NCBI GenBank assembly: GCA_964609835.1
Contig: CAZSTH010000006.1
Span: forward strand, 5,379 to 69,378
DNA from: an uncultured Thermoanaerobaculia bacterium
Lineage (GTDB): Bacteria > Acidobacteriota > Thermoanaerobaculia > Thermoanaerobaculales > Sulfomarinibacteraceae
Length of the DNA stretch: 64,000 bases
Direction: 5' to 3'
Shown here: positions 1 through 64,000 of the stretch, one piece after another
Layout of the letters: every line of letters begins with the position of its first letter
How positions within the stretch are numbered: position 1 is the first letter of the stretch
The notes under the pieces: model-generated
Told to the model about the DNA's origin: nothing
What the model saw: only the letters and a program-made list of their open reading frames with translations
Database searches by the model: none
Program-made: the position numbers and the translations under genes

Positions 1-3000
1 GCCGACACGGCAGCCGCCAGCGTCACAGCGACCTGGACCACCTCGTCGTCGTATTGCAGAACGGCGGTGCTCCGACCACCCACCCCGAGGGCCGGAGCGC
101 TGGCGGTCACCGTCAGCTCACCGGCCGGCACCGCGGTGAAGACCACCGTGCCGTCGCCGCCGGTGACCGTCGGGAACCGGCCGCCGCCGGTCGATGTCAG
201 TGTGACGTTGGCCCCGGCGACCGCCTGCGCATCTGCGTCGAAGACCTGCACCGCGACCACGCCCTTCGGCCGCAGCACGACGCGATACGGATCCGCCACC
301 GAGCCCCCGCCGTCGAGCGGCACCCCGCCGTCGAAGCTCGACGCCGACACCCGTGCCTGACGCTGTTCGCCACCGAGCTCCTGGACGGTGATCGAGCCGC
401 TGCGCTCCGTCAGCACGCCGGGATAGACAAAGGCGTGGCCAGGATACGGAGGCTGCGGTGCAAGCAGCGTGAAGTCGAAAACGGGTTGCTGCTCGAGGCG
501 AACGCTCAATGGTGTCGTCGACGGGTCGACCTCGTTGAGCCCGCCCGCCAGCGACTCGAACACCCGGAACGCGACCTCTCCGGCAGGCTCGAGGACCAGG
601 TCGACCTCGGCCACCGGTGTGGTGGCGGTGAGAGCAACCTCGGCGCCTGCCCGCCGGGCCGAGCCCGGGACCGCGCCGGTGAGCTGGAAGCTGCCTTCGG
701 GGATCCCGAAGAAATCGAACCGCCCGAGGCTCTCCGGCTGGCCGGACGTGGTGTCCAGCGCTGTGATCGGACCACCCGACGTCGAGCCGCGAAGCTCGAC
801 CGTCCCCCCGGGCACGGGCGCTGTCTTGCCCGGATCGTCGTACAACGTGCCGCCGACCGCGCCGCGCTGGTCGACGTACAGCGTCCGCTCCACGAGCTGC
901 CCCGGCTGGGTCAGGGCCAGCCCATCGACACGACCACTGCGTCCGGTCGGGGCATGGAAGGCGGTCACCGAGTAGCTGCCGAGGGGCAAGGCATCGAAGA
1001 CGGCGAGCCCATCGACGTTCGCCACCGTCATCTCGTTGACTCCGCCACCGACCTTGCGGATCGTGACCTGGGTGTCGGACAGAAGGGCGCCGCTCTCAGG
1101 GTCGCGGATCGTGACCTCGATGGTGCCCACCGAAGTCGTGAGCACGATGTCCGACAGCGTCACGACCTGCCAGTCGTCGGTGATCGCGCCCTGTGCGGAC
1201 CCGCGGCGGGTCAGCTGACCGGGATCGCGGGCCACCACCCGCACACCGCCCGCGAACACGTGCCCGACCTCGTACCTCCCCTCCTCGTCCGCGCTGTACC
1301 AGCCGCTGCCAATCGGCAGCCTGCGGAAGGGATAGGCCTCCTCGCGGACGTAGTACTGGGCATGGGACAGCGGCACAAGCTCGTCGCCGATGCGTTCGAA
1401 GACCCTGCCGTTGACGGTGCCCTGGGCCTTCATTCGCACCGTCAGATCGAGGGTCTGGCCGCCGCTCCCGAAGATCGCGGAGGCCCTCCCCACACGCTCG
1501 ACGGTCCCCACGATGCCCTCAGCCCGGACCTCCAGCCGGCCCTCAGGAACCAGCTCGAACCGGAACGTCCCGGTGGCATCGGTGCGCTGGGTCTGCGGCA
1601 GGAGGTGCTCGGTGTGCAGCTCAACCTCGAAATCGGGGATCGGGGTCACACCATCGACGTTGACCAGGGTGCCGGTGACGGTGGAAGAGCCGTCGAAAAC
1701 AATGTCGACCGACCTCGACTGGCCGGCCCATTCGATCATCCCGGTCACCGTCCGCGCACCGTGGAAGGGGCTGAAGGCGGTGATTTCGTAACGGCCCACC
1801 GGCAGCTCGAGCTGCAGATTCCCGTTGGGATCCGTCACGGCCTCGATGGCGGTGCCCCGCGGGGTCACCTTTCGGGCCGTCTCGCTGTAATAGGTCGGCC
1901 GGTAGTACACCTCGGCCCACACGCTGCTGCCCTCACCGCTCGACACCTGGAGATCGACGACACCCGATCCCACCAGCTGCACCGTGGCAAAGGGACGGTG
2001 GCCGCCGAACACGATGTGGACCTCGTGTGCCTGGCCGAAATAGCCGATCCGCCCCTCGTCGAGGCCGTCCCCGGCGTGGGCGATGAGATCCCACTCGCCG
2101 AGATCGAGATCGTTGAAGGTAAAGCTCCCGTCCGCGAGCGACGTCACCTCCTGCCACGGCACCCCGTCGAGGATAGCGATGACTTCAACACCGCCGAGAG
2201 GCCTCCCGAGCGGATCGAGCACGACCCCGTCGATGCCACCCCGCATCTCGCGGAGCACGATCGGCTGCGCGTTGACCACATCAGGGGAGGTCTCGAGGAC
2301 CGCCACCTCGACGTCACCCTGCAATTGCCGTTCAGTGTCGATGGCAGATACGGTGTAGTTGGAGCCGGTGGCCGCCTGCACCGGCACACCCTCGATGCGG
2401 TAGCCACCGTCAGCGTCACTCGACGCATAGACCCCGGGGCCTGGGATGAAGACGGTCGCGCCATCCACCGGCAGCAGATCGCCGGACACCGGATCGTCGA
2501 AGTAGACAAAACCGGCGACCGACTTCGGCGGCGACACCGGCAGCACGAGCTCGACCTCAACGGTTTGGTCGGCGGCAAGGATGATGTCGGTCAGGACCGA
2601 GGTGCGGCTGATGCGCCAGTCCGCCGCCTGCACGGTGACCTGTCCTGCCGGCACCTGATCGAAGCGGAAGTGCCCGTAGGGATCGGTCTCCACCTCGCCG
2701 AGCAAGGCGCCGGCAGCCCAAACACCGACCTGTGCACCGCTGACCGGCGAAGTTTCGTCGTCCTCGAGCCGCAGGACCGTACCCACAACCACGCCCAACC
2801 CGGGCGGCTGGGTGCGGGGCAGCTCGAGCAGCACGTCCACGGTGTCCCCGGGCTGCGCGATACCAACGGTTGCGTAGACGGTACGTCCCTCGGGGTCGCG
2901 ACCGGTGAGAGTCAACGGACCCACCGGCATGGCCGGCACCGTGAAGTTGCCGCTGTCGTCGACGAACGCGGTCTCGGACTCGTTGAACAGCGTGCTTGCC

Positions 3001-6000
3001 ACCGTCACGCTGCCGTCGGAAACTGGCGCACCGCCGTCGAGATACACGAGCCTGCCGTTCACGGTGCCCCGACCCAGCAACGCGATGTTGATGCGCGTGA
3101 TCTGGTTCTGCAGGCGAATCGTCGACCTGACCTCTTCCACCGCCGCGGGCTCGGTGGCCGGATCGTCGCCTTCCGGGACGATGGCCCGCAGAATGAACTC
3201 TTCTTCGACGAAGGGATCCCAGTGCGGCGCCTCGACGAAATCGAAGTAGAACGCGCCGTCGTCGCCGGTCGACGTCTCACCGACCAGATCGAGCACCGTC
3301 TTGTAGCCGGTCACCGTGTCCTCGAGGCGCGGGCGGATCAGCTTGACCACGGCGTTAACCGCCGACTCTCCCGTGCCCCGCAGCACCTGCCCGCCCACCA
3401 GGCCGCCGTAGTGGCGGGGAGGGTGCTCGATCATGGGCGGAGGCGGGCTTTCTCCGAGCGTGTTGCCAAACTCATCCATCAGGTTCAATGGGTCGATGAG
3501 GTGCTCATGCACAACGAGCGGAGCCGAAGTGCTTCCGTCCCAGAGCGCACTGATCGGGCTCTGATAACGCACGTTGACCACGCGTGCGCTCGGCTGCAGA
3601 AACGCCTGGCGGCCGCTCTTTTCGGCGATCCACGGTTCGCCTCCATCCTCGAAGGTGGAGCGAATGCGATAGCTGTCCGCGGTCTGCCCCGACACCTCGT
3701 CGGGTGGCCGATTGAAGAGGTAGCTCACGCCCTGCCCGTAGCGGTTCTCTCCGGCGCTGATGCCGTAGTCCTGGCGCGCTCCGATGATCCGGAAGGCCGG
3801 CAAGGGCACGTCGTCGAGAAACGCCGTGGCGCCCGCCACAGGCTGGCCCGTCGAGAGATCGACGAGCTCGAACCCGCCGTCGGACGGGTCGACAACCCCG
3901 GCGCCGGCGGTCACCGCGTAGACGGTGTGGGCCGGCACCGTCACCTGGCCGAAGTCGATGCGTCGGTACCCGCCATCGACCGCGTCGCCGACAATCAGCA
4001 GCAGGCGTCCGGCCGCGGGCGAATCGCCAGAGTTCTCGATGGAGATCTCATGGAGCTCGTCGGCCTGCACCGAGCCGACCACCGCCAGTGGGATGTCACG
4101 ACCGCCCGCGGGATCCTCCGATACCGTGAAAATCTCGCCGAAGTCGAGGCTCCGCACCCGCTCTTCGAACTCGCCGGGATGGGCGAGCACAGCCCAGTCG
4201 TCCTCCGCCGCTTGCCGGATCTCGAGCGCCGGCACTTCGGCCGTGTCCCCAGGCAGCAGCATCGCCGCCAGGTAGGGATCGGCGTACGAGGTAGTGACCG
4301 CGAAATGATCGAAGAGGCCCTCTGCGTCGAGGCCGTGCGACTCCTGCTCGGCACGGAGGAGGCCGGCAAGCTCCACGCCCACCTGGCCACCCTTGTCGGT
4401 CAATCGCCTCAACCCGTCGATCTCGAGCAGCGGCGACCGATTGCCGAGCTGGTCGAGCAGCAGAACCTGCAGACTCTCAAGGAATCCATCGCCAAGGAAG
4501 ATCCGCTGGCCCGCAAAGCCGAGGTCGGCCGCCCGCTCCTCCACATCGGAGCGGATCACGCGCGGCAGCTCGGGAGGCGCCATCCCGGCCGGGGCCACCG
4601 CCAGGCTGTAAGCCAGGCCCAGAAAGTTCGTCACGGCGCTGAAGAAGCCGTCGGTCTCCGTGAACGGCGCCGACAGCCGCTCGGAAAAGCGCGGCAGCAC
4701 CAGGGTCGCCGGCGACAGCGGGATACCGAGCTCGCCGACGCCGGTGTAGAGCTGGATGGCACCGGACCCCGAGGCGGTTTCGAAGGTGCCACCGACCACC
4801 TGACCGGTCACGTCGGCGACGAGGCGGTACTCGACCGTCTCGGACTGCCCGGGTTCCAGCACCGTGATCTCGCGCAGGAAATCGTCCGCCGGATCCTGTT
4901 TGCGGGCACCGGTCATGTGCTCTTCGCGAATCTCCACCGAAACCAGGTTCTGCGTCACCCTGGAAAGATTGGTGACGGTGACGTACAGCGTGTAGGGGGT
5001 GTCCTTGCGGACCACGTCCGGATGGCTGAAGACCAGGTGGAACCGGGCGTCCACCACCTCCACCGCCGCCTGTGCGCTGGTCGCCACCGGCACCGTGGCC
5101 TTGCCCGGCCGCACCAGCTCGCCGGTCACGTCCATCTGCAGCGCGTGGGTCCCGGCTGCCAGGCCCTCGATGGTCCACGACGACGACGCCTGTCCACCTG
5201 GACCGACGACACCGCTGCCGTCGGCGCCGAGCATCGGAACCTGCTGGCCCGGGGCCACCGGCGGATCGGTCTCGGCGATCCGCAGCACGTTACCGTCGGG
5301 CAGCCGAAGCGTCGCGTGCAGGTTGTCGAGCTCGACGCCCGAACCCGCCGGCGCGCCGTTGGCGACGATCATGGTGGCGTCGAAGAACTGATTGAGGAAA
5401 GAAACGTTGCCCGGCATGACGATGGCACCGAAGACCGGGAACGTGATGGGAACGTAGACCTCCTCGTCCATCTCGAGAGGCCGGCGCTCCGGGATCTCCA
5501 GCGTGAAGGGCACGATGTGCGGCGGCTGCCAGCGCTGCACCAACTGCGCCACATCGGACGGCAGACCGTCGAGCTGGACGGTGGGCCGATCGAGGACCTC
5601 GACCTCCCCGCCGCCCTGGTACAGCACCGGGAGATTGATGATCACCAGCTCCGACTCGAACGCGAACCCGACGGCGAAGTTGTAGCCCTGAAAGTTCTCC
5701 TGGGTGATCGAAATGCCCCTGGCCTCGAGGTCTTCGAGGCTGAGGGTCGTGACGGTCGCCGAGGCGAGGACGATCTGGCGGACGTGAATCACCGCAATGG
5801 GAGGATCAGCGCTCTGGATCACCGAGTTGTCAGAGGTGTCCACGAGGCGGATGTTCTCGAGCAAGTAGTCGCCCTGCTGCTGGAATCCCGGCAGGACGAA
5901 GGTGCCACCCGGCACCGTCGTCAGTGGAATCGCCTCCGGCAACTCCGGCCCGCGCAGCTCCGCCCGCAATTGGAGACCGATCGTCCAGGGATCGCCCGAT

Positions 6001-6248
6001 GAGGCCGCCCCGCACTCTTCGTCGCCCGTGCCGTAACAGGTGCGCACCGTGGCGCGCTCGCCGATGTTGACGACCTGATCCGCATCGTTGACCTGGTCGT
6101 CCGCGTAGATCGTCACCCGCGTGCCCCGCACCTCCAACGCGCCTTCAACGATCAGCCCGTTCGCCTCGACTGTGCCGCCTGCTGCCGCACCCGCGATCGC
6201 CAGTGCGACCGCGATCCGCCCGAAGTGCGGCAGCGGACGGGGAATCAC
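1..6248 (-). CDS. Giant secreted repeat protein. More than 2,080 aa lie in the window and the C-terminus runs off the left edge. It has a signal peptide followed by about nine carboxypeptidase-regulatory-like/Ig-like beta-sandwich repeats.
   Basis: Own minus-strand translation. GTG at 6248 has GGGGAG 7 nt upstream, and an in-frame TGA at 6302..6300 closes the frame upstream. The N-terminus VIPRPLPHFGRIAVALAIAGAAAGGTVEANG looks like a signal peptide. The frame stays open to position 1. Recurrent units include GTVNGRLVYLDGGAPVSDGSVTV..DDSGNFTVPAMPVGPLTLTG and VTGTLVNVDGVTPIPDFEVELH..TDATGTFRFELVPEGRLEVRA. It is absent from the ORF track because it has no in-window stop. Confidence 0.85.
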   Translation of the reverse strand, partial: MIPRPLPHFGRIAVALAIAGAAAGGTVEANGLIVEGALEVRGTRVTIYADDQVNDADQVVNIGERATVRTCYGTGDEECGAASSGDPWTIGLQLRAELRGPELPEAIPLTTVPGGTFVLPGFQQQGDYLLENIRLVDTSDNSVIQSADPPIAVIHVRQIVLASATVTTLSLEDLEARGISITQENFQGYNFAVGFAFESELVIINLPVLYQGGGEVEVLDRPTVQLDGLPSDVAQLVQRWQPPHIVPFTLEIPERRPLEMDEEVYVPITFPVFGAIVMPGNVSFLNQFFDATMIVANGAPAGSGVELDNLHATLRLPDGNVLRIAETDPPVAPGQQVPMLGADGSGVVGPGGQASSSWTIEGLAAGTHALQMDVTGELVRPGKATVPVATSAQAAVEVVDARFHLVFSHPDVVRKDTPYTLYVTVTNLSRVTQNLVSVEIREEHMTGARKQDPADDFLREITVLEPGQSETVEYRLVADVTGQVVGGTFETASGSGAIQLYTGVGELGIPLSPATLVLPRFSERLSAPFTETDGFFSAVTNFLGLAYSLAVAPAGMAPPELPRVIRSDVEERAADLGFAGQRIFLGDGFLESLQVLLLDQLGNRSPLLEIDGLRRLTDKGGQVGVELAGLLRAEQESHGLDAEGLFDHFAVTTSYADPYLAAMLLPGDTAEVPALEIRQAAEDDWAVLAHPGEFEERVRSLDFGEIFTVSEDPAGGRDIPLAVVGSVQADELHEISIENSGDSPAAGRLLLIVGDAVDGGYRRIDFGQVTVPAHTVYAVTAGAGVVDPSDGGFELVDLSTGQPVAGATAFLDDVPLPAFRIIGARQDYGISAGENRYGQGVSYLFNRPPDEVSGQTADSYRIRSTFEDGGEPWIAEKSGRQAFLQPSARVVNVRYQSPISALWDGSTSAPLVVHEHLIDPLNLMDEFGNTLGESPPPPMIEHPPRHYGGLVGGQVLRGTGESAVNAVVKLIRPRLEDTVTGYKTVLDLVGETSTGDDGAFYFDFVEAPHWDPFVEEEFILRAIVPEGDDPATEPAAVEEVRSTIRLQNQITRINIALLGRGTVNGRLVYLDGGAPVSDGSVTVASTLFNESETAFVDDSGNFTVPAMPVGPLTLTGRDPEGRTVYATVGIAQPGDTVDVLLELPRTQPPGLGVVVGTVLRLEDDETSPVSGAQVGVWAAGALLGEVETDPYGHFRFDQVPAGQVTVQAADWRISRTSVLTDIILAADQTVEVELVLPVSPPKSVAGFVYFDDPVSGDLLPVDGATVFIPGPGVYASSDADGGYRIEGVPVQAATGSNYTVSAIDTERQLQGDVEVAVLETSPDVVNAQPIVLREMRGGIDGVVLDPLGRPLGGVEVIAILDGVPWQEVTSLADGSFTFNDLDLGEWDLIAHAGDGLDEGRIGYFGQAHEVHIVFGGHRPFATVQLVGSGVVDLQVSSGEGSSVWAEVYYRPTYYSETARKVTPRGTAIEAVTDPNGNLQLELPVGRYEITAFSPFHGARTVTGMIEWAGQSRSVDIVFDGSSTVTGTLVNVDGVTPIPDFEVELHTEHLLPQTQRTDATGTFRFELVPEGRLEVRAEGIVGTVERVGRASAIFGSGGQTLDLTVRMKAQGTVNGRVFERIGDELVPLSHAQYYVREEAYPFRRLPIGSGWYSADEEGRYEVGHVFAGGVRVVARDPGQLTRRGSAQGAITDDWQVVTLSDIVLTTSVGTIEVTIRDPESGALLSDTQVTIRKVGGGVNEMTVANVDGLAVFDALPLGSYSVTAFHAPTGRSGRVDGLALTQPGQLVERTLYVDQRGAVGGTLYDDPGKTAPVPGGTVELRGSTSGGPITALDTTSGQPESLGRFDFFGIPEGSFQLTGAVPGSARRAGAEVALTATTPVAEVDLVLEPAGEVAFRVFESLAGGLNEVDPSTTPLSVRLEQQPVFDFTLLAPQPPYPGHAFVYPGVLTERSGSITVQELGGEQRQARVSASSFDGGVPLDGGGSVADPYRVVLRPKGVVAVQVFDADAQAVAGANVTLTSTGGGRFPTVTGGDGTVVFTAVPAGELTVTASAPALGVGGRSTAVLQYDDEVVQVAVTLAAAVS

Positions 6249-6293
6249 ATCCCACTCCCCCGCTGGCTGGACCCAACGCCGAGATTCACGAAC

Positions 6294-6430
6294 CTGCCTT
6301 CATGGTGAACGGAAGGCTCCTTTCACCTGACGGAAACGCCCTCGTGTACATTAATAGGGCACCGGCGACGCGTTGGCAATCGCCCGTTTGAGTGGTTTTT
6401 CTCATCACTTTGAGTGAATTTAAGGAGAAT
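6294..6430 (-). promoter_or_regulatory. Copy 1 of a 137-bp promoter/leader element, upstream of the giant repeat protein gene.
   Basis: On the minus strand there is a 33-nt AT-rich box AAATTCACTCAAAGTGATGAGAAAAACCACTCA (6421..6389). It is followed by -35 TTGCCA (6379..6374), a 17-nt spacer and -10 TATTAA (6356..6351). The leader hairpin GGTGAAAGGAGCCTTCCGTTCACC (6327..6304) encloses AGGAG, and ATGAAGGCAG follows from 6303. The element is 117/137 identical to 10298..10434. Confidence 0.7.
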
Positions 6431-6519
6431 CCGTGCATGAAACATAGGTGCCATGGCACGTGCCATAGGTGTCGGTGTCGGCCCTGGTATCTGTGCACCT
6501 GCTCTGATTCACCTCGCCC

Positions 6520-9500
6520 TTACGACGGATCGCCAACCAGGACGAACGGCGCCCAGATCATTGCCGAGGGGTAGACGCGGCGGATTTCGCTGCGCGCCTG
6601 CCGAAGCGCCTCCGCCTTGGTTTCCCCGGCCAACCATCGAGAGTAAAAGATCTCCATGAGCTCGGCCGTGGGCTCGTCGGCCACCGACCACAGCGTGACC
6701 ACCACGCTGCGAGATCCGGCGGCCAGAAACGCGCGGCCCACCCCGAACACACCCTCTCCTTCCCGGACCTCGCCGATCCCGCTGTTGCAGGCCGAAACCA
6801 CCACCATTTCCGTGTCGACCAGCGGCATCGAGATGATCTCGTCGAGGGTCAGCAGGCCCCACTCGTCCCTTCGCCGGAAGGCTTCGTTGGCACCCGCCAA
6901 CGCCAGGCCGGCACGTGCGAGAGGGTTGTCCTCGGGGACCGCTCGCAGTCCGCTGTACTCCGACAACAGCAGGGGAGTCAGATTCGAAGGGTTCGCCGGA
7001 AGCTCACCTGGAATCGAGTACCCGTGGGTCGCGAAGTGCATCAACCACGGGGACTCGACGAAGTCCATCGCGCCCTCGTTGGCATCGAGGTCCGTGAACA
7101 CCAGAACGTCGAGCGAGGTTCGATCCTCCAGCAGGCGGACCACCGCGTCGGCTTCGCGCCGGGTGCCCGGCAGTCGACCGAGATGGACGTTCTGGAACGG
7201 TGCAATGCCCCAGGCGCGACGACGCGATCCGCGCCGCTCCACGACCCATCGGCTCTCGTCCGGCGGCTTGGGGGGCATGGTGTCGAAGTCCGGGTCGGCA
7301 ACCACGATCGCGCTTCGCTTCCGGAGCTGTGGTCCATCCCACAAAGCGAGGTCGCGGCCGTTCGAGAGGTAGCTGATGCGAAACTCCTCGTCGAGATAGG
7401 CCCCGGATCGATCGCGCATGCAACCGAAGGGCAGACGGGCGAGCGCACCGTCCGGGCTCACGAGCAGCCACTCGATGCCTGTCGTGGTAGTCGACCACGG
7501 GCCCACCAGCAGATCGAAGACCCGGCTCCCGAGGTTGCGCCCGGCGGTGGTCTGATCGAACCCCCGCGCGATCGCGGCCAGGTACTCGAACACCACGCCG
7601 TCGATCTCGGTCGCCGGGCCAAGATCGACGAGAAGGGGGCCGGCGGATCCGGCGGGCACCACGAAGACCAGATACCGGTCCTCGCCACCCACCTGGCCCG
7701 CGCGACAGAAATCGACGTAGGCCGAGCCTGGCGGCAGCCGGTCCTCGAGCTCACGGGTCGTGAAATCCACGCCGCCCGTCCAGAATCCGGATTCCGTCAG
7801 CTTTTGGTGGAGGTCCTTCTCGATCTCGGACCGCTCCTCGCGCAGCCGTTGGATCGCCTCCCGACCACGCCGGTCGCTGCGGCCCTCGAACCACAGCACT
7901 GCCAGCTCATTGTCGATCGCCCGGAGCTGCTCGGCCAGCTCTCGAGTCTCCTCAGATGGGTCGAGGGCCAGCATCTCGCTTCGTGAGCGCTGGGTTTCCA
8001 GCAACGCGCCCTTGATCCGCAACCAGCCGTCGAGCGTCCGCCGCACCTCGTGCGCGCCGGCGCCGGCGTGGCGAGCGGTGTGCAACATGACCTCTGCAGC
8101 CCTCGCACGCAGCCGCTGCAGCGCGGCCACCTGCTGTCGCTCCGAGAGAACCGAAAGCAGGCTCTGGAAGTGATCGAGATCCGCCGCCTGGGCCTGGAAG
8201 AACAGCTCCGCGCTCCGGCGGTGATTGCCCTCCCTTGCCAGCGCGTTGGCCAGCAGGTGCCGCGCCTCCGACATCAGTATGTAGTCGTCGCCGTACAGGG
8301 ACTGCCAACGTTCGAGGCAGTGCTCGAGAATGCGCGCGGCCTCCGCGTGCCGTCCCGCAGCGAGGTACACGCAGGCCAGCGCGTACTCGGTCTCGATGAC
8401 CTCCGGGGTGTCCGAACCGAAGCGCGCGATCAAGATCTCCCGCGCGCCGGCACACGCCGTGAGCGCTTCGGAGTACCGACGCGCCTGCATGAAGTAGATG
8501 CCCAGCTCCCGCAGAGCAACAGCCGTGTCCGGATGGTCGCGGCCAAGGTGTTCGACCCGCCGCGACAGTCCCTGGCGCTGCGCCGCGATCGCGGCAGACC
8601 GCTTCCCGTCGGCGCTCTCGATCTGCGCCTCGAGCCGATAGGTGTCAGCCATGTGGAGCGGGCGCCATGCGTGCATCATCAACCGGTGCAGCTCGTCGAC
8701 GATCCCACGGGCGTCGTCATACCTCCCGGAGGCGATCAGCACCTTCACGAGACCGGACTTGGCTCGAAAAAGAGCATCCCAATTCCGCCCCTGGCTGAGA
8801 TCGAACGCTTCGATCGCCGACCGGTAGAGCCTCTCTGCTTCGCCCAACCGCCCGGAACGGCGGTAGACATCCGCCACGCGCGCCACCAGCTCCGAGAACT
8901 CCCATCTCGACGAGGACATCTCCGACAACGCCGAATCGTCGAATGCCGCCAAGTGTCGGTTGGCCTCGCGGAAACGGCCGAGCTGCTGGAGGGACACCGC
9001 GAGCCGCGCGCGGATCAGCTCCTTCTCGATCATCGACTCCATTGAGCCGGAATCCGACAGCTCGAGGGCCCGCGACAGGGGAGCGACCGCCGCTTCGGGC
9101 CGGCCGAGCTCATACAGGGTGGCACCGACCCCCGCGTGCGCTTCAGCCACCAGTTCGTGCTCTCCAGGCAAAAGGCGTTCTCTCACCTCGAGCACCTCCT
9201 GCCACCGCCACAGCGCGTCGTCGAAGTTTTGTTCGCGATAGGCGAACGCCGCAGATCGCCGCTGTTCGCCGACCCGCCACAGCTCACGCCGGTCGGCGTC
9301 CGTGTCGAATGCCAGGTAGACCGACGCGATCGCCGCCACCGCGGCCCCGGTCCACGCCACTCCCAGAGGGAAACGCCTCAACACCAGCAACCAACAGACC
9401 ATTGCGAGCGCGAAGATGCCGATTCCCCGATTCACGCTCAGCACGATGCGTTCGTCGAGGGACAGCAGCCGCAGCTCGACCGCGAACCAGAGAAAGACGA

Positions 9501-10212
9501 CCGACGATGTCACGAAGAGTGCCGCGACCGCCGCCGACAGCCAGCGAGACGCGAATTGCAGCGTCGACCGAGTCTCGGCTTCGAAGAAACGCCGCGAGGC
9601 CAGAAAGCCGACCACCCCACATCCCAAGGCCGCGCACACGAACTTGAACGGCCACGACACCGGGATTGAAAGCCATCCGAGCAGAGGGCCCCCGAGGCTG
9701 ATCGTGCCGACCGTCACCACCGCGAACGTCAGGACCGCGAGCTCGACTGCGAGCACGGAAGACGCCCACCCGGGCAGACGGCCGAGCGCGGCGAGAACCG
9801 CCACCGCGATTGACACGACGCCGCAGCCCACGATGCCCAGTCGGAAGGCGGTCGCCAGATCCAACCCGAAGGCATCCCACAGATCCGCCAGCGCCAGCCA
9901 CAGCCCGCCGGCCGCGAGCCCGCCGAGCACGACGGCCGTCAGTATGCGCAGGAGCCTGTCCTGCCACGCCACATCGACGATCGCGGTCGCAGCCCTCGAG
10001 GCGACGAAAAGTACCGGCAGCAGGACGACGCAGAGCGTGAGCCAGCCCGGCCACAACCCAGCGGACCTCAGGAAACCACGAGCCACCAGCGCGCTGGGAC
10101 CGAAGAGCAGCAGCGTCATTGCCAGCGCTACGGCCACGCGGACTGCACCAGCCGATGGCGGCGGCTCGTTCGTACGGGCGGACGACGGTGTGCGTGCCGA
10201 GGAGACTGTCAT
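6520..10212 (-). CDS. Polytopic-membrane TPR-CHAT protein (caspase-like protease domain), 1,230 aa.
   Basis: The first ~300 aa are a run of hydrophobic helices. The middle has TPR-like repeats (e.g. AEAHAGVGATLYELGRPEAAVAPLSRALEL) and a coiled-coil stretch. The C-terminal CHAT signature includes HFATHGYS (His), VVVSACNSG (Cys) and GVGRAFLAAGSRSVVVTLWSVADEPTAELM. GAGG lies 7 nt upstream of the ATG. Confidence 0.85.
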   Translation of the reverse strand: MTVSSARTPSSARTNEPPPSAGAVRVAVALAMTLLLFGPSALVARGFLRSAGLWPGWLTLCVVLLPVLFVASRAATAIVDVAWQDRLLRILTAVVLGGLAAGGLWLALADLWDAFGLDLATAFRLGIVGCGVVSIAVAVLAALGRLPGWASSVLAVELAVLTFAVVTVGTISLGGPLLGWLSIPVSWPFKFVCAALGCGVVGFLASRRFFEAETRSTLQFASRWLSAAVAALFVTSSVVFLWFAVELRLLSLDERIVLSVNRGIGIFALAMVCWLLVLRRFPLGVAWTGAAVAAIASVYLAFDTDADRRELWRVGEQRRSAAFAYREQNFDDALWRWQEVLEVRERLLPGEHELVAEAHAGVGATLYELGRPEAAVAPLSRALELSDSGSMESMIEKELIRARLAVSLQQLGRFREANRHLAAFDDSALSEMSSSRWEFSELVARVADVYRRSGRLGEAERLYRSAIEAFDLSQGRNWDALFRAKSGLVKVLIASGRYDDARGIVDELHRLMMHAWRPLHMADTYRLEAQIESADGKRSAAIAAQRQGLSRRVEHLGRDHPDTAVALRELGIYFMQARRYSEALTACAGAREILIARFGSDTPEVIETEYALACVYLAAGRHAEAARILEHCLERWQSLYGDDYILMSEARHLLANALAREGNHRRSAELFFQAQAADLDHFQSLLSVLSERQQVAALQRLRARAAEVMLHTARHAGAGAHEVRRTLDGWLRIKGALLETQRSRSEMLALDPSEETRELAEQLRAIDNELAVLWFEGRSDRRGREAIQRLREERSEIEKDLHQKLTESGFWTGGVDFTTRELEDRLPPGSAYVDFCRAGQVGGEDRYLVFVVPAGSAGPLLVDLGPATEIDGVVFEYLAAIARGFDQTTAGRNLGSRVFDLLVGPWSTTTTGIEWLLVSPDGALARLPFGCMRDRSGAYLDEEFRISYLSNGRDLALWDGPQLRKRSAIVVADPDFDTMPPKPPDESRWVVERRGSRRRAWGIAPFQNVHLGRLPGTRREADAVVRLLEDRTSLDVLVFTDLDANEGAMDFVESPWLMHFATHGYSIPGELPANPSNLTPLLLSEYSGLRAVPEDNPLARAGLALAGANEAFRRRDEWGLLTLDEIISMPLVDTEMVVVSACNSGIGEVREGEGVFGVGRAFLAAGSRSVVVTLWSVADEPTAELMEIFYSRWLAGETKAEALRQARSEIRRVYPSAMIWAPFVLVGDPS

Positions 10213-10297
10213 GCGAGACCTCGGATCAGTTTCTCGTGGTCAAATACGCGGCACAACCGACCGTCCGACGGCTGGCGACGGGTTGGCCCAATCGAAG

Positions 10298-10434
10298 CTG
10301 CCTTCATGGTGAACGGAAGGCTCCTTTCACCTGACGAAAACGCCCACGTGTACAACAATAGGGCGCGCGGCCGTCGGCAGCAATCGCCAGAATGAGTGGT
10401 TTTTCTCATCACTTTGAGTGAATTTGGGGAGAAT
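10298..10434 (-). promoter_or_regulatory. Copy 2 of the 137-bp promoter/leader element, upstream of the CHAT gene.
   Basis: It has the same 33-nt box (10425..10393). The -35 TTGCTG (10383..10378), 17-nt spacer and -10 TATTGT (10360..10355) follow, with an identical hairpin and ATGAAGGCAG. The ATG at 10307 opens a 32-codon uORF whose TGA overlaps the CHAT ATG (ATGA at 10212..10209). Confidence 0.7.
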
Positions 10435-10477
10435 TTCGATCTCGCGGCCGACGATCGGGCCGGAAGAGCTGCCGGGG

Positions 10478-11161
10478 TCAGCCGATGTGCTCGGCGAGCA
10501 CCCGCAGACGGTCGGGACGGTGCACCACGACCTGTTTCGGCTCGGCCGTGAGGAGGCCGTCCTCCTCGAGCTTCTTGAAGGTGCGCGACAGGACCTCGGG
10601 CGCGGTGCCGCACTGGGCGGCGATCAGGTTGCGGGGCTCGGCCAGCGGGATGGCGTCCCCCGGTACGAGGTCACGCGCACCAGCGCGGCCCAGGAGGTAG
10701 ATGGCCAGCCGCTCCTCCACCCGCCGCTGGGTCAGCAGCTCGAGCTTGGCCGCCAGCTTGCGGGTCCACGTCGAGACCGAGCCGAGCATGGCCAGCCCCA
10801 GCTCCGGCGAGGAGGCGAGCAGCTCCAGCAGCGCCGCGCGCGGCAGGCCCCACACGACACTTGCCGCCACGGCCTCGGCGGTGGCGGGATAGGTACCCTC
10901 GGCGAAGACCGCGGCCTCGGCGAAGCTCTGGCCCGGCTGGACCAGGTGCAGCAGCAGCTCGCGTCCCTGCGGCGAGTAGCGCACCAGCTTGAGGCTGCCG
11001 CTGACAACGGCGAACAGCGCCTCCGCCTCCTCGCCCTCGTGGAACAGGATCTCGCCGCGGTCCAGCCGGCGCTCGTGGCCGGCGGAGATCACCCGCCGTC
11101 GCTGGTCGTTGCTCAGCTGTTCGAGCAACGGCACCTCTTCCAGGGGCGAACGGTGGGACAT
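10478..11161 (-). CDS. Crp/Fnr-family transcriptional regulator (cNMP-binding domain plus C-terminal HTH).
   Basis: The cNMP-like region is RLDRGEILFHEGEEAEALFAVVSGSLKLVRYSPQGRELLLHLVQPGQSFAEAA. The HTH is RNLIAAQCGTAPEVLSRTFKKLEEDGLL, with an E-x-x-S-R recognition helix. There is no N-terminal Cys cluster. Confidence 0.85.
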   Translation of the reverse strand: MSHRSPLEEVPLLEQLSNDQRRRVISAGHERRLDRGEILFHEGEEAEALFAVVSGSLKLVRYSPQGRELLLHLVQPGQSFAEAAVFAEGTYPATAEAVAASVVWGLPRAALLELLASSPELGLAMLGSVSTWTRKLAAKLELLTQRRVEERLAIYLLGRAGARDLVPGDAIPLAEPRNLIAAQCGTAPEVLSRTFKKLEEDGLLTAEPKQVVVHRPDRLRVLAEHIG

Positions 11162-11192
11162 ACCGCGAGTCTATCGCAACGGCGAGGCGCCG

Positions 11193-12356
11193 CTACCATC
11201 CCGCGGACTTCGGGCAACCCGTGCAGCCGCGGGGGAACGGGTGCTCCGCGAGGGCGGCCTCGAGGTCGTCATGGGCACGGTCGAGGTCCCGCAACCCCGC
11301 CATGCCCCGTCCCAGCGCCCCCAGTGCGCACTCGCGGTAGCGGGCATCCGCGTCCACCCGGCGCTGCAGCGGCTCGATGAACGCCCGGTAGCCCGCACTC
11401 TCGAGGTACTCCCGGAGGCTGATCTCAGCGAGGTCGGCCGTAGCGGAGCAGTCGATCGCGATCACCTCTCCGTCCACCACCCGCGGTATCGGTCCTTCCA
11501 CCGGCAGGTTGAGCATGACGCACGGCGCCAGCCGGCCGTCCCAGCGCACGCTGACAATCGACCGAGGGTCCAGGTCACAGGTCAGCATCTCCTCGGGAGC
11601 GGTCGCCGGCAGCTGCAGGTCGACGCGGTGGCGCCGCGCCTCGCGCCGTGACTGGTCGAAGACGTCGAGGACTTCGCTGTCGACACCGTCGCCAGCCCAG
11701 ACAGCGAGGCTGTGCAGCTGCGGAGTCGGCGGGCAGTCGAGGTGGTTGACGAGAACCGTGTCGGCGCCGGCCACTCCTGCAGCTCGCACGACTCCCGGAA
11801 GATCGCTGACGTTCGTGCGGGTCAACAGGTAGCTGACGTGGAGGCGCGGGCGCCGGCGCCGTCGTCGGCGGGCAATGTCGGTCACGGCGGCGAGGACGTC
11901 GTCGAGGGACGACCCGTCCCGAAGCCGGCGGTTGTGCTCGGCGTCGCCCGCGACCGATACCGCCAGCACGTCGAGTCCACCGTCCGCGACCCACGGGGTC
12001 GCCTCGCCGAGGCCGTCGCCGTTGGTGGTCAGCCCGACCCGGCAGCCCGCATTCTCTGCGTCGTGGGCCATCCGCTCGATCTCCGGATGGAGCAGCGGCT
12101 CGCCCCAACCCTGGAGGTGGACGTGGCGCGCCAGCGCGAGGTCGGGCTGGAGGTGCGCCCAGGTCGCGTTCGACAGGTCGCCCTCGAGCCAGCGCTCGGC
12201 GAGCGCGCTCTGCGGGCACATCGCGCACCGCCGCCCGCAGCGGCTCGTGATTTCGACCTGCAAGGCCCGCAATCTTCGCCTGCTCACGTTGCCAGGATAG
12301 TCCTTTCGCCGGCCCGCCGCGGTATCCTCGAGCAGAGGCCTCAGCGTGGACTTCAC
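11193..12356 (-). CDS. Radical SAM enzyme with a Cys-containing C-terminal (SPASM/twitch-like) extension.
   Basis: The CxxxCxxC motif is present in LQVEITSRCGRRCAMCPQ, and GWGEPLLHP follows. Late cysteines occur at APCVMLN, IDCS and RGCTGCPKS. The start is set at GTG 12356, where GC3 rises. GTG 12287 is an alternative start. The track's ATG 12536 extension has low GC3. Confidence 0.75.
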   Translation of the reverse strand: MKSTLRPLLEDTAAGRRKDYPGNVSRRRLRALQVEITSRCGRRCAMCPQSALAERWLEGDLSNATWAHLQPDLALARHVHLQGWGEPLLHPEIERMAHDAENAGCRVGLTTNGDGLGEATPWVADGGLDVLAVSVAGDAEHNRRLRDGSSLDDVLAAVTDIARRRRRRRPRLHVSYLLTRTNVSDLPGVVRAAGVAGADTVLVNHLDCPPTPQLHSLAVWAGDGVDSEVLDVFDQSRREARRHRVDLQLPATAPEEMLTCDLDPRSIVSVRWDGRLAPCVMLNLPVEGPIPRVVDGEVIAIDCSATADLAEISLREYLESAGYRAFIEPLQRRVDADARYRECALGALGRGMAGLRDLDRAHDDLEAALAEHPFPRGCTGCPKSAGW

Positions 12357-12647
12357 CCGTGCTCTCTCTCGAAGACATCGACCGTCACGAGGTGCGGCGC
12401 TATTTCGAAAGGTACGGCCTCGAGGAGCTGCGTGATGAGATCGAGTGACCCGACCCCGGGATTGGATCTGGAGCGCGATCTCCCGACCACTGACGAGGAC
12501 GTGGACGCACTGAGGCGTCTTCAACCCCGAGCCCATCTCCGAGACCTGCGGGACCTGGACAGATTGAGGCCTCCCTCGTGGATCCGGGAGCTGTCGGACC
12601 GACGACGGCCCTTCCGCGATTGGCCGCTGTTCCGGCTCTGACCGTCC

Positions 12648-13676
12648 TCAACGATCGTCGGTCATGGCGGTGCCTCCGACGTGGGTGTAGAGCGGCGAGT
12701 CGAGCTCCTGGAGGCGGAAGTTGTACTCCGCCTCGGTGATGTTGGTGTGCCAGTGGCCGGCGGCCTGGAAGCCCGCCACCACCGCCAGGTAGAGCCCGAT
12801 TGCGAGGGCGGTGGCGGTGACCGGTCGCAGCCAGCGGGCGCGGCCGAGGAGCCGGGGCGGCCCCACCGAGAGGCATCCCTCCACCGGGCAGTTGACGACG
12901 CAGTCCTGGCACGATGTGCACTCGATGGAGCGCACTCGCTGCGCCGTGTGGACCCGCAGCCGACCGGGGCACGCGCGGGTGCAGCTGCGGCAGTCGGTGC
13001 ACAGCGCGGGATCGCGGGTGACCTTGAGCGGCGCCAGCAGCCCGAGCACCCCCACCAGCGCGCCGTAGGGGCAGAGGTAGCGGCACCACAGGTCACGGAC
13101 GAAGACCGAGCCGACGACGAGGATGCCGATGACGGCAACGGTCAGCCGCGACGGCTCGGCGAAGAACAGCCACATCTTGGCGTCGACCACCTTTGCATAG
13201 GGGCTCGCGAGAAAGGCCTCGACCCCGTTCGGGTCCATCGCGAACCAGATCGCCCACACGAAGAAACCCAGCAGCACGAATTTGAGGCCGCGCAGCGGGA
13301 TGTCGAGCCACCTCGGCGGGGTCAGCGTGCGGCCGACCGCACGGATACCGAGGCGCCCCAGCAGTTCGGAAACCAGGCCGACCGGGCAGAGGTGGGAGCA
13401 GAACGACCGTGGCACCACCAGCGACATCAGACAGATGCCGACAAAAATGGCGAGGCCGGCGGGGTGGATGGGGTCGACCACGCCGGTGTGGAGGAGGTGC
13501 CGCAGGCCGAGCATGGCGTCGATGGGCAGGAAGGCCTCGACGCCGGGCGGCCGCGGCACCGACGGCCAGCGGCCCTGCATGTGCGGCACCACCCAGAGGG
13601 TGAACTGGACCCCGATGGCGAGCACCACGGCGGTCACGATCCACTGGACGGCGCGGCGGGCTCGGAGGACCTTCAT
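12648..13676 (-). CDS. Membrane-bound polyferredoxin (NapH/MauN/NosR-like 4Fe-4S protein).
   Basis: TM helices are interleaved with CPVGLVSELL and RYLCPYGALVGVL. The C-terminal ferredoxin motifs are CTDCRSCTRACP and CTSCQDCVVNCP. I chose the MKVLRARRAVQWIV start (ATG 13676). TTG 13754 is the track's alternative start. Confidence 0.75.
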   Translation of the reverse strand: MKVLRARRAVQWIVTAVVLAIGVQFTLWVVPHMQGRWPSVPRPPGVEAFLPIDAMLGLRHLLHTGVVDPIHPAGLAIFVGICLMSLVVPRSFCSHLCPVGLVSELLGRLGIRAVGRTLTPPRWLDIPLRGLKFVLLGFFVWAIWFAMDPNGVEAFLASPYAKVVDAKMWLFFAEPSRLTVAVIGILVVGSVFVRDLWCRYLCPYGALVGVLGLLAPLKVTRDPALCTDCRSCTRACPGRLRVHTAQRVRSIECTSCQDCVVNCPVEGCLSVGPPRLLGRARWLRPVTATALAIGLYLAVVAGFQAAGHWHTNITEAEYNFRLQELDSPLYTHVGGTAMTDDR

Positions 13677-13758
13677 GGGGACAGCGTGGACGATTCGAGA
13701 CGTCACGGCATTGACCGGCGTCAAGGGGAATGTCACGGGGAGGGGGAGATTCAAAATT

Positions 13759-13816
13759 TCGGATGTCGGATGTCGGATTTTCGGAAGGCTGTGCTGTGCG
13801 GGCGGGACGCCCGCAC
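13759..13816. repeat. Intercistronic 3x heptamer tandem repeat plus a perfect 9-bp GC hairpin.
   Basis: TCGGATG TCGGATG TCGGAT lies at 13759..13779. GTGCGGGCG-gga-CGCCCGCAC lies at 13796..13816. Both sit in the 166-bp gap between the NTPase-fusion gene and the polyferredoxin gene. Confidence 0.6.
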
Positions 13817-13842
13817 CACCATGTCGGCAAGCTCACTCGTCC

Positions 13843-14991
13843 CTATCGCGCATCGAGATCGATACTCCGCGCGGGGGTCTCGCCGATGGCCTCGAGGATC
13901 TCGTCCGCGGCGCGCGCTCCACTGGCCTCCACGTCGACCACCGTGGCATCGGTGGCACCGAGGGCGGCGAGCAGCGACGGCACCAGCGCCCGCCGCACCA
14001 CCACCACGAAGGCCCGCGGCCGCGCCCTCCGCAGCGCGCCGCGCACCGCCGGCAGGTGGCCGCCGCCGCGCAGCTCCACCGGGCCGAGCTCGTCGACGAT
14101 CAGCACGCTCGCGTCGTCCGCCCGCTCGAGAGCCTGCCGAGCGAGATCGAATCCCTGCCGCTCGAAGACGAATTGAGTGCCGTGCTCGCCTTGACCGTGC
14201 TCCACCCGGGTCGCGATCCGGGCGGACGCTCCGGAGGCGAGATCCGCCACATCGAAGCCCACCTTGCGCCCTTCCTTCCGCACCGCGGTCTGCACGAAGC
14301 CCGCCACCGGCCGGCCCGCTGCCTGCAGGCCCCGCACCAACTCGCCGACGGCGGTAGTCTTGCCGCCGTCGGTGGGTCCCGTGACCACGATCGTCCGAAC
14401 CGGGGTGTCGAGGCCGGTGCGCGGTGCCGTGAGCGCGCGGTGGCCGCGGAGCGCCGCCGCCGCGGCGGCCTCGTCGGCCACCCGCGCGGTGTGGGCCAGC
14501 AGCACCTCGCCGAGCGCCGGCAACCGGCGTACGAGGTCGAGGCGGCCGGTCCTTCGCATGGCGGCCGCGGTCCACACCTCCGACGCGGTGTCGGCGATTC
14601 GCGGCAGGCTGTTGAGCGCCAGGCCGAGCACCAGGCCGAGCCGCTCCAGACCGAGCGCGCTCGTCGATTCCAGAATGCGGTCGGCGTCAATCCGTCGCGA
14701 GGCCACCGCGGCGGCCGTCGCCAGCACCAGCAGCCGCAGCAACACCAGCGCTCCGCTGACCAGTCCTCGCTCGGGACCCTGCGCCCACGCCACCACCGCG
14801 AAAGTCACGGCCGCGGCGAAAACCAGCGCCAGTGTGAACCCTGCCCGCAGCAGCGAGGCGACGGCGCGGCGGTCGAGCAGCGCGGCCGCTGCCAGCGCGA
14901 CGGCCGCCACCAATGCCGCCGGGACCGGATCGCGCACCATTACCACTGCGACCACCGCCAGCAGCAGCACGATACCCGCGGCGCGAGTCAC
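13843..14991 (-). CDS. Fusion of an EcfT/CbiQ-like transmembrane component with a C-terminal THEP1/DUF2478-like P-loop NTPase.
   Basis: The N-terminal half is hydrophobic and carries the paired coupling motifs AAMRRTG and AAALRGH. The C-terminal half has IVVTGPTDGGKTT (Walker A) and VLIVDELGPVEL (Walker B). The GTG start at 14991 overlaps the upstream stop (GTGA). The track's longer ORF from 15555 overlaps the neighbouring gene. Confidence 0.7.
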   Translation of the reverse strand: MTRAAGIVLLLAVVAVVMVRDPVPAALVAAVALAAAALLDRRAVASLLRAGFTLALVFAAAVTFAVVAWAQGPERGLVSGALVLLRLLVLATAAAVASRRIDADRILESTSALGLERLGLVLGLALNSLPRIADTASEVWTAAAMRRTGRLDLVRRLPALGEVLLAHTARVADEAAAAAALRGHRALTAPRTGLDTPVRTIVVTGPTDGGKTTAVGELVRGLQAAGRPVAGFVQTAVRKEGRKVGFDVADLASGASARIATRVEHGQGEHGTQFVFERQGFDLARQALERADDASVLIVDELGPVELRGGGHLPAVRGALRRARPRAFVVVVRRALVPSLLAALGATDATVVDVEASGARAADEILEAIGETPARSIDLDAR

Positions 14992-15572
14992 CTTTGGCCC
15001 CCGACCCGCTGTGCGACCCTCCCCGCCACCCACCACGACCACAGCCCTCCGACCGCCCCCACCAGTCCGCTGACCGCCACCAGCCCCGCGAGCACGAGCT
15101 CCGGACGCAGCCCGTTCAAACCGAGACCCGCGGCCGTCGCCTGCATCAGCTCGAGCGCGGCGCCGGCCGCCTCGGGACCCGCGACCACCCACACCGAGAC
15201 CAGGCTCTGGATGGGGTTGGTGGCGAGGGTCAGGAAGCCGCCGACCGCGGCCCCCGCCGCGCGCCCGCCGGTGCCGGTCATGGCCGCCTCCACCGCGATG
15301 GCCTGGACGGCAATGCCGATGATGGGACCAGGGGAAAGGCCGCCGATGGTGAAGATCTTGAGGAACACCGCCACCGCTCCCGCCAACAGGCAGACGCCGG
15401 GCCGAGGCTGCAGCCGCCGCAGGCAGATCAGGCACAACAGCCCGGCGAGACCGATCAGGCTGCCTCGGAACGGCACCCGTCCGAGGTGCAGCGCGGCACC
15501 CGCGGTCGCCTCGAGGGCGCCCCACAACGCTCCGAACAGGGCGGCGTAGGTCCACGCCCGGACGTCGGTCAC
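14988..15572 (-). CDS. Polytopic membrane protein, possibly the substrate-capture (S) component of the ECF-type transporter.
   Basis: The 194-aa product is almost entirely hydrophobic (MTDVRAWTYAALFGALWGALEATAG..). It overlaps both neighbours by 4 nt (GTGA) and has high GC3. Confidence 0.6.
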   Translation of the reverse strand: MTDVRAWTYAALFGALWGALEATAGAALHLGRVPFRGSLIGLAGLLCLICLRRLQPRPGVCLLAGAVAVFLKIFTIGGLSPGPIIGIAVQAIAVEAAMTGTGGRAAGAAVGGFLTLATNPIQSLVSVWVVAGPEAAGAALELMQATAAGLGLNGLRPELVLAGLVAVSGLVGAVGGLWSWWVAGRVAQRVGGQR

Positions 15573-16900
15573 GCCGACACCTCCTCGAGGGCGCGATCGG
15601 CGATCCTCATGTGGCGGTGGACCGCCGATAGGATTTCGAGCCGGTGCGAGATCAGGAGGTAGGCCCTCCCCTTCTCGGCCCGCCTGTGAATCAGGTGGAT
15701 GAGCGCCGCCAGGTCAACGGGGTCGAGCCCCTGCCCGGGCTCGTCGATGATCATCAGCCGCGGCCGGCGGAGGTCGAGCGCCGCGTGCACCAGGCGCTGG
15801 CGCTCGCCCCGCGACAGGGTCCACGGCGCGCGCGCCGCCAGGTGCTCGAGGCGATGCCGGCTCAGGACCTTGGCTGCCTCCGCCGCCGACACACCGCCCG
15901 TCGTGACCTCCCCGAGGACCGTGCGTGCGAAGAGCTGCAGCTCGGCCGACGGCAGCATCAGGGCCGTCGGCTCCGGCCTCCGCACGCGACCCGCCGCGCC
16001 TCCGCGCACACCTGCGAGCACCCGTCCCAGGGTCGACTTCCCGACGCCGTTTGCGCCGCTCAGCAGCAGCACCTCGCCGGCCCTCAGCTCGAGAGCCGCG
16101 TCCTGCACGAGGACCTGCCCGCCTCTGCGGATCACGAGGTCCGTCGCCGAGAGCACGATCTCGTCGCCGGGCGGCGCGGGACGACCGAAGGCCGGCGGCT
16201 CCGTTGGTTGGCAGCCCATCAGCGTGCCGCGGTCCAGGCGAAGCCAATCGTTCACCACCTCCCCCACCCGCCACCCGGCCTGTTCCGCCAGCACGACGCT
16301 GCCGCCTGCGGAGGCGTGCTCGGCCAGGAGGCGTCCGAGGGCGGCCGCTCCATCGCCATCGAGATGGGCCGTGGGCTCGTCGAGCAGAACCGGACGGCGG
16401 CCCGCCGCCAGCGCTGCCGCCAGCGCCACCCGCTGCCGCTGGCCCGACGAGAGCTCGGAGATCCGCCGTCCGCGCAGCCCGTCGATCGCCAGCGCCGCCG
16501 CGGCGCTGTCCGCCGCGGCATCGGATCCATACAGACGCCTGGCCGCCGCCAGTTCGTGCCCGACGGTCGCCAGGAACAGCTGTGCCTCCGGACGGTCGAG
16601 GCAGGTCCCGAGCAGGTGGGCGCGCTGCCCGGGATCGAGCTCGCCGAGGGCCTCGCCGCCGAGCTCCAGACGGCCGTTCACCTCGCCGCCGTGGTGCCAC
16701 GGCACCAGCCCCGACAGCGCGTGCAGCAGGGACGTCTTGCCCGTACCGGAGCGGCCGCAGACCGCGACGACCCGACCCGGCCCGACATCCAGCTCCAGTC
16801 CGCGGAGCGCAGGCCTGGTCATGCCCGGCCTGCGCACCGTCAGATCGCGGGCGGTCAGCAGCGCCCGCCCGCCGGTCGCACCCGATGTCGCAGCGCCCAT
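15569..16900 (-). CDS. Duplicated ABC ATPase (EcfA-EcfA'-like fusion).
   Basis: It has two Walker A motifs (GRSGTGKTS, GANGVGKST). It also has two signature/Walker B pairs (LSSGQRQRVALAAALAAGRRPVLLDEP and LSRGERQRLVHAALDLRRPRLMIIDEP). Confidence 0.85.
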   Translation of the reverse strand: MGAATSGATGGRALLTARDLTVRRPGMTRPALRGLELDVGPGRVVAVCGRSGTGKTSLLHALSGLVPWHHGGEVNGRLELGGEALGELDPGQRAHLLGTCLDRPEAQLFLATVGHELAAARRLYGSDAAADSAAAALAIDGLRGRRISELSSGQRQRVALAAALAAGRRPVLLDEPTAHLDGDGAAALGRLLAEHASAGGSVVLAEQAGWRVGEVVNDWLRLDRGTLMGCQPTEPPAFGRPAPPGDEIVLSATDLVIRRGGQVLVQDAALELRAGEVLLLSGANGVGKSTLGRVLAGVRGGAAGRVRRPEPTALMLPSAELQLFARTVLGEVTTGGVSAAEAAKVLSRHRLEHLAARAPWTLSRGERQRLVHAALDLRRPRLMIIDEPGQGLDPVDLAALIHLIHRRAEKGRAYLLISHRLEILSAVHRHMRIADRALEEVSA

Positions 16901-16989
16901 CGCTTCACTATCTCACGCCCACGGGGCGAAGCCCGCGCGGCTGTCGTATGATCTCCGGCGCTGACGACACCACACGATTGGAGCCCGGC

Positions 16990-17787
16990 ATGCTCGACCT
17001 TTTCCTCGAACCCGGATTCTGGGCCGCACTGTTCTCGGTCACGTTGGTCCAGATCGCGCTCGGAGCCGACAACCTCATCATCATCACGATCCTCGCCGGC
17101 AAGCTGCCGGCCGAACAGCAGGGGCGTGCGGTGCGCTGGGGACTGATCATGGCCATGGCCTTCCGGTTGATCCTGCTGGCGCTGGTCAGCTGGGTGCTAC
17201 GGATTGCCGACACACCGTTTCTCGAGATCGATGGCTCACCGCTCGGCATCCATTTCGAGGGCTCGGTGAGCGTCAAAGCGCTGGTGCTCGTTGGCGGCGG
17301 GCTGTTTCTGATCTGGTCCGGCATCAAGGAGCTGCGCCACAAGATCAAGGGCGCCGAGCACGAGGTGGAGGCGGCCGCCAGCTTCGCACAGGTGCTGACC
17401 ACGATCGTCGGCCTCAACCTGCTGTTCTCGGTGGACTCGATCCTGACCGTCGTCGGGATGACCGACATCTATCTCGTCATGGCCGGCTCGGTGGTCATCT
17501 CGGTCGTGCTGATGCTGGTCTTCGCCGAGCCCATCGCACGCTTCATGCGCGCCAACCCGGACTTCGAGATTCTCGGGCTCTTCGTGCTGCTGCTGATCGG
17601 CTTCGTGCTTTTCCTCGAGGGCGGCCACGTGGCGCACATGATGGTCAATGGCTCGGAGTTCCCCTACATCCCGCAGTGGATCACGATCTTCATCCTGCTG
17701 CTGATGTTCTCGGTGGATCTGTACCAGAACTGGCTCGAAAGGGAACGCGACCAGCAGCCCGTGGAGCTGCGGCGCCGCAAGAAGTAG
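16990..17787 (+). CDS. TerC-family integral membrane protein.
   Basis: MLDLFLEPGFWAALFSVTLVQIALGADNLIIITILAGKLP is typical of the TerC family. The ATG is in frame within the longer spurious track ORF 15925..17787. Confidence 0.8.
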   Translation: MLDLFLEPGFWAALFSVTLVQIALGADNLIIITILAGKLPAEQQGRAVRWGLIMAMAFRLILLALVSWVLRIADTPFLEIDGSPLGIHFEGSVSVKALVLVGGGLFLIWSGIKELRHKIKGAEHEVEAAASFAQVLTTIVGLNLLFSVDSILTVVGMTDIYLVMAGSVVISVVLMLVFAEPIARFMRANPDFEILGLFVLLLIGFVLFLEGGHVAHMMVNGSEFPYIPQWITIFILLLMFSVDLYQNWLERERDQQPVELRRRKK

Positions 17788-17857
17788 CGGCCCGGGAAGC
17801 GGGAATGGCGGCAACCTCGCCCCCGGTTGGCATTGTCGATCCGAAGGAGGTCCGCAC

Positions 17858-19282
17858 ATGCATTTCACAGTCACCGCCCATGCCGCCGCCTGGACCGTGG
17901 CCGCCGCCCTGGTCCTCGGCTCCGCGAGTGCTTCCTCCTCGGACACGTTGGTCCGGGGAACCGCCACCTACCGTGAGCGCATCGCGATGCCGCCCGGTGC
18001 GGTCCTCGAGGTCACCCTCGAGGATGTCTCGCTGGCGGATGCCCCCGCAGGCGTCATCGCAAAGGTGCGGTTGGAGAACATCGGCAACCCGCCCTACGAG
18101 TTCGAGGTCCCCTACGACCCTGCGCAGATCGACGACCGGCAGACCTACGCCGTGCGGGCGCGGCTGCTGTTCGACGGGCAGCTGATGTTCACCTCGGACA
18201 CGCACCACCCGGTGCTGACACGCGGTGCGGGAGACGAGGTCGCGATGGTGCTGGTTCGAGCGGGTCTCTCCCATGGTGCCGACGCCGCCGACCGGGGTGT
18301 GGACACGGCCGGCCTGCACGACCTGCCGGCGACCTTCGAGGGCGTGCTGCCGTGCGCCGACTGCGAGGGCATCCGCTATCACCTCGATCTTTTCGAGGAC
18401 GAGGCCTTCTTCCTGCGCACGGCCTACCTCGGGCGCGGTGATGATGCGGTGTTCGACGACATCGGCTCGTGGGCCGTCTCCAGCGACGGCAGCCGGCTCG
18501 CCCTGTTCGGCGGCCGCGAAGCGCCGCTGTTGTTCCGCATCGTCGAACCGAACACCCTGCGCACGCTCGACATCGAGGGGCGCGAGATCGACTCCGATCT
18601 GAACGACGACCTCGAGCGCGCCTCGGAGTTCACCCCCATCGAGCCGCGCCTGGCGATGCGCGGCATGTACCGTTACATGGCCGACGCCGCTCTCTTCGAG
18701 GAGTGTCTGACCGGCAAGAGCCTGCCGGTGGCGATGGAGGCCGACAACATCGCCCTCGAGCGGGGCTACCGTGAGTCGGGGGTCGAGCCGGGCCAGCCGG
18801 TCCTGGTCATCCTCGAGGGTCGGCTCGCCCGACGGCCGGCGATGGAGAGCGAGGGCACCGTGCTGAGTTTGGTGCCCGAACGCTTCATCGGCGTCTGGCC
18901 CGGCGAAACCTGCGGGCCGCGAATGGCCAATGCCGAGCTGCTGAACACCTACTGGAAGCTGACCCGGGTCGGCGACGGGCCGGTGATTTTCGGCAGGCAA
19001 CAGCGCGAGCCGCACATGGTCCTGCATGCGCAGGAGAATCGTCTCAGCGGTTCCGGCGGCTGCAACCGGTTGGTGGGCGGCTTCGAGATCGACGGGCGCG
19101 AGATCGCCTTCGCCCAGATGGCGAGCACCATGATGGCGTGTCCGGAGGAGATGAACACCGAGCAGGCCTTCTCAGACGCGCTGTCCAGGGCCCGCACCTG
19201 GCGGGTGATCGGCTCGCATCTCGAGCTGTACGACGAACAGGGACAGATGGTGGCAAGGTTCGAGGCCCGGCACATGGACTGA
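17858..19282 (+). CDS. Secreted three-domain fusion: YbaY-like, NlpE N-terminal-like and META/HslJ-like domains.
   Basis: AAGGAGG lies upstream and a signal peptide is present. YRERIAMPPGAVLEVTLEDVSLADAPAGVIA is YbaY-like. FEGVLPCADCEGIRYHLDLFEDEAF is the NlpE motif. LLNTYWKLTRVG..LSGSGGCNRLVGGFEIDG..MASTMMACPEE is META-like. Confidence 0.8.
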   Translation: MHFTVTAHAAAWTVAAALVLGSASASSSDTLVRGTATYRERIAMPPGAVLEVTLEDVSLADAPAGVIAKVRLENIGNPPYEFEVPYDPAQIDDRQTYAVRARLLFDGQLMFTSDTHHPVLTRGAGDEVAMVLVRAGLSHGADAADRGVDTAGLHDLPATFEGVLPCADCEGIRYHLDLFEDEAFFLRTAYLGRGDDAVFDDIGSWAVSSDGSRLALFGGREAPLLFRIVEPNTLRTLDIEGREIDSDLNDDLERASEFTPIEPRLAMRGMYRYMADAALFEECLTGKSLPVAMEADNIALERGYRESGVEPGQPVLVILEGRLARRPAMESEGTVLSLVPERFIGVWPGETCGPRMANAELLNTYWKLTRVGDGPVIFGRQQREPHMVLHAQENRLSGSGGCNRLVGGFEIDGREIAFAQMASTMMACPEEMNTEQAFSDALSRARTWRVIGSHLELYDEQGQMVARFEARHMD

Positions 19283-19312
19283 CCAGCGAGTCGCGCGGGT
19301 TACCATGGCGCC

Positions 19313-19825
19313 ATGACCGAATCACTCAGCACCTCGGACCCCCGCACCATCCTGCGATTCGCCACCGCCGAGGACGTGCCGCTGATCCTCGACTTCATCC
19401 GCCGCCTCGCCGAGTACGAGAAGATGGCGGACGACGTGGTCGCCGACGAGCGAGGGCTCCGCGAGACCCTGTTCGGCGAGCGGCCGTCTGCGGAGGTCGT
19501 CATCGCGGAGCACGAGGGCCGTCCGGCCGGCTTCGCCCTCTTTTTCCACAACTACTCCACCTTCCTCGCCCGCCCCGGGCTCTACCTCGAGGACCTGTTC
19601 GTGGTGCCCGAGCTGCGCGGCCGGGGCATCGGGCGCGCACTGCTGGTGTGTCTGGCGTGGCTCGCGCTCGAGCGCGGCTGCGGCCGATTCGAGTGGTGGG
19701 TGCTGGACTGGAACGAGCCCGCGATCCGGTTCTACAGGCGTCTCGGCGCAGAGTCGATGGACGAGTGGACCGTATTCCGGGTCACGGGTGATGCCCTGAA
19801 GCGGCTCGCCGGTGCCGAGTCGTAA
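19313..19825 (+). CDS. GNAT-family N-acetyltransferase (diamine acetyltransferase-like).
   Basis: The matching motifs are LRFATAEDVPLILDFIRRLAEYEK and LYLEDLFVVPELRGRGIGRALL. Confidence 0.8.
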   Translation: MTESLSTSDPRTILRFATAEDVPLILDFIRRLAEYEKMADDVVADERGLRETLFGERPSAEVVIAEHEGRPAGFALFFHNYSTFLARPGLYLEDLFVVPELRGRGIGRALLVCLAWLALERGCGRFEWWVLDWNEPAIRFYRRLGAESMDEWTVFRVTGDALKRLAGAES

Positions 19826-19900
19826 TCGATTTTTTGGTTCATGTCTGCGCAATTCCCGCGGTTGAGAGACCGGAGGTTGCAACCAACGAAATCTCGGATC

Positions 19901-20455
19901 TCAAAACCAGACGACCACCATCAGGTACGCTACGGGAATCGCCAGTCCTGCGATCAGCAGCCACCCTCCCCTGCCCCCGAGCCCCTTCTTCCCGGTGATG
20001 ATGAAGATGCCGGTACCCGCCAGCACCAGAAGCCCGACGGCGTAGAGGTCGGCAAACCAGGTCCAGAAGCCCTTGCCGTGGTTGAGGTGGAGGTAGTTGA
20101 GCTCGAAGAAAGCGTAGCGCCGGCGGACGGTCTCGTCGGCCACCCGCCCATCCGGCAACGAAACGGCCAGGGTCCGCTGGTCGAGGAAGATCTTGAGCCC
20201 GTCCGGTGCCATGCGCACGACCGACCTGGGCTCCTCGCCGATCCCGAGGCGATCCAGAATCTCGCCGGCGACCCAAACAGTTGGGCCTTCCGGGAGCACG
20301 CCCACCTCCCGCACCTCGGTGCGGATGACGTAGTTGGGGTTCCAGTCCTCGATGTGGTTGACCGCCACGCCCGAGATCGCGTAGATCACCGTCAGCCCGG
20401 CAAAGAAGTAGCCGACATCGCGGTGGGTGGCGATGATCAGCTTGCGCAGCTTCAA
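19901..20455 (-). CDS. PepSY-associated TM helix protein.
   Basis: The matching motifs are MKLRKLIIATHRDVGYFFAGLTVIYAISGVAVNH and LNYLHLNHGKGFWTWFADLYAVGLLVLAGTGIFI. Confidence 0.7.
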   Translation of the reverse strand: MKLRKLIIATHRDVGYFFAGLTVIYAISGVAVNHIEDWNPNYVIRTEVREVGVLPEGPTVWVAGEILDRLGIGEEPRSVVRMAPDGLKIFLDQRTLAVSLPDGRVADETVRRRYAFFELNYLHLNHGKGFWTWFADLYAVGLLVLAGTGIFIITGKKGLGGRGGWLLIAGLAIPVAYLMVVVWF

Positions 20456-20459
20456 GTGC

Positions 20460-20981
20460 TCAGCCCTTGATGACAGCTCCGGTGCCCCGAATGAGATAGA
20501 CGTACCGGTCCTGGGCGGGAATCTCGCAGCTCATGCCGTCGCCGCCACCTTGAACCTGAGCCGGCCCGGAGCGGTCGCAGTCTTCTCCCTGCTCGTGATC
20601 GTGCGACGCCGCGGTGCGCGCTTCCAGCTGCTCGGGCGTCAGCTCGATGGCCTCGAAGACGCCCTCGGCCGAAGCCCGGTGCCCCATCGCAGTATACGGA
20701 AAGACGATCACGCCGTCCTCGACCTTGATGCGGACGCCATTCCCCGACTCGGGGTCCGTCACCTGCACCCAGCAGCCGCGCTTCTTGCACACCCCGGTGA
20801 TGACGCCGTCGACACGGATCCTGTTGCCGACGTAGTCCTGCGGGTTTTCGAGGAGGGTGTCGATGGCAACCGCCTGCTCGAGGGTGACGCCATCGCCGTA
20901 GGTCTCGGCGGCATCGCCCGCCGCGGCGGGAAGAGCGATGAACGCCAACGCCACCGCCCAGAGAATGAAGAGTCGCTGCAT
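20460..20981 (-). CDS. DUF4920-like secreted protein.
   Basis: A signal peptide is present, followed by RIRVDGVITGVCKKRGCWVQVTD..VRIKVEDGVIVFPYTAMGHRASAEG. Confidence 0.65.
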   Translation of the reverse strand: MQRLFILWAVALAFIALPAAAGDAAETYGDGVTLEQAVAIDTLLENPQDYVGNRIRVDGVITGVCKKRGCWVQVTDPESGNGVRIKVEDGVIVFPYTAMGHRASAEGVFEAIELTPEQLEARTAASHDHEQGEDCDRSGPAQVQGGGDGMSCEIPAQDRYVYLIRGTGAVIKG

Positions 20982-21047
20982 GTCGTGTTCCTCCGTTGCG
21001 CCGGTTTCGCGATCACCGCGTGATGGTGGCCGCTCGGGGGCACCGTG

Positions 21048-21737
21048 TCAAGTGAAGAGGTCGGGGCGAACCGAGCGCAACGACAGCCAACGGGTCTCCG
21101 CGACGATCAGGTGGTCGTGGACCGTCACGCCGACCACCTCACCGCCGCGCGCCAGTCGGCGGGTCAGGTCGAGGTCGTCACGGCTCGGCTCGAGGTCGCC
21201 CGACGGGTGATTGTGAAACAGCAGAACGCCGGCGGCGCGGTCGAGGAGCGCGAGGCGGAAGAGCTCGGCCCCGTCCACCGGCGCCTGGGTGCGCGTGCCC
21301 AGTGTCAGCTCGCGCATCGCCAGATACCGGTGGCGTCCGTCGAGGCACAGGAAACCGAAGATCTCGCGCCCCTCCCGGCCGAGCCGGCGAACCAGGAACT
21401 CCCCGGCCAGCTGCGGCTGGTCGAGGCGAACGGCGCTGCGAAGCTCGGCCTTGGCGATCCGCAGCCCGAGCTCGGCAGCCGCCACCAGGGTCGCCGCCTT
21501 GGCGGGCCCGATTCCGGGGCGCTCCACGAGCTCGGCCACCTCCATTCTGGAAACGCCCGCCAGTCCCCCCCAGTCGTAGAGCAGGGCGTGGGCCTCTGCG
21601 AGCGCGCCGCGACCTCGGGTGCCGGTGCGGATCAGCACCGCAATCAGCTCCGCGTCCGACAGCGACGCCGGACCGTACTCCAGGAGGCGCTCGCGCGGCC
21701 GTTGCGACGCCTCCATCTCGCGAATGAACTGTGCCAT
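21048..21737 (-). CDS. radC: RadC-like JAB/MPN domain protein.
   Basis: The N-terminus MAQFIREMEASQRPRERLLEYGPASLSDAELIAVLIRTG and the HNHPSGDLEPSRDD JAMM motif are both present. The internal ATG at 21737 was chosen over the track's 21962 start. Confidence 0.85.
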   Translation of the reverse strand: MAQFIREMEASQRPRERLLEYGPASLSDAELIAVLIRTGTRGRGALAEAHALLYDWGGLAGVSRMEVAELVERPGIGPAKAATLVAAAELGLRIAKAELRSAVRLDQPQLAGEFLVRRLGREGREIFGFLCLDGRHRYLAMRELTLGTRTQAPVDGAELFRLALLDRAAGVLLFHNHPSGDLEPSRDDLDLTRRLARGGEVVGVTVHDHLIVAETRWLSLRSVRPDLFT

Positions 21738-21915
21738 AGAGATTTCCCCGGGGACAGCCGCCCCGGCGTGGACGGGAACCGCGATTATCCTACCATCGCA
21801 CAGGTGAGAGATCCAGCAAGTGGAGAACAGTAACGAGAATCTTCCTCGACTCGGCAGGTTCGATATGGTACAAAATGGTGTCGGAACGCGGTTGCCGTGC
21901 GTAGGGGGGATTGTT

Positions 21916-22323
21916 ATGAAACAGCGTCCGAGAACCCGGGAAACCAAACAACGCAAGGTCATCTACGAGACCATCAAAAACACCTACTCCCACCCAACGG
22001 CCGACTGGGTCTTCGAGCAGGTTCGCCTGAAGCTTCCGAAGGTGTCGCTCGGCACCGTGTATCGGAATCTCAACGTGCTCAAAGAAGAGGGCCTGGTCCA
22101 CGAAATCTACGGCAACGATCGTCGCGCCCACTACGATGCCGACCTCTCGTCCCACGCCCACTTCATCTGCGAGGTCTGCGATCAGATCATTGACGTGCGC
22201 GACGCCAAGCCGGTGGACTGGCGTCCGTTGAAGGACCTGGTGGGCTGCGAGGTTCGGGACCAGAAGGTCGTCTTCACCGGCCGCTGCGCCGGATGCCGGC
22301 AGCACGCACCGAAGCAAGCATAG
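21916..22323 (+). CDS. Fur-family metalloregulator (Fur/PerR-like).
   Basis: GGGGGGA lies upstream of the ATG. The matching motifs are SLGTVYRNLNVLKEEGLV, HAHFICEVCDQ and CAGC. Confidence 0.8.
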   Translation: MKQRPRTRETKQRKVIYETIKNTYSHPTADWVFEQVRLKLPKVSLGTVYRNLNVLKEEGLVHEIYGNDRRAHYDADLSSHAHFICEVCDQIIDVRDAKPVDWRPLKDLVGCEVRDQKVVFTGRCAGCRQHAPKQA

Positions 22324-22334
22324 CTTTCAATTTT

Positions 22335-22455
22335 TAATTCTCAATTTTGAATTCTCAATGTCGGGCCCGGTCGTAGGTCCGCAACTGGCGGACTTCGCTG
22401 CCGATCGATCAGCGCGGGTGGGATCTGAGACTTGACACTTGAAAACTGAGAATCA
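22335..22455. repeat. AT-rich imperfect inverted-repeat element between convergent genes. It could be MITE-like or a long bidirectional terminator.
   Basis: The left arm is AATTCTCAATTTTGAATTCTCAATGTC (22336..22362) and contains a direct AATTCTCAAT x2. The right arm is GAGACTTGACACTTGAAAACTGAGAAT (22427..22453). About 20 of 26 positions pair, including a perfect ATTCTCA/TGAGAAT terminus. The arms flank ~64 bp of GC-rich sequence. Confidence 0.55.
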
Positions 22456-22749
22456 CTCGGCGACGACGTCTTCAATCTCCGGGACGTAGAGCTTGATCCG
22501 CTCCGCGACGAAATCACGCAGGGTCGAGCTCGCCATCGCGCAGTCGCGGCAGGCCCCGTGCAGGGTCACGCGGACCAGGCTTCCCTCGACGGCCACCAAC
22601 GACACATCGCCGCCATCGGCCCGGATGGCCGGCCGGACCTCCCGGATCGCGTAGCCGACTCGATCTTCGACGCTGCCGGTTGGCCAATCGGTCGAACACA
22701 AAACCGGACTCCTTCCGACCCGCGCAACCGGGACGGGGTGGCGTATCAT
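22453..22749 (-). CDS. NifU/Nfu-like Fe-S cluster scaffold domain protein.
   Basis: IREVRPAIRADGGDVSLVAVEGSLVRVTLHGACRDCAMASSTLRDFVAERIK matches the family. Only the last 98 codons of the track's 401-aa ORF look real. Confidence 0.7.
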   Translation of the reverse strand: MIRHPVPVARVGRSPVLCSTDWPTGSVEDRVGYAIREVRPAIRADGGDVSLVAVEGSLVRVTLHGACRDCAMASSTLRDFVAERIKLYVPEIEDVVAE

Positions 22750-22808
22750 TCCCACATGAGCCCCGGTCGCAACCGTTCGCCATTCTCCGCAGCGCCCTCG
22801 GTCGGCGC

Positions 22809-22832
22809 GAACCTTTGGCGCTCCGCCGCCGT
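22809..22832 (+). promoter_or_regulatory. Candidate ECF-sigma-type promoter (GAAC-N17-CGT).
   Basis: GAACCTTTGGCGCTCCGCCGCCGT ends 17 nt upstream of the sigma-factor ATG. Confidence 0.4.
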
Positions 22833-22848
22833 TTGTCAGAGGTGAGAG

Positions 22849-23448
22849 ATGGACATGGCAGAGCTTGAGTCCACGGTCGAGCGCTGTCGCGAAGGCGACG
22901 AGGACGCATGGGGGGCGCTGGTGAGCGCGACGCTGCAACCAATCTACCGGCTCTGCGCGAGTTATGCGCCGTCCCCCGCCGAGGCCGAGGAACTCTGCCA
23001 GGAGGTGTACTTCAAGCTGTGGGAGAACCTCCACCGCTACACGGCCGGATCGAACTTCATGGCGTGGGCGTGGCGAGTGGCGAAGAACCTGATCATCGAC
23101 TCCTACCGCCGCAGCCGGCGGGAGCGTGAAGCAGCCTGGCTTGACCCCGAGATCATCGACCAGCTCCCGTCCTCCGACGACCCGCACGAGCAGGCCGAGC
23201 GGCGTCAGCGCCTGCGGCTGATCGCCACCAGCCTGCGCCAGATCTCCGAAGAGCTCGCCGTGCTGGTGATCATGCGCGACTTCGCGGGCATGTCGTACCA
23301 GGACATGGCGGAGGCCACCGAACTGCCGCTCGGAACCGTCAAGTCGCGCCTCAACCGCGCCCGGCTCGAGCTCGCGAGCTCGGTGCGCCGCCGCGCCAAA
23401 ATCCGGGCCGTGCCGCCCGCCGGCAGGCTGGCCGGCGGGGGTGCGTGA
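22849..23448 (+). CDS. ECF (group 4) sigma-70 family factor.
   Basis: The region-2 match is LCQEVYFKLWENLHRY..FMAWAWRVAKNLIIDSYRR. The region-4 match is MSYQDMAEATELPLGTVKSRLNRAR. Confidence 0.9.
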   Translation: MDMAELESTVERCREGDEDAWGALVSATLQPIYRLCASYAPSPAEAEELCQEVYFKLWENLHRYTAGSNFMAWAWRVAKNLIIDSYRRSRREREAAWLDPEIIDQLPSSDDPHEQAERRQRLRLIATSLRQISEELAVLVIMRDFAGMSYQDMAEATELPLGTVKSRLNRARLELASSVRRRAKIRAVPPAGRLAGGGA

Positions 23449-24191
23449 TGGCTCGCTGCGCCGAGATCCGCGAGCTGCTCGGGCTGCACCTCGACAACCA
23501 GCTCCTGCCGGATCAGATCGAGCTCGTCGAGGAGCACCTCGGCTCGTGCGAGGACTGCGCTGAGCTGGCGGCGGTGGCCGACGAGATCGCCCAGGTCGGA
23601 TCCGAGCTCGCGGCCATCGAACCACCCGCCGAGCTCGCCGCCGATCTTCGGTCCACACCCTGCCGCCTGTGGCTCGGGCTGCTGTTCCAGGCCGTGGACC
23701 GCGAGATCACGCAACGCAACCTCGAACGCCTTCTCGGCCACCTCGACGGCTGCCCGGCCTGCCGGCAGTCCTGGCAGGACCTGACGCTCATCCACCAGAT
23801 CAGCGATGTCATCACACCGCCGCGGAATCTCGTCAAAAAGTGCATTTCGGCCCGTCATCACAAGCCGGCGGCGCCCGCGATCCTCAACCGCCGCCTCGCC
23901 ACCGCGGCAGCCTATGTGCTCGCCGTGCTGACGTCGCTCGTGGTCGGCAATCCGGTGACCCTCGCGCGCAGTCAGGCCGCCCCAGCCGTCGAAAGGGTGG
24001 CTCAGCAGATCACCGAGGAGGTCAGTGACGTCGCCGTGCAGGGGCGCGGCGAGCTTCGCGTCATGCTGTGGCGGCTATGGAAATGGGGCGAACGCAAGGC
24101 CGATGCCGTGCGCGATCTCGTCGCCGGAGACGATCAGCCAACCGACAAGCCGGAGCCGCTCCCCGGTTCCGAGCAGGGAGATTCTCGATGA
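23448..24191 (+). CDS. Anti-sigma factor (zf-HC2), single-pass membrane protein.
   Basis: Its start overlaps the sigma-factor stop (TGATG). EEHLGSCEDCAE and a second GHLDGCPACRQ are present, along with the TM segment AAYVLAVLTSLVVG. Confidence 0.8.
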   Translation: MARCAEIRELLGLHLDNQLLPDQIELVEEHLGSCEDCAELAAVADEIAQVGSELAAIEPPAELAADLRSTPCRLWLGLLFQAVDREITQRNLERLLGHLDGCPACRQSWQDLTLIHQISDVITPPRNLVKKCISARHHKPAAPAILNRRLATAAAYVLAVLTSLVVGNPVTLARSQAAPAVERVAQQITEEVSDVAVQGRGELRVMLWRLWKWGERKADAVRDLVAGDDQPTDKPEPLPGSEQGDSR

Positions 24192-24808
24192 ACGACATCA
24201 CCGACACCACTCACACCAACGATGCTGCCCCTGACGACGCCCCACGGGACCAAGGAGCGAAGAAGCCGATGCCACCGCTGCCGCCACCGCCAGGCGAGGC
24301 GCCGCCGTCGCCCCCGGCCCGGGAGCGAATCCCGGCCGCACCGCGCGAACCCGGCCCGCCGAAGTCTCCACCGCTGGCGGCCTTCCTGTCGGTGCTCTTC
24401 CCCGGCCTCGGCCACCTCTACGTGTGGGCCTACGAGCGCGCATTCATCATCTGGGCGACGATCGTCGTCAGCGTCTTGCTGATCATCTACGGCCTGTGGC
24501 CGTTCTCCTTCCTGATCGCGTTCGTGTACTTCTTCGCGATCTTCGACGCCTACCGCGAGGCCCAGTTCTTCAACCTTCGCGCCGATGGCGACGAGCTGCC
24601 GAAGCCCAGATCCGATAGCCAGGGCCGCCTCATGTTCGGCGTCTTCCTCGCCGTCGTCGGCACCGTCGTCCTCGCCGACAAGCTCGACCTCTTCGACATG
24701 GACTGGATCTACGACTGGTGGCCGGTGCCGGTGCTGCTGCTCGGCATCTACTTCATCGTCGCCGCGGTCAGGGACCGCGCGAAGAAGCGGCGCGAGCTCG
24801 ACGAATAA
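24188..24808 (+). CDS. Pro-rich membrane protein with TM2-like and LiaF-like TM segments.
   Basis: An ATGA overlap couples it to the anti-sigma gene. The matching motifs are FLSVLFPGLGHLYVWAYERAF and FGVFLAVVGTVVLADKLDLFDMDWIYDWWPVPVLLLGIYFIV. Confidence 0.7.
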   Translation: MNDITDTTHTNDAAPDDAPRDQGAKKPMPPLPPPPGEAPPSPPARERIPAAPREPGPPKSPPLAAFLSVLFPGLGHLYVWAYERAFIIWATIVVSVLLIIYGLWPFSFLIAFVYFFAIFDAYREAQFFNLRADGDELPKPRSDSQGRLMFGVFLAVVGTVVLADKLDLFDMDWIYDWWPVPVLLLGIYFIVAAVRDRAKKRRELDE

Positions 24809-25158
24809 AATGCCGTTCCACCAAAGGGCTTTCGATGACGAGAGCCCGCACGATTCAGGATGAGTCGCCGCTGGCGTCGCTGGGAGCAGGGTACGCGTTG
24901 ATTCCGCACGGAAAACTGGCCGAGGCGAACTCCCGGCGGGACCAGCGAACGAACCGAGAACTCGCAGCTAAACGTCGAGTAAAGCAGTCTGCTGCAGGTG
25001 GGCCACGGAGAATACGGGGTTGCGGTCACGGCAGCGCGCCCGCGTCTCCGGTGCGAGGACGCGTGGTACTCTCGGAATTGGTATTCGACCACGTTCGATG
25101 CGCCGGTCGAGGTCCCGGAGCCGATCTCGGCCACGCGAAAGGGGTTCACGCCGTGGCC

Positions 25159-27036
25159 ATGTTCCGCCTCACCGGTCTCCGTGCAATTCCGTCGGCGGCT
25201 GTCTTGGCCTGCGCGATTGCTGTTCTGCTCGCGACACCGATCAGCGGTGGCGCACAGGCCTCTCCCCCGCTGTCCGGCCAGCCCAGCGCCACCGCGGCAG
25301 CCCAGATCTCGGCGCTCATCGAGGTTAAGAAGAACCTCACGGCAGCACAGCGGAAAATCGACAGTAGCCTGCTGGTAGCCGTCATGCGACAGCGAGGTGA
25401 CGCCATCTTCGCAATCCTCCCGGATCTTCGCGACGGGGTGGCGGCGGACGATCAGGGAATGATCGAGGTGGATCTCAGAGCCACGGTCGATGATGCCCTG
25501 CTGGACGCCATCGAGAGAGCCGGCGGGTTGATCGTCAACAGCCATCCCGGCTACCGGGCGGCCCGGGCCTGGGTTCCCCTCCACGCGGTGGAGGCCATCG
25601 CCGTCCTCCCGCAGGTCGCCAACATCCGTCCCGCAGACCGTGCGACAACCAACAGGATCGACACCTCCGAGGGCGATGTGTCACACGCTGCCAACACCGC
25701 CCGCGGCGCCTACAGCGTGGACGGGACCAACGTCAAGGTCGGCGTCCTGTCGGACAGTGTCGAAGCCCTCGCGTCGCTTCAGTCGTCAGGCGACCTGCCG
25801 CCAGTGACCGTGCTTCCCGGCCAGAGCGGCAGTGGTTCAAGCGAAGGTACGGCGATGCTCGAGATCGTTCACGACATCGCGCCGGGCGCACAACTTTATT
25901 TCGCCACGGCCTTCGGTGGCCAGGCCCAGTTCGCGCAGAACATCCTCGATCTCCAGGCCGCAGGCTGTGACGTGATCGTCGATGACGTCTTCTACTTCGC
26001 CGAGGGCGTCTTCCAGGACGACGACGTGGCGGCCGCCGTCGACTCCGTCACGGCGGCCGGGGTTCAGTACTACTCGTCGGCCGGCAACTCCGGCAACCTC
26101 AACGACGGGCAATCCGGCGTCTGGGAGGGCGACTTCTCGGCGACCACGACACCAGGAGTACTGACCGGAAATGGTGACGCGCTTGATTTCGGCAGCGGCG
26201 ACGCCGGCAACGAGGTCACCTCTGACTCGCCGAAAATCTTCATCCTCCAGTGGTCGGACCCGCTCGGCGGATCGGGCAACGACTACGACCTCTACCTGCT
26301 CGATGCTGCCATGACCACCGTCGTCGGCGCCGGTTTCAACTACCAAGACGGAGACGACGACCCGATCGAGTTCATCGATTCGCAGGGGATAGACCACACA
26401 GGCCACGTCCTGGTGGTCCTCAAGTTTTCGGGCGCCGACCGGGTGATTCACGTCAACACCAACCGCGGCCGGCTCGAGCACGGAACCGACGGCCAGACCG
26501 CCGGTCACGCTGCCGCCCGCGGGGCGTTCGGTGTGGCAGCAGTGTGGTGGCAGGAGAGTCCGGGTGGCGGCACGCCGGCGGCGTTCGACGGCACCGAGAG
26601 AGTCGAGTTCTTCAGCTCGGACGGGCCTCGGCGGGTCCACTATCTGGCCGACGGCACCCCGATCACACCCGGCAACTTCTCGTCGACCGGCGGCGAGCTG
26701 CGCCAGAAACCCGACATCGCCGCTGCCGATGGGGTGTCGACGGCAACCCCGGGTTTCAACCCGTTCTTCGGCACCTCGGCCGCAGCACCGCACGCGGCTG
26801 CCATCGGGGCCCTGCTGCGGCAAGCCAATCCCTCGCTGACGCCCGCCGAAGTCCGCGCCATCTTCGAAAGCACGGCGCTCGACATCGAGGCACCGGGGGT
26901 CGACCGAGACTCGGGCTTCGGAATCGTCATGGCTGACGGCGCCCTCGCCGCCGTCCTCAGTGGCGATCAGATTCTGATCGCTGACTTCGAGGAGAACAAC
27001 TTCAGCGAGTGGACCGCGGTGGTGCCGGACGATTGA
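25159..27036 (+). CDS. Secreted S8/S53-like serine peptidase.
   Basis: The start MFRLTGLRAIPSAAVLACAIAVLLATPISGGAQA carries a signal peptide. The matching motifs are VGVLSDS, SEGTAMLEIVHDIAPGA and FFGTSAAAPHAAAIGALL. Confidence 0.8.
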   Translation: MFRLTGLRAIPSAAVLACAIAVLLATPISGGAQASPPLSGQPSATAAAQISALIEVKKNLTAAQRKIDSSLLVAVMRQRGDAIFAILPDLRDGVAADDQGMIEVDLRATVDDALLDAIERAGGLIVNSHPGYRAARAWVPLHAVEAIAVLPQVANIRPADRATTNRIDTSEGDVSHAANTARGAYSVDGTNVKVGVLSDSVEALASLQSSGDLPPVTVLPGQSGSGSSEGTAMLEIVHDIAPGAQLYFATAFGGQAQFAQNILDLQAAGCDVIVDDVFYFAEGVFQDDDVAAAVDSVTAAGVQYYSSAGNSGNLNDGQSGVWEGDFSATTTPGVLTGNGDALDFGSGDAGNEVTSDSPKIFILQWSDPLGGSGNDYDLYLLDAAMTTVVGAGFNYQDGDDDPIEFIDSQGIDHTGHVLVVLKFSGADRVIHVNTNRGRLEHGTDGQTAGHAAARGAFGVAAVWWQESPGGGTPAAFDGTERVEFFSSDGPRRVHYLADGTPITPGNFSSTGGELRQKPDIAAADGVSTATPGFNPFFGTSAAAPHAAAIGALLRQANPSLTPAEVRAIFESTALDIEAPGVDRDSGFGIVMADGALAAVLSGDQILIADFEENNFSEWTAVVPDD

Positions 27037-27500
27037 TCACCCGGCAAGCGCAAAGGGCTCGTAGGGCTCGCCGGCAAGGATCGCAGCGATTCGTTCCGCC
27101 ACCCGCCCGTCATCGTATGAGGTTGCGACGGCGGCCATCACACGGTGGGCCTTCGTGTCCGTCAGGACGTGCGCTGTCTGTTCCATGATCGTCGTTCGAT
27201 CGGTGCCGACCAGCCGCGGCACGCCGGCGTCGACGCCCTCGGGCCGTTCGGTCGTGCGCCGCAGCACCAAAACCGGGGGGCCGAAAGTCGGTGCCTCCTC
27301 CTGGACGCCGCCACTGTCGGTCAGGATCAAACGGGCTCGAAGTCGACGACGCGGTGCACCTCGTCCATCATCTCGCGGTGCTGGGCGGTGGCGCAGACCG
27401 CGGCATCGAACCGGTCGGGGCGCTGTCGCAACACTCTCACCACCGGCATCATCTTGATGGCCTCGGGCCGGATGCCGTAGACGATGAGAACCTTCAGCAT
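27037..27500 (-). pseudogene. wecB: UDP-GlcNAc 2-epimerase (wecB) remnant with a large internal deletion and a frameshift.
   Basis: The N-terminal fragment is [57 protein letters not shown], followed by a stop. In another frame from ~27329 the C-terminal fragment reads [44 protein letters not shown]. The central part of the enzyme is missing. Confidence 0.8.
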
Positions 27501-27570
27501 GGCGCCCCCCGCGGGCCGGGCCCGCACGGCCCGGCATCTTCGCACCTTCGAGGGGTGCGCTGACGAACTC

Positions 27571-28440
27571 TCAGCCGCCGGTGTCGGTGGTCGAGTTCAT
27601 CGAGACCGGGGTCACCAGGCGCCCATCCTGGGTGCTGCGATCGACAACCGTGGCATAGGCCACCACGCCGCCCGCCACCTCCAGCACGAGATCGAAGAGC
27701 TCCGCCGGCCTGCACTCGCGGTCGGTGCCGACCGGCGGCCCGAAGCTCACCTGCTTCCAACCTCGCCTCCGCACCGTGAACTCGAACGGGCTCGAGGTCT
27801 CCTCGCCGTTGATGAAGACCCTCGCAGGCGTGGCGTGCGAAGGAAAGGTCAAGACGACCGTCACCGGCTCCTGATTGAGATTCACCACGCCGACCGCGCT
27901 CTCGAAGGCGGGATCGTCGCACGCTACCGGATGCCACGCCAAGCCGGGCAGCAACAGCTTTACGCCCGGCGACGACACCTCGGCGAGCTCGACCGCCGGG
28001 ACCTCGAGGCCGAACCCCGAGATCAGACTGCCACCGGCCGCCGGTACGCTCTGCTCGTTGACCATCCGGCTGGCGATGACCAGCACGCCGTCGGAGGTGA
28101 ACTCGAGCGCCCCGACGGCCTCGCTGGCGCACCCGAGCTCGACCGCGATGTCGGCCGCCGTCCACACGATCGTCGACAGCGGCGGCACTTCGCGCGGCAC
28201 GCCCTGCGGGGGGCCGCACGGCACCGGCACCGTCATCCGCCCTGGAAGAAACTCGCCGATTCGCACGCTTCGCGCCTCATCGCCGGGGTTGCTGAGGTAG
28301 ATCTCCGACGACCACAGGTTGTCGCCCACGCCGGGGAGGTGGTAAGCGAAGACCGGCAGCACATACGCCTCCTCGGCATCGGCTGCCGTTGCCACCGCGG
28401 TAGCGACGAGGAGGAGGAGTACAGCGAGAGTTCCTCTCAT
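27571..28440 (-). CDS. Secreted hypothetical protein.
   Basis: GGGAGG lies upstream, the signal peptide is [22 protein letters not shown], and GC3 is high. I recognise no motif. Confidence 0.65.
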
Positions 28441-28703
28441 AAGGGCACCTCCCTAACCGAACAGCGCGGCCGCCGGTCGACGGCCACGACTGCTGTTCCG
28501 GTGCCCGGTCATATTTACACTCTACAGCGAGCCGTTCGGTCGATCCATCACTACACGCGCTTTCACTCTCGCGTGCTTCCCGCATGCGGTGATGCCGGTC
28601 ACGCGCGCGATCCGGGACACGGCCGCCACGAACTGGTACCCTTCGGCGTACAGAGTTCCCCGGACCGGTCATCGGCTACCGGCCCGGGCCAGACCGAGGT
28701 CGA

Positions 28704-29867
28704 ATGGACCATATCCTCCGCATCGCCGGCGTCCTCCTGTGCCTGCCCTGGCTTGTCGATGCCGTTTTCCGGCTGCTCCTCGCTCGCGCCGCAGCCACAG
28801 CCCCGGAGGTCGTCCGGCCGAGCCCAACCACATCGCCGAGATGGCTGGTGCTGATTCCGTCTCGGGCCGAGGGACGGGCGGTTCTCGACACGCTGCAGAG
28901 CATCGTGTCGGCCTCGCACGCCGATTCCGTGGTCACCGTCGTGCTGGTCGACGGCAGCGACCCCGAGACCGAGAGCCTGGCCGGGCCCCTGGCAACCCAC
29001 GTGTTTGTCAAGGACCCCCCTGGGCCGACCAAAGGCGTCGCACTGCGCTGGTTTGTCGAGCATCATTCGGAGATCCTCGAGGCGACCGATGCGTTGCTCA
29101 TCCTCGACGTCGGCTCCCGGATCGGCGCGGACTTCTTCGATCATGTCGGGTGGTGCGACGACAGCCAGGCCGTGCAGACCCGATTGCACGGCGTCGGAGG
29201 AGGTGTCGGCCGCACCGCCGGCCTCTCCGAACGGATGGCCCAGGAGTGGCAGGATCGCGGCCGCCAGGCACTCGGTTGGACCGTCCACCTGCGCGGCACC
29301 GGCATGGCACTGGCACCGGACCTCTTTCAGAGCATCGCCCCACGTCTGTGGACCTCCGTCGAGGACACGGAAGCGACTCTGCTGCTCGCGGCGGACGGAG
29401 TCGCGGTAGAGCTCGCCCCTGCCGGGGCGACTGTCGAGGACATCAAACCGAGCAGAGTGAACGATGCCGCCCGTCAGCGGTCCCGTTGGCTGCTCGGAAA
29501 GCTGTCGCTGCTCGCCCACCAGCCCCGCACTTTGGCACGGCTGTGCCTCCGCAGTCCCGCCGAGGGGCTCGCGTTCATCTGTGAGCTATTGAGCCGACCT
29601 TACTCATTAACCTTTGCCGCGCGCGCCGTGATGGCAACGGCCTTTCTCGCCGACGGACTCGTCGCGGGCGGCGGTCCGGCAGGAATCGCCATTGGCACAG
29701 TGCTGGCGGGCAGCCTGGGCTCCGATGTGATGCTCCTCCGCCGCGCCACCGATGCAGGGTGGCGGACCCTCTCCGTTGCGGCGTTGCAGATGACCGCTGC
29801 CTGGCTGCGTGCCATCGTCCTGCTGCCGTGGGCCCTCCTCGGGTGGGCGCGCGCGCGCAGACGATAA
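28704..29867 (+). CDS. Membrane-embedded processive-type family-2 glycosyltransferase.
   Basis: The matching motifs are WLVLIPSRAEG, VVLVDGSDPET, LILDVGSR, SVEDTEAT and QRSRW (a QxxRW motif). TM helices flank the catalytic region. Confidence 0.7.
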   Translation: MDHILRIAGVLLCLPWLVDAVFRLLLARAAATAPEVVRPSPTTSPRWLVLIPSRAEGRAVLDTLQSIVSASHADSVVTVVLVDGSDPETESLAGPLATHVFVKDPPGPTKGVALRWFVEHHSEILEATDALLILDVGSRIGADFFDHVGWCDDSQAVQTRLHGVGGGVGRTAGLSERMAQEWQDRGRQALGWTVHLRGTGMALAPDLFQSIAPRLWTSVEDTEATLLLAADGVAVELAPAGATVEDIKPSRVNDAARQRSRWLLGKLSLLAHQPRTLARLCLRSPAEGLAFICELLSRPYSLTFAARAVMATAFLADGLVAGGGPAGIAIGTVLAGSLGSDVMLLRRATDAGWRTLSVAALQMTAAWLRAIVLLPWALLGWARARRR

Positions 29868-29941
29868 AGAACCTCTCCAGCGTGGGTATGGCGACTGCGT
29901 TAGAATCCGGCCCGCACCGTTCGGACCTCAGGAGGACACGA

Positions 29942-30946
29942 ATGCGACTGCCACGAATGATCGCCACCCTCGCCACCGTGATCGCCGCGATGCTGCCCAC
30001 ACAAGGTGCCGCCGAGGAAGCTGCCGCTGCTTCCGGTTCGAAGGCCACCGGCACCTTCGCCACCGCCCTCGCATCGGCCCGATCGGACAGCGCCGCCCGA
30101 GAGCAGCTGTTCGTGGCCCTCGACGGTCAACTCGCGGACGACCTGCAGCGGGTTGACATCTACGGGCGCGGGGTCGGGATCTGGAACCGCAGGACACAGT
30201 TTTCTCTTGACGCCGGCCAGGTGGGCGAGGTCGTCGATCTGCTGCTCGAGGCCGAATTCGCGAGCCTCCCCGAGCGCCTCGCACCGCAAGCGCCGGACGG
30301 CGGCCGGAAGCCGGTGCGTTTGATCCGGGCGATCACGGTCCATGTCGGCGGTGAGGAGAAGACGGTGGTGCAGGACAACAAGACCGCCATTTCCAAACCG
30401 TTGAAGCAGCTCACCGACCGACTGGTGGCGCTGTGCCGCGAGCCGGCATCCAAGGGTATCGGCGCCGCGAACCTCGAGGACGGGCTGCGGAAGTTGGCTG
30501 ACGGCACACTTGCCCGCGAGGCGCTACAGGTGTCGGCCAACGCCCCGCAGATCCGTTCGCTCGACACGCAGCCTGGCAAAGGTTGGCTGTTATCGATACG
30601 CCACGGCATCCTGAAGTTCCAGTCCCACGACCTCGCGAGCGGCTACCGAACGCTCCTGGAACGCCCGCTGACCGACAATGAGGCCAGCCAGTTGGCCCGG
30701 GCGCTTCTGGAGGCGAACACGGCCGAGATGCCGCGGAACATCAACACATCCGGGCACACCCAACTCACGGTGGCGGTCCTGCAGCACGATATCCGCTGCG
30801 TGGCTCGTTCATTCGCAACCTCCGAAGACGCCGAAGCGGAGCGCGCGGCAGAGCGATTCGACAAGGTCCGGGAGGATCTTCTGGAGTTCTCCAAAAAGGC
30901 GGCCAACGAAGACTCGCCTGCCGCCACGCAGAACCCGATCGAGTGA
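29942..30946 (+). CDS. Secreted hypothetical protein.
   Basis: AGGAGGA lies upstream and the signal peptide is MRLPRMIATLATVIAAMLPTQGAAEE. The internal start was chosen over the track's 29759 start. Confidence 0.65.
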   Translation: MRLPRMIATLATVIAAMLPTQGAAEEAAAASGSKATGTFATALASARSDSAAREQLFVALDGQLADDLQRVDIYGRGVGIWNRRTQFSLDAGQVGEVVDLLLEAEFASLPERLAPQAPDGGRKPVRLIRAITVHVGGEEKTVVQDNKTAISKPLKQLTDRLVALCREPASKGIGAANLEDGLRKLADGTLAREALQVSANAPQIRSLDTQPGKGWLLSIRHGILKFQSHDLASGYRTLLERPLTDNEASQLARALLEANTAEMPRNINTSGHTQLTVAVLQHDIRCVARSFATSEDAEAERAAERFDKVREDLLEFSKKAANEDSPAATQNPIE

Positions 30947-31336
30947 TCCTCGCCTGAACGCCCTCACAGACTTCAGCGGGCGGCACCTCCCGCCCTTCAT
31001 CGCGCGGTCGATGTCGTTATCGGTCATCAGTCGCCGCCCTTCTTGACACCTGTCGGTCGAGTAGTCCATTCTCTTCATATGATCCACATCCCGGCGAGCC
31101 CCGATCGGAGAGCACGGTTCGGCGCGTTCTCCCCGATCTAGGTGTGTCGGTCGGTCACCCCGGCCCACCGCTCGGAGCCCTGGACCGGAGAGAGGAGGTC
31201 AGTTCCGTTGCAGGTGGTCGCTGGGGGGCGCGCACCCCCCGGTGCCCGTTCGCCGGCTTTTCCGGGGCTTGTTATTTCGATCCATGAGCGGTCGCGTGGC
31301 CTGTGCACCGCGACTGGGAAGAAGGAGGAGAGGACA

Positions 31337-34300
31337 ATGAGAAACACTGGACACTGGTGGGCGGGCGCCACCCTTGTGGTGGGAACCCTCTTGGTGCTGC
31401 CGTGCGTGTCGGCCGCCGGCGACGCACCACAGCCGAACGTCAACGCCGCGGTGAAGCGCGGGTCGTCTCCGGCGCTCCGCGATCTACCCGCCTTCGTCCC
31501 GGACGCCACGGCGCCCGAGGAGGTCAGGGAGATCAACCCGCGCAACGCGAGACTCCCGGCGGCCCTCCTCGAGGCCGACGAGCCCGAGGGCGAGCTCGAC
31601 CCGGCTGTGCAGAGCATGCACTTTGCCGACAATATGCCCGCCCCTGTGGTGAACTTCGAGGGTATCGGCAATGTCAATGGTGTGCTGCCGCCGGACACCA
31701 CCGGCGATGTCGGCCCCGACCACTACGTTCAGTGGGTGAATCTATCGTTCGCCGTGTTCGACAAGACGGGCGCAGTGCTCGCAGGCCCCTTCAACGGCAA
31801 CGTTTTGTGGACGGGTTTCGGCGGCACGTGCGAGACCAGCAACGACGGTGATCCCATCGTCCTCTACGACCACATTTCGGATCGCTGGGTGATGAGTCAG
31901 TTCACCGGGGATAATCACCAGTGCATCGCCGTGTCCAAGTCCGGCGACCCGACCGGCGAGTGGTGGCTTTACGACTTCCTGGCCGACGCCAACTCGGGCT
32001 ACTTCAACGACTATCCGAAATTCGGCGTGTGGCCCGACGGCTACTACTTCAGCGCGAACATGTTCGGAGCCTCCTTTCAGGGTGCCATGGCGGCGGTCTT
32101 CGAGCGCGACGCCATGCTCAACGGCGATCCAGCGCAGATGATCTGGTTCTTCACACCGGACCTCGCGGACTCGCCGTCGTTCAGCATTCTCCCGGCCGAT
32201 CTCGACGGGCTCAACCTGCCGCCGGCGGAAGCGCCCAACCCGTTCATCATGTCGGTGGACGACGCGTGGGGCTACGACTTCCCTTACGACACCGACGCCC
32301 TCGTGGTGATGGAGTTCGCGGTAGACTGGGACACCCCCGGCAACTCCACATTCGGACCCACCGAGGTCATCGATCTCACCGCTGCCGGTCTCGGCTTCGA
32401 CAGCAACATGTGCGGCTACAGCCGCAACTGCATTCCACAGCCCGATACGGCCCAGGGCGTGGACGCGTTGTCGAGCCGCGCCATGTACCGGCTCCAGTAC
32501 CGCAACTTCGGCACCCACCATTCCCTGGTGGCCTCGCAGACGGTCGACGAAAACGGCGCTGACCACGCAGGCGTCCGCTGGTACGAGCTGCGCGACGAGG
32601 GCATGGGCTGGGGCGTCTTGCAAGGCAGCACCTTCGCTCCCGACGACGCGCACCGCTGGATGGGCGACGCCGCAATGGATGCCTCGGGTAACATCGCGGT
32701 CGGCTACAGCGTGTCGAGTTCGACGGTATATCCCAGCATCCGCTGGGCCGGCCGGCTGGCCAGCGATCCGGTCAATTCCCTCGCACAGGGGGAGTCGGAG
32801 GTCTACACCGGCGGCGGTTCGCAGCAAAACACATCCGCCCGTTGGGGCGACTACTCGACCATGGCGGTCGACCCAGTGGACGACTGCACCTTCTGGTACA
32901 CCCAGCAGTACATAGAGAGCACGGGCAACGCCCCGTGGCAGACCCGCGTCGCCTCGTTCAAGTTCGACTCGTGCACCACGGGACCGGCAGGCACCGTAGA
33001 GGGCACGGTCGTCAACTCCGCCACCATGAACCCGCTCGAGGGCGCCCTGGTGGAGGTCGGTGGGTTCTCCACCGTGACCGACACTATGGGCTTCTACTCG
33101 ATCACGGTCCCCGAGGACACCTACGACGTCACCGCCTCGAAGTTTGGCTTCACCGCCCTGACGGCCACCGACATCGAGGTGTTGGACGGGCTCACCGTGA
33201 CCCAGGACTTCGAGCTCACACCGGTCGGCCCCGCCGGGCTCGACGGCTACGTGACCGGCGAGGGCTTCAGCTGGCCGCTGTACGCGATGGTCGAGATCTC
33301 GAGCGCCGGCGAGACCGTCGCCGAGCTCTACACCGACCCGCAAAACGGCTACTTCGAGGTCGAGCTGCCCATGAGCACGCCCTACGATCTCGTCGTGACA
33401 TCTCTGATCGAGAGCTACCTGCCCGCGACGCGCAGCATCGTGCTCGACATGGGCGGCCAGACCGAGAGCTTCGTGCTCGAGGATGACGGCACCGGCCCGT
33501 GGAACAACTGCCGCTGGATCGACGGCATCGAGGAGGACTTCGATGGCGGCTCCTTCCCGCCCACCGGTTGGACCACCATCAACAACGGTGGCGACTGCGT
33601 GTGGTCGGACACCGCCACGGTCGGCCGATCGAATCTGACGCCGGGTTCCGGGGTCGCCGCAACGGCGGACTCCGACCGCTGCGGGATCGGGACCACCATG
33701 GACACCGACCTGGTGTCGCCGGTGATGGACCTCTCCGGAGCGACCGAGGTGTCACTGGAGTTTGCATACTCCTACAACGACATCGGCAGCGCCGACTTCG
33801 CCGCCGCGTCGGTCAGTGCGGACGGCGGGGCCAGCTGGACCAACATCGTGACCTGGACCTCGGACGTGTCGGGAACTCTGACCTCCGACGTCTCAGGCCT
33901 GCTCGCGGGGTCGGCCAACGCCGTGGTGCGCTTCACCTACTTCGCACCGAGCTGGGACTGGTATTACCAGGTGGACAACGTGGTCGTCACCAGTGACGGC
34001 GGTGACGCCTCCTACGAGTGCACGCAGCTGTTGGGCTCGCTCGTCGAAGGCTTCGTGACCGATGCCAACTCGGGCGACGGGCTGATCGGCGCCGAGGTCA
34101 GCAACGACATCGGCGGATCGACCACCACCGTGGCCACCCCCGATGACCTGATGCTGCCCGACGGCTTCTACACCCTCTTCACGCCGCTGCCGCTCGGTGA
34201 TGGGCCGTCCACAAGGACCTTCACCGCCACAGCGAACGGGTACGGAGCGGGCGAGGTCGCCGTCAACCTGACGCCGAACACAGTCAATGCGCTCGATTTC

Positions 34301-36034
34301 GAGCTCAAGGCGGGTTGGCTCGAGCTAACGCCGGACCTCCTCTCAGCGCGGCTCTACGCAGGCGAGACCGGCGACCAGAGCCTGGAGGTCGTCAACCACG
34401 GCGGGATCGACGCTGACGTCATGCTGATGTCGGTGCCGGTGAAGGTGAGCTGGGACTACAGCGCACCCGAGTTCGACCTCGGAAACCTGCCCGGGAACAC
34501 CGATACGCTGTCGATGGGCCGGGCACCGTCGGCCGGAAGCCCGGAAGCAGTGAACTGGAATACCGACCTCGTCCTCAACGGGGCAGAGGCCTTCGGCATG
34601 GACATCTTCCCCGGCCAAACGCTCGTCAATTGGCCCGATGTCACGGCGCCGGATACCTGGAACATCATCTCCGGCGGCATGGAGTCGTTCTACGCGGGTG
34701 GGGACTTCCTGCTCGGGGACTTCAGCACGCTCTACGTCATTGGCTACTCGACCAACAACTTCGCCACAGTCGATACGGCAACCGGTGCGGCCACCGTCAT
34801 CGCGGTCGCCAACCCGGGCGGTGGCGAGTCGTGGAGCGGAATGACGGCAGCGGTGTACGGCACGCTGTACGCGGCCAGTGCGGTCTGCGGCGTCAACTCC
34901 ACCCTCCACACCATCGATCCGACGACCGGTGCGGTCAGCACCATCGGATCGATCACCAACGGCACCTGCATCATCGACATCGCCATCAATGCCGAGGGCG
35001 AGCTCTTCGGCATCGACTTGGTCACAGACACGCTGCTTCAGATCGATCCCGGCACCGGTGCCGGGACCGTGATCGGATCCCTGGGCGTCGACTGCAACTT
35101 CGCACAGGGCATGGACTTCGACGAGGTCTCGGGAACCCTCTACTGGGCGGCCTACACCCTCCAGGGCGAGCTCCGGGTCATCGACACCTCGACCGGTGCG
35201 AGCTCGCTCGTCGGGGCCTTTCCGGGCGGCGCCGAGGTGGACGCCTTCGCCATCGCGACCTCAGCGGGCGGCGGCGGTCTGCCGTGGTTGGAGCTCACCC
35301 CGACCGACGGCACGTCGCCGGCCAACGGCGATCTGCCGATCAACGCCGAGTTCATCGCCGACGGGGCCGATCACTACGGCCTCTACCAGGCGCGCATCAT
35401 GGTCGGCCACGACACGCCCTACGACGTCAACGAGACCTGGGTGTGCTTCACCAAGGCCTTCAACGACGTCAACGAGGCCTTTTGGGGCAACGAGTACATA
35501 CACTCGGTGGCGGGCGCCCGCATCACGGGCGGCTGCGGCCTCGGCAACTTCTGCTCCGGCGACCTCATGCTGCGGCACGTCATGGCGCGCTGGCTGCTCA
35601 AGCTGGTGCACGGACCGGACTACTCGCCGCCTCCGTGTCAGGGCGTTTTCGAGGACGTGGTCTGCGAGTCGACACCGAACGCGGACTGGATCGAGCAGCT
35701 CTACGCCGAGGGCATCACAACCGGTTGTTCGGCCGATCCTCTGCTTTTCTGCCCCTACGACGGGGTGACCCGTTCGCAGATGGCGGTCTTCATCCTGCGC
35801 GCAATCGAGGGTCCCGATTACGTACCACCTGCGTGCACGGGCGTCTTCGGCGATGTCAACTGCCCGAACTACTGGGCCGCCGACTGGATCGAGGAACTCT
35901 ATGCTCGCGGCATTACCACAGGGTGCTCGGCCGATCCGCTGCTCTTCTGCCCCGCGGATTCGACCAACCGTGCGCAGATGTCCGCCTTCGTGCAGCGTGC
36001 ATGGGAGCTTCCCATGTGCGCGGACGAGGACTGA
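31337..36034 (+). CDS. 1,565-aa secreted multidomain surface protein ending in three Cys-bridged SLH-like repeats.
   Basis: GAAGGAGGAG lies upstream and the signal peptide is MRNTGHWWAGATLVVGTLLVLPCVSAAG. An N-terminal conserved unknown domain contains DPIVLYDHISDRWVMSQF. It is followed by CarboxypepD_reg-like repeats and a choice-of-anchor-J/MAM-like segment (FDGGSFPPTGWTTINNGGDCVWS). A propeller-like repeat region comes next. The SLH-like repeats occupy 35459..36031. Confidence 0.85.
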   Translation: MRNTGHWWAGATLVVGTLLVLPCVSAAGDAPQPNVNAAVKRGSSPALRDLPAFVPDATAPEEVREINPRNARLPAALLEADEPEGELDPAVQSMHFADNMPAPVVNFEGIGNVNGVLPPDTTGDVGPDHYVQWVNLSFAVFDKTGAVLAGPFNGNVLWTGFGGTCETSNDGDPIVLYDHISDRWVMSQFTGDNHQCIAVSKSGDPTGEWWLYDFLADANSGYFNDYPKFGVWPDGYYFSANMFGASFQGAMAAVFERDAMLNGDPAQMIWFFTPDLADSPSFSILPADLDGLNLPPAEAPNPFIMSVDDAWGYDFPYDTDALVVMEFAVDWDTPGNSTFGPTEVIDLTAAGLGFDSNMCGYSRNCIPQPDTAQGVDALSSRAMYRLQYRNFGTHHSLVASQTVDENGADHAGVRWYELRDEGMGWGVLQGSTFAPDDAHRWMGDAAMDASGNIAVGYSVSSSTVYPSIRWAGRLASDPVNSLAQGESEVYTGGGSQQNTSARWGDYSTMAVDPVDDCTFWYTQQYIESTGNAPWQTRVASFKFDSCTTGPAGTVEGTVVNSATMNPLEGALVEVGGFSTVTDTMGFYSITVPEDTYDVTASKFGFTALTATDIEVLDGLTVTQDFELTPVGPAGLDGYVTGEGFSWPLYAMVEISSAGETVAELYTDPQNGYFEVELPMSTPYDLVVTSLIESYLPATRSIVLDMGGQTESFVLEDDGTGPWNNCRWIDGIEEDFDGGSFPPTGWTTINNGGDCVWSDTATVGRSNLTPGSGVAATADSDRCGIGTTMDTDLVSPVMDLSGATEVSLEFAYSYNDIGSADFAAASVSADGGASWTNIVTWTSDVSGTLTSDVSGLLAGSANAVVRFTYFAPSWDWYYQVDNVVVTSDGGDASYECTQLLGSLVEGFVTDANSGDGLIGAEVSNDIGGSTTTVATPDDLMLPDGFYTLFTPLPLGDGPSTRTFTATANGYGAGEVAVNLTPNTVNALDFELKAGWLELTPDLLSARLYAGETGDQSLEVVNHGGIDADVMLMSVPVKVSWDYSAPEFDLGNLPGNTDTLSMGRAPSAGSPEAVNWNTDLVLNGAEAFGMDIFPGQTLVNWPDVTAPDTWNIISGGMESFYAGGDFLLGDFSTLYVIGYSTNNFATVDTATGAATVIAVANPGGGESWSGMTAAVYGTLYAASAVCGVNSTLHTIDPTTGAVSTIGSITNGTCIIDIAINAEGELFGIDLVTDTLLQIDPGTGAGTVIGSLGVDCNFAQGMDFDEVSGTLYWAAYTLQGELRVIDTSTGASSLVGAFPGGAEVDAFAIATSAGGGGLPWLELTPTDGTSPANGDLPINAEFIADGADHYGLYQARIMVGHDTPYDVNETWVCFTKAFNDVNEAFWGNEYIHSVAGARITGGCGLGNFCSGDLMLRHVMARWLLKLVHGPDYSPPPCQGVFEDVVCESTPNADWIEQLYAEGITTGCSADPLLFCPYDGVTRSQMAVFILRAIEGPDYVPPACTGVFGDVNCPNYWAADWIEELYARGITTGCSADPLLFCPADSTNRAQMSAFVQRAWELPMCADED

Positions 36035-36072
36035 TCGCAACATCGGCCGTCAACGGGCGGTGCAGAACCTAC

Positions 36073-36099
36073 GCCGGGCCTCAGGGCCCGGCGTTTTTT
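36073..36099 (+). terminator. Rho-independent terminator.
   Basis: GCCGGGCC-tcag-GGCCCGGC is followed by g and TTTTTT. Confidence 0.8.
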
Positions 36100-36272
36100 G
36101 CCCGCTCATCATGGTTGGAGACGCGATATAGTAGATCTCAAGGTCGGGCGCGATTGGAGACCGAAAACACGATCGAGCGAAGCACCGGGGGCCGCATGGT
36201 GCAGCGGCAGGTGGCGTTCTGTGAAGGGGACGTGCCCGCCAACCGGTCGATCGAATCAGGAAGGAGCAGACG

Positions 36273-38108
36273 ATGCGGAGTAGCTCGCGATGTTGGTTGA
36301 CGGGAGTGACGATCATGGTCGCGCTGATTTCGAACGCGGCAACGGTTCCGGCCGCCGGCCCCGAGGAGGCCGACCAGGCCGGTCTCGAGCTCGCACCCGA
36401 TGTCCTCGAGTCGCGCCTCGGGCGCGGCGAAACCGAGGGACAGGCGCTCGAGATCCTGAACTTCGGCGACACCGAGGCAACGGCCCTTCTGTTCCTACTT
36501 CCCTACTCGCCGTGGGTACCCGGCGTACCGATGGACCACATCGACATCCCGCAGCTGACCGCCGAGCAGTCGGCAGCACTGACCTCCCGACTCGTCGGAG
36601 CAACCGGACGTCAACCTGCGGCGACAAGTGCCACCGGCGAGGTCGTCTCGTCGTGGGCCCACGGTTTGACCATCGGTTGGGGCCTCGGCGTCAACCAGCT
36701 GACCGACACTATTTGGGTCGGCGACCCCGGGGCCGCAGGCGGCACCGATCTCGACTATGAGTTCACCCGCGACGGCGTGGCCACCGGCGCCACCATCGAC
36801 ACCTCGCCGTGGGCAGGGGTCTTCGCGGCCGACATGGCCTTCGATCCGATCTCCGGCATGCTGTGGCAGCTCGACGTCGGCGGCATCAACTGCATCCACG
36901 AGCTCGACCCGGTGACCGCATCGGCCACCGGCGAGACGATCTGCTGGAGCGCGCCGTCGTCGGAGCGGGGTCTGGCCTACGATCCGCTGTCGCAGACGTT
37001 CTTCGTTGGCGGTTGGAACACCCTCGCGATCACCCGCTTCGACCGGGCGGGCAACGTGCTTCAGGTCGTCGACGTCGGTCTCGCGATCTCGGGCCTGGCC
37101 TACAACCCGCAGACCGAGCATCTGTTCGTGATCGAGAACTCGATCGAAGACGCGGTCACGGTCCTCGATGTCGGCGACGACTACAGCGAGATCGGGTCCT
37201 TCACCGTGCCCGGGTTTGGGAACTATGCCGGCGCCGGCCTCGGCATCTCCTGCGACGGCCACCTGTGGGCGGCGAACCAGGCGGACATGAAGGTCTACGA
37301 GATTGATTCGGGCGAGACGGAGGCCTGCCTCGTCGCGTCCCTGCCGTGGATCGAGCTGACGCCAGGCTCCGCCGTGGTCCCTCCCGATCCAGGCGAGCAG
37401 GGGCAGGTCACCATCGACGTTCAGTTCATCGCCGACGGCCTCACCCACTTCGGGCTGGTCCAGGCCACAGTGCTTCTCACCGACGGTGACGGAGACGTCG
37501 CAGACCAGGGCCGTGTCTGCATGACGCGGGCGTTCGACGACATCGCGGAGAGCTTCTGGGCCGACGCCTCGATCCACGCCACGGCCGGCGCACGGATCAC
37601 CACCGGTTGCGGACTTGGCGATTTCTGCCCGAGCGACGTGATGCTGCGACATGTGATGGCCAACTGGCTGGTCAAGCTGACGCACGGGCCGGATTTCTCT
37701 CCGCCTCCCTGCACCGAGACCTTCGGCGACGTGGTCTGCGAGCTGACGCCGAACTCGGACTACGTCGAGCAGCTCTACGACGATGGCATCACGACCGGTT
37801 GCTCGGCCGACCCGTTGCTCTTCTGTCCGTATGACGGAGTGACCCGAGCGCAGATGGCGGTCTTCCTGCTGCGGGCCATCGAGGGACCGGACTACTTTCC
37901 GCCACCCTGCACCGGCATCTTCGGCGACGTCAACTGCCCGAGCTTCTGGGCCGCTGATTGGATCGAGGAGCTCTACAGCCGGGGCATTACAACCGGCTGC
38001 TCGGCTGACCCTCTGCTTTACTGCCCGTTCGACCTCACGAACCGGGCGCAGATGTCCGCGTTCGTCCAACGGGCGTGGGAGCTGCCCATGTGTGAGGCCG
38101 ACGACTGA
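36273..38108 (+). CDS. 611-aa secreted beta-propeller-like protein ending in three Cys-bridged SLH-like repeats. It is a paralog of the C-terminal part of 31337..36034.
   Basis: AGGAAGGAG lies upstream and the N-terminus MRSSSRCWLTGVTIMVALISNAATVPAAG looks like a signal peptide. NHL/YncE-like repeats include LAYDPLSQTFFVGGW and LAYNPQTEHLFVIEN. The SLH-like repeats occupy 37533..38105. Confidence 0.85.
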   Translation: MRSSSRCWLTGVTIMVALISNAATVPAAGPEEADQAGLELAPDVLESRLGRGETEGQALEILNFGDTEATALLFLLPYSPWVPGVPMDHIDIPQLTAEQSAALTSRLVGATGRQPAATSATGEVVSSWAHGLTIGWGLGVNQLTDTIWVGDPGAAGGTDLDYEFTRDGVATGATIDTSPWAGVFAADMAFDPISGMLWQLDVGGINCIHELDPVTASATGETICWSAPSSERGLAYDPLSQTFFVGGWNTLAITRFDRAGNVLQVVDVGLAISGLAYNPQTEHLFVIENSIEDAVTVLDVGDDYSEIGSFTVPGFGNYAGAGLGISCDGHLWAANQADMKVYEIDSGETEACLVASLPWIELTPGSAVVPPDPGEQGQVTIDVQFIADGLTHFGLVQATVLLTDGDGDVADQGRVCMTRAFDDIAESFWADASIHATAGARITTGCGLGDFCPSDVMLRHVMANWLVKLTHGPDFSPPPCTETFGDVVCELTPNSDYVEQLYDDGITTGCSADPLLFCPYDGVTRAQMAVFLLRAIEGPDYFPPPCTGIFGDVNCPSFWAADWIEELYSRGITTGCSADPLLYCPFDLTNRAQMSAFVQRAWELPMCEADD

Positions 38109-38132
38109 TCCGAAACGGATGTGGTTGACGAC

Positions 38133-38165
38133 GACCGGCGCCGGTCTCTCCGGCGCCGGTCTTTT
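38133..38165 (+). terminator. Rho-independent terminator.
   Basis: GACCGGCGCCGG-tctct-CCGGCGCCGGTC is followed by TTTTC. Confidence 0.8.
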
Positions 38166-38246
38166 CTCGTAAGCGTGGCCGTCACCTCCCACCCCCGGTC
38201 GCTCGCGGTATGATGACCCATCCGTGACGAGGGGTCCGATCTGTTC

Positions 38247-41200
38247 ATGAACGCACCACATGTCTTCATCGCCGGCTACTACGGCTTTCGCAACCTCGGC
38301 GACGAGGCGGTACTGTCGGCCATGCTCGACCAGCTTCGGGAGCGGCTCGAGGCCCCGACCTTCATCGTCGCCTCAGGGGACCCCGACCACACCACCCGGC
38401 AGCACGGCGTCGGCGCGGTCCCGTGGCGTGATCTCGTCGCGACCGGCAAAGCCGTTGCAGATTCGAATCTGGTCATTATCGGCGGCGGGGGGCTGTTCCA
38501 CGATTATTGGAGGGCCGACCCGACCTCGGTACTGTCCAGCCATCACTACGGCGTCTCCTGGTGCGCATCGACGGCGCTGCTCGCCCGATTGCACGACAAG
38601 CCCCTCATGATCTTCGGCGTCGGCGTCGGACCGCTTGAAACGCACGAGGGCGCCACACTGACACGGCAGGTGTTCGAGCTCGCACAAGATGCCACGGTGC
38701 GGGATTCCGAGTCGCACGATGAGCTCGAGCGACTCGGTGTCCCCGAATCTCTTGTCACCGTGAGCGCCGATCCGGTGTTCGCGAGCCCCGCTCCGGATCC
38801 GCATGTCCGCGACTGGGCCGAGCGACGCCTGACCGGCGTCACCGGCCGGCCGCTGCTCGGCGTGTGTCCCCGGGGCTGGAGCGTCGACGTCGCCCAGTCC
38901 GATTGGCTCAAGACTGTCGCTGAAGGTGTCACCAGATTCGCAAACGCCCACGAGGCGGGCGTGGTCGTGATTCCGTTCAGCGACCTCGACGAAGATGCCG
39001 CCGACGACACCGTCGTCGCCCACGCGCTAGCAGCGACGCTCTCCACCGACGGTCCGGTGCTCGAGATCGGAGTGCCCGAGGACGCTCCGAACGCACGCGC
39101 GCTGCTCGGTCGCTGCGATCTCGTGCTCGGAATGCGGTTGCACTCCGTCATCTTCGCGGCCCTTGAGGGAACGCCGTTGGTCGGCCTGGCCTACGATCCG
39201 AAGGTCCGCCGGACCCTATCGGCCCTCGGTGCCCGCTCCTCGTGTCTGGAGCTTCACGATTTGGATCCAGACCGCCTGCTTTCGAGCCTCGAGAGCGCCT
39301 TCGCGAGCCGAGAGGCGGCCGGGCCCGAACTCGCGCAGGCCGCCGCAAGGCTCGCGGCACGGGCCGCCGTCTCGGCCGACAGGGCGGTCTCGCTTCTCGG
39401 CCGCCGCGAGGTGGGGACCCAAGGCCTCCCGCCCCTGCGTGAGGATTTTTTTCGATCGGCCGTGACCACGGTCATCGAACGTGCGGAGGCGAAATCGTCG
39501 ACGGCCGAAAGACTGGAGGTGCAGCGCGACTGGATCGAAGAGCAGCGCGAGGAGCTCGCCGCTAGTAACCAGGACCTCCAAAGGCAGCTCGAGAGCCAAC
39601 GCCTCGAGATCGATGCCTTGAACGCCAGGCTTCACCGGTTGGTGTCCACCCGGGCGTTCCGCTTCGCCGCGGGGTGGTGGCGTCTCGCGTCGGGCCTCCG
39701 CCGGGCGCTCCAGAGGTCATCGAATTTCGGCGTGTTACCGCTGAGAAGCTGGTACGCCTACGCGTTCGATCGCTTCAAGAGGGCGCGGGGCGCCATCGCC
39801 GGCGATGCGGCTTCAGGCATTCATTGCCCGGGGGACGAGGGTCTGGTGTCGGTGGTGCTTCCCGTGTACAACGGCGCCGACCTCGTCCATGAATCGCTCG
39901 ACAGCCTGCTCTCGCAGACCTACTCGAACTTCGAAATCATCGCCATCAACGATGGATCGACCGACCGAACGGGCGAGGTACTCGACGATTACGCCAAGCG
40001 CGACCCGCGCGTGCGGGTCATCCACCAGCAGAACCGTAAGCTGCCCCGCACCCTGTCGCGCGGCTTCCGAATGGCGCGCGGCCAATTCCTCACCTGGACC
40101 AGCGCCGACAACCGCTGCAAACCCGAGTTCATGCAATCAATGGTGGACTGTCTCGAGCGGCATCCGGATTGGGATATGGTCTACGCCAACGTGGACATCA
40201 TCGGCGACGAAGGCGGTCCGCTCCGCGACTCGCCCTGGTTCGCCGGCTACCAGGTGCCTCCCGGCAGCGAGCACGTCCACCTGCCCCACGACCCGGGTGA
40301 GCTCAATACCTGGGCGAACAACTACGTCTGTGCCGCCTTCCTGTACCGCAGCCGCGTGGCGTGGTTGCTCGGCGACTACAGTCGCTACCGATTCACCACC
40401 GAGGACTACGACTACTGGATGCGAATCAACGAGATGCTGACGCTACGTCACGCCGATTTCGACGAACCGGTCTACGACTACCGCTTTCATGACGAGTCGC
40501 TGACCGCCCGCGACGAAGAGCTCGGCATCACCCGCGGTCGGGACCGGTTGATGGTCTTCGACGATTTCCGCCGCGACGCCCTGCTGACCTCGGCCCTCTG
40601 GCACATCGAACACCGCTCTTCTGCCACCGCGGGACTCGCCGAGGCGCTGCGGCGGCACGTCCGCCGAGCGGGCCACCTGATGTTCGATCCCGCGAAAGAT
40701 GCCGTGGAGCCATGGCCGGATTTCTATCTCACGTCGATCATGGTGCGCGTGGCTACCCCGGACGAGGCCGGTGAGCCGCCACCGAAGCTCCCCCAGAACT
40801 GCCTCAAGGTGCTCGCGCTCCAGACTGCCGAGGCGACCGTGTGTGCCCCGCGGGAGCCTGACGCTGCCTGGGACCTCTGCGTGGCGGTTGGTCCCACCGG
40901 CGGCTCGGAACCGCTGGAGCCGTACCGTCACTGGTTGGCCGCCGACGGTGCCGAATCGTTGTTCCTGGCCGCCGAGGTGCGCGCCCGGAGCGATAGCTTC
41001 GCGGCGGCCGAGGCCGCTGCCGAAGGAGCCGGTCCGAAAGCGACCCTGCGTGCATCGATCGTCATCTGCACCCACCAGGTGATCTCTCCCTTTCGGGACT
41101 CGGTGCTGTCCGCGGTGCGTCAGCACGCCGGTCCCGAGTCGTACGAGGTCTTGGTGGTGAACAACCGGCCCGGAGATCGGGACCTCGAGCTCGAGATCGA

Positions 41201-42020
41201 ATCCGTGAAAACCATCGCGGACAGTGAGCGCCCGGGGCTCATTCGCGTCGTCCGCTGCCCGGTGCCGGGCCTCTCGCACGCCCGTAACGCCGCCATCGCC
41301 GTCGCACGGGGAGAGATCGTGATCTGTCTCGATGACGACGCGATCGCTCGTCCCTCGCTGGTCGACGAGGCAGTGCGGCTGTTCGCCGAGCGGCCAGGGA
41401 TCGGCATCATCGGCGGCCATATCCGCCTCCAACCGCCCGAACCGAAGCCCGAGGTGTTGAATCCCGGGTGGGAGCGCTACTGGAGCCAGCTCCTTACCGG
41501 CGCCACCGCCTGCCACGAGGTCGAGGAATGGTGGGAGTTTCCGTGGGGCGCCTGCTGGTGCGCCCGCCGCGACCTTCTGCTGGCCATGGGCGGATTCCGC
41601 AGCCGTTACGGCCGCGTCGGCAGCGATTACGCCGGTAGCGAGGAGGTCATCGCCGCCGCGCTCGCCCAGCGCCTCGGCGCCGGCATTGCCGTTGCTCCGG
41701 AGCTCGAGGTGCAGCACCGCGTCGAGCGCAGCCGCTACACCTGGCGCCACGTCCGCCGGACGATCATCGCCGGCACCCTCGTCAACTACCAAGCCCAGCG
41801 CGACCTCTACTTGCCGATGTGGGAGGGCATCGGCTCGACCGCACGGAAACTCCTCAGCCCGTCGATCGACCGCACCGTGGGCGCCAACAGCGTCGCGGCA
41901 CGGGCCCGCCATTGGCTGTACCGCAAGGAGGCGTGGCTGCGGCTCCTCCGCGTGCAGCTCGCCGATTGGAGGCGGCGACTGCGGAGGCCATCCCACGCTG
42001 TCCGCCATCGGCGCCGGTGA
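38247..42020 (+). CDS. Trifunctional 1,257-aa protein: CsaB-type polysaccharide pyruvyltransferase domain, then a coiled coil, then two GT2 domains.
   Basis: The N-terminal domain has FIAGYYGFRNLGDEAVLSAML, VIIGGGGLFHDYW, FGVGVGPL, VRDSESHDELERLGV and SADPVF. The coiled coil is ERLEVQRDWIEEQREELAASNQDLQRQLESQRLEIDALNARLHRLV. The first GT2 domain has VSVVLPVYNGADLVHESLDSLLSQTYSNFEIIAINDGSTD. The second has YEVLVVNNRPGD and ICLDDDAIA. Confidence 0.8.
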   Translation: MNAPHVFIAGYYGFRNLGDEAVLSAMLDQLRERLEAPTFIVASGDPDHTTRQHGVGAVPWRDLVATGKAVADSNLVIIGGGGLFHDYWRADPTSVLSSHHYGVSWCASTALLARLHDKPLMIFGVGVGPLETHEGATLTRQVFELAQDATVRDSESHDELERLGVPESLVTVSADPVFASPAPDPHVRDWAERRLTGVTGRPLLGVCPRGWSVDVAQSDWLKTVAEGVTRFANAHEAGVVVIPFSDLDEDAADDTVVAHALAATLSTDGPVLEIGVPEDAPNARALLGRCDLVLGMRLHSVIFAALEGTPLVGLAYDPKVRRTLSALGARSSCLELHDLDPDRLLSSLESAFASREAAGPELAQAAARLAARAAVSADRAVSLLGRREVGTQGLPPLREDFFRSAVTTVIERAEAKSSTAERLEVQRDWIEEQREELAASNQDLQRQLESQRLEIDALNARLHRLVSTRAFRFAAGWWRLASGLRRALQRSSNFGVLPLRSWYAYAFDRFKRARGAIAGDAASGIHCPGDEGLVSVVLPVYNGADLVHESLDSLLSQTYSNFEIIAINDGSTDRTGEVLDDYAKRDPRVRVIHQQNRKLPRTLSRGFRMARGQFLTWTSADNRCKPEFMQSMVDCLERHPDWDMVYANVDIIGDEGGPLRDSPWFAGYQVPPGSEHVHLPHDPGELNTWANNYVCAAFLYRSRVAWLLGDYSRYRFTTEDYDYWMRINEMLTLRHADFDEPVYDYRFHDESLTARDEELGITRGRDRLMVFDDFRRDALLTSALWHIEHRSSATAGLAEALRRHVRRAGHLMFDPAKDAVEPWPDFYLTSIMVRVATPDEAGEPPPKLPQNCLKVLALQTAEATVCAPREPDAAWDLCVAVGPTGGSEPLEPYRHWLAADGAESLFLAAEVRARSDSFAAAEAAAEGAGPKATLRASIVICTHQVISPFRDSVLSAVRQHAGPESYEVLVVNNRPGDRDLELEIESVKTIADSERPGLIRVVRCPVPGLSHARNAAIAVARGEIVICLDDDAIARPSLVDEAVRLFAERPGIGIIGGHIRLQPPEPKPEVLNPGWERYWSQLLTGATACHEVEEWWEFPWGACWCARRDLLLAMGGFRSRYGRVGSDYAGSEEVIAAALAQRLGAGIAVAPELEVQHRVERSRYTWRHVRRTIIAGTLVNYQAQRDLYLPMWEGIGSTARKLLSPSIDRTVGANSVAARARHWLYRKEAWLRLLRVQLADWRRRLRRPSHAVRHRRR

Positions 42021-42025
42021 GAAAG

Positions 42026-42760
42026 ATGGAGATGGACAATAACAACAGCCGCCCGGTCAATCAGAGCCCCGATTGGCAGGACGAGATCAGCTTCTGGGAG
42101 GAACAGCTGTCCGGCGACGGACAGTACTCCGATCTCTACCTCGACAGATTCGACCTCAGCAAACCGGGTTGGGCCTACCGCGACGATCTCGAAGACCTGA
42201 TCCGCGCGCTCGGCGCCGAGAAAGCGCGCAGCGGCAGGGTGCTGGATGTGGGCTCGGGGCCGGGTTCGGTGTTCTCGTACGGCTATTTCACCGGACGCTT
42301 CGACCTCGTCGCCGTGGACCCGCTGGTCACCGAGTATCTCGCGCTGATGAAAAAGCACGGCCGGCCCCAGATCTGCCCCATGGTGGATTGCGCCGGTGAG
42401 CATCTCAGCCGCCACCTGCCGCGCGGGCACTTCGACTTCGTGTGGTCCCACAACGCCATCGACCACAGCCAGCAGCCGGACCGTGTGCTCGCGAACATGG
42501 TCGACGTCACGCGGCCCGGCGGGGTCCTCGTGGTCCAGTGCTGGCAGGACGAGGCGACCCACGCCGCGTGGACCGGGCTGCACGCCTTCGACTTTCGTAA
42601 GCGGTCCGACGGCCATCTCTGCTACGCCACCAGCGACGGCGCGGTTCACCCGTTCCACGACCCCCGGATCGACGTCATCGATCCCTTGGTGGCCCCACTG
42701 AAAAACGTGCCGGAGCGCGACGGCAAGACCTGGATCGCGGCATGGTACCGCCGTCGGTGA
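42026..42760 (+). CDS. Class I SAM-dependent methyltransferase.
   Basis: The motifs RVLDVGSGPGS and TRPGGVLVV are present. It starts 6 nt after the upstream stop. Confidence 0.75.
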   Translation: MEMDNNNSRPVNQSPDWQDEISFWEEQLSGDGQYSDLYLDRFDLSKPGWAYRDDLEDLIRALGAEKARSGRVLDVGSGPGSVFSYGYFTGRFDLVAVDPLVTEYLALMKKHGRPQICPMVDCAGEHLSRHLPRGHFDFVWSHNAIDHSQQPDRVLANMVDVTRPGGVLVVQCWQDEATHAAWTGLHAFDFRKRSDGHLCYATSDGAVHPFHDPRIDVIDPLVAPLKNVPERDGKTWIAAWYRRR

Positions 42761-42789
42761 CCCACCACTCGCCGCGATGTCAGCCGCGC

Positions 42790-45700
42790 TTACTCCACAT
42801 AACCTAGAGCTTCGAGCTGTTTCCGCGTCTCCTCTGACAGCTCGGTCTCGTCCTGGCTGAGATCGTCCGACCACGCGGGGCTTGCAGCGATGAGTTGATC
42901 GAGCTCGTGGCGCAGACTCGCCAACACATCCGGCCGTTCCGCAACGAGATTCGTTCGTTGGTGAGGATCGGACTCGAGGTCGAAGAGCATGAACTGTGAG
43001 ACATCATTCCTTTTTCCGGTGAGAAAATCGGCGCCCGCGGTCGAGATCTCAGATACCTCGTGAACGCCGAGATCTGCGACCACGATATGCCGCTCATCTT
43101 TGTTGCCGGAGGTCACGTTGAAGGATCCCCGATTATTGCTGTAAAAGCGCCGCCAGCGCTCCTCGAGGTTGAGCTTGATCCTGAGGCGGGTCGAACCGGG
43201 CTCGAGGGGCAGCAACACGGTGTCCTTGACCACCTCGCCCGCGAGCCAGCTGAAGGAGGGCCGCCTGGCACCGCCGAGAAACCACCACAGCGAACACCTC
43301 GCGGATCCTCCAGTGACTGTCTCCGCCTCTGCGAACGCCGCCGCCGACAGCAGATATCGGCTCGAGATCATGGCCTGCCAGTACAGCGTGAGAAACAACT
43401 GGTCGCTGTGGCGCCTGAGATCGTAACCGACCAGACCGACAACGTCGTTGAATGACACGGCCAGCTCGTGCTCGGGCGTCAGCCGAGCAACCCGTTCGGC
43501 CGACTCTTCATCGCCGAGAATCGCCAGCTCGCGGTTCGCCTCGAGATGGCTCGGCACTTTGGCCAGACACGATTCCAACAACGACCTGCGCCCCTCGGCC
43601 CCGCTTTCGGTCTTAGCCAGGAAGAAATCGAGCTGTCCCTGCCCCGGATGACGGGTCGCGAGCAGCTCGAGGGCGTCGCGCACGTCGACGGTTGACCGGT
43701 CGACGCCGGCCGCGGGAAGGTCCTCCGGCCCGAGATCGCGAGTGGCGCAGGCAACCAGCCTGTCGCGCTGCGAATCCGAGATTTCCAGCGAGGCGCAGGT
43801 CGTCGGCGTTTTCGCGATCGACAGGCGCCCCTGATTGAAATAGAGAGGGTAGTCGACCACACCCACCTCGAGATCGTAGGTCCCCGGCTCGAGATCGGGG
43901 GGCACGGTCAACCACAGACAGTCATCCGCCAGCAGCTGCCGTTTCTCGAACGTTCGCTCCTCGAGGCGCCAGGGATCGATGAGAGGTCTCGGTTTGGCCT
44001 CGGGGTCCGGAAGCGGCCGGAAGAAGCTCGTCACCTCCTGGACGGCGACCCGACCTGCCCGGTCCACCAGCCGCCAGAGAACACCCACCCCGCGATCCAC
44101 GTTGCCGAGAACCCGCCAAACGGGGGTCAATCTGACGGTCTGGCCGCGGACCACCGCCGTGGGTGTCGCATCGAGGGCAGCCAGCTGCAGCGCATCGGTG
44201 AGGCGGACGGGCGCTATGCAGGACAACGACAATAGCGTTGCCCAGGGTCGCGAATCGCCGTGACCGTTTCTCCATACCCCCTCGATGCGCAATCGTCCGC
44301 CGTCCGGGGGCAACGGAAGAGGCGGAACCGTTCCTTCGAAGTCACCCGGCGAAAACTCGCCGAGCTCGACGTTTTCTTCGCCTATCGAGGCGCGCAGGGC
44401 GAGACGACCCTCCCCCGCGGGTCCGCGCAGAGTGCCGGCGAGCTTCACGGCCGCGCCACCGTCCAACACCGCCCGCGCGAGAGCCAGGGACTCCAGTGTC
44501 ACGTCCGGAGCCAGCACCACAGGCCATCGAATGCTGCTCCGTCCGGGCGCCGTTGGAACGAAGGTCGTTGGACCTTCCACCACGGACTGGTATTCGGTCG
44601 CCATCAGCAAGGCACCGCCGAAACGAGACCCTCCGTTGTAGACCAGGCGCCAACGACCTGAGGTGAGAGCCCACCCACTCTCCCCTCTCGAGGCGCCTTC
44701 CTGGCTGACCACAATCCGGTTCGGCGGCGCGGCATCGACGAGAGGCGAGTTGAGCATCCCGAAATCTCCGCTGAGACCAGCCATCACGAGCACGGTCGGC
44801 GCGATGTCGAGATGTGAGACCACCTCGTTCACCACCGACGGCCGGCGCCGCACGGTGTCGTGGACGAGGAGCGGAACGTGCAGGATTTCGTCGATCAGGA
44901 GCTTGCCGTGGTCGCACATCAGACCGTGCTCGCCGAGGGCCTCACCATGATCGCTGGTGACGATGAAGATCGTTCGCCGCCGCCGTGGCAACGCCTGCCA
45001 ACGCCTGAAGAAGTCGTCGGCGAGCGAGTCGGCATAGGCAATATTGGCCTCGTAGCGGCGCAGGTAGTCCGCCAGATCGGTCTGCAGCGAGGCCTTAGCC
45101 TGGTACCAGGGAATCCGCCCGATCACCGAGTCGCCGAGCGATAGACGGGCGCCGAAACGGGAGCTGTGCGGCAGATGGTCGACAACCGGGGCTGCATGGA
45201 AATCCGGTCGATCGAGAATCTCGTCGGGCGGCAGGTAGGGTCCGTGCGGCGGCCAGAAGTGGATGTAGACAAACGCCGGCCGGTTCGCGTCGGCTCCGGA
45301 TGCCCAGTCCAGGCACTCATCGGTCACGCGCGACCCCAGATCGTGATCCCTGGCGGCCTCGTAGGAGACGTGATCGAACTGACCCTCGAGCCCGTAGCTT
45401 TCTCCGATGGCCGGGTTGGCGGTGAAGAACCCGGTTCGATAGCCGCCGTCGGCGAGTGGCCGGGCGAGGGTCGATCGATTCTCGGGAAAGGCCTTGTTGA
45501 ATCGCCAGCCCTGGTGGGCGAGCGGAGGCAACCCGGAGAGCAGGCTGGTCACGGCAGGCCGGGTCCAGGTGGCTGCCGCGTAGCAGCGGGAGAAGACCAG
45601 CGATCGCGCCGCCAGGCCTGCAAGGAAGGGAGCCGTGTTCCGTGTATGGCCGTGGAACGGCAGTGATTTGGCGCGCAGGCTATCGAGAACCAGCACGACG

Positions 45701-45816
45701 ATATCGGGCCGTTCTTCCTCCCGAACGCCGCATCCCGCCAGACCTATCGCGACAGTCGACGCGCTCAGGGTGCTGATGAACTGGCGGCGTGAGATGTCGG
45801 TTCGATACCGGCTCAC
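42790..45816 (-). CDS. 1,008-aa Tat-exported lipoprotein with a sulfatase/alkaline-phosphatase-superfamily fold, split by a large insertion.
   Basis: The N-terminus is SRRQFISTLSASTVAIGLAGCG (twin-arginine motif plus lipobox). The fold motifs are IVVLVLDSLRAKSL and TSDHGEALGEHGLMCDHGKLL. The nucleophile segment reads ATWTRPAVTSLLSG instead of C/S-x-P-x-R. The sulfatase-type C-terminal motif FMLFDLESDPHQRTNLV appears only near residue 950. Confidence 0.75.
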   Translation of the reverse strand: MSRYRTDISRRQFISTLSASTVAIGLAGCGVREEERPDIVVLVLDSLRAKSLPFHGHTRNTAPFLAGLAARSLVFSRCYAAATWTRPAVTSLLSGLPPLAHQGWRFNKAFPENRSTLARPLADGGYRTGFFTANPAIGESYGLEGQFDHVSYEAARDHDLGSRVTDECLDWASGADANRPAFVYIHFWPPHGPYLPPDEILDRPDFHAAPVVDHLPHSSRFGARLSLGDSVIGRIPWYQAKASLQTDLADYLRRYEANIAYADSLADDFFRRWQALPRRRRTIFIVTSDHGEALGEHGLMCDHGKLLIDEILHVPLLVHDTVRRRPSVVNEVVSHLDIAPTVLVMAGLSGDFGMLNSPLVDAAPPNRIVVSQEGASRGESGWALTSGRWRLVYNGGSRFGGALLMATEYQSVVEGPTTFVPTAPGRSSIRWPVVLAPDVTLESLALARAVLDGGAAVKLAGTLRGPAGEGRLALRASIGEENVELGEFSPGDFEGTVPPLPLPPDGGRLRIEGVWRNGHGDSRPWATLLSLSCIAPVRLTDALQLAALDATPTAVVRGQTVRLTPVWRVLGNVDRGVGVLWRLVDRAGRVAVQEVTSFFRPLPDPEAKPRPLIDPWRLEERTFEKRQLLADDCLWLTVPPDLEPGTYDLEVGVVDYPLYFNQGRLSIAKTPTTCASLEISDSQRDRLVACATRDLGPEDLPAAGVDRSTVDVRDALELLATRHPGQGQLDFFLAKTESGAEGRRSLLESCLAKVPSHLEANRELAILGDEESAERVARLTPEHELAVSFNDVVGLVGYDLRRHSDQLFLTLYWQAMISSRYLLSAAAFAEAETVTGGSARCSLWWFLGGARRPSFSWLAGEVVKDTVLLPLEPGSTRLRIKLNLEERWRRFYSNNRGSFNVTSGNKDERHIVVADLGVHEVSEISTAGADFLTGKRNDVSQFMLFDLESDPHQRTNLVAERPDVLASLRHELDQLIAASPAWSDDLSQDETELSEETRKQLEALGYVE

Positions 45817-46661
45817 CAGTCATGCCCCTCTTCATACCCGAGGGTCACCAGGAGATCTCCGCAACGTTCTTTGACGAATGCCTGCGCGTCGGGCGTCCGG
45901 ATATGGTTCTTCCAGTCGCCGACGATGCCCTTGCGAAAGAGCGGTTTGAACTCGCGCGCGCGCCGCAGGTGATCGGCGAATGGAATCGGCTCGTCCACGT
46001 AGTGCGAGCTCACCATCGCGTCGTCAGGAATCTGCAGTCCGCTGAACCCGATCACCCGCTCGAGCACGCCGACGAAGTCTTCTTTCATCCCCTCGTAGGT
46101 GATCTTGAGGAAATCGACCCCGTCCTCCTCGAGCGAGCGCTCCGCCGCGAGAACTTTCTCGCAGCTCGTGATCGAGGCCTCGAAGACCTTGCTCTGCTTA
46201 AGGTATTCGAAGGTACCGACGTCGTCGTGCTCCTCAACCTTGTGCAGCTGCCGCTGGAGGTAGAGCTCGTTCGAGATGTATACGTCTCTCGGATCACGGT
46301 AGAGGATCACGGTCTTGGTGTCGCGGAAAAGGTGGCGGAATTCAAGGAAGGAGTGGATGTTGGACGGCGCCTTGTCTACCAGCAACCCTACGTGGGCGTG
46401 GCGCTCACGCTCGATCTCATACAGCCGGACGATCTTTTCTTCCGGCGTCAGACCTTCGTCCTGGCGGACGGCGAGGTACTGCTTGTCCTGTGACGTCTCG
46501 GCGTTCCACTGACGGTCGAGCGAGAAGTTCACGAAGTAGAGAAAGTCAAACTCGCGGGGAAACATCATGTGCGGCCGTACGGTGAGACCGTGAGCCAGCC
46601 AGCTGCTGCCGCACTTGGCCGGGTTGAGCACCAGCAGAAAATCCTTGAATACCCTGCTCAC
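45813..46661 (-). CDS. Sulfotransferase.
   Basis: LVLNPAKCGSSWLAHGL resembles the 5'-PSB loop and ILYRDPRDVYIS resembles the 3'-PB motif. The GTG start has GGAGGGGG upstream. It overlaps both neighbours by 4 nt. Confidence 0.75.
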   Translation of the reverse strand: MSRVFKDFLLVLNPAKCGSSWLAHGLTVRPHMMFPREFDFLYFVNFSLDRQWNAETSQDKQYLAVRQDEGLTPEEKIVRLYEIERERHAHVGLLVDKAPSNIHSFLEFRHLFRDTKTVILYRDPRDVYISNELYLQRQLHKVEEHDDVGTFEYLKQSKVFEASITSCEKVLAAERSLEEDGVDFLKITYEGMKEDFVGVLERVIGFSGLQIPDDAMVSSHYVDEPIPFADHLRRAREFKPLFRKGIVGDWKNHIRTPDAQAFVKERCGDLLVTLGYEEGHDW

Positions 46662-47461
46662 GCCCCCTCCCCTCCGCTCGCCGACGCTTTGGCAGATTGA
46701 CCGCCCGCAACCCCGGCCAACGGCTCCTGTGTGTACAGGCTGACCACCTCGTCCACCGGTCCGAGCGCCGTCAACCGGCCCGTGCTCAGCAGAGCCGCGC
46801 GCGTGCACAGATTGCGCACCGCCTGCAGATTGTGGGAGACCAGGAGCACGGTTGCTCCACCGTCGCGGAATTCGTTGATCCGCTCGGTGCACTTCGCCTT
46901 GAACTCGGTGTCGCCCACCGACATGATCTCGTCCATCAGCAGAACGTCCGGTCGCACGTCGGTGGCGATCGCGAAGCCGAGCCGGGCGCGCATGCCCGTC
47001 GAGTACGTCCGCAGCGGTGCGTCGATGAAATCCGCGAGGCCCGCGAAGTTGATAATTCGATCGAAACGCGCCGCCATGTCCGCGCTCGAAAAGCCAAGGG
47101 TCGCGCCGACCAGAAAGACGTTCTCCCGCCCGCTGAGCTCGTCGTTGAACCCCGCGCCGAGGCCGAGCAGCGGCGCCACCAGGCCGCGAACCACGACCCG
47201 ACCGCCGGTCGGTCGAAGCACCCGCGCCACCACCTTGAGGAGCGTCGTCTTGCCGGCACCGTTGCGGCCGATGAGGCCGAAGACCTCGCCCGCCCGGACC
47301 TCGAACGAGATGTCGCGCAGCGCCCAGAACTCACCCACCGCCAGCTGTCGCTTGAGCCTCCGGATCGCGTACTCCTTGAACGAGGTCACCTTCTCGTGCG
47401 AGACCCGGTAGCACAGCGAGAGTTCCTGGACGGCGATCGCGGGTCGAGGCGCGGTGCTCAC
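46658..47461 (-). CDS. wzt: Polysaccharide-export ABC transporter ATP-binding protein (Wzt/TagH/KpsT type), with no C-terminal carbohydrate-binding extension.
   Basis: FWALRDISFEVRAGEVFGLIGRNGAGKTTLLK, YSTGMRARLGFAIA and VLLMDE are present. At 267 aa it contains only the ATPase core. Confidence 0.85.
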   Translation of the reverse strand: MSTAPRPAIAVQELSLCYRVSHEKVTSFKEYAIRRLKRQLAVGEFWALRDISFEVRAGEVFGLIGRNGAGKTTLLKVVARVLRPTGGRVVVRGLVAPLLGLGAGFNDELSGRENVFLVGATLGFSSADMAARFDRIINFAGLADFIDAPLRTYSTGMRARLGFAIATDVRPDVLLMDEIMSVGDTEFKAKCTERINEFRDGGATVLLVSHNLQAVRNLCTRAALLSTGRLTALGPVDEVVSLYTQEPLAGVAGGQSAKASASGGEGA

Positions 47462-47462
47462 G

Positions 47463-48326
47463 TCACGCCCTCAACGCGAACTCGTGCTGGTTCTTGACGA
47501 AGATCCACCATCCTGCGACCACCGCGATCAGCGCGCCGGCGGAGGACACCGCGAGCGATTCGGCCGACGGCAGGACGCCGGCGTAGATCGGGTCCCGCCA
47601 GCACGCGAGGAGGTGGTAGAGGGGGTTCGCCCGCACCAACCACACGAAACGCTCCGGGAGGATATCCTCCGGGTACATCACCGGCGTCAGATAGAACAGC
47701 GCCCGCACCAGCACCCCCCACATCTCGACCACATCTGTGTAGCGGACGGCAACGGTGGACATGATGAGGCCGACGCCGAGGGAAAAGCACGCCAGCAGCA
47801 CCATGGCAACCGGCAGGAACAGGAGCGACCAGGACAGCCGCTGGCCGAGCACCAGCATGATCAGAAGCACCGGCGCCAGCGACATGGTGAGGTTGACGAG
47901 TGCAGTGCCCACCGACGACAGGGGGTAGGTGGCCGCTGGGACGTAAACCTTCTTCAACAGTGAACTCCCCCACACCAGCGACCGCATGCTCTGGGTAGTG
48001 CTCTCCTGGAAGAAGCCGAAGAACACGAGTCCGGCGAGCACGTAGACCGGGTAGTTCGGCACCGAGAAGCGGAAGATCGCCGAGAACGCGATGCTCATCA
48101 CGATCATCGTCAGCAGAGGGCTCAGCAACGACCAGCCGATTCCCAGCACCGATCGTTTGTAGCGGCTCTTGACGTTGGTGGCGATCAGGAGGCGCAGGAA
48201 GTCTTTGTAGCGCACCACCTCCAGCAGCCCGCTCCACAGCGGTCGCCGCCCCGCCGTCGACGAGTCGTAGACGAGCCCGCCCGCGGGCACGCCCTCGGCC
48301 TGGGCTGTGGTCGACCGCTCGTTCAT
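47463..48326 (-). CDS. wzm: ABC-2 type polysaccharide-export permease (Wzm/TagG type).
   Basis: DFLRLLIATNVKSRYKRSVLGIGWSLLSPLLTMIVMSIAF is the family motif, followed by six hydrophobic segments. The ATG at 48326 has GGAGGG upstream and an ATGA overlap with the upstream gene. Confidence 0.85.
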   Translation of the reverse strand: MNERSTTAQAEGVPAGGLVYDSSTAGRRPLWSGLLEVVRYKDFLRLLIATNVKSRYKRSVLGIGWSLLSPLLTMIVMSIAFSAIFRFSVPNYPVYVLAGLVFFGFFQESTTQSMRSLVWGSSLLKKVYVPAATYPLSSVGTALVNLTMSLAPVLLIMLVLGQRLSWSLLFLPVAMVLLACFSLGVGLIMSTVAVRYTDVVEMWGVLVRALFYLTPVMYPEDILPERFVWLVRANPLYHLLACWRDPIYAGVLPSAESLAVSSAGALIAVVAGWWIFVKNQHEFALRA

Positions 48327-50377
48327 TCGCCCTCCGCGCTGTCGCTGCGCCTCTTGGCGTGAAAACGCCGCCGGTTGGCCTCGTAGATCCGTTCGTACGC
48401 CTCCGGCGGCAGCTTGCCGAAGCTGGCCTCCTGGAAATGGTGGACCCACGCATCGCGCCGGCACCGGACATCGTACCCTGCCCGGCGGATGCGGCGGCTG
48501 AAGTCGTCGTCCTCGAACAGGCCGACCTCGAAGCGCTCGTCGAGCCCGCCCACCTCCTCCCACACTGTCCTCCGCAGCGCCGCGCAGTACAGGGCGAGCA
48601 TGGGAATCGAGAAGTCCTCACCGCGATGGTTCCATACGAAGTCGGCGGCCCAGTCCTCCAGTTCTCCCAGATCTTGGTAGCCCGGCTCCACCCGCGCTTC
48701 GTTGGCGACGCCACCACTCGATGGCCCCACCAACCCAAGTTCAGGAGACCCCATCAGCGCTTCCGTCAATGTGGACAGCCAACCCCGGCTGACGATGGTG
48801 TCGTTATTCAGGAAGCAGAGGATCTCCGATTCGCATCCGGCGAAGGCCTGATTGCACGCGGCGGCAAAGCCGCGGTTGTCATCGTTGAGAATCACCCGGT
48901 GTCCCGGCCGTCGAGCAACCTCGTCGCCGAGCCATGCGGCGGTGCCGTCCGTGGAGGCATTGTCCACTACCACCACCTCGTAGTTGGGATGGATAGTCTG
49001 CGATTCGATGCTGGCAAGGCAAAGCTCGGTAAGCTTGCGGTTATTGAACGTCACGATGCCGATGGTCACGGACGGGAAGAGCTCGACCATGGCCCGCTCG
49101 AGCACCTCGACGCGAGCCTCCCACGAGTTCTCGACCGCAAAAGACCGTCGCTCGGCTACACTGATGCTTTCACCCACAACTGCCTGATCGAGCTCTCTCA
49201 AAAAGGTCTCGATGTCGTCGGCCAAACGAACGAGTTGTTCGAGGCGAGCAATCTCGGGCAGGGAGGGCGCCACAACCTCGAGACCCAGAGCGAGCATCTC
49301 GTAGAGCTTGACCGGGTCGGTGGCCTCGGTCAGGGGCGTGCGTTTGAACGGTATCATTCCGACGTCGAAGGCTGAGGCCAGGCTCGGAAGCTCAGAGTAC
49401 TTTCGTTCGCCGAGCAGATGGACGTTCGGCAGCACCTCGAGACGGGTCACGTCGGCGCCCCAGGTGGACCCGATAAGGACGAATGACCAATCGGGCCGGG
49501 CCACGGCCAGCGATTCAACAAGCCCCACGTCGAACCACTCCGAGATCGCTCCGAAGTAGCCCACGATGGGCCGCGGCAATTCCTGCAGTTCCCCCGCGGT
49601 ATCCACGCGTCGCCAGTGCTCGGGGTCGCAGCCGTTCGGCAATCGAAGCACCGGGCGCCGGGTCGGTCGTTCCACTTCCGCCAGCCGCGCGGCCGTCGCC
49701 GTCACCAGATCAGCCTCGCTCACCAGGCGGTTGTCATCCTCGCCAACAGACCGAGCGGTGGTCGAGAAACCCTCGTGGAGATCGATACGGTCGTAGACGA
49801 TCGGCCACCCGTGCTCCCGACGAAGAATCTCCGCGAGCGGCCGCCAGCCCGGGCTCTGGCACAGGACAATCGCCGAGTCGATTCGATGGCTCGCCACCAG
49901 CTTGCGAATCGCATCCGCGGCCATTCGGATGTCGCCGGATGCCAGGCGTTCCTCGCCCACCCGTCGACTGCGCGACGCCGGCAGAAGCACTTCGTGAACC
50001 CCGGGCGCTTGCGGCTCCGGGTCGACGAACACCACGCCGCCTCCGCCTCCCTCGAGCTCCGTGCCGGCATAGAGCACCGGCCACCCACGGGCCGCCAAAC
50101 GCCCCAGGAGGTGGTGCGGCCTCTGTACGCGCAGCTCCCAGTCGATGACCGAAAGGAAGATGATCGTCGGCCGGGCGGGCGAATCTCCAAAATGTACGCT
50201 CGCGCCGGCGCCTAACGCTCCGCCGGTAGATCCCGCGACGAATTGTCCGCGGTCCCGGCCGCGTCCGATGACTCGGAGTATTGTCCGGCGCACCCGGAAC
50301 GGCAGGACCGTCGCCGCAATTGCCTTGACAGTAGCCACCGGGTGCCGGACCCGATGCCACCAGAGTCCAAGTCGCAT
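48323..50377 (-). CDS. Bifunctional glycosyltransferase with an N-terminal GT4-like domain and a C-terminal GT2 domain.
   Basis: The GT4-like part has TIIFLSVIDWELRVQRPHHLLGRLAARGWPVLY and VGMIPFKRTPLTEATDPVKLYEMLALGLEVV. The GT2 part has VTIGIVTFNNRKLTELCLASIESQT, VVVDNASTDGT and FLNNDT. The start is uncertain (ATG 50377 preferred, 50455 or 50608 possible). Confidence 0.75.
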   Translation of the reverse strand: MRLGLWWHRVRHPVATVKAIAATVLPFRVRRTILRVIGRGRDRGQFVAGSTGGALGAGASVHFGDSPARPTIIFLSVIDWELRVQRPHHLLGRLAARGWPVLYAGTELEGGGGGVVFVDPEPQAPGVHEVLLPASRSRRVGEERLASGDIRMAADAIRKLVASHRIDSAIVLCQSPGWRPLAEILRREHGWPIVYDRIDLHEGFSTTARSVGEDDNRLVSEADLVTATAARLAEVERPTRRPVLRLPNGCDPEHWRRVDTAGELQELPRPIVGYFGAISEWFDVGLVESLAVARPDWSFVLIGSTWGADVTRLEVLPNVHLLGERKYSELPSLASAFDVGMIPFKRTPLTEATDPVKLYEMLALGLEVVAPSLPEIARLEQLVRLADDIETFLRELDQAVVGESISVAERRSFAVENSWEARVEVLERAMVELFPSVTIGIVTFNNRKLTELCLASIESQTIHPNYEVVVVDNASTDGTAAWLGDEVARRPGHRVILNDDNRGFAAACNQAFAGCESEILCFLNNDTIVSRGWLSTLTEALMGSPELGLVGPSSGGVANEARVEPGYQDLGELEDWAADFVWNHRGEDFSIPMLALYCAALRRTVWEEVGGLDERFEVGLFEDDDFSRRIRRAGYDVRCRRDAWVHHFQEASFGKLPPEAYERIYEANRRRFHAKRRSDSAEGE

Positions 50378-50522
50378 CCCGCCCCCCCTACCACGTGCCC
50401 GAGCATGGTCGGCGGTCGAATCGGCTGGTGATTTCGGGTTGCTTTCGGACGGCATCTCCGGGGATTCTACAGCACGCCCGCTGTAACATTCTGTGGAAGA
50501 CCGGTTCCCGTAGAATGGATCA

Positions 50523-51881
50523 ATGAGCATGAAACCTGCAGCATTCGTAGCTCTCTCCACGGTTGTTTTTCTTGCGCTCGCCGGCGTCTGCATCGGGGCT
50601 GAAGACAACGGCCTCGAGGTCGGGTTAACGGCCTACGAGGACGGCGACTTCGAAACCGCTCTCGAACTCTGGGGACCGCTGGCCGAGGTCGGATCCACCG
50701 AGGCCCAGTACTACCTCGGCGTCATGTACTCACGCGGCGAGGGTGTGCCCGCCGATCCCGAGATCGGCGCCAACTGGTACAACCGCGCAGCCTCGTTCGG
50801 CCACGCCCGGGCCCAGTTCAATCTCGGCCTCGCGTATCTCAAAGGGGTGGGCGTCGAGCGCGACACTGACGAGGGCGCCAAATGGATCCTCAAATCAGCC
50901 CAGCAGGACTGGCCACCGGCCCAGCATGCCTACGCCCTGCTTCATGTTCAGGGTGTCGGCGTCGAGATCGACATGGAGGAGGCGGCAGCTTGGATGTTGA
51001 AGGCCGCGGAAAACGCCAACGCCGACGCCCAGTACGCCCTCGGTATGATGTACGTGCAGGGCCGGGGCGTCGAAAAAGGTCCGCCCGAGGGGATTCGGTG
51101 GCTGCAGGCAGCCGCCGCGCAGTCCCACCCGGAGGCCGTCTATGCGCTCGCAATGGCCAATCCGGCCCGCGGTTTTGAGGCTGATACTCCCGAAGCGTTA
51201 GAGAAGATCCGGGCCGCAGCCGACCTTGGCTATGCCCAGGCCCAGTACGACCTCGGTGCAGCATATGCGACCGGGTCGGCCGGTTTGGAGCAAGACGAGG
51301 CCGCGGCAGCGCGCTGGTTCCTCAAGGCCGCCAGTCAGGGTCTGGCTCGGGCTCAGTACGAGGTCGGCTATCTCTACGAGCACGGCCAGGGCATCGACAA
51401 GGACGAGTCGGAAGCCGCCAGGTGGTATTCCCTGGCCGCTGACCAGGGCGATGACAACGCCAAATATGCGCTCGGCTACCTTTACTCCTCCGGCCGGGGC
51501 GTCGAGCGCGACCTCGATCGGGCATTCGCTTTGATTTCGAACGCAGCCGCCGGCGGCCAGGTCCCGGCCCAATATGCCCTCGGCTTCATGTACGACATGG
51601 GGCACGGCACTGCTCAAGACTACGGTATAGCCCTCGATTGGTATCGCAAGGCGGCTGCCGGCAGTAACGCCGACGCCATGTTCGCGATCGGAAACCTTTA
51701 TGCGAACGGTCTCGGAGTCTCAGAGGATATTGTTGAAGCCGAGAAGTGGTATTGTCGCGCCGCTCGCCTCGGACATCAGCAATCGATAAAAATACTGCCA
51801 TGGGACAGCCCGGATGATGTTTGCGGTCCGGTCGATCCTCCAGAGTCGGCAGACCACCCTACCGATACAGAAATCGAATAG
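50523..51881 (+). CDS. Secreted Sel1-like (SLR/TPR) repeat protein.
   Basis: A signal peptide is present. About ten repeats follow, of the form AQYxLGxMYxxGxGVxxDxxEAxxWxxKAA. Confidence 0.85.
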   Translation: MSMKPAAFVALSTVVFLALAGVCIGAEDNGLEVGLTAYEDGDFETALELWGPLAEVGSTEAQYYLGVMYSRGEGVPADPEIGANWYNRAASFGHARAQFNLGLAYLKGVGVERDTDEGAKWILKSAQQDWPPAQHAYALLHVQGVGVEIDMEEAAAWMLKAAENANADAQYALGMMYVQGRGVEKGPPEGIRWLQAAAAQSHPEAVYALAMANPARGFEADTPEALEKIRAAADLGYAQAQYDLGAAYATGSAGLEQDEAAAARWFLKAASQGLARAQYEVGYLYEHGQGIDKDESEAARWYSLAADQGDDNAKYALGYLYSSGRGVERDLDRAFALISNAAAGGQVPAQYALGFMYDMGHGTAQDYGIALDWYRKAAAGSNADAMFAIGNLYANGLGVSEDIVEAEKWYCRAARLGHQQSIKILPWDSPDDVCGPVDPPESADHPTDTEIE

Positions 51882-51941
51882 CCCGCTCCGCCCAGACATT
51901 GCGCCGATTCCAATGGACAGAGTGTCGCCATCGTCAGAAAT

Positions 51942-51957
51942 AGGTAATTTATTACCT
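51942..51957. promoter_or_regulatory. Perfect 16-bp AT-rich palindrome, a candidate operator.
   Basis: AGGTAAT-TT-ATTACCT sits in a strikingly AT-rich 215-bp intergenic region upstream of 52099..52932. Confidence 0.4.
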
Positions 51958-52098
51958 GGGCCTGATAAATTTAATTGAAAATCGGAGCAAGAAGTGAAAC
52001 AATAAATGTACACAGAAAAGGTCGCGATCGGCCGGAGTTTCCCACCTAATGTTGGCAGAAATTGATGGATGACCGAACCTGAAAAGGAGGCGAAAGCT

Positions 52099-52932
52099 AT
52101 GGAGAAGAGGACCTGTGTCGTGATGTTGGCAGTGGCGCTAGTTTTCTTTGCGCAAGGGGTCGAGGCTGAGATGCCGGATCCGAACCTGCAGAAGCTGCCA
52201 TCCGAGATCGTTGGAGAACACCTCTGGGACGGGCTAACCAGTGAGGATGGCGCGGCTCCAAAAGGCTCGTCGTTCGGCCTGGAATGGCAGTACTATCACC
52301 TTATGGGCGCCAAGTTCGTCCCAGTATCTTCGAACGAATGCACCATGAGATACCACTCGTGGTACGGCTTCTACCTTGAGTCCATTGACGGCACGACGTG
52401 CAGTAACGGATACGTCATCGCGCCGATGAACCTTCCGGCCGGGGCATATCTCGACCGAGTCGCTTGCTTCACCTATGACACTGACGCCACCCAGAACATC
52501 GACTGGGCCTTTCAACGCGTAGAATATCCTTTCCCCAATGGTCCCCCGACGTACACAAACGTAACCACCATGACAAGGGACTACGACACAGGCTGGGGGG
52601 AGATCTGGACCTCGGTCGGTGAGACCATCCGCTACGCTCTCACCAATGCCCAGTTTTACGGCCTCAGGGTTTGGATGGATCCAGGCAATACAGACCACAG
52701 ATTGCTGGCCTGCCGGCTGTACTGGAACCGTCAGATCGCTCCGGCCCCTGGCACCGCCACGTTCGACGACGTGGGCACCCTCCACTGGTCATTCCAGAAC
52801 GTGGAAGCCCTTGTTGACGCCGGCATCACCGTCGGCTGTGGCGGGAACAACTACTGCCCGGGACAGACAGTGACTCGCGCCGAAATGGCGGCCTTCCTGG
52901 CCCGCGCGCTCGGCCTGCACTGGCCCTACTAG
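52099..52932 (+). CDS. Secreted protein of unknown function with one C-terminal Cys-bridged SLH-like repeat.
   Basis: AAGGAGG lies 8 nt upstream and the signal peptide is MEKRTCVVMLAVALVFFAQGVEA. The C-terminus is FDDVGTLHWSFQNVEALVDAGITVGCGGNNYCPGQTVTRAEMAAFLARAL. GC content is visibly lower than in the flanking sequence. Confidence 0.8.
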   Translation: MEKRTCVVMLAVALVFFAQGVEAEMPDPNLQKLPSEIVGEHLWDGLTSEDGAAPKGSSFGLEWQYYHLMGAKFVPVSSNECTMRYHSWYGFYLESIDGTTCSNGYVIAPMNLPAGAYLDRVACFTYDTDATQNIDWAFQRVEYPFPNGPPTYTNVTTMTRDYDTGWGEIWTSVGETIRYALTNAQFYGLRVWMDPGNTDHRLLACRLYWNRQIAPAPGTATFDDVGTLHWSFQNVEALVDAGITVGCGGNNYCPGQTVTRAEMAAFLARALGLHWPY

Positions 52933-52953
52933 TCGCTCATTCGAGCGTATTCG

Positions 52954-52983
52954 ACCGGCGTGCTGCGGCGCGCCGGTTTTTTT
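52954..52983 (+). terminator. Rho-independent terminator.
   Basis: The stem ACCGGCGTGC/GCGGCGCGCCGGT has a tetraloop and is followed by a T6 run. Confidence 0.75.
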
Positions 52984-53026
52984 GTATGCGCTGCTGCATC
53001 CCTAAAATTGGGCCCTCGGAGGCATC

Positions 53027-55486
53027 GTGAACATCTCCCGAACCATCAGTGCAGTTCTCGTCGTTGTCGCTCTCGCATCCGTCGTCCCAGCCCGCGCCGG
53101 CGCACCCACGCCTGCCCCCGTCCACCCCTGGGTGCTCGAGCACACGCTGGATGGTCACGAGGCGCAGTTTTTTGTGGTGCTGCGCGAGCAGGCAGACTTA
53201 CAGCCCGCGCGCTCGCTCGAGTCGAAGGCTGCGAAAGGACATTTCGTTTTCCAGGCACTCCGAGACACTGCCGAGAGCAGCCAGGCGGATCTGCGGGCAC
53301 TGCTCGAGAAGGAGGGCGTCTGGCATCGTCCGTTCATGATCGTCAATTCCGTGCTGGTGCGAGGCGACCGCGAGCTGGTTGAACGCCTTGCCAGACGCCC
53401 CGACGTCCTCAGGATCGAGGGCAACCCGGTGATCCACAACGAACTGCCCTCCACTGCCCCAGGATCATCCAGCGAGGCACCGAATGCCGTTGAATGGGGC
53501 GTCTCCCGCACGAACGCGCCCGCGGCATGGGCGCTGGGTTTTACCGGCCAAGGCATCGTGGTTGGCGGTCAGGACACCGGGGTCGACTGGGACCATCCAG
53601 CCATTCGCGACCAGTACCGGGGCTGGGACGGTGAGGCGGCAGACCACGACTACAGCTGGCACGACGCGATCCACGACGCCGGCGACAACCCCTGCGGCAG
53701 CGACTCGCCCGAGCCGTGCGACGACCACGGGCACGGAACCCATACCATCGGCACGGTCGTGGGCGACGACGGCGGCTCCAACCAGATCGGGATGGCACCC
53801 GGCGCCCGCTGGATCGCCTGCCGCAACATGGACGCGGGCAATGGCACCCCGGCCACCTACATCGAATGCCTCGAGTTCTTCCTGGCCCCGTATCCCTACA
53901 GCGCCACACCGGCAGAAGGGGATCCCTCGAAGGCTCCCGACGTCACCAACAACTCGTGGTCGTGCCCACCGTCGGAGGGCTGCTCGTGGGACACGCTGCA
54001 GGCCGCCATCGACGCGCAACGGGCGGCCGGCATCATGACCGTGGTGTCGGCCACCAACGACGGTCCCTCGTGCGCAACCGTCACCGACCCGCCGGCAATC
54101 TACGATTCGGTCTACTCAGTTGGCTCGACCACGTCGTCGGACCAGCTGTCCAGTTTTTCGAGCCGGGGACCGGCGGCCACCAACGGCGACGACCCGACGC
54201 TGATGAAGCCCGATATCGCGGCCCCGGGGTCTGGAATCCGCTCCGCGCTTCCGGGCGGAGGCTACGGAACCATGTCCGGCACCAGCATGGCCGGGCCGCA
54301 CGTGGCCGGTGCCGTGGCCATCTTGTGGTCCGCTCTGCCGGAGTTGACCAACGACCAGACCGCCACCGAGGCTCAGATAAACGAAACCGCCGTTCGGCTG
54401 ACCGGCATTGTCGAGGGCTGCGGCGGCGACAACGTCGACGGTCCGAACAACTCGTGGGGCCACGGGCTGGTGGATGTGGAGCAGGCGCTGATCGGTGACA
54501 CCTCGCTGCAGCCGAACGGCCTCGAGGTCGAGCTGGTTGACGGCCTCGACAACGGGGTTCTCGAGCGCGGCGAGCAGTTCCGTCTCGCTCCCTCTTGGTT
54601 CAATCCGGGGACCTTCGTGGCGCCGTCGATCACCGGCCAGGCATCCGCCGCCACCGGTTTGCTCATCGCAAAGGACACCGCCTCGTACGGTGACATCCCT
54701 GCCGGGGCCGAGCAGTCGTGCTCCGGTCAGGGTGATTGTTATAGCGTTCGGGTTTCGAGCTCGCGTCCGGCTGGCCATGTGGACCGAACGCTCAACGAGC
54801 TGTTGAGCAGCGGCGAGACCGCCGAATGGGTGCTGCACATCGGTGAGAGCTTTACCGATGTGGCTACCGACTTTTGGGCCTATCCGTCAGTGGAGACCAT
54901 TCTCCACCACGGCGTGACCCTCGGTTGCGGCGGAGGGCTCTACTGCCCGGGCGACATCGTACCGCGTTGGCAGATGGCCTTGTTCCTGGCCCGCGCCATG
55001 ACCGGCCCCGCCGAGATTCCCTTGACCGGGGTGGTTCCGGGCAAAGGGAGCTACGACTGCTCCCCCGGAGGCACATCATTGTTCGATGACATCCTTCCTA
55101 CCGATTCAGCCTGTGCCGCGGTTCACTACCTGGCCACTCATGAGATCACCCTCGGATGCGGCGGGTCGCTCTATTGTCCGAACGACCCAGTCGCCAGAAG
55201 GGAAATGGCGGCGTTTCTCGCCCGCGCAATGGCTGGCGACAACCCCATTCCGACCACCGGCACGGTCCTTGGAATGGGCGATTACGATTGCTCACCCGGG
55301 GGCGCCTCCGTTTTCGCTGACCTGACCGCGGACGATTGGGCCTGCCCCGAGGTTCACTTTATCGCCTCGTACCAGGTCACCCTCGGCTGCGGCGGCTCGC
55401 TCTATTGCCCGGGCGAGATCGTCACCCGCGCCCAGATGGCTGCCTTCCTCGAGCGCGCCTTTTCGCTCGAGCTCTATGGACCCTAG
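53027..55486 (+). CDS. Secreted subtilisin-family (S8) protease with an I9-like propeptide and three C-terminal Cys-bridged SLH-like repeats.
   Basis: GGAGG lies upstream of the GTG start. The catalytic triad motifs are GQDTGVDWDHP (Asp), DDHGHGTHTIGTV (His) and MSGTSMAGPHVAGAVAIL (Ser). The SLH-like repeats occupy 54851..55483. Confidence 0.9.
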   Translation: MNISRTISAVLVVVALASVVPARAGAPTPAPVHPWVLEHTLDGHEAQFFVVLREQADLQPARSLESKAAKGHFVFQALRDTAESSQADLRALLEKEGVWHRPFMIVNSVLVRGDRELVERLARRPDVLRIEGNPVIHNELPSTAPGSSSEAPNAVEWGVSRTNAPAAWALGFTGQGIVVGGQDTGVDWDHPAIRDQYRGWDGEAADHDYSWHDAIHDAGDNPCGSDSPEPCDDHGHGTHTIGTVVGDDGGSNQIGMAPGARWIACRNMDAGNGTPATYIECLEFFLAPYPYSATPAEGDPSKAPDVTNNSWSCPPSEGCSWDTLQAAIDAQRAAGIMTVVSATNDGPSCATVTDPPAIYDSVYSVGSTTSSDQLSSFSSRGPAATNGDDPTLMKPDIAAPGSGIRSALPGGGYGTMSGTSMAGPHVAGAVAILWSALPELTNDQTATEAQINETAVRLTGIVEGCGGDNVDGPNNSWGHGLVDVEQALIGDTSLQPNGLEVELVDGLDNGVLERGEQFRLAPSWFNPGTFVAPSITGQASAATGLLIAKDTASYGDIPAGAEQSCSGQGDCYSVRVSSSRPAGHVDRTLNELLSSGETAEWVLHIGESFTDVATDFWAYPSVETILHHGVTLGCGGGLYCPGDIVPRWQMALFLARAMTGPAEIPLTGVVPGKGSYDCSPGGTSLFDDILPTDSACAAVHYLATHEITLGCGGSLYCPNDPVARREMAAFLARAMAGDNPIPTTGTVLGMGDYDCSPGGASVFADLTADDWACPEVHFIASYQVTLGCGGSLYCPGEIVTRAQMAAFLERAFSLELYGP

Positions 55487-55508
55487 AAAACCCTCGCGCG
55501 AAACACCG

Positions 55509-55545
55509 AAGCAAGAAAAACCGGCCCGGCGTGTTCGCCGGGCCG
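55509..55545 (-). terminator. Rho-independent terminator for the minus-strand gene. It may act in both directions.
   Basis: CCGGCCCGGCG-aaca-CGCCGGGCCGG is followed by TTTTTCTT on the minus strand. It lies between convergent genes. Confidence 0.7.
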
Positions 55546-55574
55546 GAGTCTCTTGAGATGTCTCAGGTTGGAGG

Positions 55575-56777
55575 TCAGTCGTTGGGCAGCACCCTGGTCA
55601 GACTGTAGGTGCGCTGCAAGAAGGCCGCCATCTGCGAGCGAGTCACCGAGTCGAAGGGGCAGTAGTTGCCGTCGCCGCAACCGGTGGTGATACCGTCCTC
55701 GCCGAGCTTCTTGATCCACTTACAGAATGGATGGGTGTCGGGCACATCGTTGAACCCGGAGTTGCCGCCGGAGCAGGCGGGTGGAACGTAGCTTGCACCA
55801 TATTTTCCGCGCAGCAGGAAGACCGCCATCTGGCCGCGGTTGACGGCGTCGAAGGGGCAATAGATCAGCGGATTCGTGCCGCAGCCGCCGGTGAACCCTT
55901 CATCGTAGAACTCCTCGACCCAGTCGTAGAACCACTGGCCGCTGTTGACGTCGGCGAACGTGGGGGTTCCAGGACCATCAGGCGGCGCGTAAGAGCATGC
56001 GTCTACATTCTCCCCTCGGAGAATAAACGCCGCCATCTGTGCGCGGGTTACCGTGTCGAAGGGGCAATAGACGCCTACACCGCAACCGGTCGTGACGCCG
56101 CCCCCGTAGATCGCCAGCACATCGGGCAGGTACCAGGCGCTCGAGGGTATGTCGCTGAAGACCTCGACGGGGCCGATCACGGAGTCGGTGCGGAATGAGG
56201 CGAAATCGTCAAAGAGCAGGCTTCCCGAGGTGCCCGAGTCGACGCCCGCCACAGCACCCATTCGAGCGGTTTCGATCGAGCCGGTACTGTTGCTCAAGCT
56301 CGGCAGGTCTTGGACCGCCGTATTGTCGATCCGCGCCTCGAGACTGCCCGGCGAACCGGCCTTCCAGGTCACCTCGATCAGATGCCATCCGGCCGGCAGC
56401 ACGGTCGAATTCGAGGTCAAATACGTGCCGCCATCCACGCGGCCCTCGAACTTGACAATGCGGTCCGACCCGCTCTGATCGAGAATCACACGCGCCCACA
56501 CGTTGTCCGATCCGTCGAGTGCCTCAAACAGGCTGAACCCGTCGCCCGCCATTGTCAGACAGTTGGCCCGGACATAGAAGCGGAAGGTGTAGGTGGCTTC
56601 GCCGCTCGGTGTGTCGGTCTCAACGTACGCCGGCGACGTGTCAGTGATGGTCACCTTCATCCCGTAGGTCCCGCTGTACTCGGAAAATTCGTCAACCGCC
56701 GGAGCATCGTTGGCGCCGGCAGCGCCGGCGAACGCCAGCGTCAGCACCGAAAGAATGGCCACCGTTCTCGACTTCAT
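55575..56777 (-). CDS. Secreted LamG/concanavalin-like domain protein with three C-terminal Cys-bridged SLH-like repeats.
   Basis: AGGAGG lies upstream and the signal peptide is MKSRTVAILSVLTLAFAGAAGA. The N-terminal beta-sandwich-like region contains WHLIEVTWKAGSPGSLEARIDN. The SLH-like repeats occupy 55578..56159. Confidence 0.8.
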   Translation of the reverse strand: MKSRTVAILSVLTLAFAGAAGANDAPAVDEFSEYSGTYGMKVTITDTSPAYVETDTPSGEATYTFRFYVRANCLTMAGDGFSLFEALDGSDNVWARVILDQSGSDRIVKFEGRVDGGTYLTSNSTVLPAGWHLIEVTWKAGSPGSLEARIDNTAVQDLPSLSNSTGSIETARMGAVAGVDSGTSGSLLFDDFASFRTDSVIGPVEVFSDIPSSAWYLPDVLAIYGGGVTTGCGVGVYCPFDTVTRAQMAAFILRGENVDACSYAPPDGPGTPTFADVNSGQWFYDWVEEFYDEGFTGGCGTNPLIYCPFDAVNRGQMAVFLLRGKYGASYVPPACSGGNSGFNDVPDTHPFCKWIKKLGEDGITTGCGDGNYCPFDSVTRSQMAAFLQRTYSLTRVLPND

Positions 56778-56985
56778 GAAGACCTCCTGTTGTTCATCTG
56801 CCGTTTATCAGGACGGGCCAGGTCGCCCGAGGTAACGCCCGCCGGAGCGCGTCGCAAAAGCTCCCGGCGACCCTCCATCCCGATCGTGCCGAAGACCACC
56901 CCTGCCGGCATGTGATGGACGCCACATTCTCGCCTGCCGAACACCGGACGACACCTCGAAAGACTGCTAGGATAAGGGCGTCATC

Positions 56986-57957
56986 ATGGCCGATCGGGTC
57001 TCAATTTCTGTGGTCGTCCCGACCCACGACATGCGTGAACAGACGCTGAAGTGCCTGGCGTCACTGTGGCTGTGCGATCCGCAGCCCAACGAGGTCGTCA
57101 TCGTCGACGACGGCAGCTCCGACGACACCGTGCACTCCGTTGTTCGAAAGTACCCCCGCCACATCGTTGTTCGCCTTCCTCAGAGCCTTGGATTCTCCGA
57201 GGCTGCCGGGCACGGCATCGCCCGTTCGTCCGGCGAGGTCGTCCTGGTGCTCGATCCGAACATCGAGGTCGCGCGACCGTCGCTCGGCGCAGTCACCGAG
57301 GCGTTCGCGAACGACCGCAACCTCGGCATTGCCGGCGCCGTCGTGCACCACCCCGAGGGACCGCCGCGTTGGAGCGGCGGCCGAATGCCGTCCGCACTGC
57401 AGTGTTTCTTGGAAGCCACCGGACTCCCGTCATTGGCCGGCAGCTTGCGCCTGCTCCAATGGCTTCGGTCCACGGCGCGGACAACCGGCGGTCCCGTGGA
57501 CTGGGTCTCGGCGTCCGCCATGGCCATTCGACGCAGCGTGTGGTTGAGCCACGGTCCCCTCGATCCATGCTGTGACCGGCTCGGCCACGATCTCGACCTG
57601 TGCGTCGAAGCGGCGCGCGGCGGATGGCGGATCGAGGTGCTCGAGAGCTTCAGGGTCGTGCTGCACAACGGGAACAGGCCGTCTCGCGACGACCTTCAGC
57701 TTTGGCCCGACCCAGCCGAGGCCGCGTGGCCGGACCTGCTTCGCCTCGCCGACCAGAGATTCGGGGCGTCGCGAGCGTTGCGAACCGCGCGAGCGCTGCA
57801 GATGGGCAGCTCCATTCGGCTCTTCGGTCTGCGCCTCGCCGGACCGCTGGTGCCACCGGAGCGCCGTCAGGCCCTGCGGCGGTCGTCGACCTTTTTCGCC
57901 CTCTCGAAGCACGAGGCCGAAAGGGCTCCGTCTGAAGGTCGCGCACGACCGCGTTGA
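56986..57957 (+). CDS. Family-2 glycosyltransferase.
   Basis: ISVVVPTHDMREQTLKCLASLW, VVIVDDGSSDDT and VLVLDPN are present. Confidence 0.8.
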   Translation: MADRVSISVVVPTHDMREQTLKCLASLWLCDPQPNEVVIVDDGSSDDTVHSVVRKYPRHIVVRLPQSLGFSEAAGHGIARSSGEVVLVLDPNIEVARPSLGAVTEAFANDRNLGIAGAVVHHPEGPPRWSGGRMPSALQCFLEATGLPSLAGSLRLLQWLRSTARTTGGPVDWVSASAMAIRRSVWLSHGPLDPCCDRLGHDLDLCVEAARGGWRIEVLESFRVVLHNGNRPSRDDLQLWPDPAEAAWPDLLRLADQRFGASRALRTARALQMGSSIRLFGLRLAGPLVPPERRQALRRSSTFFALSKHEAERAPSEGRARPR

Positions 57958-58110
57958 GCTCCGGTTCGCGGCGCCGCCGGGCGCCCCCGATTCCCCGCCA
58001 AATCGAGGCACGGTATCCTAGAGACGAGGGCGTCGCGTGCGGCACCGCTTGCCCGGTGTCACCATTGCAATCACGGTTCGACGACCTGAAGGGACCAGGG
58101 TCAGCAAGCG

Positions 58111-59463
58111 ATGAAGATCGATCTCGGGCTCCGCACCGACTCCAAGATACGGTTCATTCGAGGCGAGGGCCTGCCCGCCTACAAGAACAGAGTCAAGGAT
58201 AGGAGCGAGGAAAGCAAGAGACTCCGCAAGCTCAAGAAGATCGACATCGCATCAGGAAAGCTGAGTATCGGCTTCGATCCCCCGCCGGTGCTCAACGTGT
58301 CGCCGTTCCCCCCAGCCCCGATCAGGTCCGGCTCGCAGGTTCACATGCTCGATCGGCTCGCCGAGGAGAAAATGCGGCGACCGGTCGCCCTCGCCTACCC
58401 GCGCGACGACTCCTGGTGGCTGGAGCTATGGTTGGAGGAGCATGGCGGTATCTACCCGCTCGGCGACAAGGCGAACCTGGTGGAGATGCTGGCCCGCGGC
58501 GCGCGGCTCGTCGGCACCAACCTGATCCACATCGAAAACATCCTCGGGCTGCCAGTGAACCTCCCGCACGGCCTGGAAAAGGCCGGCATGCGAACCATCA
58601 TCTCGATCAACGATTTCTCCCTGTACTGCCGCCGCCCCCACCTCATCGACGCCATCACCGGCCGCTTCTGCGACTACTGCGAGGACGCCGACCGCTGCCA
58701 GATCTGCTTGCGCGAGATCGATCCTGAAAGCCGCTACCCACAGCAGGACTATCGAAAGATCAGCGCCGCCTCGATCTACTCCGCAACCGCGCTGATCTTC
58801 CCATCCGCCTTTCTTCAGCGCCAGCATCTCGAACTGTTTCCGAGCCGCAGCGAGCATCAGATGGAGCAAGTGATTGCCCCGAGCACGAGGCGACCGGAAA
58901 CCTTTGTCGACCGATCGAAGCTGCACCCCAACATCGGCTTCGTCGGCGGCGTTTTTCCGCACAAGGGGGGTCGGCTCATTCCGCCTGTCATGGGGCGTTT
59001 GAGGGCACAGGAGAAGAAGGCCACCGGCTTCGTCTTCGGCCCCGGAGACCCGGAGCTGATCGCCCAGATCAAACAGGCCAAGGGCGTCAAGGTTGTCGGC
59101 TACTACCGGCCCGGAACCCTCGGGGAGTCGCTGGTGAAGAACAAGATCGCGGTCGCGGTGCTGCCGTCGATCTGGCCCGAGGCCTACTCCATGGTCGTCG
59201 ACGAATGCCTGGCGACCGGCACACCGGTGGTGGCATTCGATCTGGGAGCCGTCGGTGACAGGCTCGAGTTCTGGTCCACCGGCGAGCTGGTTCACCCGGC
59301 GCAGGGCGCCGCCGGGCTCGCAGAGGCCGTTCTCGATACGCTGTCCGGTCGAAAGATCGGCACCGACGTCATACGGACTCTGCCGAATCTGGGGAGATTG
59401 GTGCAGAAGTACACCGAGCTGTACAGGACCATCAGGCTCCGCGAACGCTACAAGGACGACTGA
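58111..59463 (+). CDS. GT4-like glycosyltransferase with a Cys-rich (zinc-ribbon-like) insert.
   Basis: The C-terminal half has FVGGVFPHKGGRL and LPSIWPEAYSMVVDECLATGTPVVAFDLGAVGDRL. The insert is CRRPHLIDAITGRFCDYCEDADRCQIC. The 5' end has lower GC. Confidence 0.7.
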   Translation: MKIDLGLRTDSKIRFIRGEGLPAYKNRVKDRSEESKRLRKLKKIDIASGKLSIGFDPPPVLNVSPFPPAPIRSGSQVHMLDRLAEEKMRRPVALAYPRDDSWWLELWLEEHGGIYPLGDKANLVEMLARGARLVGTNLIHIENILGLPVNLPHGLEKAGMRTIISINDFSLYCRRPHLIDAITGRFCDYCEDADRCQICLREIDPESRYPQQDYRKISAASIYSATALIFPSAFLQRQHLELFPSRSEHQMEQVIAPSTRRPETFVDRSKLHPNIGFVGGVFPHKGGRLIPPVMGRLRAQEKKATGFVFGPGDPELIAQIKQAKGVKVVGYYRPGTLGESLVKNKIAVAVLPSIWPEAYSMVVDECLATGTPVVAFDLGAVGDRLEFWSTGELVHPAQGAAGLAEAVLDTLSGRKIGTDVIRTLPNLGRLVQKYTELYRTIRLRERYKDD

Positions 59464-60680
59464 ACACCCGTCCTCGGTGGCGCGATGAGCAGCACCACCA
59501 GCATCACAGCCAACGAGCTGTACGCCACCGCCGCAGCGGTCGCGGCCGCCATCGCGCCTTCGGTCGGAATCAACGCGATGTTGACACCGACGCCGATCGC
59601 GAGAGCGACGAGGTACATCACCATGGTTCGCCGCTGCATCCTCCAGGCCGCGAGCACGGCGCCCATGGTCATGGCGGCGAACGCCCCAGGCAGGGCCAGC
59701 GAAAGGCGCTCCAGGAGCGGCACGCCCGCCGCGAACTCGGCGCCGAAGGCCAGGATCATGAGCGGCGAGCCGAGCAGGCGCAGCACCACCGCGCTGGCGA
59801 TGCCGCCCGCAATGCCGACCAGCACCGCTGAGACGCCCACGGCACGCGGGGACTCCCGCCTCTCCGCCATGCGCGAGAATGTGGGGTAGACCGCCACCGC
59901 GAACAGCTGCGGGACGGTGACCATCGCCCACACCATGGTGCCCGCTGCACCGAGGTACCCGATCTCCGCCATGCCGACATCGAAGCCGACCAGCAGGAAA
60001 CGACCCGAGCTGTTGACGAGCTGAGCAGTGACTGACAGCGCCATGAACGGCAGGCCCTCGCGCAGCATCATCGATCGGGAGACTTCAACGCCGTCGTCGC
60101 CGAGACGCTGACGGCGGCCCAGCAGCCACAGCAGGCCGCACAGAGAACCGGCCGAAAACGCGATTCCGGCGGTCCACACCCCCCACCCCATTGCCGTGAA
60201 CGCAATGATCAGCGCGAGAGCGATCAGCACCTCGAAACCGCGCGCGAGCGACTCGAAATCCATGCGGTCGAGGCCCTTGAATGCGGCGCCTGCGGTGACC
60301 GTGGTCGTGCGGAGGAAGGCGTACGGCACGAATGCCAGCAGCGCGAGCCGGAGCTCCGGCTGCGGCACCAGGGCGGCCGCGACGCACGCGGCCGGGAGTG
60401 CAGCCCGTGCCACAGACCGCTGGAGGCCGTTCGCCGCCGCCAGCAGCCGTCGCGCCCGTCCCGGGGCCCGGGCCACCTCCCGAATCAGGACCTCCTGCTG
60501 GCCGAGTGCGAGCCCCAGAACCGCCACCAGAGCGCCCGCGTACGCGACCGAGAACACCCCGACCGCCGACGGTCCGAGCTCACGACCGATCACGATCACC
60601 GCCACCACCACACCGCCCTTGATCGCGAGCTCGCCGACGGCGAGCCAGACGACGTTGCGGGCAATCTTCGCGACGGTCAC
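59448..60680 (-). CDS. Wzx-like polysaccharide flippase (MOP superfamily).
   Basis: The N-terminus is VTVAKIARNVVWLAVGELAIKGG and about 12 hydrophobic segments follow. GTG 60680 was chosen as the start because the track's longer N-terminus looks non-coding. Confidence 0.7.
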   Translation of the reverse strand: MTVAKIARNVVWLAVGELAIKGGVVVAVIVIGRELGPSAVGVFSVAYAGALVAVLGLALGQQEVLIREVARAPGRARRLLAAANGLQRSVARAALPAACVAAALVPQPELRLALLAFVPYAFLRTTTVTAGAAFKGLDRMDFESLARGFEVLIALALIIAFTAMGWGVWTAGIAFSAGSLCGLLWLLGRRQRLGDDGVEVSRSMMLREGLPFMALSVTAQLVNSSGRFLLVGFDVGMAEIGYLGAAGTMVWAMVTVPQLFAVAVYPTFSRMAERRESPRAVGVSAVLVGIAGGIASAVVLRLLGSPLMILAFGAEFAAGVPLLERLSLALPGAFAAMTMGAVLAAWRMQRRTMVMYLVALAIGVGVNIALIPTEGAMAAATAAAVAYSSLAVMLVVLLIAPPRTGVQSSL

Positions 60681-60728
60681 CGATCGATGATAGACGATTG
60701 CCAAAGCGGGCGAAGCTACAATCTCCTC

Positions 60729-61856
60729 ATGCTCAAAGAGCAACGCCTGTTCCTCGCGATCTTCCTCGTGCTCGTCGCTCTGATCACGCTTCCCCTGGCA
60801 CTCCATCACATCAAGGACTCGAGGCGCCCGCTGCCGGCCGAGGTGAGGGTGGTGACGGCCACCGCGTCCGACCCCGTGTATCGCGACGGCCGACGCCGGG
60901 TCCAGGCCGGAGATCCGGTGTCCGTCGCGCTCGCGGTGAAGATCTCCCAGCTCGGCCGGGACGACCGCTGGCTGGCTCCGGTGGAACGGCTGTCGATCGG
61001 CGGCAGCCCGGTGGATCACCTGCGGTCCGATTCATGGATCGAGGACGACCGCACCCTACGAGTGTTCTGGTTCTCGGTCGAGTGCGCGAACCTCGGCGGC
61101 CGCGTGACGCCGCAGACCGCCGGCAACCGGCTCCGGTACCGGACCTTTCTCGCGCCGGAGATGGGGAGGGGCCTTCGCGCGGCAGGCCTTCCGGAACCTC
61201 ACAACGACGACCACCTCGGAACGCCGGAGACGCTGTCCTTCGGGGCCGTCGGCACCTTTCGGCTGTACGCGCGCCTCGAGATCGCGGAGTCCCTGGAAGA
61301 CCCGAGGCCGGTGCACTCGGTCGCCTCCGCAGGAGTCGATAAGCTCGGCACGCCCGATCTCGCCGCCGTGTGGCGCTCGGGCTCGTTCGCGCCAGGCATC
61401 CGAGAGGAGGTCGGTGAACTCTTCCGGCTGCCCGGTTTCGAACCCGAGGACGAGCCGCCCGGGAGCTGGCGATCGGTGACCAAGGAGGCCTTCAACCGTC
61501 CGTTCACGGCGCTGGTCGAGGACCGGCTGGTGGTCTCGTCGTGGACCTTCGCCGCCACTGCGGCGGCCGGCACCGCCGAACTGGACCGGGGCGGGCTCGA
61601 GCATATCGCCACGGTGCCCGACGTGCGCTCACCGGACGGCGGGCAGGGGCTTCGTTGGATGTTGGACGTCATGCCCGGCGATCTCGCCTCGAGCGGCGGG
61701 CGGTGGATGGTGCTGCTGTCCGACGAGGGCAACGGTGTCCTCGATCCAGCCGACGCCGTTCTCGCCACATGGGGACGCCCGCCACAGCGGACGACGGTGT
61801 TCGCGGCCCTCGATCCCGAAGCGGAGTCGCTCGACGTCTATCGTCATGCCGGCTGA
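60729..61856 (+). CDS. N-terminally membrane-anchored hypothetical protein.
   Basis: The TM anchor is MLKEQRLFLAIFLVLVALITLPLALHHI and GC3 is high. I recognise no motif. TACAAT lies 6 nt upstream of the ATG. Confidence 0.6.
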   Translation: MLKEQRLFLAIFLVLVALITLPLALHHIKDSRRPLPAEVRVVTATASDPVYRDGRRRVQAGDPVSVALAVKISQLGRDDRWLAPVERLSIGGSPVDHLRSDSWIEDDRTLRVFWFSVECANLGGRVTPQTAGNRLRYRTFLAPEMGRGLRAAGLPEPHNDDHLGTPETLSFGAVGTFRLYARLEIAESLEDPRPVHSVASAGVDKLGTPDLAAVWRSGSFAPGIREEVGELFRLPGFEPEDEPPGSWRSVTKEAFNRPFTALVEDRLVVSSWTFAATAAAGTAELDRGGLEHIATVPDVRSPDGGQGLRWMLDVMPGDLASSGGRWMVLLSDEGNGVLDPADAVLATWGRPPQRTTVFAALDPEAESLDVYRHAG

Positions 61857-62667
61857 TCCGCTGCTGACCGTCACCGACCTCAGCGTCGCCTTCCCGGCCG
61901 CGGGAGGCGGATGGCGCGAGGTGGTGAGGAACGTCAGCTTCGACCTTTGCCGCGGCGAGCGTGTCGCCCTCGTCGGCGAGTCGGGCAGCGGCAAGAGCCT
62001 GACCGCGCTGGCGACCCTCGGTCTGGCGCCCGAGGGTGGCCGCATCGTCAGCGGCAGCGTTCGCGTTGCGGACACCGACGTCCTCGGCGCTCCGCCGCGA
62101 GTGCTCGGCCGACTCCGCGGCGGGGAGGTCGGCCTGGTCTTCCAGGAAGCGGCGAGCGTCCTCAACCCGGTGTACACGATCGGCTACCAGCTCTCCGAGG
62201 CCATCGGTCTGTACCGTCGCCTCGGCCGGCGGCGGCGGCGAGCTGCCGTCCTCCACTGGCTCCGGATGGTTGCAATCGACGATCCCGAGCGGGTGGCGCG
62301 ATCCCATCCCCACCAGCTGTCCGGGGGCATGGCGCAGCGGGTCATGATCGCCCTCGCGCTGGTCGGCGAGCCGCACACACTGATTGCGGACGAGCCGACC
62401 TCGGCCCTCGACGTCGGTACGCAGCTCCGCATCCTCGAGCTCCTCGAGCGCCTCGCCGCCGAGCAGGGGCTCGGGTTGATGCTGATCAGCCACGATCTTT
62501 CTCTGGTGCAGGCGGTGGCGGATCGGGTGCTCGTCATGAGTGGGGGCGAGATCGTCGATCGGGGCCCGCTGGCAACCGTCCTTTCGAGCCCATCCCACGC
62601 GGCGAGCCGCCGCCTCGTCGAGACACTTCCTCGACACGACCCCGAGGTGCGGGATGGTCTCACCTGA
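61846..62667 (+). CDS. ABC ATPase of the oligopeptide/dipeptide type (OppD/DppD-like).
   Basis: LLTVTDLSVAF, GESGSGKSLTA, LSGGMAQRVMIALAL and LIADEPTSALD are present. Confidence 0.85.
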   Translation: MPADPLLTVTDLSVAFPAAGGGWREVVRNVSFDLCRGERVALVGESGSGKSLTALATLGLAPEGGRIVSGSVRVADTDVLGAPPRVLGRLRGGEVGLVFQEAASVLNPVYTIGYQLSEAIGLYRRLGRRRRRAAVLHWLRMVAIDDPERVARSHPHQLSGGMAQRVMIALALVGEPHTLIADEPTSALDVGTQLRILELLERLAAEQGLGLMLISHDLSLVQAVADRVLVMSGGEIVDRGPLATVLSSPSHAASRRLVETLPRHDPEVRDGLT

Positions 62668-63457
62668 GGTCCTGCTCAACGCCGACGGCCTGTGCCGAGC
62701 CTTCCACGGCCCGGGGAGAGGTCGGGGGGCAGCTGTGGCCGCCGTCGACGACGTCAGCTTCGAGATCGCTCGCGGCGAGGCGATCGGACTGGTCGGAAGC
62801 TCGGGTTGCGGCAAGACCTCGCTGGTGAGGCTGCTCCTCCTCCTGGACCGTCCGGACCGGGGGGTCGTTCGCTTCGACGGCCAGCCGCTGAGCTTATGGC
62901 CGGAGCGTCGGATTCGGCCCCTCCGAAAGCGTTTTCAGGCGGTGTTCCAGGACCCGACCCTGTCCCTCGATCCCTGCCAGAGCGTGGCCTCGATCATCGC
63001 CGAGCCGCTCGACGCCCACCGGGTCGGGTCGCCGAGCCACCGCCGCCAGGCGGTGCACACGCTGCTCGAGCAGGTCGGGCTTCCGCCCGCGTGCGGCCAC
63101 CGGCTGCCGCGCACCTTTTCGGGCGGAGAACGGCAGCGGGTCGCCATCGCCCGCGCTCTCGCCCCGGGTCCGGAACTTCTGATCCTCGACGAACCGGTGT
63201 CGTCACTCGACCGCTCGGTCCAGGTCCAGATCCTCGATCTGATCGCCCGGCTGCGCGACTCCAGGGGGCTGACCCTGCTGCTGGTGTCGCATGATCTCGA
63301 TGTCGTGCGTGCCACCTGCAACCGCGTCCTGGTCATGGAGCGCGGCCGGATCGTCGAGGAGGGCCCGGTGTCGAGGATCTTCGCCGAACCCGAGCACCCC
63401 GTCACCCGGCAGCTCCTGGCCGCATCGCGCACGCGCGCCCGCCCGCGGCCGGGCTGA
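62654..63457 (+). CDS. ABC ATPase of the oligopeptide/dipeptide type (OppF/DppF-like).
   Basis: GSSGCGKTSL, FSGGERQRVAIARAL and LILDEPVSSLD are present. It overlaps the upstream gene by 14 nt. Confidence 0.85.
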   Translation: MVSPEVLLNADGLCRAFHGPGRGRGAAVAAVDDVSFEIARGEAIGLVGSSGCGKTSLVRLLLLLDRPDRGVVRFDGQPLSLWPERRIRPLRKRFQAVFQDPTLSLDPCQSVASIIAEPLDAHRVGSPSHRRQAVHTLLEQVGLPPACGHRLPRTFSGGERQRVAIARALAPGPELLILDEPVSSLDRSVQVQILDLIARLRDSRGLTLLLVSHDLDVVRATCNRVLVMERGRIVEEGPVSRIFAEPEHPVTRQLLAASRTRARPRPG

Positions 63458-63545
63458 GGTGCTGGTCGAGGCTTCGCACTGCCGGCGGGGCACCCTGCGT
63501 TTCCCACTCACCCTGTCGATCACGCGCGCGATACAATGAGGTCCG

Positions 63546-64000
63546 ATGCTCAACACCGTCGAGCAGATCCGGACCGCGCTTTCGTCGGCCTACCCGATCA
63601 CGATTCTCGTGAGCCCGGAGGAGGACCGCCAGGAAACCATCCTTCGCCGCTTCGGGGCGGCCGCCAAGCCCGACCAGCTGCCGGTCCACGTCTGGAACTG
63701 TGTCGATGGATTCATCGACCACGACGGCGACAGCGCCGTCGACCCGATGGACGCGCTGGCCTGGATCGGCGGTTCGGCGCCCAGAGGACTGTACCTTCTC
63801 AAGGACCTCGAAGGACTGCTGACGGAGGACCGGCAGCTGCGGCGCCGAATGCGCGACACCGCCATGAAGATCCGCAACACCGGCAAGTTCCTTTTTCTCC
63901 TGCAGCAGTCCAACGAGGTGCCGGACGCCCTCAAGCCTCTCACCTACATCGTGGTCTCCATGTTCCCGGACGACAACGAGCTCCGCTCGCTGGTCACCGG
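63546..64000 (+). CDS. 5'-partial gene running off the right edge. It is hypothetical, though its N-terminus weakly resembles those of some AAA+ ATPase families.
   Basis: The ATG at 63546 opens MLNTVEQIRTALSSAYPITILVSPEEDRQETILRRF.. and the frame stays open to 64000 with very high GC3. It is absent from the ORF track because there is no in-window stop. No Walker motif is reached yet. Confidence 0.6.
   Translation, partial: MLNTVEQIRTALSSAYPITILVSPEEDRQETILRRFGAAAKPDQLPVHVWNCVDGFIDHDGDSAVDPMDALAWIGGSAPRGLYLLKDLEGLLTEDRQLRRRMRDTAMKIRNTGKFLFLLQQSNEVPDALKPLTYIVVSMFPDDNELRSLVT

Follow-up and report, generated by a model that had tools for sequence, protein, structure and literature searches.

Each of the two copies of a 137-bp element found on the minus strand of the window (the whole stretch of DNA analysed here, 64 kb in length) is probably a complete factor-dependent promoter module together with the first ~50 nt of its transcript, and this module would be ancestral to the giant gene that lies behind copy 1. 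The repeat itself, its homologues on other contigs and the positions conserved among them are seen directly in the DNA. The two copies and the genes that follow them are arranged as listed below.

3 to 6248, minus strand: giant protein gene with start codon GTG 6248 and CarboxypepD_reg repeats identified by Pfam, running off the window
6294 to 6430, minus strand: element copy 1, comprising operator, promoter and proximal leader, 5' of the giant CarboxypepD_reg-repeat gene
6520 to 10212, minus strand: gene for the CHAT-TPR protein, 1230 aa (Pfam CHAT, 2.1e-59, plus TPR repeats)
10298 to 10434, minus strand: element copy 2, 5' of the CHAT-TPR gene, a derived duplicate by our reading

Copies 1 and 2 align without gaps and are identical at 117 of 137 positions, the same count that had been given in an earlier note on this DNA. 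Outside the element the identity drops at once to background. A 33-nt box (AAATTCACTCAAAGTGATGAGAAAAACCACTCA) and a 39-nt block (CGTCAGGTGAAAGGAGCCTTCCGTTCACCATGAAGGCAG) had been described as identical between the copies, and each indeed occurs exactly twice in the 64-kb window, with 0 occurrences expected from shuffles. Profile searches revealed no weaker third copy within the 64 kb. When 20 mismatches were placed at random as the null model, a pair of identical stretches, 39 and 33 nt long or longer, arose with a probability of ~2.5e-5. The block-wise pattern of conservation reported earlier is therefore statistically real.

The closest orthologue of the giant protein (70% identity), located through a protein search and referred to here as L002, has a single homologous element directly 5' of its giant gene (nhmmer E = 3.9e-5). 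In this comparison TGATGAGAAAAA, GATTGC and the TA of the -10 are invariant and equally spaced, while the spacer sequence differs. A metagenome scan, for which the positions conserved between the window and L002 served as the pattern, yielded 8 loci, L010-L017, 7 of which were true homologues (nhmmer E from 1e-8 to 1e-17 against a profile for which no sequences but the window copies were used). The pattern fixed GATTGC, TA and the right operator half, and independent evidence at those positions comes from L002 only. Homologous copies were always found 5' of a gene and in the orientation of that gene, with one copy on each of the other contigs. The genes behind them belong to the giant family in L002, L011, L014 and L016, encode DUF6531 with RHS repeats in L015, and encode an 85-aa Zn-ribbon protein in L017. 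The presence of homologous copies before different genes on other contigs supports the regulon-type shared element that had been proposed, and likewise the view that the element marks a set of co-regulated genes.

The genes upstream of the element in L002 are unrelated to those in the window. Among the loci tested (L002-L009) no CHAT gene lies beside the element or the giant gene, and the surroundings of the element and of the giant-gene orthologues are free of Crp genes as well. These results argue that the element travels with the giant gene and that copy 2 is derived. More distant giant-gene orthologues have a canonical TTGACA-N17/18-TANNNT promoter about 90-215 nt from the start codon, a similar distance, which shows that a sigma-A promoter and a long leader belong to the giant family itself.

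Within the two copies the following operator and promoter parts were assigned.

6401 to 6418, minus strand: operator 18-mer of copy 1, TTCACTCAAAGTGATGAG (family alignment A3)
6380 to 6400, minus strand: A-tract, then CCACTCAAAC and GGGCGA, between operator and -35
6374 to 6379, minus strand: -35 TTGCCA of copy 1
6351 to 6356, minus strand: -10 TATTAA of copy 1, 17-nt spacer to the -35
6332 to 6343, minus strand: predicted start of the copy 1 transcript with the first transcribed bases, GAGGGCGTTTCC
10405 to 10422, minus strand: operator 18-mer of copy 2, same sequence as in copy 1
10378 to 10383, minus strand: -35 TTGCTG of copy 2
10355 to 10360, minus strand: -10 TATTGT of copy 2, 17-nt spacer to the -35
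10336 to 10347, minus strand: predicted transcript start of copy 2, GTGGGCGTTTTC

The family consensus of the operator is YTCAYY-N6-GATGAG, which has two-fold symmetry and is centred at about -66 from the predicted start; in L010, L013 and L017 it is a perfect 18-bp palindrome, CTCATCAATATTGATGAG. The left half is conserved in the family even though it lay outside the search pattern. It reads a perfect CTCATC in L015 and in L010, L013 and L017, and in the window matches this half-site at only 3 of 6 positions. The palindrome TCACT-caa-AGTGA singled out by the earlier note is not conserved, and the symmetry of the family is centred 1.5 nt away from it. Downstream of the operator, an A-tract followed by CCAYTCAAAT is conserved family-wide. 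Of the stretch AAAAACCAYTCAAAT, which is kept across the family, the search pattern contained only AAAAA, and CCAYTCAAAT was not imposed by it. This region (6380 to 6400) may be where alpha-CTD docks, in the manner of a UP element, or may belong to the factor footprint as its second part.

The -35 and -10 hexamers were found in both copies at the places previously proposed. All family members carry TTGCNN at the -35 and a spacer of 17 nt, the sequence of which is free. The -10 reads TANNNT in 7 of 8 distinct sequences, its sixth base having been absent from the search pattern, and the sole exception is copy 1 (TATTAA), with A in the last position. A strict sigma-70 scan called no promoter for either copy, since TATTAA does not end in T and TTGCTG agrees with TTGACA at just 3 of 6 positions. 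In the window, L002, L011, L014, L015 and L016, GAGGGCGTTTCC, again outside the search pattern, begins exactly 8 nt past the -10, and it is likely the transcript start. The homologues thus share the box, a spacer of constant length and the -35/-10 geometry, which favours the earlier idea of a promoter with an upstream factor-binding box.

Activator-dependent sigma-70 promoters are built in a similar way, with a two-fold symmetric site of 16-18 bp above a weak -35, a conserved A/T-rich stretch at the expected position of alpha-CTD or a second regulator subunit, fixed core-promoter spacing, and one module placed before several unrelated genes. Class I CRP-type sites lie near -61.5 or -72.5; LysR-type regulators have their recognition site near -65 and make a second contact towards -35. 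In contrast to these systems, the half-site CTCATC/GATGAG matches no operator in the literature searched, nor any known to us, and the position of -66 in the element rests on the predicted start.

In the mechanism that we propose, a putative dimeric DNA-binding protein would recognise the operator YTCAYY-N6-GATGAG ~66 bp upstream of the start site and, together with the adjacent A-tract/CCAYTCAAAT, would recruit the housekeeping RNA polymerase. The polymerase would use the weak -35 TTGCNN and the -10 TANNNT, 17 nt apart, and begin transcription at the conserved GAGGGCGUUUCC, giving a leader with a purine-rich SD-like motif in a hairpin and usually a short uORF after it. We infer activation rather than repression here, and likewise the start site, the contacts made with the polymerase and whatever role the leader RNA may have. 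In related uncultured Acidobacteria the module would be ancestral to the gene of the giant surface protein, and elsewhere it would belong to a regulon with giant-protein relatives and an RHS-repeat protein among its members. A ~140-bp copy of it would have been placed, in the source genome, ahead of the lineage-specific CHAT-TPR gene. If this is true, the CHAT-TPR gene came under the same control as the giant gene.

The leader contains several further features.

6304 to 6327, minus strand: leader hairpin of copy 1, GGTGAA-AGGAGCCTTCCG-TTCACC, carrying an SD-like AGGAG
6286 to 6303, minus strand: 5-codon uORF of copy 1 (MKAGS*), stop 37 nt ahead of the giant-gene GTG
6268 to 6285, minus strand: leader block ATCTCGGCGTTGGGTCCA, giant-gene specific
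10308 to 10331, minus strand: leader hairpin of copy 2, same GGTGAA..TTCACC arms
10209 to 10307, minus strand: 32-codon uORF of copy 2, stop overlapping the CHAT start codon (ATGA)

A smaller but appreciable chance is that the conserved part acts as RNA, that is as a cis-regulatory 5' leader whose SD-mimic hairpin and uORF would control mRNA stability or translation, for example as a STAB-SD-type 5' stabiliser, the target of a CsrA-like protein or a thermosensor. Such control could run alongside the promoter. The 39-nt block that is the same in both copies folds into the hairpin with -13.4 kcal/mol (z = -2.5), and both the transcript start and the purine-rich GGYGARAGGRG are conserved family-wide. 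A helix around this motif, formed by 73% of cells (GAACGG/CCGTTC, GATCGG/CCGATC), has 3 pairs that change on both sides and a covariation score reached by only 5 of 500 shuffles; however, there are only 6 independent lineages, and values of 5/500 or below arise without any structure. RNAalifold gives a very weak consensus (-1.08 kcal/mol), and the window helix covaries weakly (46/500 shuffles) and does not share the register of the family helix. The Rfam search suggested earlier gave no match for the leader. Comparative support for the helix is at most suggestive.

The conserved ATG at 6301-6303 in copy 1 and 10305-10307 in copy 2 is the start codon of neither large gene and opens the short uORFs instead. 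The true starts, GTG 6248 and ATG 10212, lie 55 and 95 nt further downstream and have their own SDs. That of the giant gene, GGGGGAG, is located 6 nt before a GTG that lines up with orthologue starts and begins a frame with GC3 of 0.85 and a signal-peptide-like N-terminus. The hairpin and its AGGAG are present as the earlier note described, but they therefore bury the SD of neither large gene, and 13 nt separate the hidden AGGAG from the ATG of the uORF. In the window, L002 and L011 the motif has an ATG behind it. The uORFs resemble stop/start-coupled ones, with the stop on the CHAT start codon in copy 2 (ATGA), at the main start in L011 (TGATG) and 4 nt before the main ATG in L002. However, the uORF of copy 1 ends 37 nt early, L014 and L016 have none after the motif, and the uORF peptides are unrelated. 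With a GC3 of 0.63 (hand count) against about 0.85 for window genes, the uORF of copy 2 is not coding-like. Such open frames are common by chance in GC-rich DNA.

The STAB-SD of B. thuringiensis cryIIIA is an SD-like 5' stabiliser, GAAAGGAGG, which we take the leader motif of the element to resemble. As a feature shared with STAB-SD and the SD-sequestering ROSE and fourU RNA thermometers, GAAAGGAG of the element lies in a hairpin ~25-35 nt from the predicted 5' end, where it does not serve as the main-gene SD; unlike in those systems, the main-gene SDs are free and the helix register is not conserved. A leader RNA would also leave the conserved operator and -35/-10 geometry unexplained.

The neighbouring regulator had been suggested to bind the distal box.

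10478 to 11161, minus strand: gene for a DNR/FNR-like regulator of the Crp/Fnr family, at the end of the Fer4 - radical SAM - Crp operon
13711 to 13724, no strand assigned: perfect FNR-type palindrome TTGACGCCGGTCAA, 42.5 nt 5' of ATG 13675, with which the Fer4 membrane protein begins

Such binding, which would connect both large genes with the Fer4 - radical SAM - Crp operon, we consider improbable. As reported, the regulator gene stops 43 bp before copy 2, and the operator core TCATC-N6-GATGA shares the 5-6-5 geometry of CRP sites and is similar in overall length to FNR/DNR boxes (TTGAT-N4-ATCAA). However, the protein is closest to DNR and has a recognition helix of the FNR type (E-x-x-S-R), for which the box at 13711 to 13724 (TTGAC-N4-GTCAA), ahead of the first gene of its own operon, is a likely target. 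With up to 2 mismatches allowed, neither TTGAT-N4-ATCAA nor TGTGA-N6-TCACA occurs in the element, and its operator reads TCA...TGA where the Crp/Fnr family core is TGA-N6-TCA. L002-L009, as noted above, have no Crp gene nearby. The factor of the element is thus probably not the neighbouring Crp/Fnr protein.

It is highly improbable that the copies lack a regulatory role and are a neutral scar of recombination, or a small mobile repeat on either side of a CHAT cassette that was inserted: they are direct repeats 4004 bp apart with exactly one gene between them, a gene that has no close homologue and is absent beside the element in relatives, but their mismatches are strongly clustered rather than evenly spread, the same blocks are single-copy in organisms with proteins 30-70% identical, where neutral DNA would be saturated, neither terminal inverted repeats nor a target-site duplication were seen, the copies elsewhere occur once per contig and always 5' of a gene in its orientation, and there were no viral matches.

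For the CHAT protein no homologue above 30% identity was found. The genes in the region of the two copies all lie on one strand, with no terminator predicted between them, so that read-through from upstream genes may also contribute. The leader block ATCTCGGCGTTGGGTCCA is missing from copy 2 except for a weak, gapped resemblance, and at 6268 to 6285 it is identical to L002 at 16 of 18 positions.

We realigned the minus-strand segments 6294-6430 and 10298-10434, for which a gapless match at 117 of 137 positions had been claimed, and recovered exactly that count. The 33-nt distal box and the 39-nt proximal block, also claimed to be identical in both copies, each occur exactly twice in the 64-kb window, where shuffled sequences give an expectation of zero. 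The block-wise conservation proposed in the earlier note held as well: the 20 mismatches are clustered, and under random placement two identical runs of at least 39 and at least 33 nt have P ~2.5e-5. Between the -35 and -10 hexamers, where the spacer had been described as diverged, 15 columns are essentially unrelated, the length nevertheless being equal in the two copies. The clustering of the mismatches together with the repeat counts indicates that the repeat is correct and lies beyond chance expectation. Identity between the copies falls to background at both outer edges, and neither a two-copy profile nor a family profile found a third, weaker copy in the 64-kb window. Past the repeat end (6289-6293 / 10293-10297), weak gapped similarity continues for ~25 nt more (TTCG, then a 9-10-nt indel, then TTGGG(T)CCA(G/A)CC), so the duplicated unit probably extended somewhat beyond 137 bp. 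A reading of the element as coding for a small protein was rejected: both copies keep an open frame, but the frame is AT-rich with TTA codons, and the differences are non-synonymous. A MITE or dispersed repeat was rejected as well, since the element occurs twice in 64 kb and once on each other contig, always upstream of and co-oriented with a gene; no terminal inverted repeats were seen in its sequence, and viral contigs gave no match to it.

The window has a GC content of 66.7%, and real reading frames were picked out by codon-position GC. All genes relevant to the element lie on the minus strand.

Genes around the two copies of the element
ATG 13675 to 12648, minus strand: Fer4 membrane protein gene
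12536-11193, minus strand: radical SAM protein gene
11161-10478, minus strand: Crp/Fnr regulator gene
10212-6520, minus strand: CHAT-TPR protein gene, start ATG 10212, downstream of copy 2 (10298-10434)
6248-3, minus strand: giant protein gene with CarboxypepD_reg repeats, start GTG 6248, downstream of copy 1 (6294-6430), continuing beyond the window

The conserved ATG that follows the leader hairpin had been read as the start of the large genes. It opens short upstream ORFs (uORFs), and the main starts are GTG 6248 and ATG 10212, with separate Shine-Dalgarno-type (SD) sites. In copy 1 the uORF reads MKAGS* (6303-6286), with its stop 37 nt upstream of GTG 6248; in copy 2 it has 32 codons (10307-10209), its stop overlaps the CHAT ATG as ATGA, and its GC3 of 0.63 (hand count) is not coding-like. 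The SD of the giant gene, GGGGGAG, stands 6 nt upstream of GTG 6248, which begins a signal-peptide-like N-terminus and aligns with the orthologue starts. In every lineage the giant-family start is overlapped by a minimal start-stop ORF (6245-6250 in the window; ~2575-2582 in L002, the locus of the closest orthologue), in the forms ATG-TGA around GTG 6248 in the window, ATG-TAA in L002 and, in the metagenome loci, GTG-TGA-TG (L011), ATG-AGC-TGA-TG (L014) and GTG-AGC-TGA-TG (L016); this could be a translational feature, or merely conservation of GATGTRAT. Between the CHAT stop codon and copy 1 there is a near-palindrome at 6451-6469, CCTATGGCACGTGCCATGG with core GGCACGTGCC, which is flanked by the direct repeat CACCTATG, lacks a T-run and was not called in the terminator scan.

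Among 5.8 billion proteins the CHAT protein had no homologue above 30% identity, and hence no orthologues for footprinting. The N-terminal 950 aa of the giant protein returned orthologues at 50-70% identity. Several of these are MAG proteins named as Thermoanaerobaculia (Acidobacteriota), which places the organism. At L002, whose orthologue is 70% identical, one element copy lies directly upstream of the gene (nhmmer E = 3.9e-5), and the neighbouring upstream genes show no relationship to the window's; no CHAT or Crp gene was found near the giant genes of L002 and the more distant orthologue loci L003-L009. When the window copies were aligned with L002, TGATGAGAAAAA, GATTGC, the -10 TA and GAGGGC were invariant at fixed spacing, and the spacer differed. 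We scanned metagenomes with a pattern of the positions invariant in this comparison, and eight loci were returned. Seven are true homologues (E 1e-8 to 1e-17 with a profile from the window copies alone), and the eighth was discarded as an AT-rich chance match. Exact-sequence scans for the box and leader in genome contigs, and for the box in metagenome contigs, gave no match. A search with the Crp protein led to an identical Logan contig, SRR7048218, an accession that a literature search found mentioned in no paper.

Genes downstream of the element, all co-oriented with it
Window copy 1, L002, L011, L014, L016: giant-family gene
Window copy 2: CHAT-TPR gene
L015: gene for a DUF6531 + RHS-repeat protein
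L017: gene for an 85-aa Zn-ribbon protein

The proposal that the copies are a shared promoter with a factor-binding box defining a regulon is thus supported and extended to other organisms: the site stands at fixed core-promoter spacing before giant-family, CHAT, RHS-repeat and Zn-ribbon genes, with two members seen within this genome. In the lineage of L010, L013 and L017 a divergent membrane/TPR gene stands back to back with the element (1219-4392, minus strand, 1058 aa in L010; 7258-7878, minus strand, a truncated 207 aa in L017).

The family alignment comprises 10 instances, 8 of them distinct, from ~6 lineages of 57-71% GC. Against TTGACA, the -35 hexamers match at five of six positions in copy 1 (TTGCCA) and three of six in copy 2 (TTGCTG), and a strict sigma-70 scan calls no promoter. 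The family -35 is (G)GCGATTGC, which we read as TTGCNN; the distant giant-gene orthologues have a full TTGACA. The 17-nt distance to the -10 that had been claimed for the window copies recurs in all family members, with free spacer sequence. Seven of the eight distinct sequences have a TANNNT -10 (TATTGT, TACCGT, TAACTT, TATTGT, TAATGT, TAGGTT, TACAGT), the sixth base having lain outside the search pattern. The exception is TATTAA in copy 1, which looks derived, since GT closes the -10 hexamer in both copy 2 and L002. In six lineages GAGGGCGTTTCC starts exactly 8 nt downstream of the -10, and this conserved motif is taken as the predicted transcript start (6343 in copy 1). ECF, sigma-54, sigma-28 and SigB-type promoters were compared by eye for spacing and motifs, and none fits.

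A homologous element is absent from the more distant giant-gene orthologues L004-L009. Upstream of their genes a canonical TTGACA-N17/18-TANNNT stands ~90-215 nt from the start codon, with a long structured leader after it; this gives a local promoter consensus and indicates that the giant gene family has its own promoter. Only TTGACA exceeded shuffled controls as a shared motif in the upstream regions of L003-L009. Two of these loci, L005 (~9040-9075) and L008 (~105-140), have a common promoter, TTGACA-N18-TA(G/A)G(C/T)T, whose spacer holds a CRP-type palindrome (TGTGA-CGGAGA-TCACA in L005, TATGA-CACCGG-TCACA in L008), and their leaders have GGAGGTCGTACGT(T)CAC in common; in L005, cNMP-binding and guanylate-cyclase genes lie 6-9 kb upstream. 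This promoter is a different regulatory solution for the same giant gene family.

Upstream of the core promoter, the family alignment gives a predicted operator, an 18-mer YTCAYY-N6-GATGAG with two-fold symmetry, whose left half was absent from the search pattern. That half is CTCATC in L015 (arms matching 6/6) and in L010, L013 and L017, where the 18-mer as a whole forms the perfect palindrome CTCATCAATATTGATGAG, which in the latter lineage could serve both directions. The arms match at 5/6 in L002 and in L014 and L016; in the window and L011, with TTCACT, the match is no better than 3/6. The palindrome TCACT-caa-AGTGA to which the earlier note had drawn attention belongs to the window (and in part to L011), is centred 1.5 nt off the family symmetry and is not conserved. 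The upstream flank of the -35 carries an A-tract followed by CCAYTCAAAT. With a start at 6343, the operator centre falls near -66 and the A-tract at ~-57 to -53, a layout like that of a class I-type site in activator-dependent promoters, and like that of LysR-type promoters, in which a recognition site near -65 is accompanied by a second contact towards -35. We infer from the sequence that the promoter would be activator-dependent. Operator-only sites elsewhere in the window were at chance level, no regulator gene recurs beside the element in the loci examined, and a literature search for the half-sites returned nothing relevant. The known operators of the Fur, Rex, CIRCE, HAIR and LexA types do not match the element.

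We also considered whether the leader acts at the level of RNA, which would be compatible with the promoter reading. The family leaders share a purine-rich GGYGARAGGRG followed by CCGWTC, and the window hairpin (-13.4 kcal/mol, z = -2.5) can be extended to pair the ATG. The suggestion that it sequesters the SD sites of the large genes, for example as an RNA thermometer, did not stand, as the buried AGGAG and the ATG belong to the short uORF. The proposed Rfam comparison (Rfam 15) gave nothing relevant at E <= 10 for the window region and nothing at E <= 1 for six loci. Every family leader forms some hairpin around the purine motif, yet RNAalifold gives a consensus energy of only -1.08 kcal/mol. 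The motif can be placed in either of two helices, which exclude each other. For the window-type helix, 65% of cells show pairing, compared with 33-44% with the partner slid, and 46 of 500 shuffles score at least as high for covariation. For the family-type helix (GAACGG/CCGTTC in L002, GATCGG/CCGATC in L014) the corresponding figures are 73% and 27-46%; three of its pairs are substituted in both strands, and 5 of 500 shuffles match its covariation score, all within only ~6 lineages; covariation support for a leader helix may thus be called suggestive only. The GGA motif that a CsrA target would carry in its hairpin loops is present in the window, L002 and L014 and missing from the L011 loop (AAGGGG). 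In copy 2, L002 and L011 the post-motif uORF runs up to the main start or stops no more than 4 nt from it; this is not the case in copy 1, and L014 and L016 have no such uORF. An RNA-level role for the leader appears unlikely to us on this evidence. We regard as quite unlikely the fuller proposal that the transcript start (GAGGGCGUUUCC), the SD-like motif between exclusive helices and the uORF on the main start would together form an undescribed translational control leader of Thermoanaerobaculia giant surface proteins, RHS toxins and, here, the CHAT protease, layered on a dedicated factor with the undescribed operator CTCATC-N6-GATGAG.

The neighbouring Crp/Fnr regulator had been put forward as the factor that binds the element, and its gene does lie next to copy 2; we consider this highly improbable. 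The closest solved relatives of the regulator are DNR and FNR-type proteins, its recognition helix carries an FNR-type E-x-x-S-R (PEVLSR), and neither TGTGA-N6-TCACA nor TTGAT-N4-ATCAA occurs within two mismatches inside either element copy. A perfect FNR-type palindrome, TTGAC-N4-GTCAA (TTGACGCCGGTCAA, 13711-13724), stands before the regulator's own operon with its centre 42.5 nt ahead of ATG 13675, where the Fer4 membrane protein gene starts, and a CACGCT -10-like hexamer ends 6 nt before that ATG. The arrangement suggests that the Fer4 - radical SAM - Crp operon may have an FNR/DNR-dependent promoter and a leaderless or nearly leaderless mRNA. Most likely, the regulator controls its own Fer4 - radical SAM operon. 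Just upstream of the palindrome (context 13675-13790) there are a direct repeat, CCGACATCCGACATCCGAAA, and an AT-rich stretch.

The comparison across genomes shows that the promoter module belonged ancestrally to the giant gene and that in this genome a duplicate came to stand in front of the CHAT gene. The two copies are identical across a leader block that differs in all other lineages, and are therefore related by a within-genome event, either duplication or gene conversion. The unrelated spacer reflects either a clustered replacement within it or selection acting over the long term on the blocks at its sides. At sites that differ between the copies, L002 agrees with copy 1 at nine and with copy 2 at six, including the -10 GT (hand count), and this mixed agreement supports no more than that the TATTAA of copy 1 looks derived.

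The element adds a new operator/promoter motif, familiar in kind, from a lineage that has not been studied. To our knowledge, essentially nothing is known of gene regulation in this uncultured class of Acidobacteria, for which the element supplies a concrete cis-regulatory motif that can be tested and sketches out a regulon. The genes joined in that regulon code for secreted or surface proteins of very large size, for an RHS-type toxin and for a CHAT protease, which points to a co-ordinated cell-surface or antagonism programme. The window also offers a clear case of regulatory co-option, in which an orphan, probably acquired, CHAT gene was recruited via a copied promoter module of ~140 bp. An operator with an activator-dependent promoter is an ordinary kind of element, and its value here is as a lead and not as a new principle.

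Other large genes of the window were noted in passing. A second giant protein with CarboxypepD_reg / DUF4394 domains (31142-36034) has no element copy upstream. Large secreted proteins with SLH domains and internal repeats occupy 31142-38108 and 52700-56800; they include an S8 subtilase with an SLH domain at 53006-55486, and a 300-nt direct repeat, 81% identical, lies at 35648-35947 and 37722-38021.

Follow-up and report, generated by a model that had tools for sequence, protein, structure and literature searches.

The best-known TPR-CHAT proteases are switches in the cytoplasm: separase acts in chromosome segregation, craspase in CRISPR immunity. A gene on a 64,000-nucleotide stretch of DNA from an uncultured sediment acidobacterium of the class Thermoanaerobaculia (hereafter the window) encodes a protein in which a protease of this kind follows a polytopic membrane domain. 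The locus raises the question of what type of protease this is, on which side of the membrane it would operate, and whether it belongs to a conflict system or to a giant secreted protein encoded directly downstream, both of which had been considered in a preliminary description of the locus.

Domain organisation and CHAT domain

The gene product (P0001, an exact match in NCBI-derived data; GC3 of the reading frame 0.82) contains nine hydrophobic helices (aa ~24-302) near its N-terminus, followed by a TPR array, a linker made of helices and, at the C-terminal end, the CHAT domain. An identical copy of the locus (L084) is present in the source sample SRR7048218. The individual features are:

6520..10212, (-) strand: TM(9)-TPR-CHAT gene, ATG start, 1230 aa (ORF list and translation)
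10144-10212, (-) strand: basic N-terminal tail, aa 1-23 (~23 aa), preceding the membrane domain
9307..10143, (-) strand: orphan polytopic membrane domain, aa ~24-302, nine helices (hydropathy, AF2)
8173..9243, (-) strand: TPR superhelix, aa ~324-680 (Pfam TPR_12, TPR_10 and others; AF2 model)
7789..8142, (-) strand: long-helix linker or scaffold between TPR and CHAT, aa ~691-808 (AF2 helices H391-508 in model numbering)
6529..7533, (-) strand: CHAT caspase-like protease domain, aa 894-1228 (Pfam PF12770)

The PF12770 profile was matched with 201.8 bits against a cutoff of 24 (E=2.1e-59) and covered at positions 3-289 of 289. TPR_12 matches in five stretches (E=3e-31), accompanied by further Pfam TPR models over aa ~324-680, and the PDB sequences matching this part are kinesin light-chain TPRs. 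The first TPR begins at most about 3 residues past the last TM helix. The long helices at aa ~691-808, part of a confident AF2 model, appear to correspond to the coiled-coil segment of the preliminary description. With Pfam matches to CHAT and TPR and nine hydrophobic segments, the TM-TPR-CHAT architecture put forward there is real. The helical-repeat array precedes the CHAT domain in one polypeptide, which is the arrangement of the separase/craspase type (Pfam; structural alignments spanning both parts).

Both motifs from which an intact His/Cys dyad had been deduced are present: LMHFATHGYSIP carries His1063 (codon 7024-7026) and VVVSACNSGIGE carries Cys1142 (codon 6787-6789; codon positions checked for both). 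The dyad is conserved among the orthologues, as both residues are invariant in a full-length alignment of five family sequences (four distinct orthologues), and the respective columns are at least 90% conserved among 48 relatives. Protease activity is assumed from this motif conservation. In DdvA of M. xanthus, a periplasmic TPR-CHAT protein behind a TM helix whose structure has been solved, a complete dyad can occupy an otherwise incomplete active site (PMC11506125); the dyad alone is therefore no guarantee of a complete active site.

The soluble part (aa 301-1230) was modelled by AF2 with a pLDDT of 87.9 and a pTM of 0.88. Foldseek aligned this model in the PDB with Csx29 (8eey_B, E=1.5e-14), human separase (7nj1_A, E=1.3e-13) and DdvA (8rot_A, E=4.5e-12), and the CHAT part is modelled with a caspase-like fold. 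On the sequence level, a PDB search with the whole protein retrieved TPR proteins only and one with the CHAT half nothing meaningful; phmmer found no detectable match between the CHAT part and any solved CHAT domain.

Membrane domain and orientation

By Kyte-Doolittle analysis, nine segments within aa 24-302 are hydrophobic, and the protein stays below threshold further C-terminal. All nine are kept across an alignment of six family proteins, the sixth being weakly hydrophobic (mean KD 1.47). An AF2 model of the domain, built from 4 sequences and of low confidence (pLDDT 56.5), likewise contains nine helices, H21-50 through H283-301. Hydropathy, the alignment and, at low confidence, the modelled helices bear out the membrane-spanning nature ascribed earlier to the N-terminal third. 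The domain has no match in Pfam, and a PDB fold search with its model (aa 1-330 region) gave noise only, i.e. GPCR-like helical bundles at E>0.5. No family in Pfam, NCBIfam or PADLOC covers either the TM domain or the whole protein, in agreement with the earlier statement that it is not assignable to a described system. An exosortase-like domain (a polytopic Cys/His/Arg transpeptidase) was considered and rejected, since no invariant Cys, His, Asp or Glu lies inside the helices. When 1.84 billion representative proteins were scanned exhaustively, the membrane domain gave three matches, all within the TM-TPR-CHAT family, and within the protein it is the fastest-evolving part (35-40% identity versus 48% overall). 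Membrane-tethered TPR-CHAT proteases are a known kind; the architecture with a nine-helix domain is new and very rare.

The TM-TPR-CHAT family comprises about six sequences, all from uncultured organisms. Its five collinear orthologues (P0100, P0103, P0104, L002:980-4666 and L083:9983-13672; 44-49% identity) are all metagenomic, and the sole taxon-labelled one belongs to a Thermoanaerobaculia MAG. L083 was found when genome contigs were scanned with the family alignment, the single protein having retrieved nothing. In sequence, the soluble part is most closely related to signal-peptide TPR-CHAT proteins of soil and sediment bacteria (P0005, P0006, P0009 and P0012-P0031), with 24-30% identity over 45-80% of the query. 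These relatives resemble the protein in their TPR-linker-CHAT layout and length, but carry a cleavable-looking signal peptide or a lipobox in place of the nine-helix domain.

The orientation was approached by counting charges. Lysine and arginine residues amount to 12-16 in the N-tail and loops 2, 4, 6 and 8 versus 3-6 in loops 1, 3, 5 and 7 in all six proteins, a hand-made tally which depends on the count of nine helices; with an even helix count TPR-CHAT would be cytoplasmic. This bias favours an N-in/C-out topology, and thus TPR-CHAT is probably located on the periplasmic face, at the outer side of the cell membrane. The flank following TM9 is acidic. Among the best TPR-CHAT relatives, 25 of 32 have a signal-peptide-like N-terminus; P0009 possesses a lipobox and P0006 a C-terminal tail resembling a sorting signal. 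DdvA offers a precedent for TPR-CHAT on the periplasmic side. On the basis of the charge tally and the signal peptides of the nearest relatives, the cytoplasmic protease behind a membrane sensor implied by the preliminary description is probably inverted.

Comparison with characterised TPR-CHAT systems

Csx29, the craspase component of type III-E CRISPR systems (PDB 8EEY, 8D9F, 7Y83), is the best structural match of the soluble part (TM-score 0.58 on target) and shares the TPR-then-CHAT order and the same dyad. However, it is soluble and cytoplasmic and acts bound to Cas7-11/gRAMP, whereas the present protein has a membrane domain and no cas gene among its scanned neighbours. Separase (PDB 7NJ1, 5U1T) likewise has a helical-repeat array followed by a caspase-like domain, but is eukaryotic, soluble, securin/Cdk-regulated and without a membrane domain. 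HetF of Anabaena PCC 7120 is a membrane-associated CHAT protease with demonstrated activity (PMC8406250, PMC9457339). It has the CHAT domain at its N-terminus (aa 1-555), a single predicted TM segment and TPRs in other parts, and it differs from the present protein in domain order and TM number.

An alternative is a cytoplasmic scenario, in which the membrane domain would be a sensor and TPR-CHAT would serve a conflict or abortive-infection-type system as its effector, so that the cell is killed or arrested upon envelope perturbation. Cytoplasmic TPR-CHAT proteins are known in type III-E CRISPR and other conflict systems (PMC10028731, PMC10907252). Moreover, the gene behaves as accessory DNA, its neighbours differing even between strains with proteins 93-99% identical and IS200-like Y1 transposase genes flanking it in L083, and the rapid evolution of the membrane domain would also fit. 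Against this scenario, the positive-inside tally indicates C-out in all six proteins, the nearest relatives are mostly signal-peptide proteins, and no NTPase, cas or effector partner is conserved beside the gene. PADLOC-DB v2 assigned zero defence families to the CHAT protein and zero to the giant protein. No cas gene or domain was found among the neighbours scanned in the window (all but a few of its ORFs) or in the orthologous loci, so that the genomic association of Csx29 with Cas7-11/gRAMP and Csx30/31 has no counterpart there, nor did any scanned neighbour gene contain a STAND domain above the Pfam threshold; a duplicated ABC ATPase (15569-16900) gave a sub-threshold nSTAND1 match of 26.7 bits versus a cutoff of 27.1. 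The tie to conflict, cell-death or CRISPR systems drawn in the preliminary description did not hold up in these searches, and we consider such an effector role rather unlikely. The window offers an envelope context, with SLH proteins, an S8-SLH subtilase, a pyruvyl transferase, glycosyltransferases and a second CarboxypepD_reg protein.

Among the CHAT-containing fold matches, DdvA has the highest identity (16%; some TPR-only matches are higher). Both proteins are membrane-tethered, have the canonical His/Cys dyad and carry TPR-CHAT C-terminal to the membrane segment; this unit is periplasmic in DdvA and, judging from charge bias and relatives, probably so in the present protein. DdvA spans the membrane once, has a zinc-binding anti-sigma domain (CHCC) on the cytoplasmic side and a flexible linker of ~50 aa, and is partnered by an ECF sigma factor. 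By analogy to the function proposed for DdvA (PMC11506125), the outward TPR-CHAT unit might sense a signal, cleave itself and thereby release or destabilise the membrane part to signal inward, with no action on other proteins. However, the protein has nine TM helices rather than one, and TM9 and the first TPR helix are not joined by a flexible linker suitable as cleavage target. Its cytoplasmic N-tail of ~23 aa without Cys or His cannot be a zinc-binding anti-sigma domain, and Pfam detected no such domain in the protein. The orthologous loci yielded no sigma gene; in the window, the adjoining genes code for a Crp/Fnr regulator (upstream) and the giant protein, not for an ECF sigma factor. A purely self-cleaving transducer is thus highly improbable.

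Gene neighbourhood and duplicated upstream element

The region around the CHAT gene contains the following further features:

10478..11161, (-) strand: Crp/Fnr-family regulator gene, immediately upstream of the CHAT gene (Pfam cNMP_binding and HTH_Crp_2)
10289-10434, (-) strand: copy 1 of a 144-nt putative promoter/operator/leader element, upstream of the CHAT gene (alignment, blastn)
6289-6430, (-) strand: copy 2 of the 144-nt element, upstream of the giant gene (alignment, blastn)
3..6248, (-) strand: giant secreted protein gene, partial, >2082 aa, GTG start at 6248, running off the window start

The presence of a giant secreted repeat protein directly downstream was confirmed: the gene lies on the same strand and its translated N-terminus is signal-peptide-like, followed by at least 7 CarboxypepD_reg stretches as well as SdrD_B and SpaA according to Pfam. 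The claim that it shares a promoter/leader with the CHAT gene is correct only in part, as there is no single common leader, but each gene is preceded by its own copy of the 144-nt element, which suggests local co-regulation without a shared transcript leader. The two copies, the only ones in the window, are 87.5% identical over 144 nt and contain an identical 39-nt core, and their differences cluster in a putative -35/-10 spacer. This conservation pattern leads us to read the element as a promoter/operator; a scan with the E. coli consensus gave no site. A riboswitch or other RNA leader was rejected, as Rfam was empty both at gathering threshold and at E<=1 and fold-energy z-scores ranged from -0.1 to -1.3. 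The adjacent Crp/Fnr protein, which matches the NCBIfam models FtrB, FixK and Fnr-like below cutoff in each case, is a candidate binder of a palindrome in the duplicated element, with AAATTCACTCAAAGTGATGAGAAAAACCACTCA as candidate sequence for binding. Comparison of the leader in the window with those of L001 and L003 was negative in blastn and the alignment otherwise uninformative. These leaders have in common the 10-mer TCACCATGAA and a short uORF ending on the main start codon, possibly by chance.

Based on this arrangement, the CHAT protein could be the dedicated maturation or shedding protease of the giant CarboxypepD_reg protein, the two genes forming a functional module. They are on one strand, separated by 271 nt with no terminator-like site found in between and headed by the same kind of 144-nt element, and both products are predicted to be extracytoplasmic, so that they could meet. 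However, no giant repeat-protein gene adjoins the CHAT gene in any of the five orthologous loci. Downstream of the CHAT gene, three loci have a convergent gene and L083 a same-strand IS200-like gene, while L003 contains almost no sequence in this direction. The giant-protein family also has a much wider distribution: for the N-terminal 700 aa, 31 homologues were found, the taxon-labelled ones mostly from Thermoanaerobaculia. Upstream of the giant gene, the orthologue loci L085, L087 and L088 are devoid of a CHAT gene; L086 is uninformative on pairing because only 452 nt upstream are available. Moreover, the 144-nt element is missing from the orthologous CHAT loci and giant-gene orthologue loci compared. 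To search for any conserved partner gene, the ORFs of the window were compared with those of the five orthologous loci by all-against-all blastp, which retrieved only the CHAT gene and its out-of-frame shadows. The functional link between CHAT protease and giant protein advanced in the preliminary description thus lacks the conserved gene pair on which it was to be judged. A dedicated two-gene module has a slender chance in our view, and the data suggest that co-regulation with the neighbouring giant protein is confined to this genome and that the partnership is not conserved.

Proposed mode of action and implications

With slightly better than even confidence we propose that the protein is a caspase-like cysteine protease which is anchored in the inner membrane and belongs to the separase/craspase/DdvA (TPR-CHAT) type, and in which a lineage-specific nine-helix domain would stand where most of the closest relatives have a Sec signal peptide. 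With the N-terminus inside and the C-terminus outside, the TPR superhelix and the CHAT domain would be pressed directly against the membrane domain on its periplasmic face, because there is essentially no linker after TM9. In analogy to the solved TPR-CHAT enzymes, the TPR array may bind a protein ligand or substrate, and His1063 and Cys1142 may be held inactive until this binding or a change of the membrane domain aligns the dyad; the aligned enzyme might then cut an exported or envelope protein. We infer that such protease activity is regulated. Transcription would start from the promoter/operator module that is duplicated ahead of the giant CarboxypepD_reg surface-protein gene, and the two genes are probably co-expressed, possibly under control of the adjacent Crp/Fnr regulator. 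A more far-reaching proposal, to which we attribute a low probability, is that the nine-helix domain constitutes a new membrane sensor or gate which allosterically controls the outward caspase-like protease, and that the latter processes the co-regulated giant protein or S-layer/SLH-anchored envelope proteins. If true, this would be a previously undescribed envelope-remodelling or -signalling protease in Acidobacteriota.

The practical value is limited, since the family is tiny, its members all stem from uncultured organisms, and the data do not point to any specific substrate. To our knowledge, DdvA is the only characterised periplasmic TPR-CHAT protein so far. The TM-TPR-CHAT family and its many uncharacterised signal-peptide relatives suggest that soil and sediment bacteria commonly possess caspase-like proteases which are exported or face outward. 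A TPR-CHAT unit welded to a polytopic membrane domain may provide a tractable entry point into the possible membrane gating of such enzymes and their envelope targets.

Domain architecture of the TPR-CHAT protein

The CHAT gene encodes a protein composed of a polytopic N-terminal region, a TPR array and a CHAT domain. We regard this architecture and the family membership as very well founded.

Features of the CHAT gene and its product
6520-10212 (-): CHAT gene; single ORF with ATG start, 1230 codons, GC3 0.82 (coding-type codon bias)
aa 24 to 302: nine hydrophobic segments in a Kyte-Doolittle scan
aa ~324-680: TPR array, matched by several Pfam TPR models
aa 894-1228: full-length CHAT domain (Pfam E=2.1e-59, 201.8 bits versus a cutoff of 24)

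The polytopic N-terminal third, the TPR repeats and the His/Cys motifs of the CHAT domain, as read in the preliminary description, were all recovered: the scan gave no above-threshold segment in the other 900 residues, CHAT and TPR models both matched in Pfam, and His1063 and Cys1142 lie in LMHFATHGYSIP and VVVSACNSGIGE, respectively. NCBIfam returned one sub-threshold TPR match and nothing else, and PADLOC returned no match. The AlphaFold model of the soluble part (aa 301-1230; 48-sequence alignment) is confident (pLDDT 87.9, pTM 0.88) and consists of a TPR superhelix, long helices (aa ~691-808) corresponding to the segment previously termed a coiled coil, and an α/β CHAT domain. Foldseek matched it to the type III-E craspase protein Csx29 (8eey_B, 1.5e-14), to human separase (7nj1_A, 1.3e-13) and to the Myxococcus xanthus anti-sigma factor DdvA (8rot_A, 4.5e-12), the last with the top identity (16%) among the CHAT-containing matches. 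Judged from the model, the soluble part is a canonical TPR-CHAT module of the separase/craspase/DdvA type.

A small orthologue family with an orphan membrane domain

NCBI-derived data contain the exact protein as P0001, encoded on a 77.6-kb contig. Searching with the full length otherwise yielded just TPR-CHAT proteins of ~30% identity covering the soluble 70–80% of the query, and the polytopic N-terminus is absent from those whose sequences were examined. An exhaustive phmmer scan of 1.84 billion representative proteins with the N-terminal 320 residues produced three matches: a 104-aa fragment and two proteins comparable in length (1232 and 1181 aa). Together with cluster members and locus searches, a family of six was assembled.

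Family members
Window protein
P0100, P0103 and P0104 (database proteins): 93% identical mutually; metagenome loci L001, L003 and partial L004
L002:980-4666: P0101 with the start corrected to a GTG that overlaps the preceding ORF's stop codon
L083:9983-13672: from a 'Candidatus Sulfomarinibacteraceae' MAG

The orthologues are collinear with the window protein end to end (44–49% identity), and His1063 and Cys1142, whose dyad had been read as intact, are invariant in the alignment. An artefactual fusion of two mis-joined genes is ruled out because the ORF is continuous in every orthologue. The database entry for P0101 starts too late; the fragment P0102 supports GTG 980 as the start of the ORF. 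The upstream 199-aa ORF in L002 (384-983, without Pfam match), joined by a GTGA overlap, suggests an operon partner of the CHAT gene in that genome only.

Conservation within the protein is lowest in the membrane domain (35–40% identity). In the orthologue alignment its helices contain no invariant Cys, His, Asp or Glu, and its invariant positions are mainly Trp, Gly and Arg at helix ends. It matched no Pfam family. An AlphaFold model based on four sequences only is of low confidence (pLDDT 56.5) yet still has nine helices, with a soluble helix after them; its comparison with PDB folds gave only noise.

Membrane topology

Nine hydrophobic cores were set on the six-sequence alignment, and Lys and Arg were counted loop by loop. 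The N-terminal tail and loops 2, 4, 6 and 8 contain 12–16 of these residues, the net acidic loops 1, 3, 5 and 7 contain 3–6, and the bias is common to all orthologues. By the positive-inside rule the N-terminus thus lies inside, and with nine helices the C-terminus is therefore outside; the weak hydrophobicity of the sixth segment is a caveat on this helix count. Acidic residues directly follow TM9, and the TPR superhelix has its first helix within ~3 residues of it, so that no linker intervenes. A signal-peptide-like N-terminus was found in 25 of the 32 best TPR-CHAT relatives, one of these (P0009) with a lipobox; the relative P0006 carries a C-terminal sorting-signal-like tail. The solved case of DdvA shows that TPR-CHAT can be periplasmic (PMC11506125). 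Based on the charge bias, the signal peptides of the relatives and this precedent, the TPR-CHAT part rather probably faces the periplasm, which reverses the cytoplasmic orientation implied earlier. A cytoplasm-facing conflict effector, which would require the opposite orientation of the protease, appears unlikely on the charge bias and the signal peptides of the relatives.

The giant neighbour

The gene following the CHAT gene had been proposed as a possible functional partner.

Giant gene
GTG at 6248 (-), behind a GGAG Shine-Dalgarno sequence: same strand as the CHAT gene, downstream; exceeds the window, >2082 aa

Its product has a signal-peptide-like N-terminus and at least seven CarboxypepD_reg stretches. 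The CHAT gene is followed by a convergent aldo/keto-reductase gene in L001, a convergent ORF in L002, a convergent 664-aa ORF in L004 and just ~360 nt of sequence in L003; in L083 it has IS200-like Y1 transposase genes on both sides and glycosyltransferases farther out. All-against-all blastp between the ORFs of the window and of the orthologous loci detected nothing in common but the CHAT gene itself. The N-terminal 700 residues of the giant protein have 31 homologues, most 43–72% identical, and those with taxon labels are mostly from Thermoanaerobaculia or Acidobacteriota, which assigns the window organism to the same group. Upstream of the giant-gene orthologues on three longer contigs (L085, L087, L088) are Mem_trans, small unknown ORFs and pantothenate kinase, and no CHAT gene; L086 is uninformative on pairing because it has 452 nt alone upstream. 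The pair is thus kept neither from the CHAT side nor from the giant side, and, by the criterion set in the preliminary description, a conserved functional pair is refuted. That the giant protein is the substrate is improbable, and a protease dedicated to it, which the adjacency in the window might indicate, is equally so, given that the pairing is not conserved in the orthologous loci.

In L085-L088 the giant-protein orthologues are split over consecutive same-strand ORFs (e.g. 1124 + 945 + 372 aa in L085), which reflects either genuine arrays of several genes or frameshifts introduced in long-read assembly. L083 contains four Y1 transposase genes of ~320 aa in 20 kb (2238-3209, 4365-5345, 7292-8263 and 13859-14821), one of which matches the DnaA_C helix-turn-helix weakly and below threshold. 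The CHAT orthologue and the 419-aa gene upstream of it, whose function is unknown, lie between two of the four. This arrangement suggests a mobile or rearranging region.

A duplicated upstream element

The 'shared promoter/leader' of the preliminary description is not one common leader; a separate copy of a 144-nt element precedes each gene.

Copies of the 144-nt element
10289-10434 (-): before the CHAT gene
6289-6430 (-): before the giant gene

The copies are 87.5% identical, without a third in the window. A 33-nt upstream block (AAATTCACTCAAAGTGATGAGAAAAACCACTCA) with the perfect palindrome TCACT-N3-AGTGA and a 39-nt downstream block, with an AGGAG and an AUG hidden in its hairpin, are the same in both, and the mismatches are concentrated in the 17 nt separating TTGC from TATTGT/TATTAA (putative -35/-10 spacer). 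In related genomes the homologous genes are preceded by clear TTGACA-N17-TAnnnT promoters at comparable positions. The layout of the element is consistent with a promoter that has kept its operator and 5' leader, and the product of the Crp/Fnr regulator gene directly upstream of the CHAT gene is a candidate binder of the palindrome. Rfam contained no matching family, the leader folding energy was not unusual, and the element is absent from the related genomes, among them L085-L088. The CHAT and giant genes are probably co-regulated, in the window genome only.

The element also contains a CACTCA direct repeat, 22 nt apart. Short upstream ORFs start at a common TCACC-ATG-AA: 32 codons ending ATGA on the CHAT start codon (window 10210-10307, (-)), five codons in the giant-gene leader (6312-6329, (-)), and seven codons (MNSRGSW/R) likewise ending on the main start codon in L001 (127-150) and L003 (1462-1485). 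They may reflect translational coupling or chance. Clusters of GGTGCCA(T)/ATGGCAC motifs upstream of promoter regions, with five ATGGGTGCCA-like copies in L003 (1250-1350) and TAGGTGCCATGGCACGTGCCATAGGTG upstream of the giant gene's element (window ~6440-6480), could be regulator binding sites.

Genomic surroundings

Upstream of the CHAT locus lies an unrelated-looking group of genes, which encode a radical SAM/SPASM maturase-like protein, a NapH-like ferredoxin, an NTPase and a duplicated ABC ATPase. Elsewhere the window contains many envelope genes, including further glycosyltransferases and a sulfatase.

Other genes in the window
17858-19282 (+): unusual four-domain lipoprotein-like fusion (YscW, NlpE N-terminal, NlpE C-terminal OB, META), 474 aa
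31142-36034 (+): second very large CarboxypepD_reg protein, with DUF4394, 1630 aa; followed by a 611-aa ORF without Pfam match
38247-42020 (+): fusion of a CsaB-like polysaccharide pyruvyl transferase and two GT2 glycosyltransferase domains, 1257 aa
52069-52932; 53027-55486; 55575-56777: SLH-domain proteins, the second an S8 subtilase with SLH

The pyruvyl-transferase fusion and the SLH proteins look like machinery for SLH/pyruvylated-glycan anchoring in an apparent Thermoanaerobaculia genome. Such envelope-rich surroundings are compatible with an envelope role of the CHAT protease.

Proposed function and novelty

We propose that the protein acts as an inner-membrane-anchored, outward-facing TPR-CHAT cysteine protease, in which a lineage-specific nine-helix domain would replace the signal peptide of the clade and keep the base of the TPR array in direct contact with the membrane. 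This array might bind a protein ligand, the dyad would be activated conditionally, by analogy with separase, craspase and the proposed DdvA model, and the target would be an exported or envelope protein. A self-cleaving transducer like DdvA, its structural relative, is the least probable of the alternatives.

Most of the complete CHAT ORFs among 70 in 78 more distant metagenome loci have one N-terminal hydrophobic stretch, and only one of the 70 (L009) has at least three N-terminal hydrophobic segments, in an unrelated membrane region; polytopic anchors have therefore been joined to TPR-CHAT more than once. The L009 protein (1160-4585), a distant TPR-CHAT protein of an AT-rich organism, has its own N-terminal region of ~3–4 hydrophobic segments. 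By these sequence comparisons the polytopic TPR-CHAT arrangement is unusual, though not unique in principle. Membrane-tethered CHAT proteases have already been described, namely DdvA and HetF (PMC8406250). The finding had owed its appeal to a proposed link with the giant protein, and this link does not stand; what is new is a very rare domain architecture on an orphan membrane domain, in a kind of protein already known.

Follow-up and report, generated by a model that had tools for sequence, protein, structure and literature searches.

An ECF-type transporter with an NTPase-fused T component lies beside a polyferredoxin unit with a conserved FNR/Dnr-type box in an uncultured Thermoanaerobaculia bacterium

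The six co-oriented minus-strand genes at 10478-16900 of the window (the whole 64-kb stretch of DNA analysed) are genuine, but they form two juxtaposed units rather than a single pathway. Unit A (13843-16900) is a previously undescribed ECF-type ABC transporter whose genes are translationally coupled, a trio encoding an ATPase, an S component and a T component fused to an NTPase. Unit B (10478-13724) comprises a NapH-like polyferredoxin, a radical SAM gene and a Dnr-like Crp/Fnr regulator. Our preferred reading, to which we give slightly less than an even chance, is that unit A is a Mo/W-type or cofactor-precursor ECF importer and unit B a separate, self-regulated transcription unit.

An initial annotation had treated the locus as one co-oriented operon. 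The six genes, their order and their orientation stand, as does its picture of an uptake-type (ECF) module adjoining a membrane Fe-S protein, a radical SAM enzyme and a Crp/Fnr regulator. A single operon is not established, because a 166-bp gap containing the polyferredoxin gene's own conserved promoter lies ahead of that gene and another gap, of ~290 bp, separates it from the radical SAM gene. Within unit A, the GTGA start/stop overlaps reported earlier were located at 15569-15572, where the ATPase stop codon overlaps the start of the S-component gene, and at 14988-14991. The trio occurs together in 48/48 related loci with sufficient upstream sequence, all from uncultured genomes and nearly all from Acidobacteriota. 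What lies downstream varies: 37 loci have sufficient downstream sequence, and 21 of these carry the polyferredoxin and 24 the regulator, the radical SAM gene is confined to 5, and in 13 the trio stands alone. The suggested coupling of import, electron delivery and radical chemistry is not upheld; only the three transporter genes are constant.

It is improbable, in our judgement, that all six genes serve one pathway in which import is followed by reduction through the polyferredoxin and by radical SAM modification or cofactor maturation, all under the Crp/Fnr regulator. Co-orientation of the six genes fits such a pathway. The six-gene order also recurs in L001, L002, L009 and L012, with different flanks in L002, so the arrangement is not due to chance. 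The trio is followed by the polyferredoxin or the regulator in 21-24 of the 37 loci, and the families that the radical SAM enzyme matches below threshold are named metalloenzyme or tungsten-cofactor maturases. However, besides the rarity of the radical SAM gene and the loci with the trio alone, the conserved promoter belongs to the polyferredoxin itself, and no FNR box was found ahead of the ATPase gene in the window. Moreover, radical SAM homologues at 41-48% identity are solitary and sit in unrelated neighbourhoods; one MAG carries such a solitary homologue and, elsewhere, a trio locus (L004 vs L041). Processing of a substrate or maturation of a cofactor had been proposed for the locus; what surrounds the relatives makes a theme of metals or cofactors plausible, but not a single pathway of six genes. 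As had been suspected, no annotated pathway matched, and NCBIfam scores for the radical SAM enzyme, polyferredoxin and regulator fall far under their cut-offs. Units A and B are commonly neighbours only inside Thermoanaerobaculia. Their adjacency, seen in 24 of 37 loci, might reflect a functional link that we perhaps underrate, and one could speculate that the imported species is handled reductively under anoxic or NO conditions.

The first gene of unit A (15569-16900, minus strand) encodes a fused double ABC ATPase of 443 aa with two ABC_tran domains (PF00005, E 5e-38), which forms the A-A' unit of the transporter; no related locus lacks it where the contig extends far enough. It had been called a duplicated EcfA-like ATPase. 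The duplication is clear, but the EcfA assignment is not specifically upheld: among NCBIfam models the CbiO subfamily matches best, at 147 bits (cut-off 211.8), scores stay under the ECF/CbiO cut-offs, the solved proteins most similar to it are generic ABC proteins, and the sequence bears no specific EcfA signature.

The second gene (14988-15572, minus strand) encodes a polytopic membrane protein of 194 aa and seven helices, the S (substrate-binding) component. Its AF2 model (pLDDT 86) shows an ECF S-component fold, here YkoE-like, in what is a new family: the window protein gave no Pfam or NCBIfam match at E <= 0.01. In Foldseek the first match is the ECF S component 5EDL, with modest structural similarity (probability 1.0, TM 0.53, E 0.078), followed by RibU, ThiT, CbiM and FolT, CbiM ranking 20th. 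Weak matches to Trep_Strep (the YkoE family) occur in 14/30 members of the S-component family (best E 5e-4). Invariant polar residues include D3, R5, W7, E21, K72 and E95.

The third gene (13843-14991, minus strand, 382 aa, GTG start) encodes the fusion of an EcfT-like T component and a THEP1-type NTPase that had been proposed initially. Its N-terminal domain (~aa 1-190, 14422-14991) matches the EcfT chains 4HZU_T/4HUQ_T in a profile comparison (E 0.002 across positions 4-182), and PF02361 (CbiQ) is present in many homologues. The C-terminal domain (~aa 198-370, about 13880-14400) scores 78 bits against NTPase_1 and 29.6 bits against DUF2478, and in Foldseek it matches 2I3B (TM 0.70) and 1YE8 (TM 0.75). 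The protein is an EcfT minus its last segment, with a THEP1/NTPCR-type P-loop NTPase on the cytoplasmic end; its invariants include G-x4-GKT, DELGPxE and the LRGH coupling-helix motif.

Unit A shares features with several known systems. Like YkoEDC of Bacillus subtilis (group I ECF, thiamine/HMP), it combines a YkoD-like fused double ATPase with a single S and a single T component, all encoded together, and the YkoEDC S structure and Trep_Strep are, respectively, the top fold match and the only weak sequence family of its S component. Unlike YkoEDC, it has the gene order A-S-T, an S component under the Trep_Strep threshold (11.4 vs 28.7 bits for the window protein), a truncated T component fused to an NTPase, and genomic contexts without relation to thiamine; an Rfam search found no THI riboswitch, Moco riboswitch or other element. 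CbiMNQO and NikMNQO, group I ECF systems that supply trace metals for cofactors, share the CbiQ-family T component, but the unit A S component does not resemble CbiM/NikM and lacks their N-terminal Met-His metal-binding motif, and there is no CbiN/NikN-type partner. The NTPase domain has the fold of THEP1 (Aquifex aeolicus aq_1292, 1YE8) and human NTPCR (2I3B), scores above the Pfam NTPase_1 threshold and keeps Walker A and B intact. THEP1 and NTPCR are free-standing and soluble, whereas the unit A domain is fused to a membrane subunit of a transporter.

The S-T-NTPase core is an evolutionarily conserved entity. Distant relatives, all from uncultured genomes and metagenomes, are single S::T::NTPase proteins (hhalign probability 97.7%) or pairs of an S-like protein with T::NTPase (99.3%), without ABC genes, and an ABC_tran::NTPase_1 fusion also exists. 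These combinations argue that the S, T and NTPase parts work as a single unit. The distant relatives adjoin genes for xanthine-dehydrogenase-family enzymes, XdhC, MocA-like, ModABC-like, DUF364 and DUF362 proteins and TonB receptors. In L056-59 the order is XdhC, MocA-like, Fer2, MoCoBD, FAD_binding_5, DUF4213/DUF364, TonB receptor, S::T::NTPase and DUF362. In L060, a TonB receptor, DUF364 and S::T::NTPase adjoin a ModABC-like set that includes a TOBE domain, and in L065 S + T::NTPase are followed by a ThiS/MoaD-like gene, a xanthine-dehydrogenase-family enzyme and AFOR. Among loci with the trio, six from Thermoanaerobaculaceae continue directly with genes for a 900-aa MoCoBD protein of aldehyde-oxidoreductase type and a DUF362 protein; in four, a NapA-like molybdopterin oxidoreductase and a NapH-like protein are encoded upstream, and in four a TonB receptor immediately upstream.

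These gene contexts suggest a role in molybdenum/tungsten or cofactor supply. Since relatives lie repeatedly beside Mo/W enzymes and molybdenum-handling genes, what unit A takes into the cytoplasm may be a molybdenum/tungsten species or a related compound, either a metal chelate or the precursor of a cofactor; the fused NTPase would hand over or trap this substrate like a MobB-like/metallochaperone NTPase or a kinase. No Mo/W association is seen in the window itself or in four other context types (L063, with nucleoside-salvage neighbours, and L037, L040 and L047). To our knowledge, the ECF substrates known so far are cations and organic vitamins, with no oxyanions. Two further points count against a Mo/W substrate: the Rfam search gave no Moco riboswitch, and the S fold most resembles a vitamin binder of the thiamine/HMP type rather than CbiM/NikM, which bind metals.

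The same fold, together with the weak sequence kinship to YkoE/Trep_Strep, could instead point to an organic vitamin-like or purine/pterin-type compound that the fused P-loop kinase traps by phosphorylation, as in PnuC + NadR; we regard this as unlikely. The THEP1 structure was deposited as 'kinase-like', and the neighbours in L063 are a NupC-type nucleoside transporter, uridine kinase, a phosphoribosyltransferase and IMPDH. Xanthine-dehydrogenase-family enzymes act on purines and other heterocycles, so under this alternative their proximity would reflect purine/heterocycle catabolism and not metal supply. However, XdhC and MocA-like proteins are cofactor-handling, and TonB receptor, DUF364 and ModABC-like neighbours without a catabolic enzyme, as well as NapA-like neighbours, favour a metal. 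THEP1 and NTPCR are NTP hydrolases, and we know of no kinase substrate for either.

Unit B begins with the palindrome TTGACGCCGGTCAA at 13711-13724, an exact TTGAC-N4-GTCAA box of FNR/Dnr type whose centre lies 41.5 nt ahead of the polyferredoxin ATG. It is the sole match in the 64-kb window at <= 1 mismatch, and it overturns the earlier statement that no FNR-type site could be seen by eye. The box is conserved in 23/23 related loci carrying the polyferredoxin. Its distance to the start codon is 48 nt in 10/12 group-A loci; the remaining two, at 49 nt, were excluded from the column count. In eleven additional loci it lies farther upstream. Exact boxes number 45 in 836 kb of loci, against ~0.5 expected by our own estimate from base composition. 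A -10-like hexamer, CACGCT (13683-13688, minus strand), places A at -11 and T at -7 from the first base of the start codon; A-11, C-8 and T-7 are invariant across 12 aligned polyferredoxin promoters, in which no Shine-Dalgarno sequence was found. A box centred so close to the start codon predicts a leaderless mRNA, probably from a class II promoter.

The polyferredoxin itself (12648-13676, minus strand, 342 aa) carries Fer4_5 x2 (CSHLCP, CRYLCP) and two CxxCxxCxxxCP 4Fe-4S motifs. The NapH/NosR-like identification thus held, with family scores far under the cut-offs: 67.5 bits against NapH/MauN TIGR02163 (cut-off 213) and 40 against NosR (cut-off 1000). As in NapH, NosR and NirI, the protein is polytopic, combines two CX3CP with two ferredoxin motifs and lies behind an FNR/Dnr-type box; nap, nos and nir genes are often under such a box. 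Unlike NosR, it lacks an FMN-binding periplasmic domain, and unlike these families it has an extra C-terminal helix with a GHWHT motif. No NapA, NapG or NosZ partner was found within the window.

The regulator (10478-11161, minus strand, 227 aa; cNMP_binding + HTH_Crp_2) has E-V-L-S-R at residues 189-193 and one Cys in the entire protein, confirming an FNR-type E-x-x-S-R helix without an N-terminal Fe-S Cys cluster. Its closest solved protein, of equal size and matched over its full length, is the haem-based, NO-responsive DNR of Pseudomonas aeruginosa (3DKW; E 6e-24, residues 3-219 vs 7-223), which likewise lacks the cluster and shares the recognition helix and the TTGAC / GTCAA half-sites. 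The match is only 88 bits, and the nearest NCBIfam family is FtrB, below cut-off. We infer that the regulator, having no O2-sensing Fe-S cluster, binds the box at -41.5 in response to its sensed signal and would activate a probably leaderless mRNA for a quinol-linked membrane polyferredoxin and for the regulator itself.

Might unit B simply be a piece of an NO/anoxia-responsive respiratory regulon, with a Dnr-type regulator, a NapH/NosR-like electron-transfer protein and multihaem cytochromes, and unit A unrelated housekeeping transport whose neighbourhoods in other genomes are coincidental? The likeness to DNR would fit, as would the same box preceding multihaem cytochrome c genes in related loci, the qNor-like and NapA-like genes in some of them, and the four context types lacking a Mo/W gene. 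We nevertheless doubt it. In several architectures and lineages that are independent of one another, Mo/W-enzyme or Mo-handling genes lie one to three genes from the S-T-NTPase core, exceeding expectation (by our rough estimate, a few per cent per random neighbourhood), and the regulator gene lies directly behind the trio despite a missing polyferredoxin in L016, L033, L041 and L051.

The radical SAM gene (11193-12356, minus strand; about 387 aa, start uncertain, GTG at 12356) is an insertion into unit B in only a few genomes. Inserted in this lineage only, it would be expressed from the same unit B mRNA as the polyferredoxin and regulator. The enzyme (Radical_SAM 41.7 bits) has the CX3CX2C motif (C40/C44/C47) and invariant C260/C279/C378/C381, in agreement with the C-terminal Cys cluster described initially and predicted here to be a single auxiliary cluster. 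No curated NCBIfam subfamily fits; the closest solved structure is PqqE (50 bits). The best families, TIGR04311 and TIGR04317 ('metalloenzyme / tungsten cofactor oxidoreductase maturases'), likewise place a Cys-rich C-terminal domain after the radical SAM core, but the enzyme reaches only 132 of the 400 bits required for the first and 112 of the 380 for the second, has only four conserved auxiliary Cys and has no AOR-family enzyme beside it in the window. The gap ahead of its gene (12357-12647) is ~290 bp in the window vs 40 bp in L001 and about 107 bp in L002. In the radical SAM reading frame the GC3 of this gap is 0.60, which indicates that the frame is non-coding there; a plus-strand ORF in the gap without a Pfam match (12438-12641, 67 aa) has a GC3 of 0.74.

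The cluster at 10478-16900 consists of six minus-strand genes with the domains and GTGA overlaps that the initial annotation described. These encode a 443-aa double ATPase with two ABC_tran domains (15569-16900), a 194-aa polytopic membrane protein lacking a Pfam or NCBIfam match at E ≤ 0.01 (14988-15572), a 382-aa T::NTPase fusion whose C-terminal half matches NTPase_1 (78 bits) and DUF2478 (13843-14991), a 342-aa polyferredoxin with two CX3CP and two CxxCxxCxxxCP motifs (12648-13676), a radical SAM enzyme (PF04055; 11193-12356) and a 227-aa Crp/Fnr regulator with the Crp fold and domains (10478-11161). The overlaps, at 15569-15572 and 14988-14991, join the first three genes, which we call the trio. 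The proposal that all six genes form a single operon was not supported: gaps of 166 bp and then ~290 bp split the later genes, and the polyferredoxin unit has its own promoter. This promoter carries an exact FNR-type box, TTGACGCCGGTCAA, in the 166-bp gap (13711-13724), which had been overlooked by eye and is the sole match in the window at one mismatch or fewer.

Scanning the T::NTPase alignment against one genome per species gave 48 loci, all of them from MAGs and almost all from Acidobacteriota, in Thermoanaerobaculia (including Ca. Sulfomarinibacteraceae and Thermoanaerobaculaceae) and Holophagae; the closest relatives of the window locus are of the Sulfomarinibacteraceae type. In tblastn searches with the window proteins, the three trio genes occurred together in every locus whose contig reaches upstream. 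Downstream occupancy, counted in the 37 loci with at least 3.5 kb of downstream sequence, is more variable: the polyferredoxin follows the trio in 21 loci, the regulator in 24 and the radical SAM gene in five (the window, L001, L002, L009 and L012), and 13 loci have none of the three. Because the radical SAM gene is present in so few loci and its homologues stand alone in unrelated neighbourhoods, the six-gene set is a lineage-specific assembly rather than a conserved pathway. The interest of the cluster lies not in a six-gene "operon" but in the NTPase fusion, in single-chain forms that lack ABC genes and in a possible new route of molybdenum or tungsten supply. Flanking the trio (16990-24800 in the window) is a synteny block conserved in Sulfomarinibacteraceae-type genomes (L001, L008-L012, L017, L022 and L034), which encodes TerC, an NlpE/META lipoprotein, a GNAT acetyltransferase, a PepSY_TM-like protein, DUF4920, RadC, a regulator of the Fur family and an ECF sigma factor; some of the families represented here are metal-related.

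The N-terminal part of the T::NTPase belongs to the EcfT/CbiQ family of T components. Positions 4-182 of the family profile match residues 22-227 of 266 in the EcfT chains 4HZU_T/4HUQ_T (E 0.002), and PF02361 (CbiQ) is recorded on many homologues. An L-R-G-H motif is invariant in the family and fits the Arg-containing coupling helix of the EcfT/CbiQ type. The T component is truncated: where a typical EcfT has roughly 40 further residues at its end, this protein has the NTPase. By Pfam score (PF03266 NTPase_1, 78.1 bits; cut-off 23.9), by its invariant and intact Walker A (GxxxxGKT) and Walker B (DELGP) motifs and by fold (TM 0.70-0.75 to human NTPCR, 2I3B, and Aquifex THEP1, 1YE8), the C-terminal domain is a member of the THEP1/NTPCR family.

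The 194-aa protein appears to be an S component. Its AF2 model has seven helices (pLDDT 86), and the top Foldseek match is the ECF S component 5EDL, which we take to be B. subtilis YkoE, with probability 1.0 and TM 0.53; RibU, ThiT, CbiM and FolT come lower in the list. Since the Foldseek E-value is weak (0.078), we limit this assignment to the level of the fold. A profile search against solved structures found nothing for this protein, leaving the fold search as the informative one. Trep_Strep, the YkoE family (PF09605), matches 14 of 30 members of the S family weakly (best E 5e-4), and for the window protein the score is 11.4 bits (E 0.32), below the gathering threshold of 28.7 bits. As for the "duplicated EcfA-like ATPase" of the initial annotation, the duplication is borne out by the two ABC_tran domains; the EcfA label has no specific support, as the CbiO and ECF_ATPase models score under their cut-offs and the search among solved structures led to generic ABC proteins as the closest sequences, none specifically EcfA.

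Taken together, the EcfT profile match, the THEP1-type NTPase, the S-component fold and the generic ATPase point to the trio as a putative group-I-like ECF transporter, in which the S family is new, the T component is fused to an NTPase and uptake is the predicted role. The module resembles group I ECF transporters of the YkoEDC type, yet differs from them in that its S protein falls under the Trep_Strep threshold, its shortened T component carries a fused THEP1-type NTPase, and its ATPase shows no specific EcfA signature. In the literature we found no description of a fusion between a T subunit and an NTPase of the THEP1 type, of this S family, or of S::T::NTPase single chains without nearby ABC genes.

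Such single chains emerged when we searched 1.84 billion representative proteins with HMMER. Counting hits below 1e-30, there were 46 matches, and three further architectures came to light: distant T::NTPase fusions, proteins of 565-590 aa, and an ABC_tran::NTPase_1 fusion (the homologue P0467). The 565-590-aa proteins are S::T::NTPase single chains, as indicated by hhalign of the S alignment against one homologue, P0411 (probability 97.7%), and an S-like gene precedes one distant T::NTPase (hhalign probability 99.3%). Because both the single chains and this pairing occur, S, T and NTPase are predicted to act as one unit. Within 8 kb of the S::T::NTPase or S + T::NTPase genes on metagenome contigs (loci L056-L061 and L063-L067), there is no ABC gene apart from one ModC-like gene. 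This raises the question of whether the ABC-less forms draw energy from a shared EcfAA' encoded elsewhere or from the THEP1-type NTPase itself.

The known cargoes of ECF transporters are vitamins, cobalt and nickel. The neighbourhoods of the S-T-NTPase core suggest a different cargo. Loci L056-59 combine an S::T::NTPase with XdhC, MocA-like NTP_transf_3, Fer2, MoCoBD, FAD_binding_5, DUF4213/DUF364, a TonB receptor and DUF362. In L060, a TonB receptor, DUF364 and an S::T::NTPase adjoin ModABC-like genes (SBP_bac_11, BPD_transp_1 and ABC_tran+TOBE), and in L065 an S + T::NTPase pair lies with a histidine kinase, a ThiS/MoaD-like protein, a xanthine-dehydrogenase-family enzyme, TetR and AFOR. In six Thermoanaerobaculaceae loci, a MoCoBD gene of the aldehyde-oxidoreductase type (900 aa) and a DUF362 gene with a TAT signal come immediately after the trio; upstream, four loci have a NapA-like molybdopterin enzyme with a NapH-like gene, and four have a TonB receptor. 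Overall, Mo/W enzymes, Mo-handling genes, DUF364, DUF362 or TonB receptors occur in ~6 of 11 independent context types, a share that by rough estimate, rather than a computed test, is well above chance. Because of this recurrence we favour, with moderate confidence, a predicted role in the supply of molybdenum or tungsten, or of a related chelate or cofactor. We found no earlier description of recurrent ECF placement beside Mo/W enzymes and molybdenum-handling genes, and literature searches on DUF2478, THEP1 together with ECF, TIGR04311/04317 and ECF with tungstate returned nothing relevant.

The chief alternative is that the cargo is an organic compound resembling a purine or a pterin, which the P-loop domain would trap. 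One locus, L063, has nucleoside-salvage neighbours and no Mo/W gene, and three further trio-only loci (L037, L040 and L047), checked as a prospective test, contained no Mo/W genes; a riboswitch search covering the Moco motif was negative. ModABC, TupABC and WtpABC each consist of a periplasmic binding protein and a type I ABC permease, whereas the cluster contains neither a binding-protein gene nor a BPD_transp gene, and carriage of Mo or W, if any, would proceed through another architecture. Should the preferred Mo/W role hold, the module would be a new supply route for these metals or their cofactor in widespread uncultured soil and sediment Acidobacteriota, and would point to what the THEP1/NTPCR/DUF2478 family does; the human protein of this family, to our knowledge, is still enigmatic. 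A bolder version, which we consider improbable, is that the S-T-THEP1 core is an unrecognised ECF-derived system for acquiring Mo/W (or a cofactor or chelate) that would operate downstream of both TonB receptors and DUF364 and, in certain lineages, would do without an ABC ATPase and be energised or gated by the THEP1-type NTPase; if true, it would give these long-orphan NTPases their first cellular role. For the trio and the polyferredoxin unit alike, we infer function from the genomes of uncultured organisms.

The polyferredoxin unit is marked by its promoter. All 23 loci that carry the polyferredoxin gene have a TTGAY-N4-RTCAA palindrome ahead of it, and 836 kb of loci contain 45 exact boxes against ~0.5 expected by our own estimate from base composition. 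The box starts 48 nt before the start codon in 10 of 12 window-type loci, including the window, and 49 nt before it in L034 and L054, which we excluded from the promoter column count. We aligned 12 promoters and numbered their positions relative to the initial base of the start codon. Invariant are TTGAC-N4-GTCAATGC at -48 to -32 and, in addition, A-11, C-8 and T-7. None of the 12 has a Shine-Dalgarno sequence, and 10 of them use GTG as the start codon. Class II CRP/FNR-dependent promoters have this layout, in which the box is centred at -41.5 and a -10 element occupies -12 to -7; we infer from it that transcription would start at the start codon itself and yield a leaderless mRNA. The fixed geometry makes this a clean and testable example of a leaderless mRNA, in most loci initiated at GTG, whose activation would be of the FNR type. 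In a second group of loci the box lies ~60 nt upstream and is accompanied by GGAGG. Related promoters (L001, L002, L008-L012, L014, L017, L022 and L024) have two invariant TGAC elements 11 bp apart upstream of the box (-70 to -67 and -59 to -56), which could be the site of a second regulator or a second regulator dimer; the window promoter (minus-strand region 13677-13760) lacks the distal element and keeps the proximal one (GTGACA, 13731-13736).

The regulator has the E-x-x-S-R recognition helix (E-V-L-S-R, residues 189-193) and, as noted previously, no N-terminal Fe-S Cys cluster; its single Cys lies within the DNA-binding domain, which sets it apart from FNR proper. Its closest solved relative, over the full length, is DNR of P. 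aeruginosa (3DKW, E 6e-24), which is NO-responsive and haem-dependent, and the Crp fold, domains, helix and conserved TTGAC-N4-GTCAA box are compatible with the Dnr/NnrR type. Because the box is conserved before the polyferredoxin gene, DNR is the nearest solved relative and the FNR Fe-S cysteines are missing, we conclude that a Dnr-like regulator probably autoregulates the polyferredoxin-(radical SAM)-regulator unit: its predicted binding at TTGAC-N4-GTCAA would activate the unit. No FNR-type box precedes the ATPase gene in the window, and scans for consensus promoters and terminators found nothing. In eight loci (L016, L022, L023, L025, L032, L033, L051 and L052), a multihaem cytochrome c gene (PF13447, ~430 aa), which the window lacks, lies upstream of the trio and divergent from the ATPase gene. 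The TTGAY-N4-RTCAA box also precedes these genes, and in L022 and L032 its centre is ~42 nt from the start of the ORF. This suggests that the Dnr-type regulon extends locally to a few genes and that other transcripts, too, may be leaderless.

The polyferredoxin itself shares its CX3CP and 4Fe-4S motifs with NapH/MauN, but it scores 67.5 bits against TIGR02163 (cut-off 213), and among the window ORFs examined there are no Nap genes and hence no NapA/NapG partner. NosR combines an N-terminal periplasmic FMN-binding domain with a polyferredoxin C-terminal half; the window protein shares the polyferredoxin motifs, but is only 342 aa long, reaches 40 bits against the NosR model (positions 497-663 only; cut-off 1000) and has no Nos partner here. 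ORFs of 50 aa (L001) and 100 aa (L002) between the T::NTPase and polyferredoxin genes were considered as possible peptide substrates of the radical SAM enzyme and rejected, since the promoter box, which is conserved, overlaps or directly adjoins them.

The radical SAM enzyme has a PF04055 core (41.7 bits; cut-off 29.5) and belongs to a family of ~365 aa in which the CX3CX2C motif (C40-x3-C44-x2-C47) is conserved. The invariant C-terminal C260, C279, C378 and C381, enough for one auxiliary cluster, place it among radical SAM proteins with a SPASM/twitch extension; PF13186 (SPASM) is recorded on many homologues, and the full seven-Cys SPASM motif is absent from the cluster's enzyme. The best curated models, for metalloenzyme or tungsten-cofactor maturases, are TIGR04311 (132 bits; cut-off 400) and TIGR04317 (112 bits; cut-off 380). 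Such maturases are expected beside an AOR-type gene, and the window ORFs examined include none. Among solved structures, PqqE comes closest (50 bits). By these profile scores the enzyme appears to lie outside all characterised subfamilies, so the initial annotation, which would have yielded to a well-characterised subfamily, stands on this point. It also appears to be an inconstant member of the cluster: homologues with 41-48% identity occur alone in unrelated neighbourhoods, one of them (L004) in the same Methylomirabilota bin as a trio locus (L041), and no partner was found in five stand-alone contexts. A distant homologue in L005 adjoins an AIRS/AIRS_C protein and an EamA transporter, and another in L006 (entry L006/L007) directly follows a rhodanese; these single contexts give a faint hint of sulfur or selenium chemistry. 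The ~290-bp gap before the radical SAM gene (12357-12647) is unusually long; the corresponding gaps of L001 and L002 measure 40 bp and ~107 bp. The window gap contains a 67-aa plus-strand ORF (12438-12641, MRSSDPTPGLDLERDL...WPLFRL) with an intermediate GC3 of 0.74 and no Pfam match, and may hold a gene, a remnant or a promoter region.

Elsewhere the window has CHAT-TPR, subtilase, glycosyltransferase and sulfatase genes, none of them a candidate for the cluster's target enzyme. The radical SAM/SPASM enzymes include the anaerobic sulfatase maturases, and the window encodes a 1008-aa sulfatase-domain protein (42790-45816, minus strand); we see no link to the cluster's radical SAM enzyme, because no anSME is among the listed NCBIfam matches and 30 kb separate the two. 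Directly downstream of the regulator lies a gene for a 1230-aa protein (6520-10212, minus strand), whose position next to the cluster is not conserved in related loci. This protein has a membrane region of several helices at its N terminus, TPR repeats, and a CHAT protease domain (PF12770, E 2e-59) at its C terminus. Beyond it, a very long ORF (3-6299, minus strand), exceeding 2099 aa, continues past the window start, and an 819-aa subtilase with an SLH domain is encoded on the plus strand at 53027-55486.
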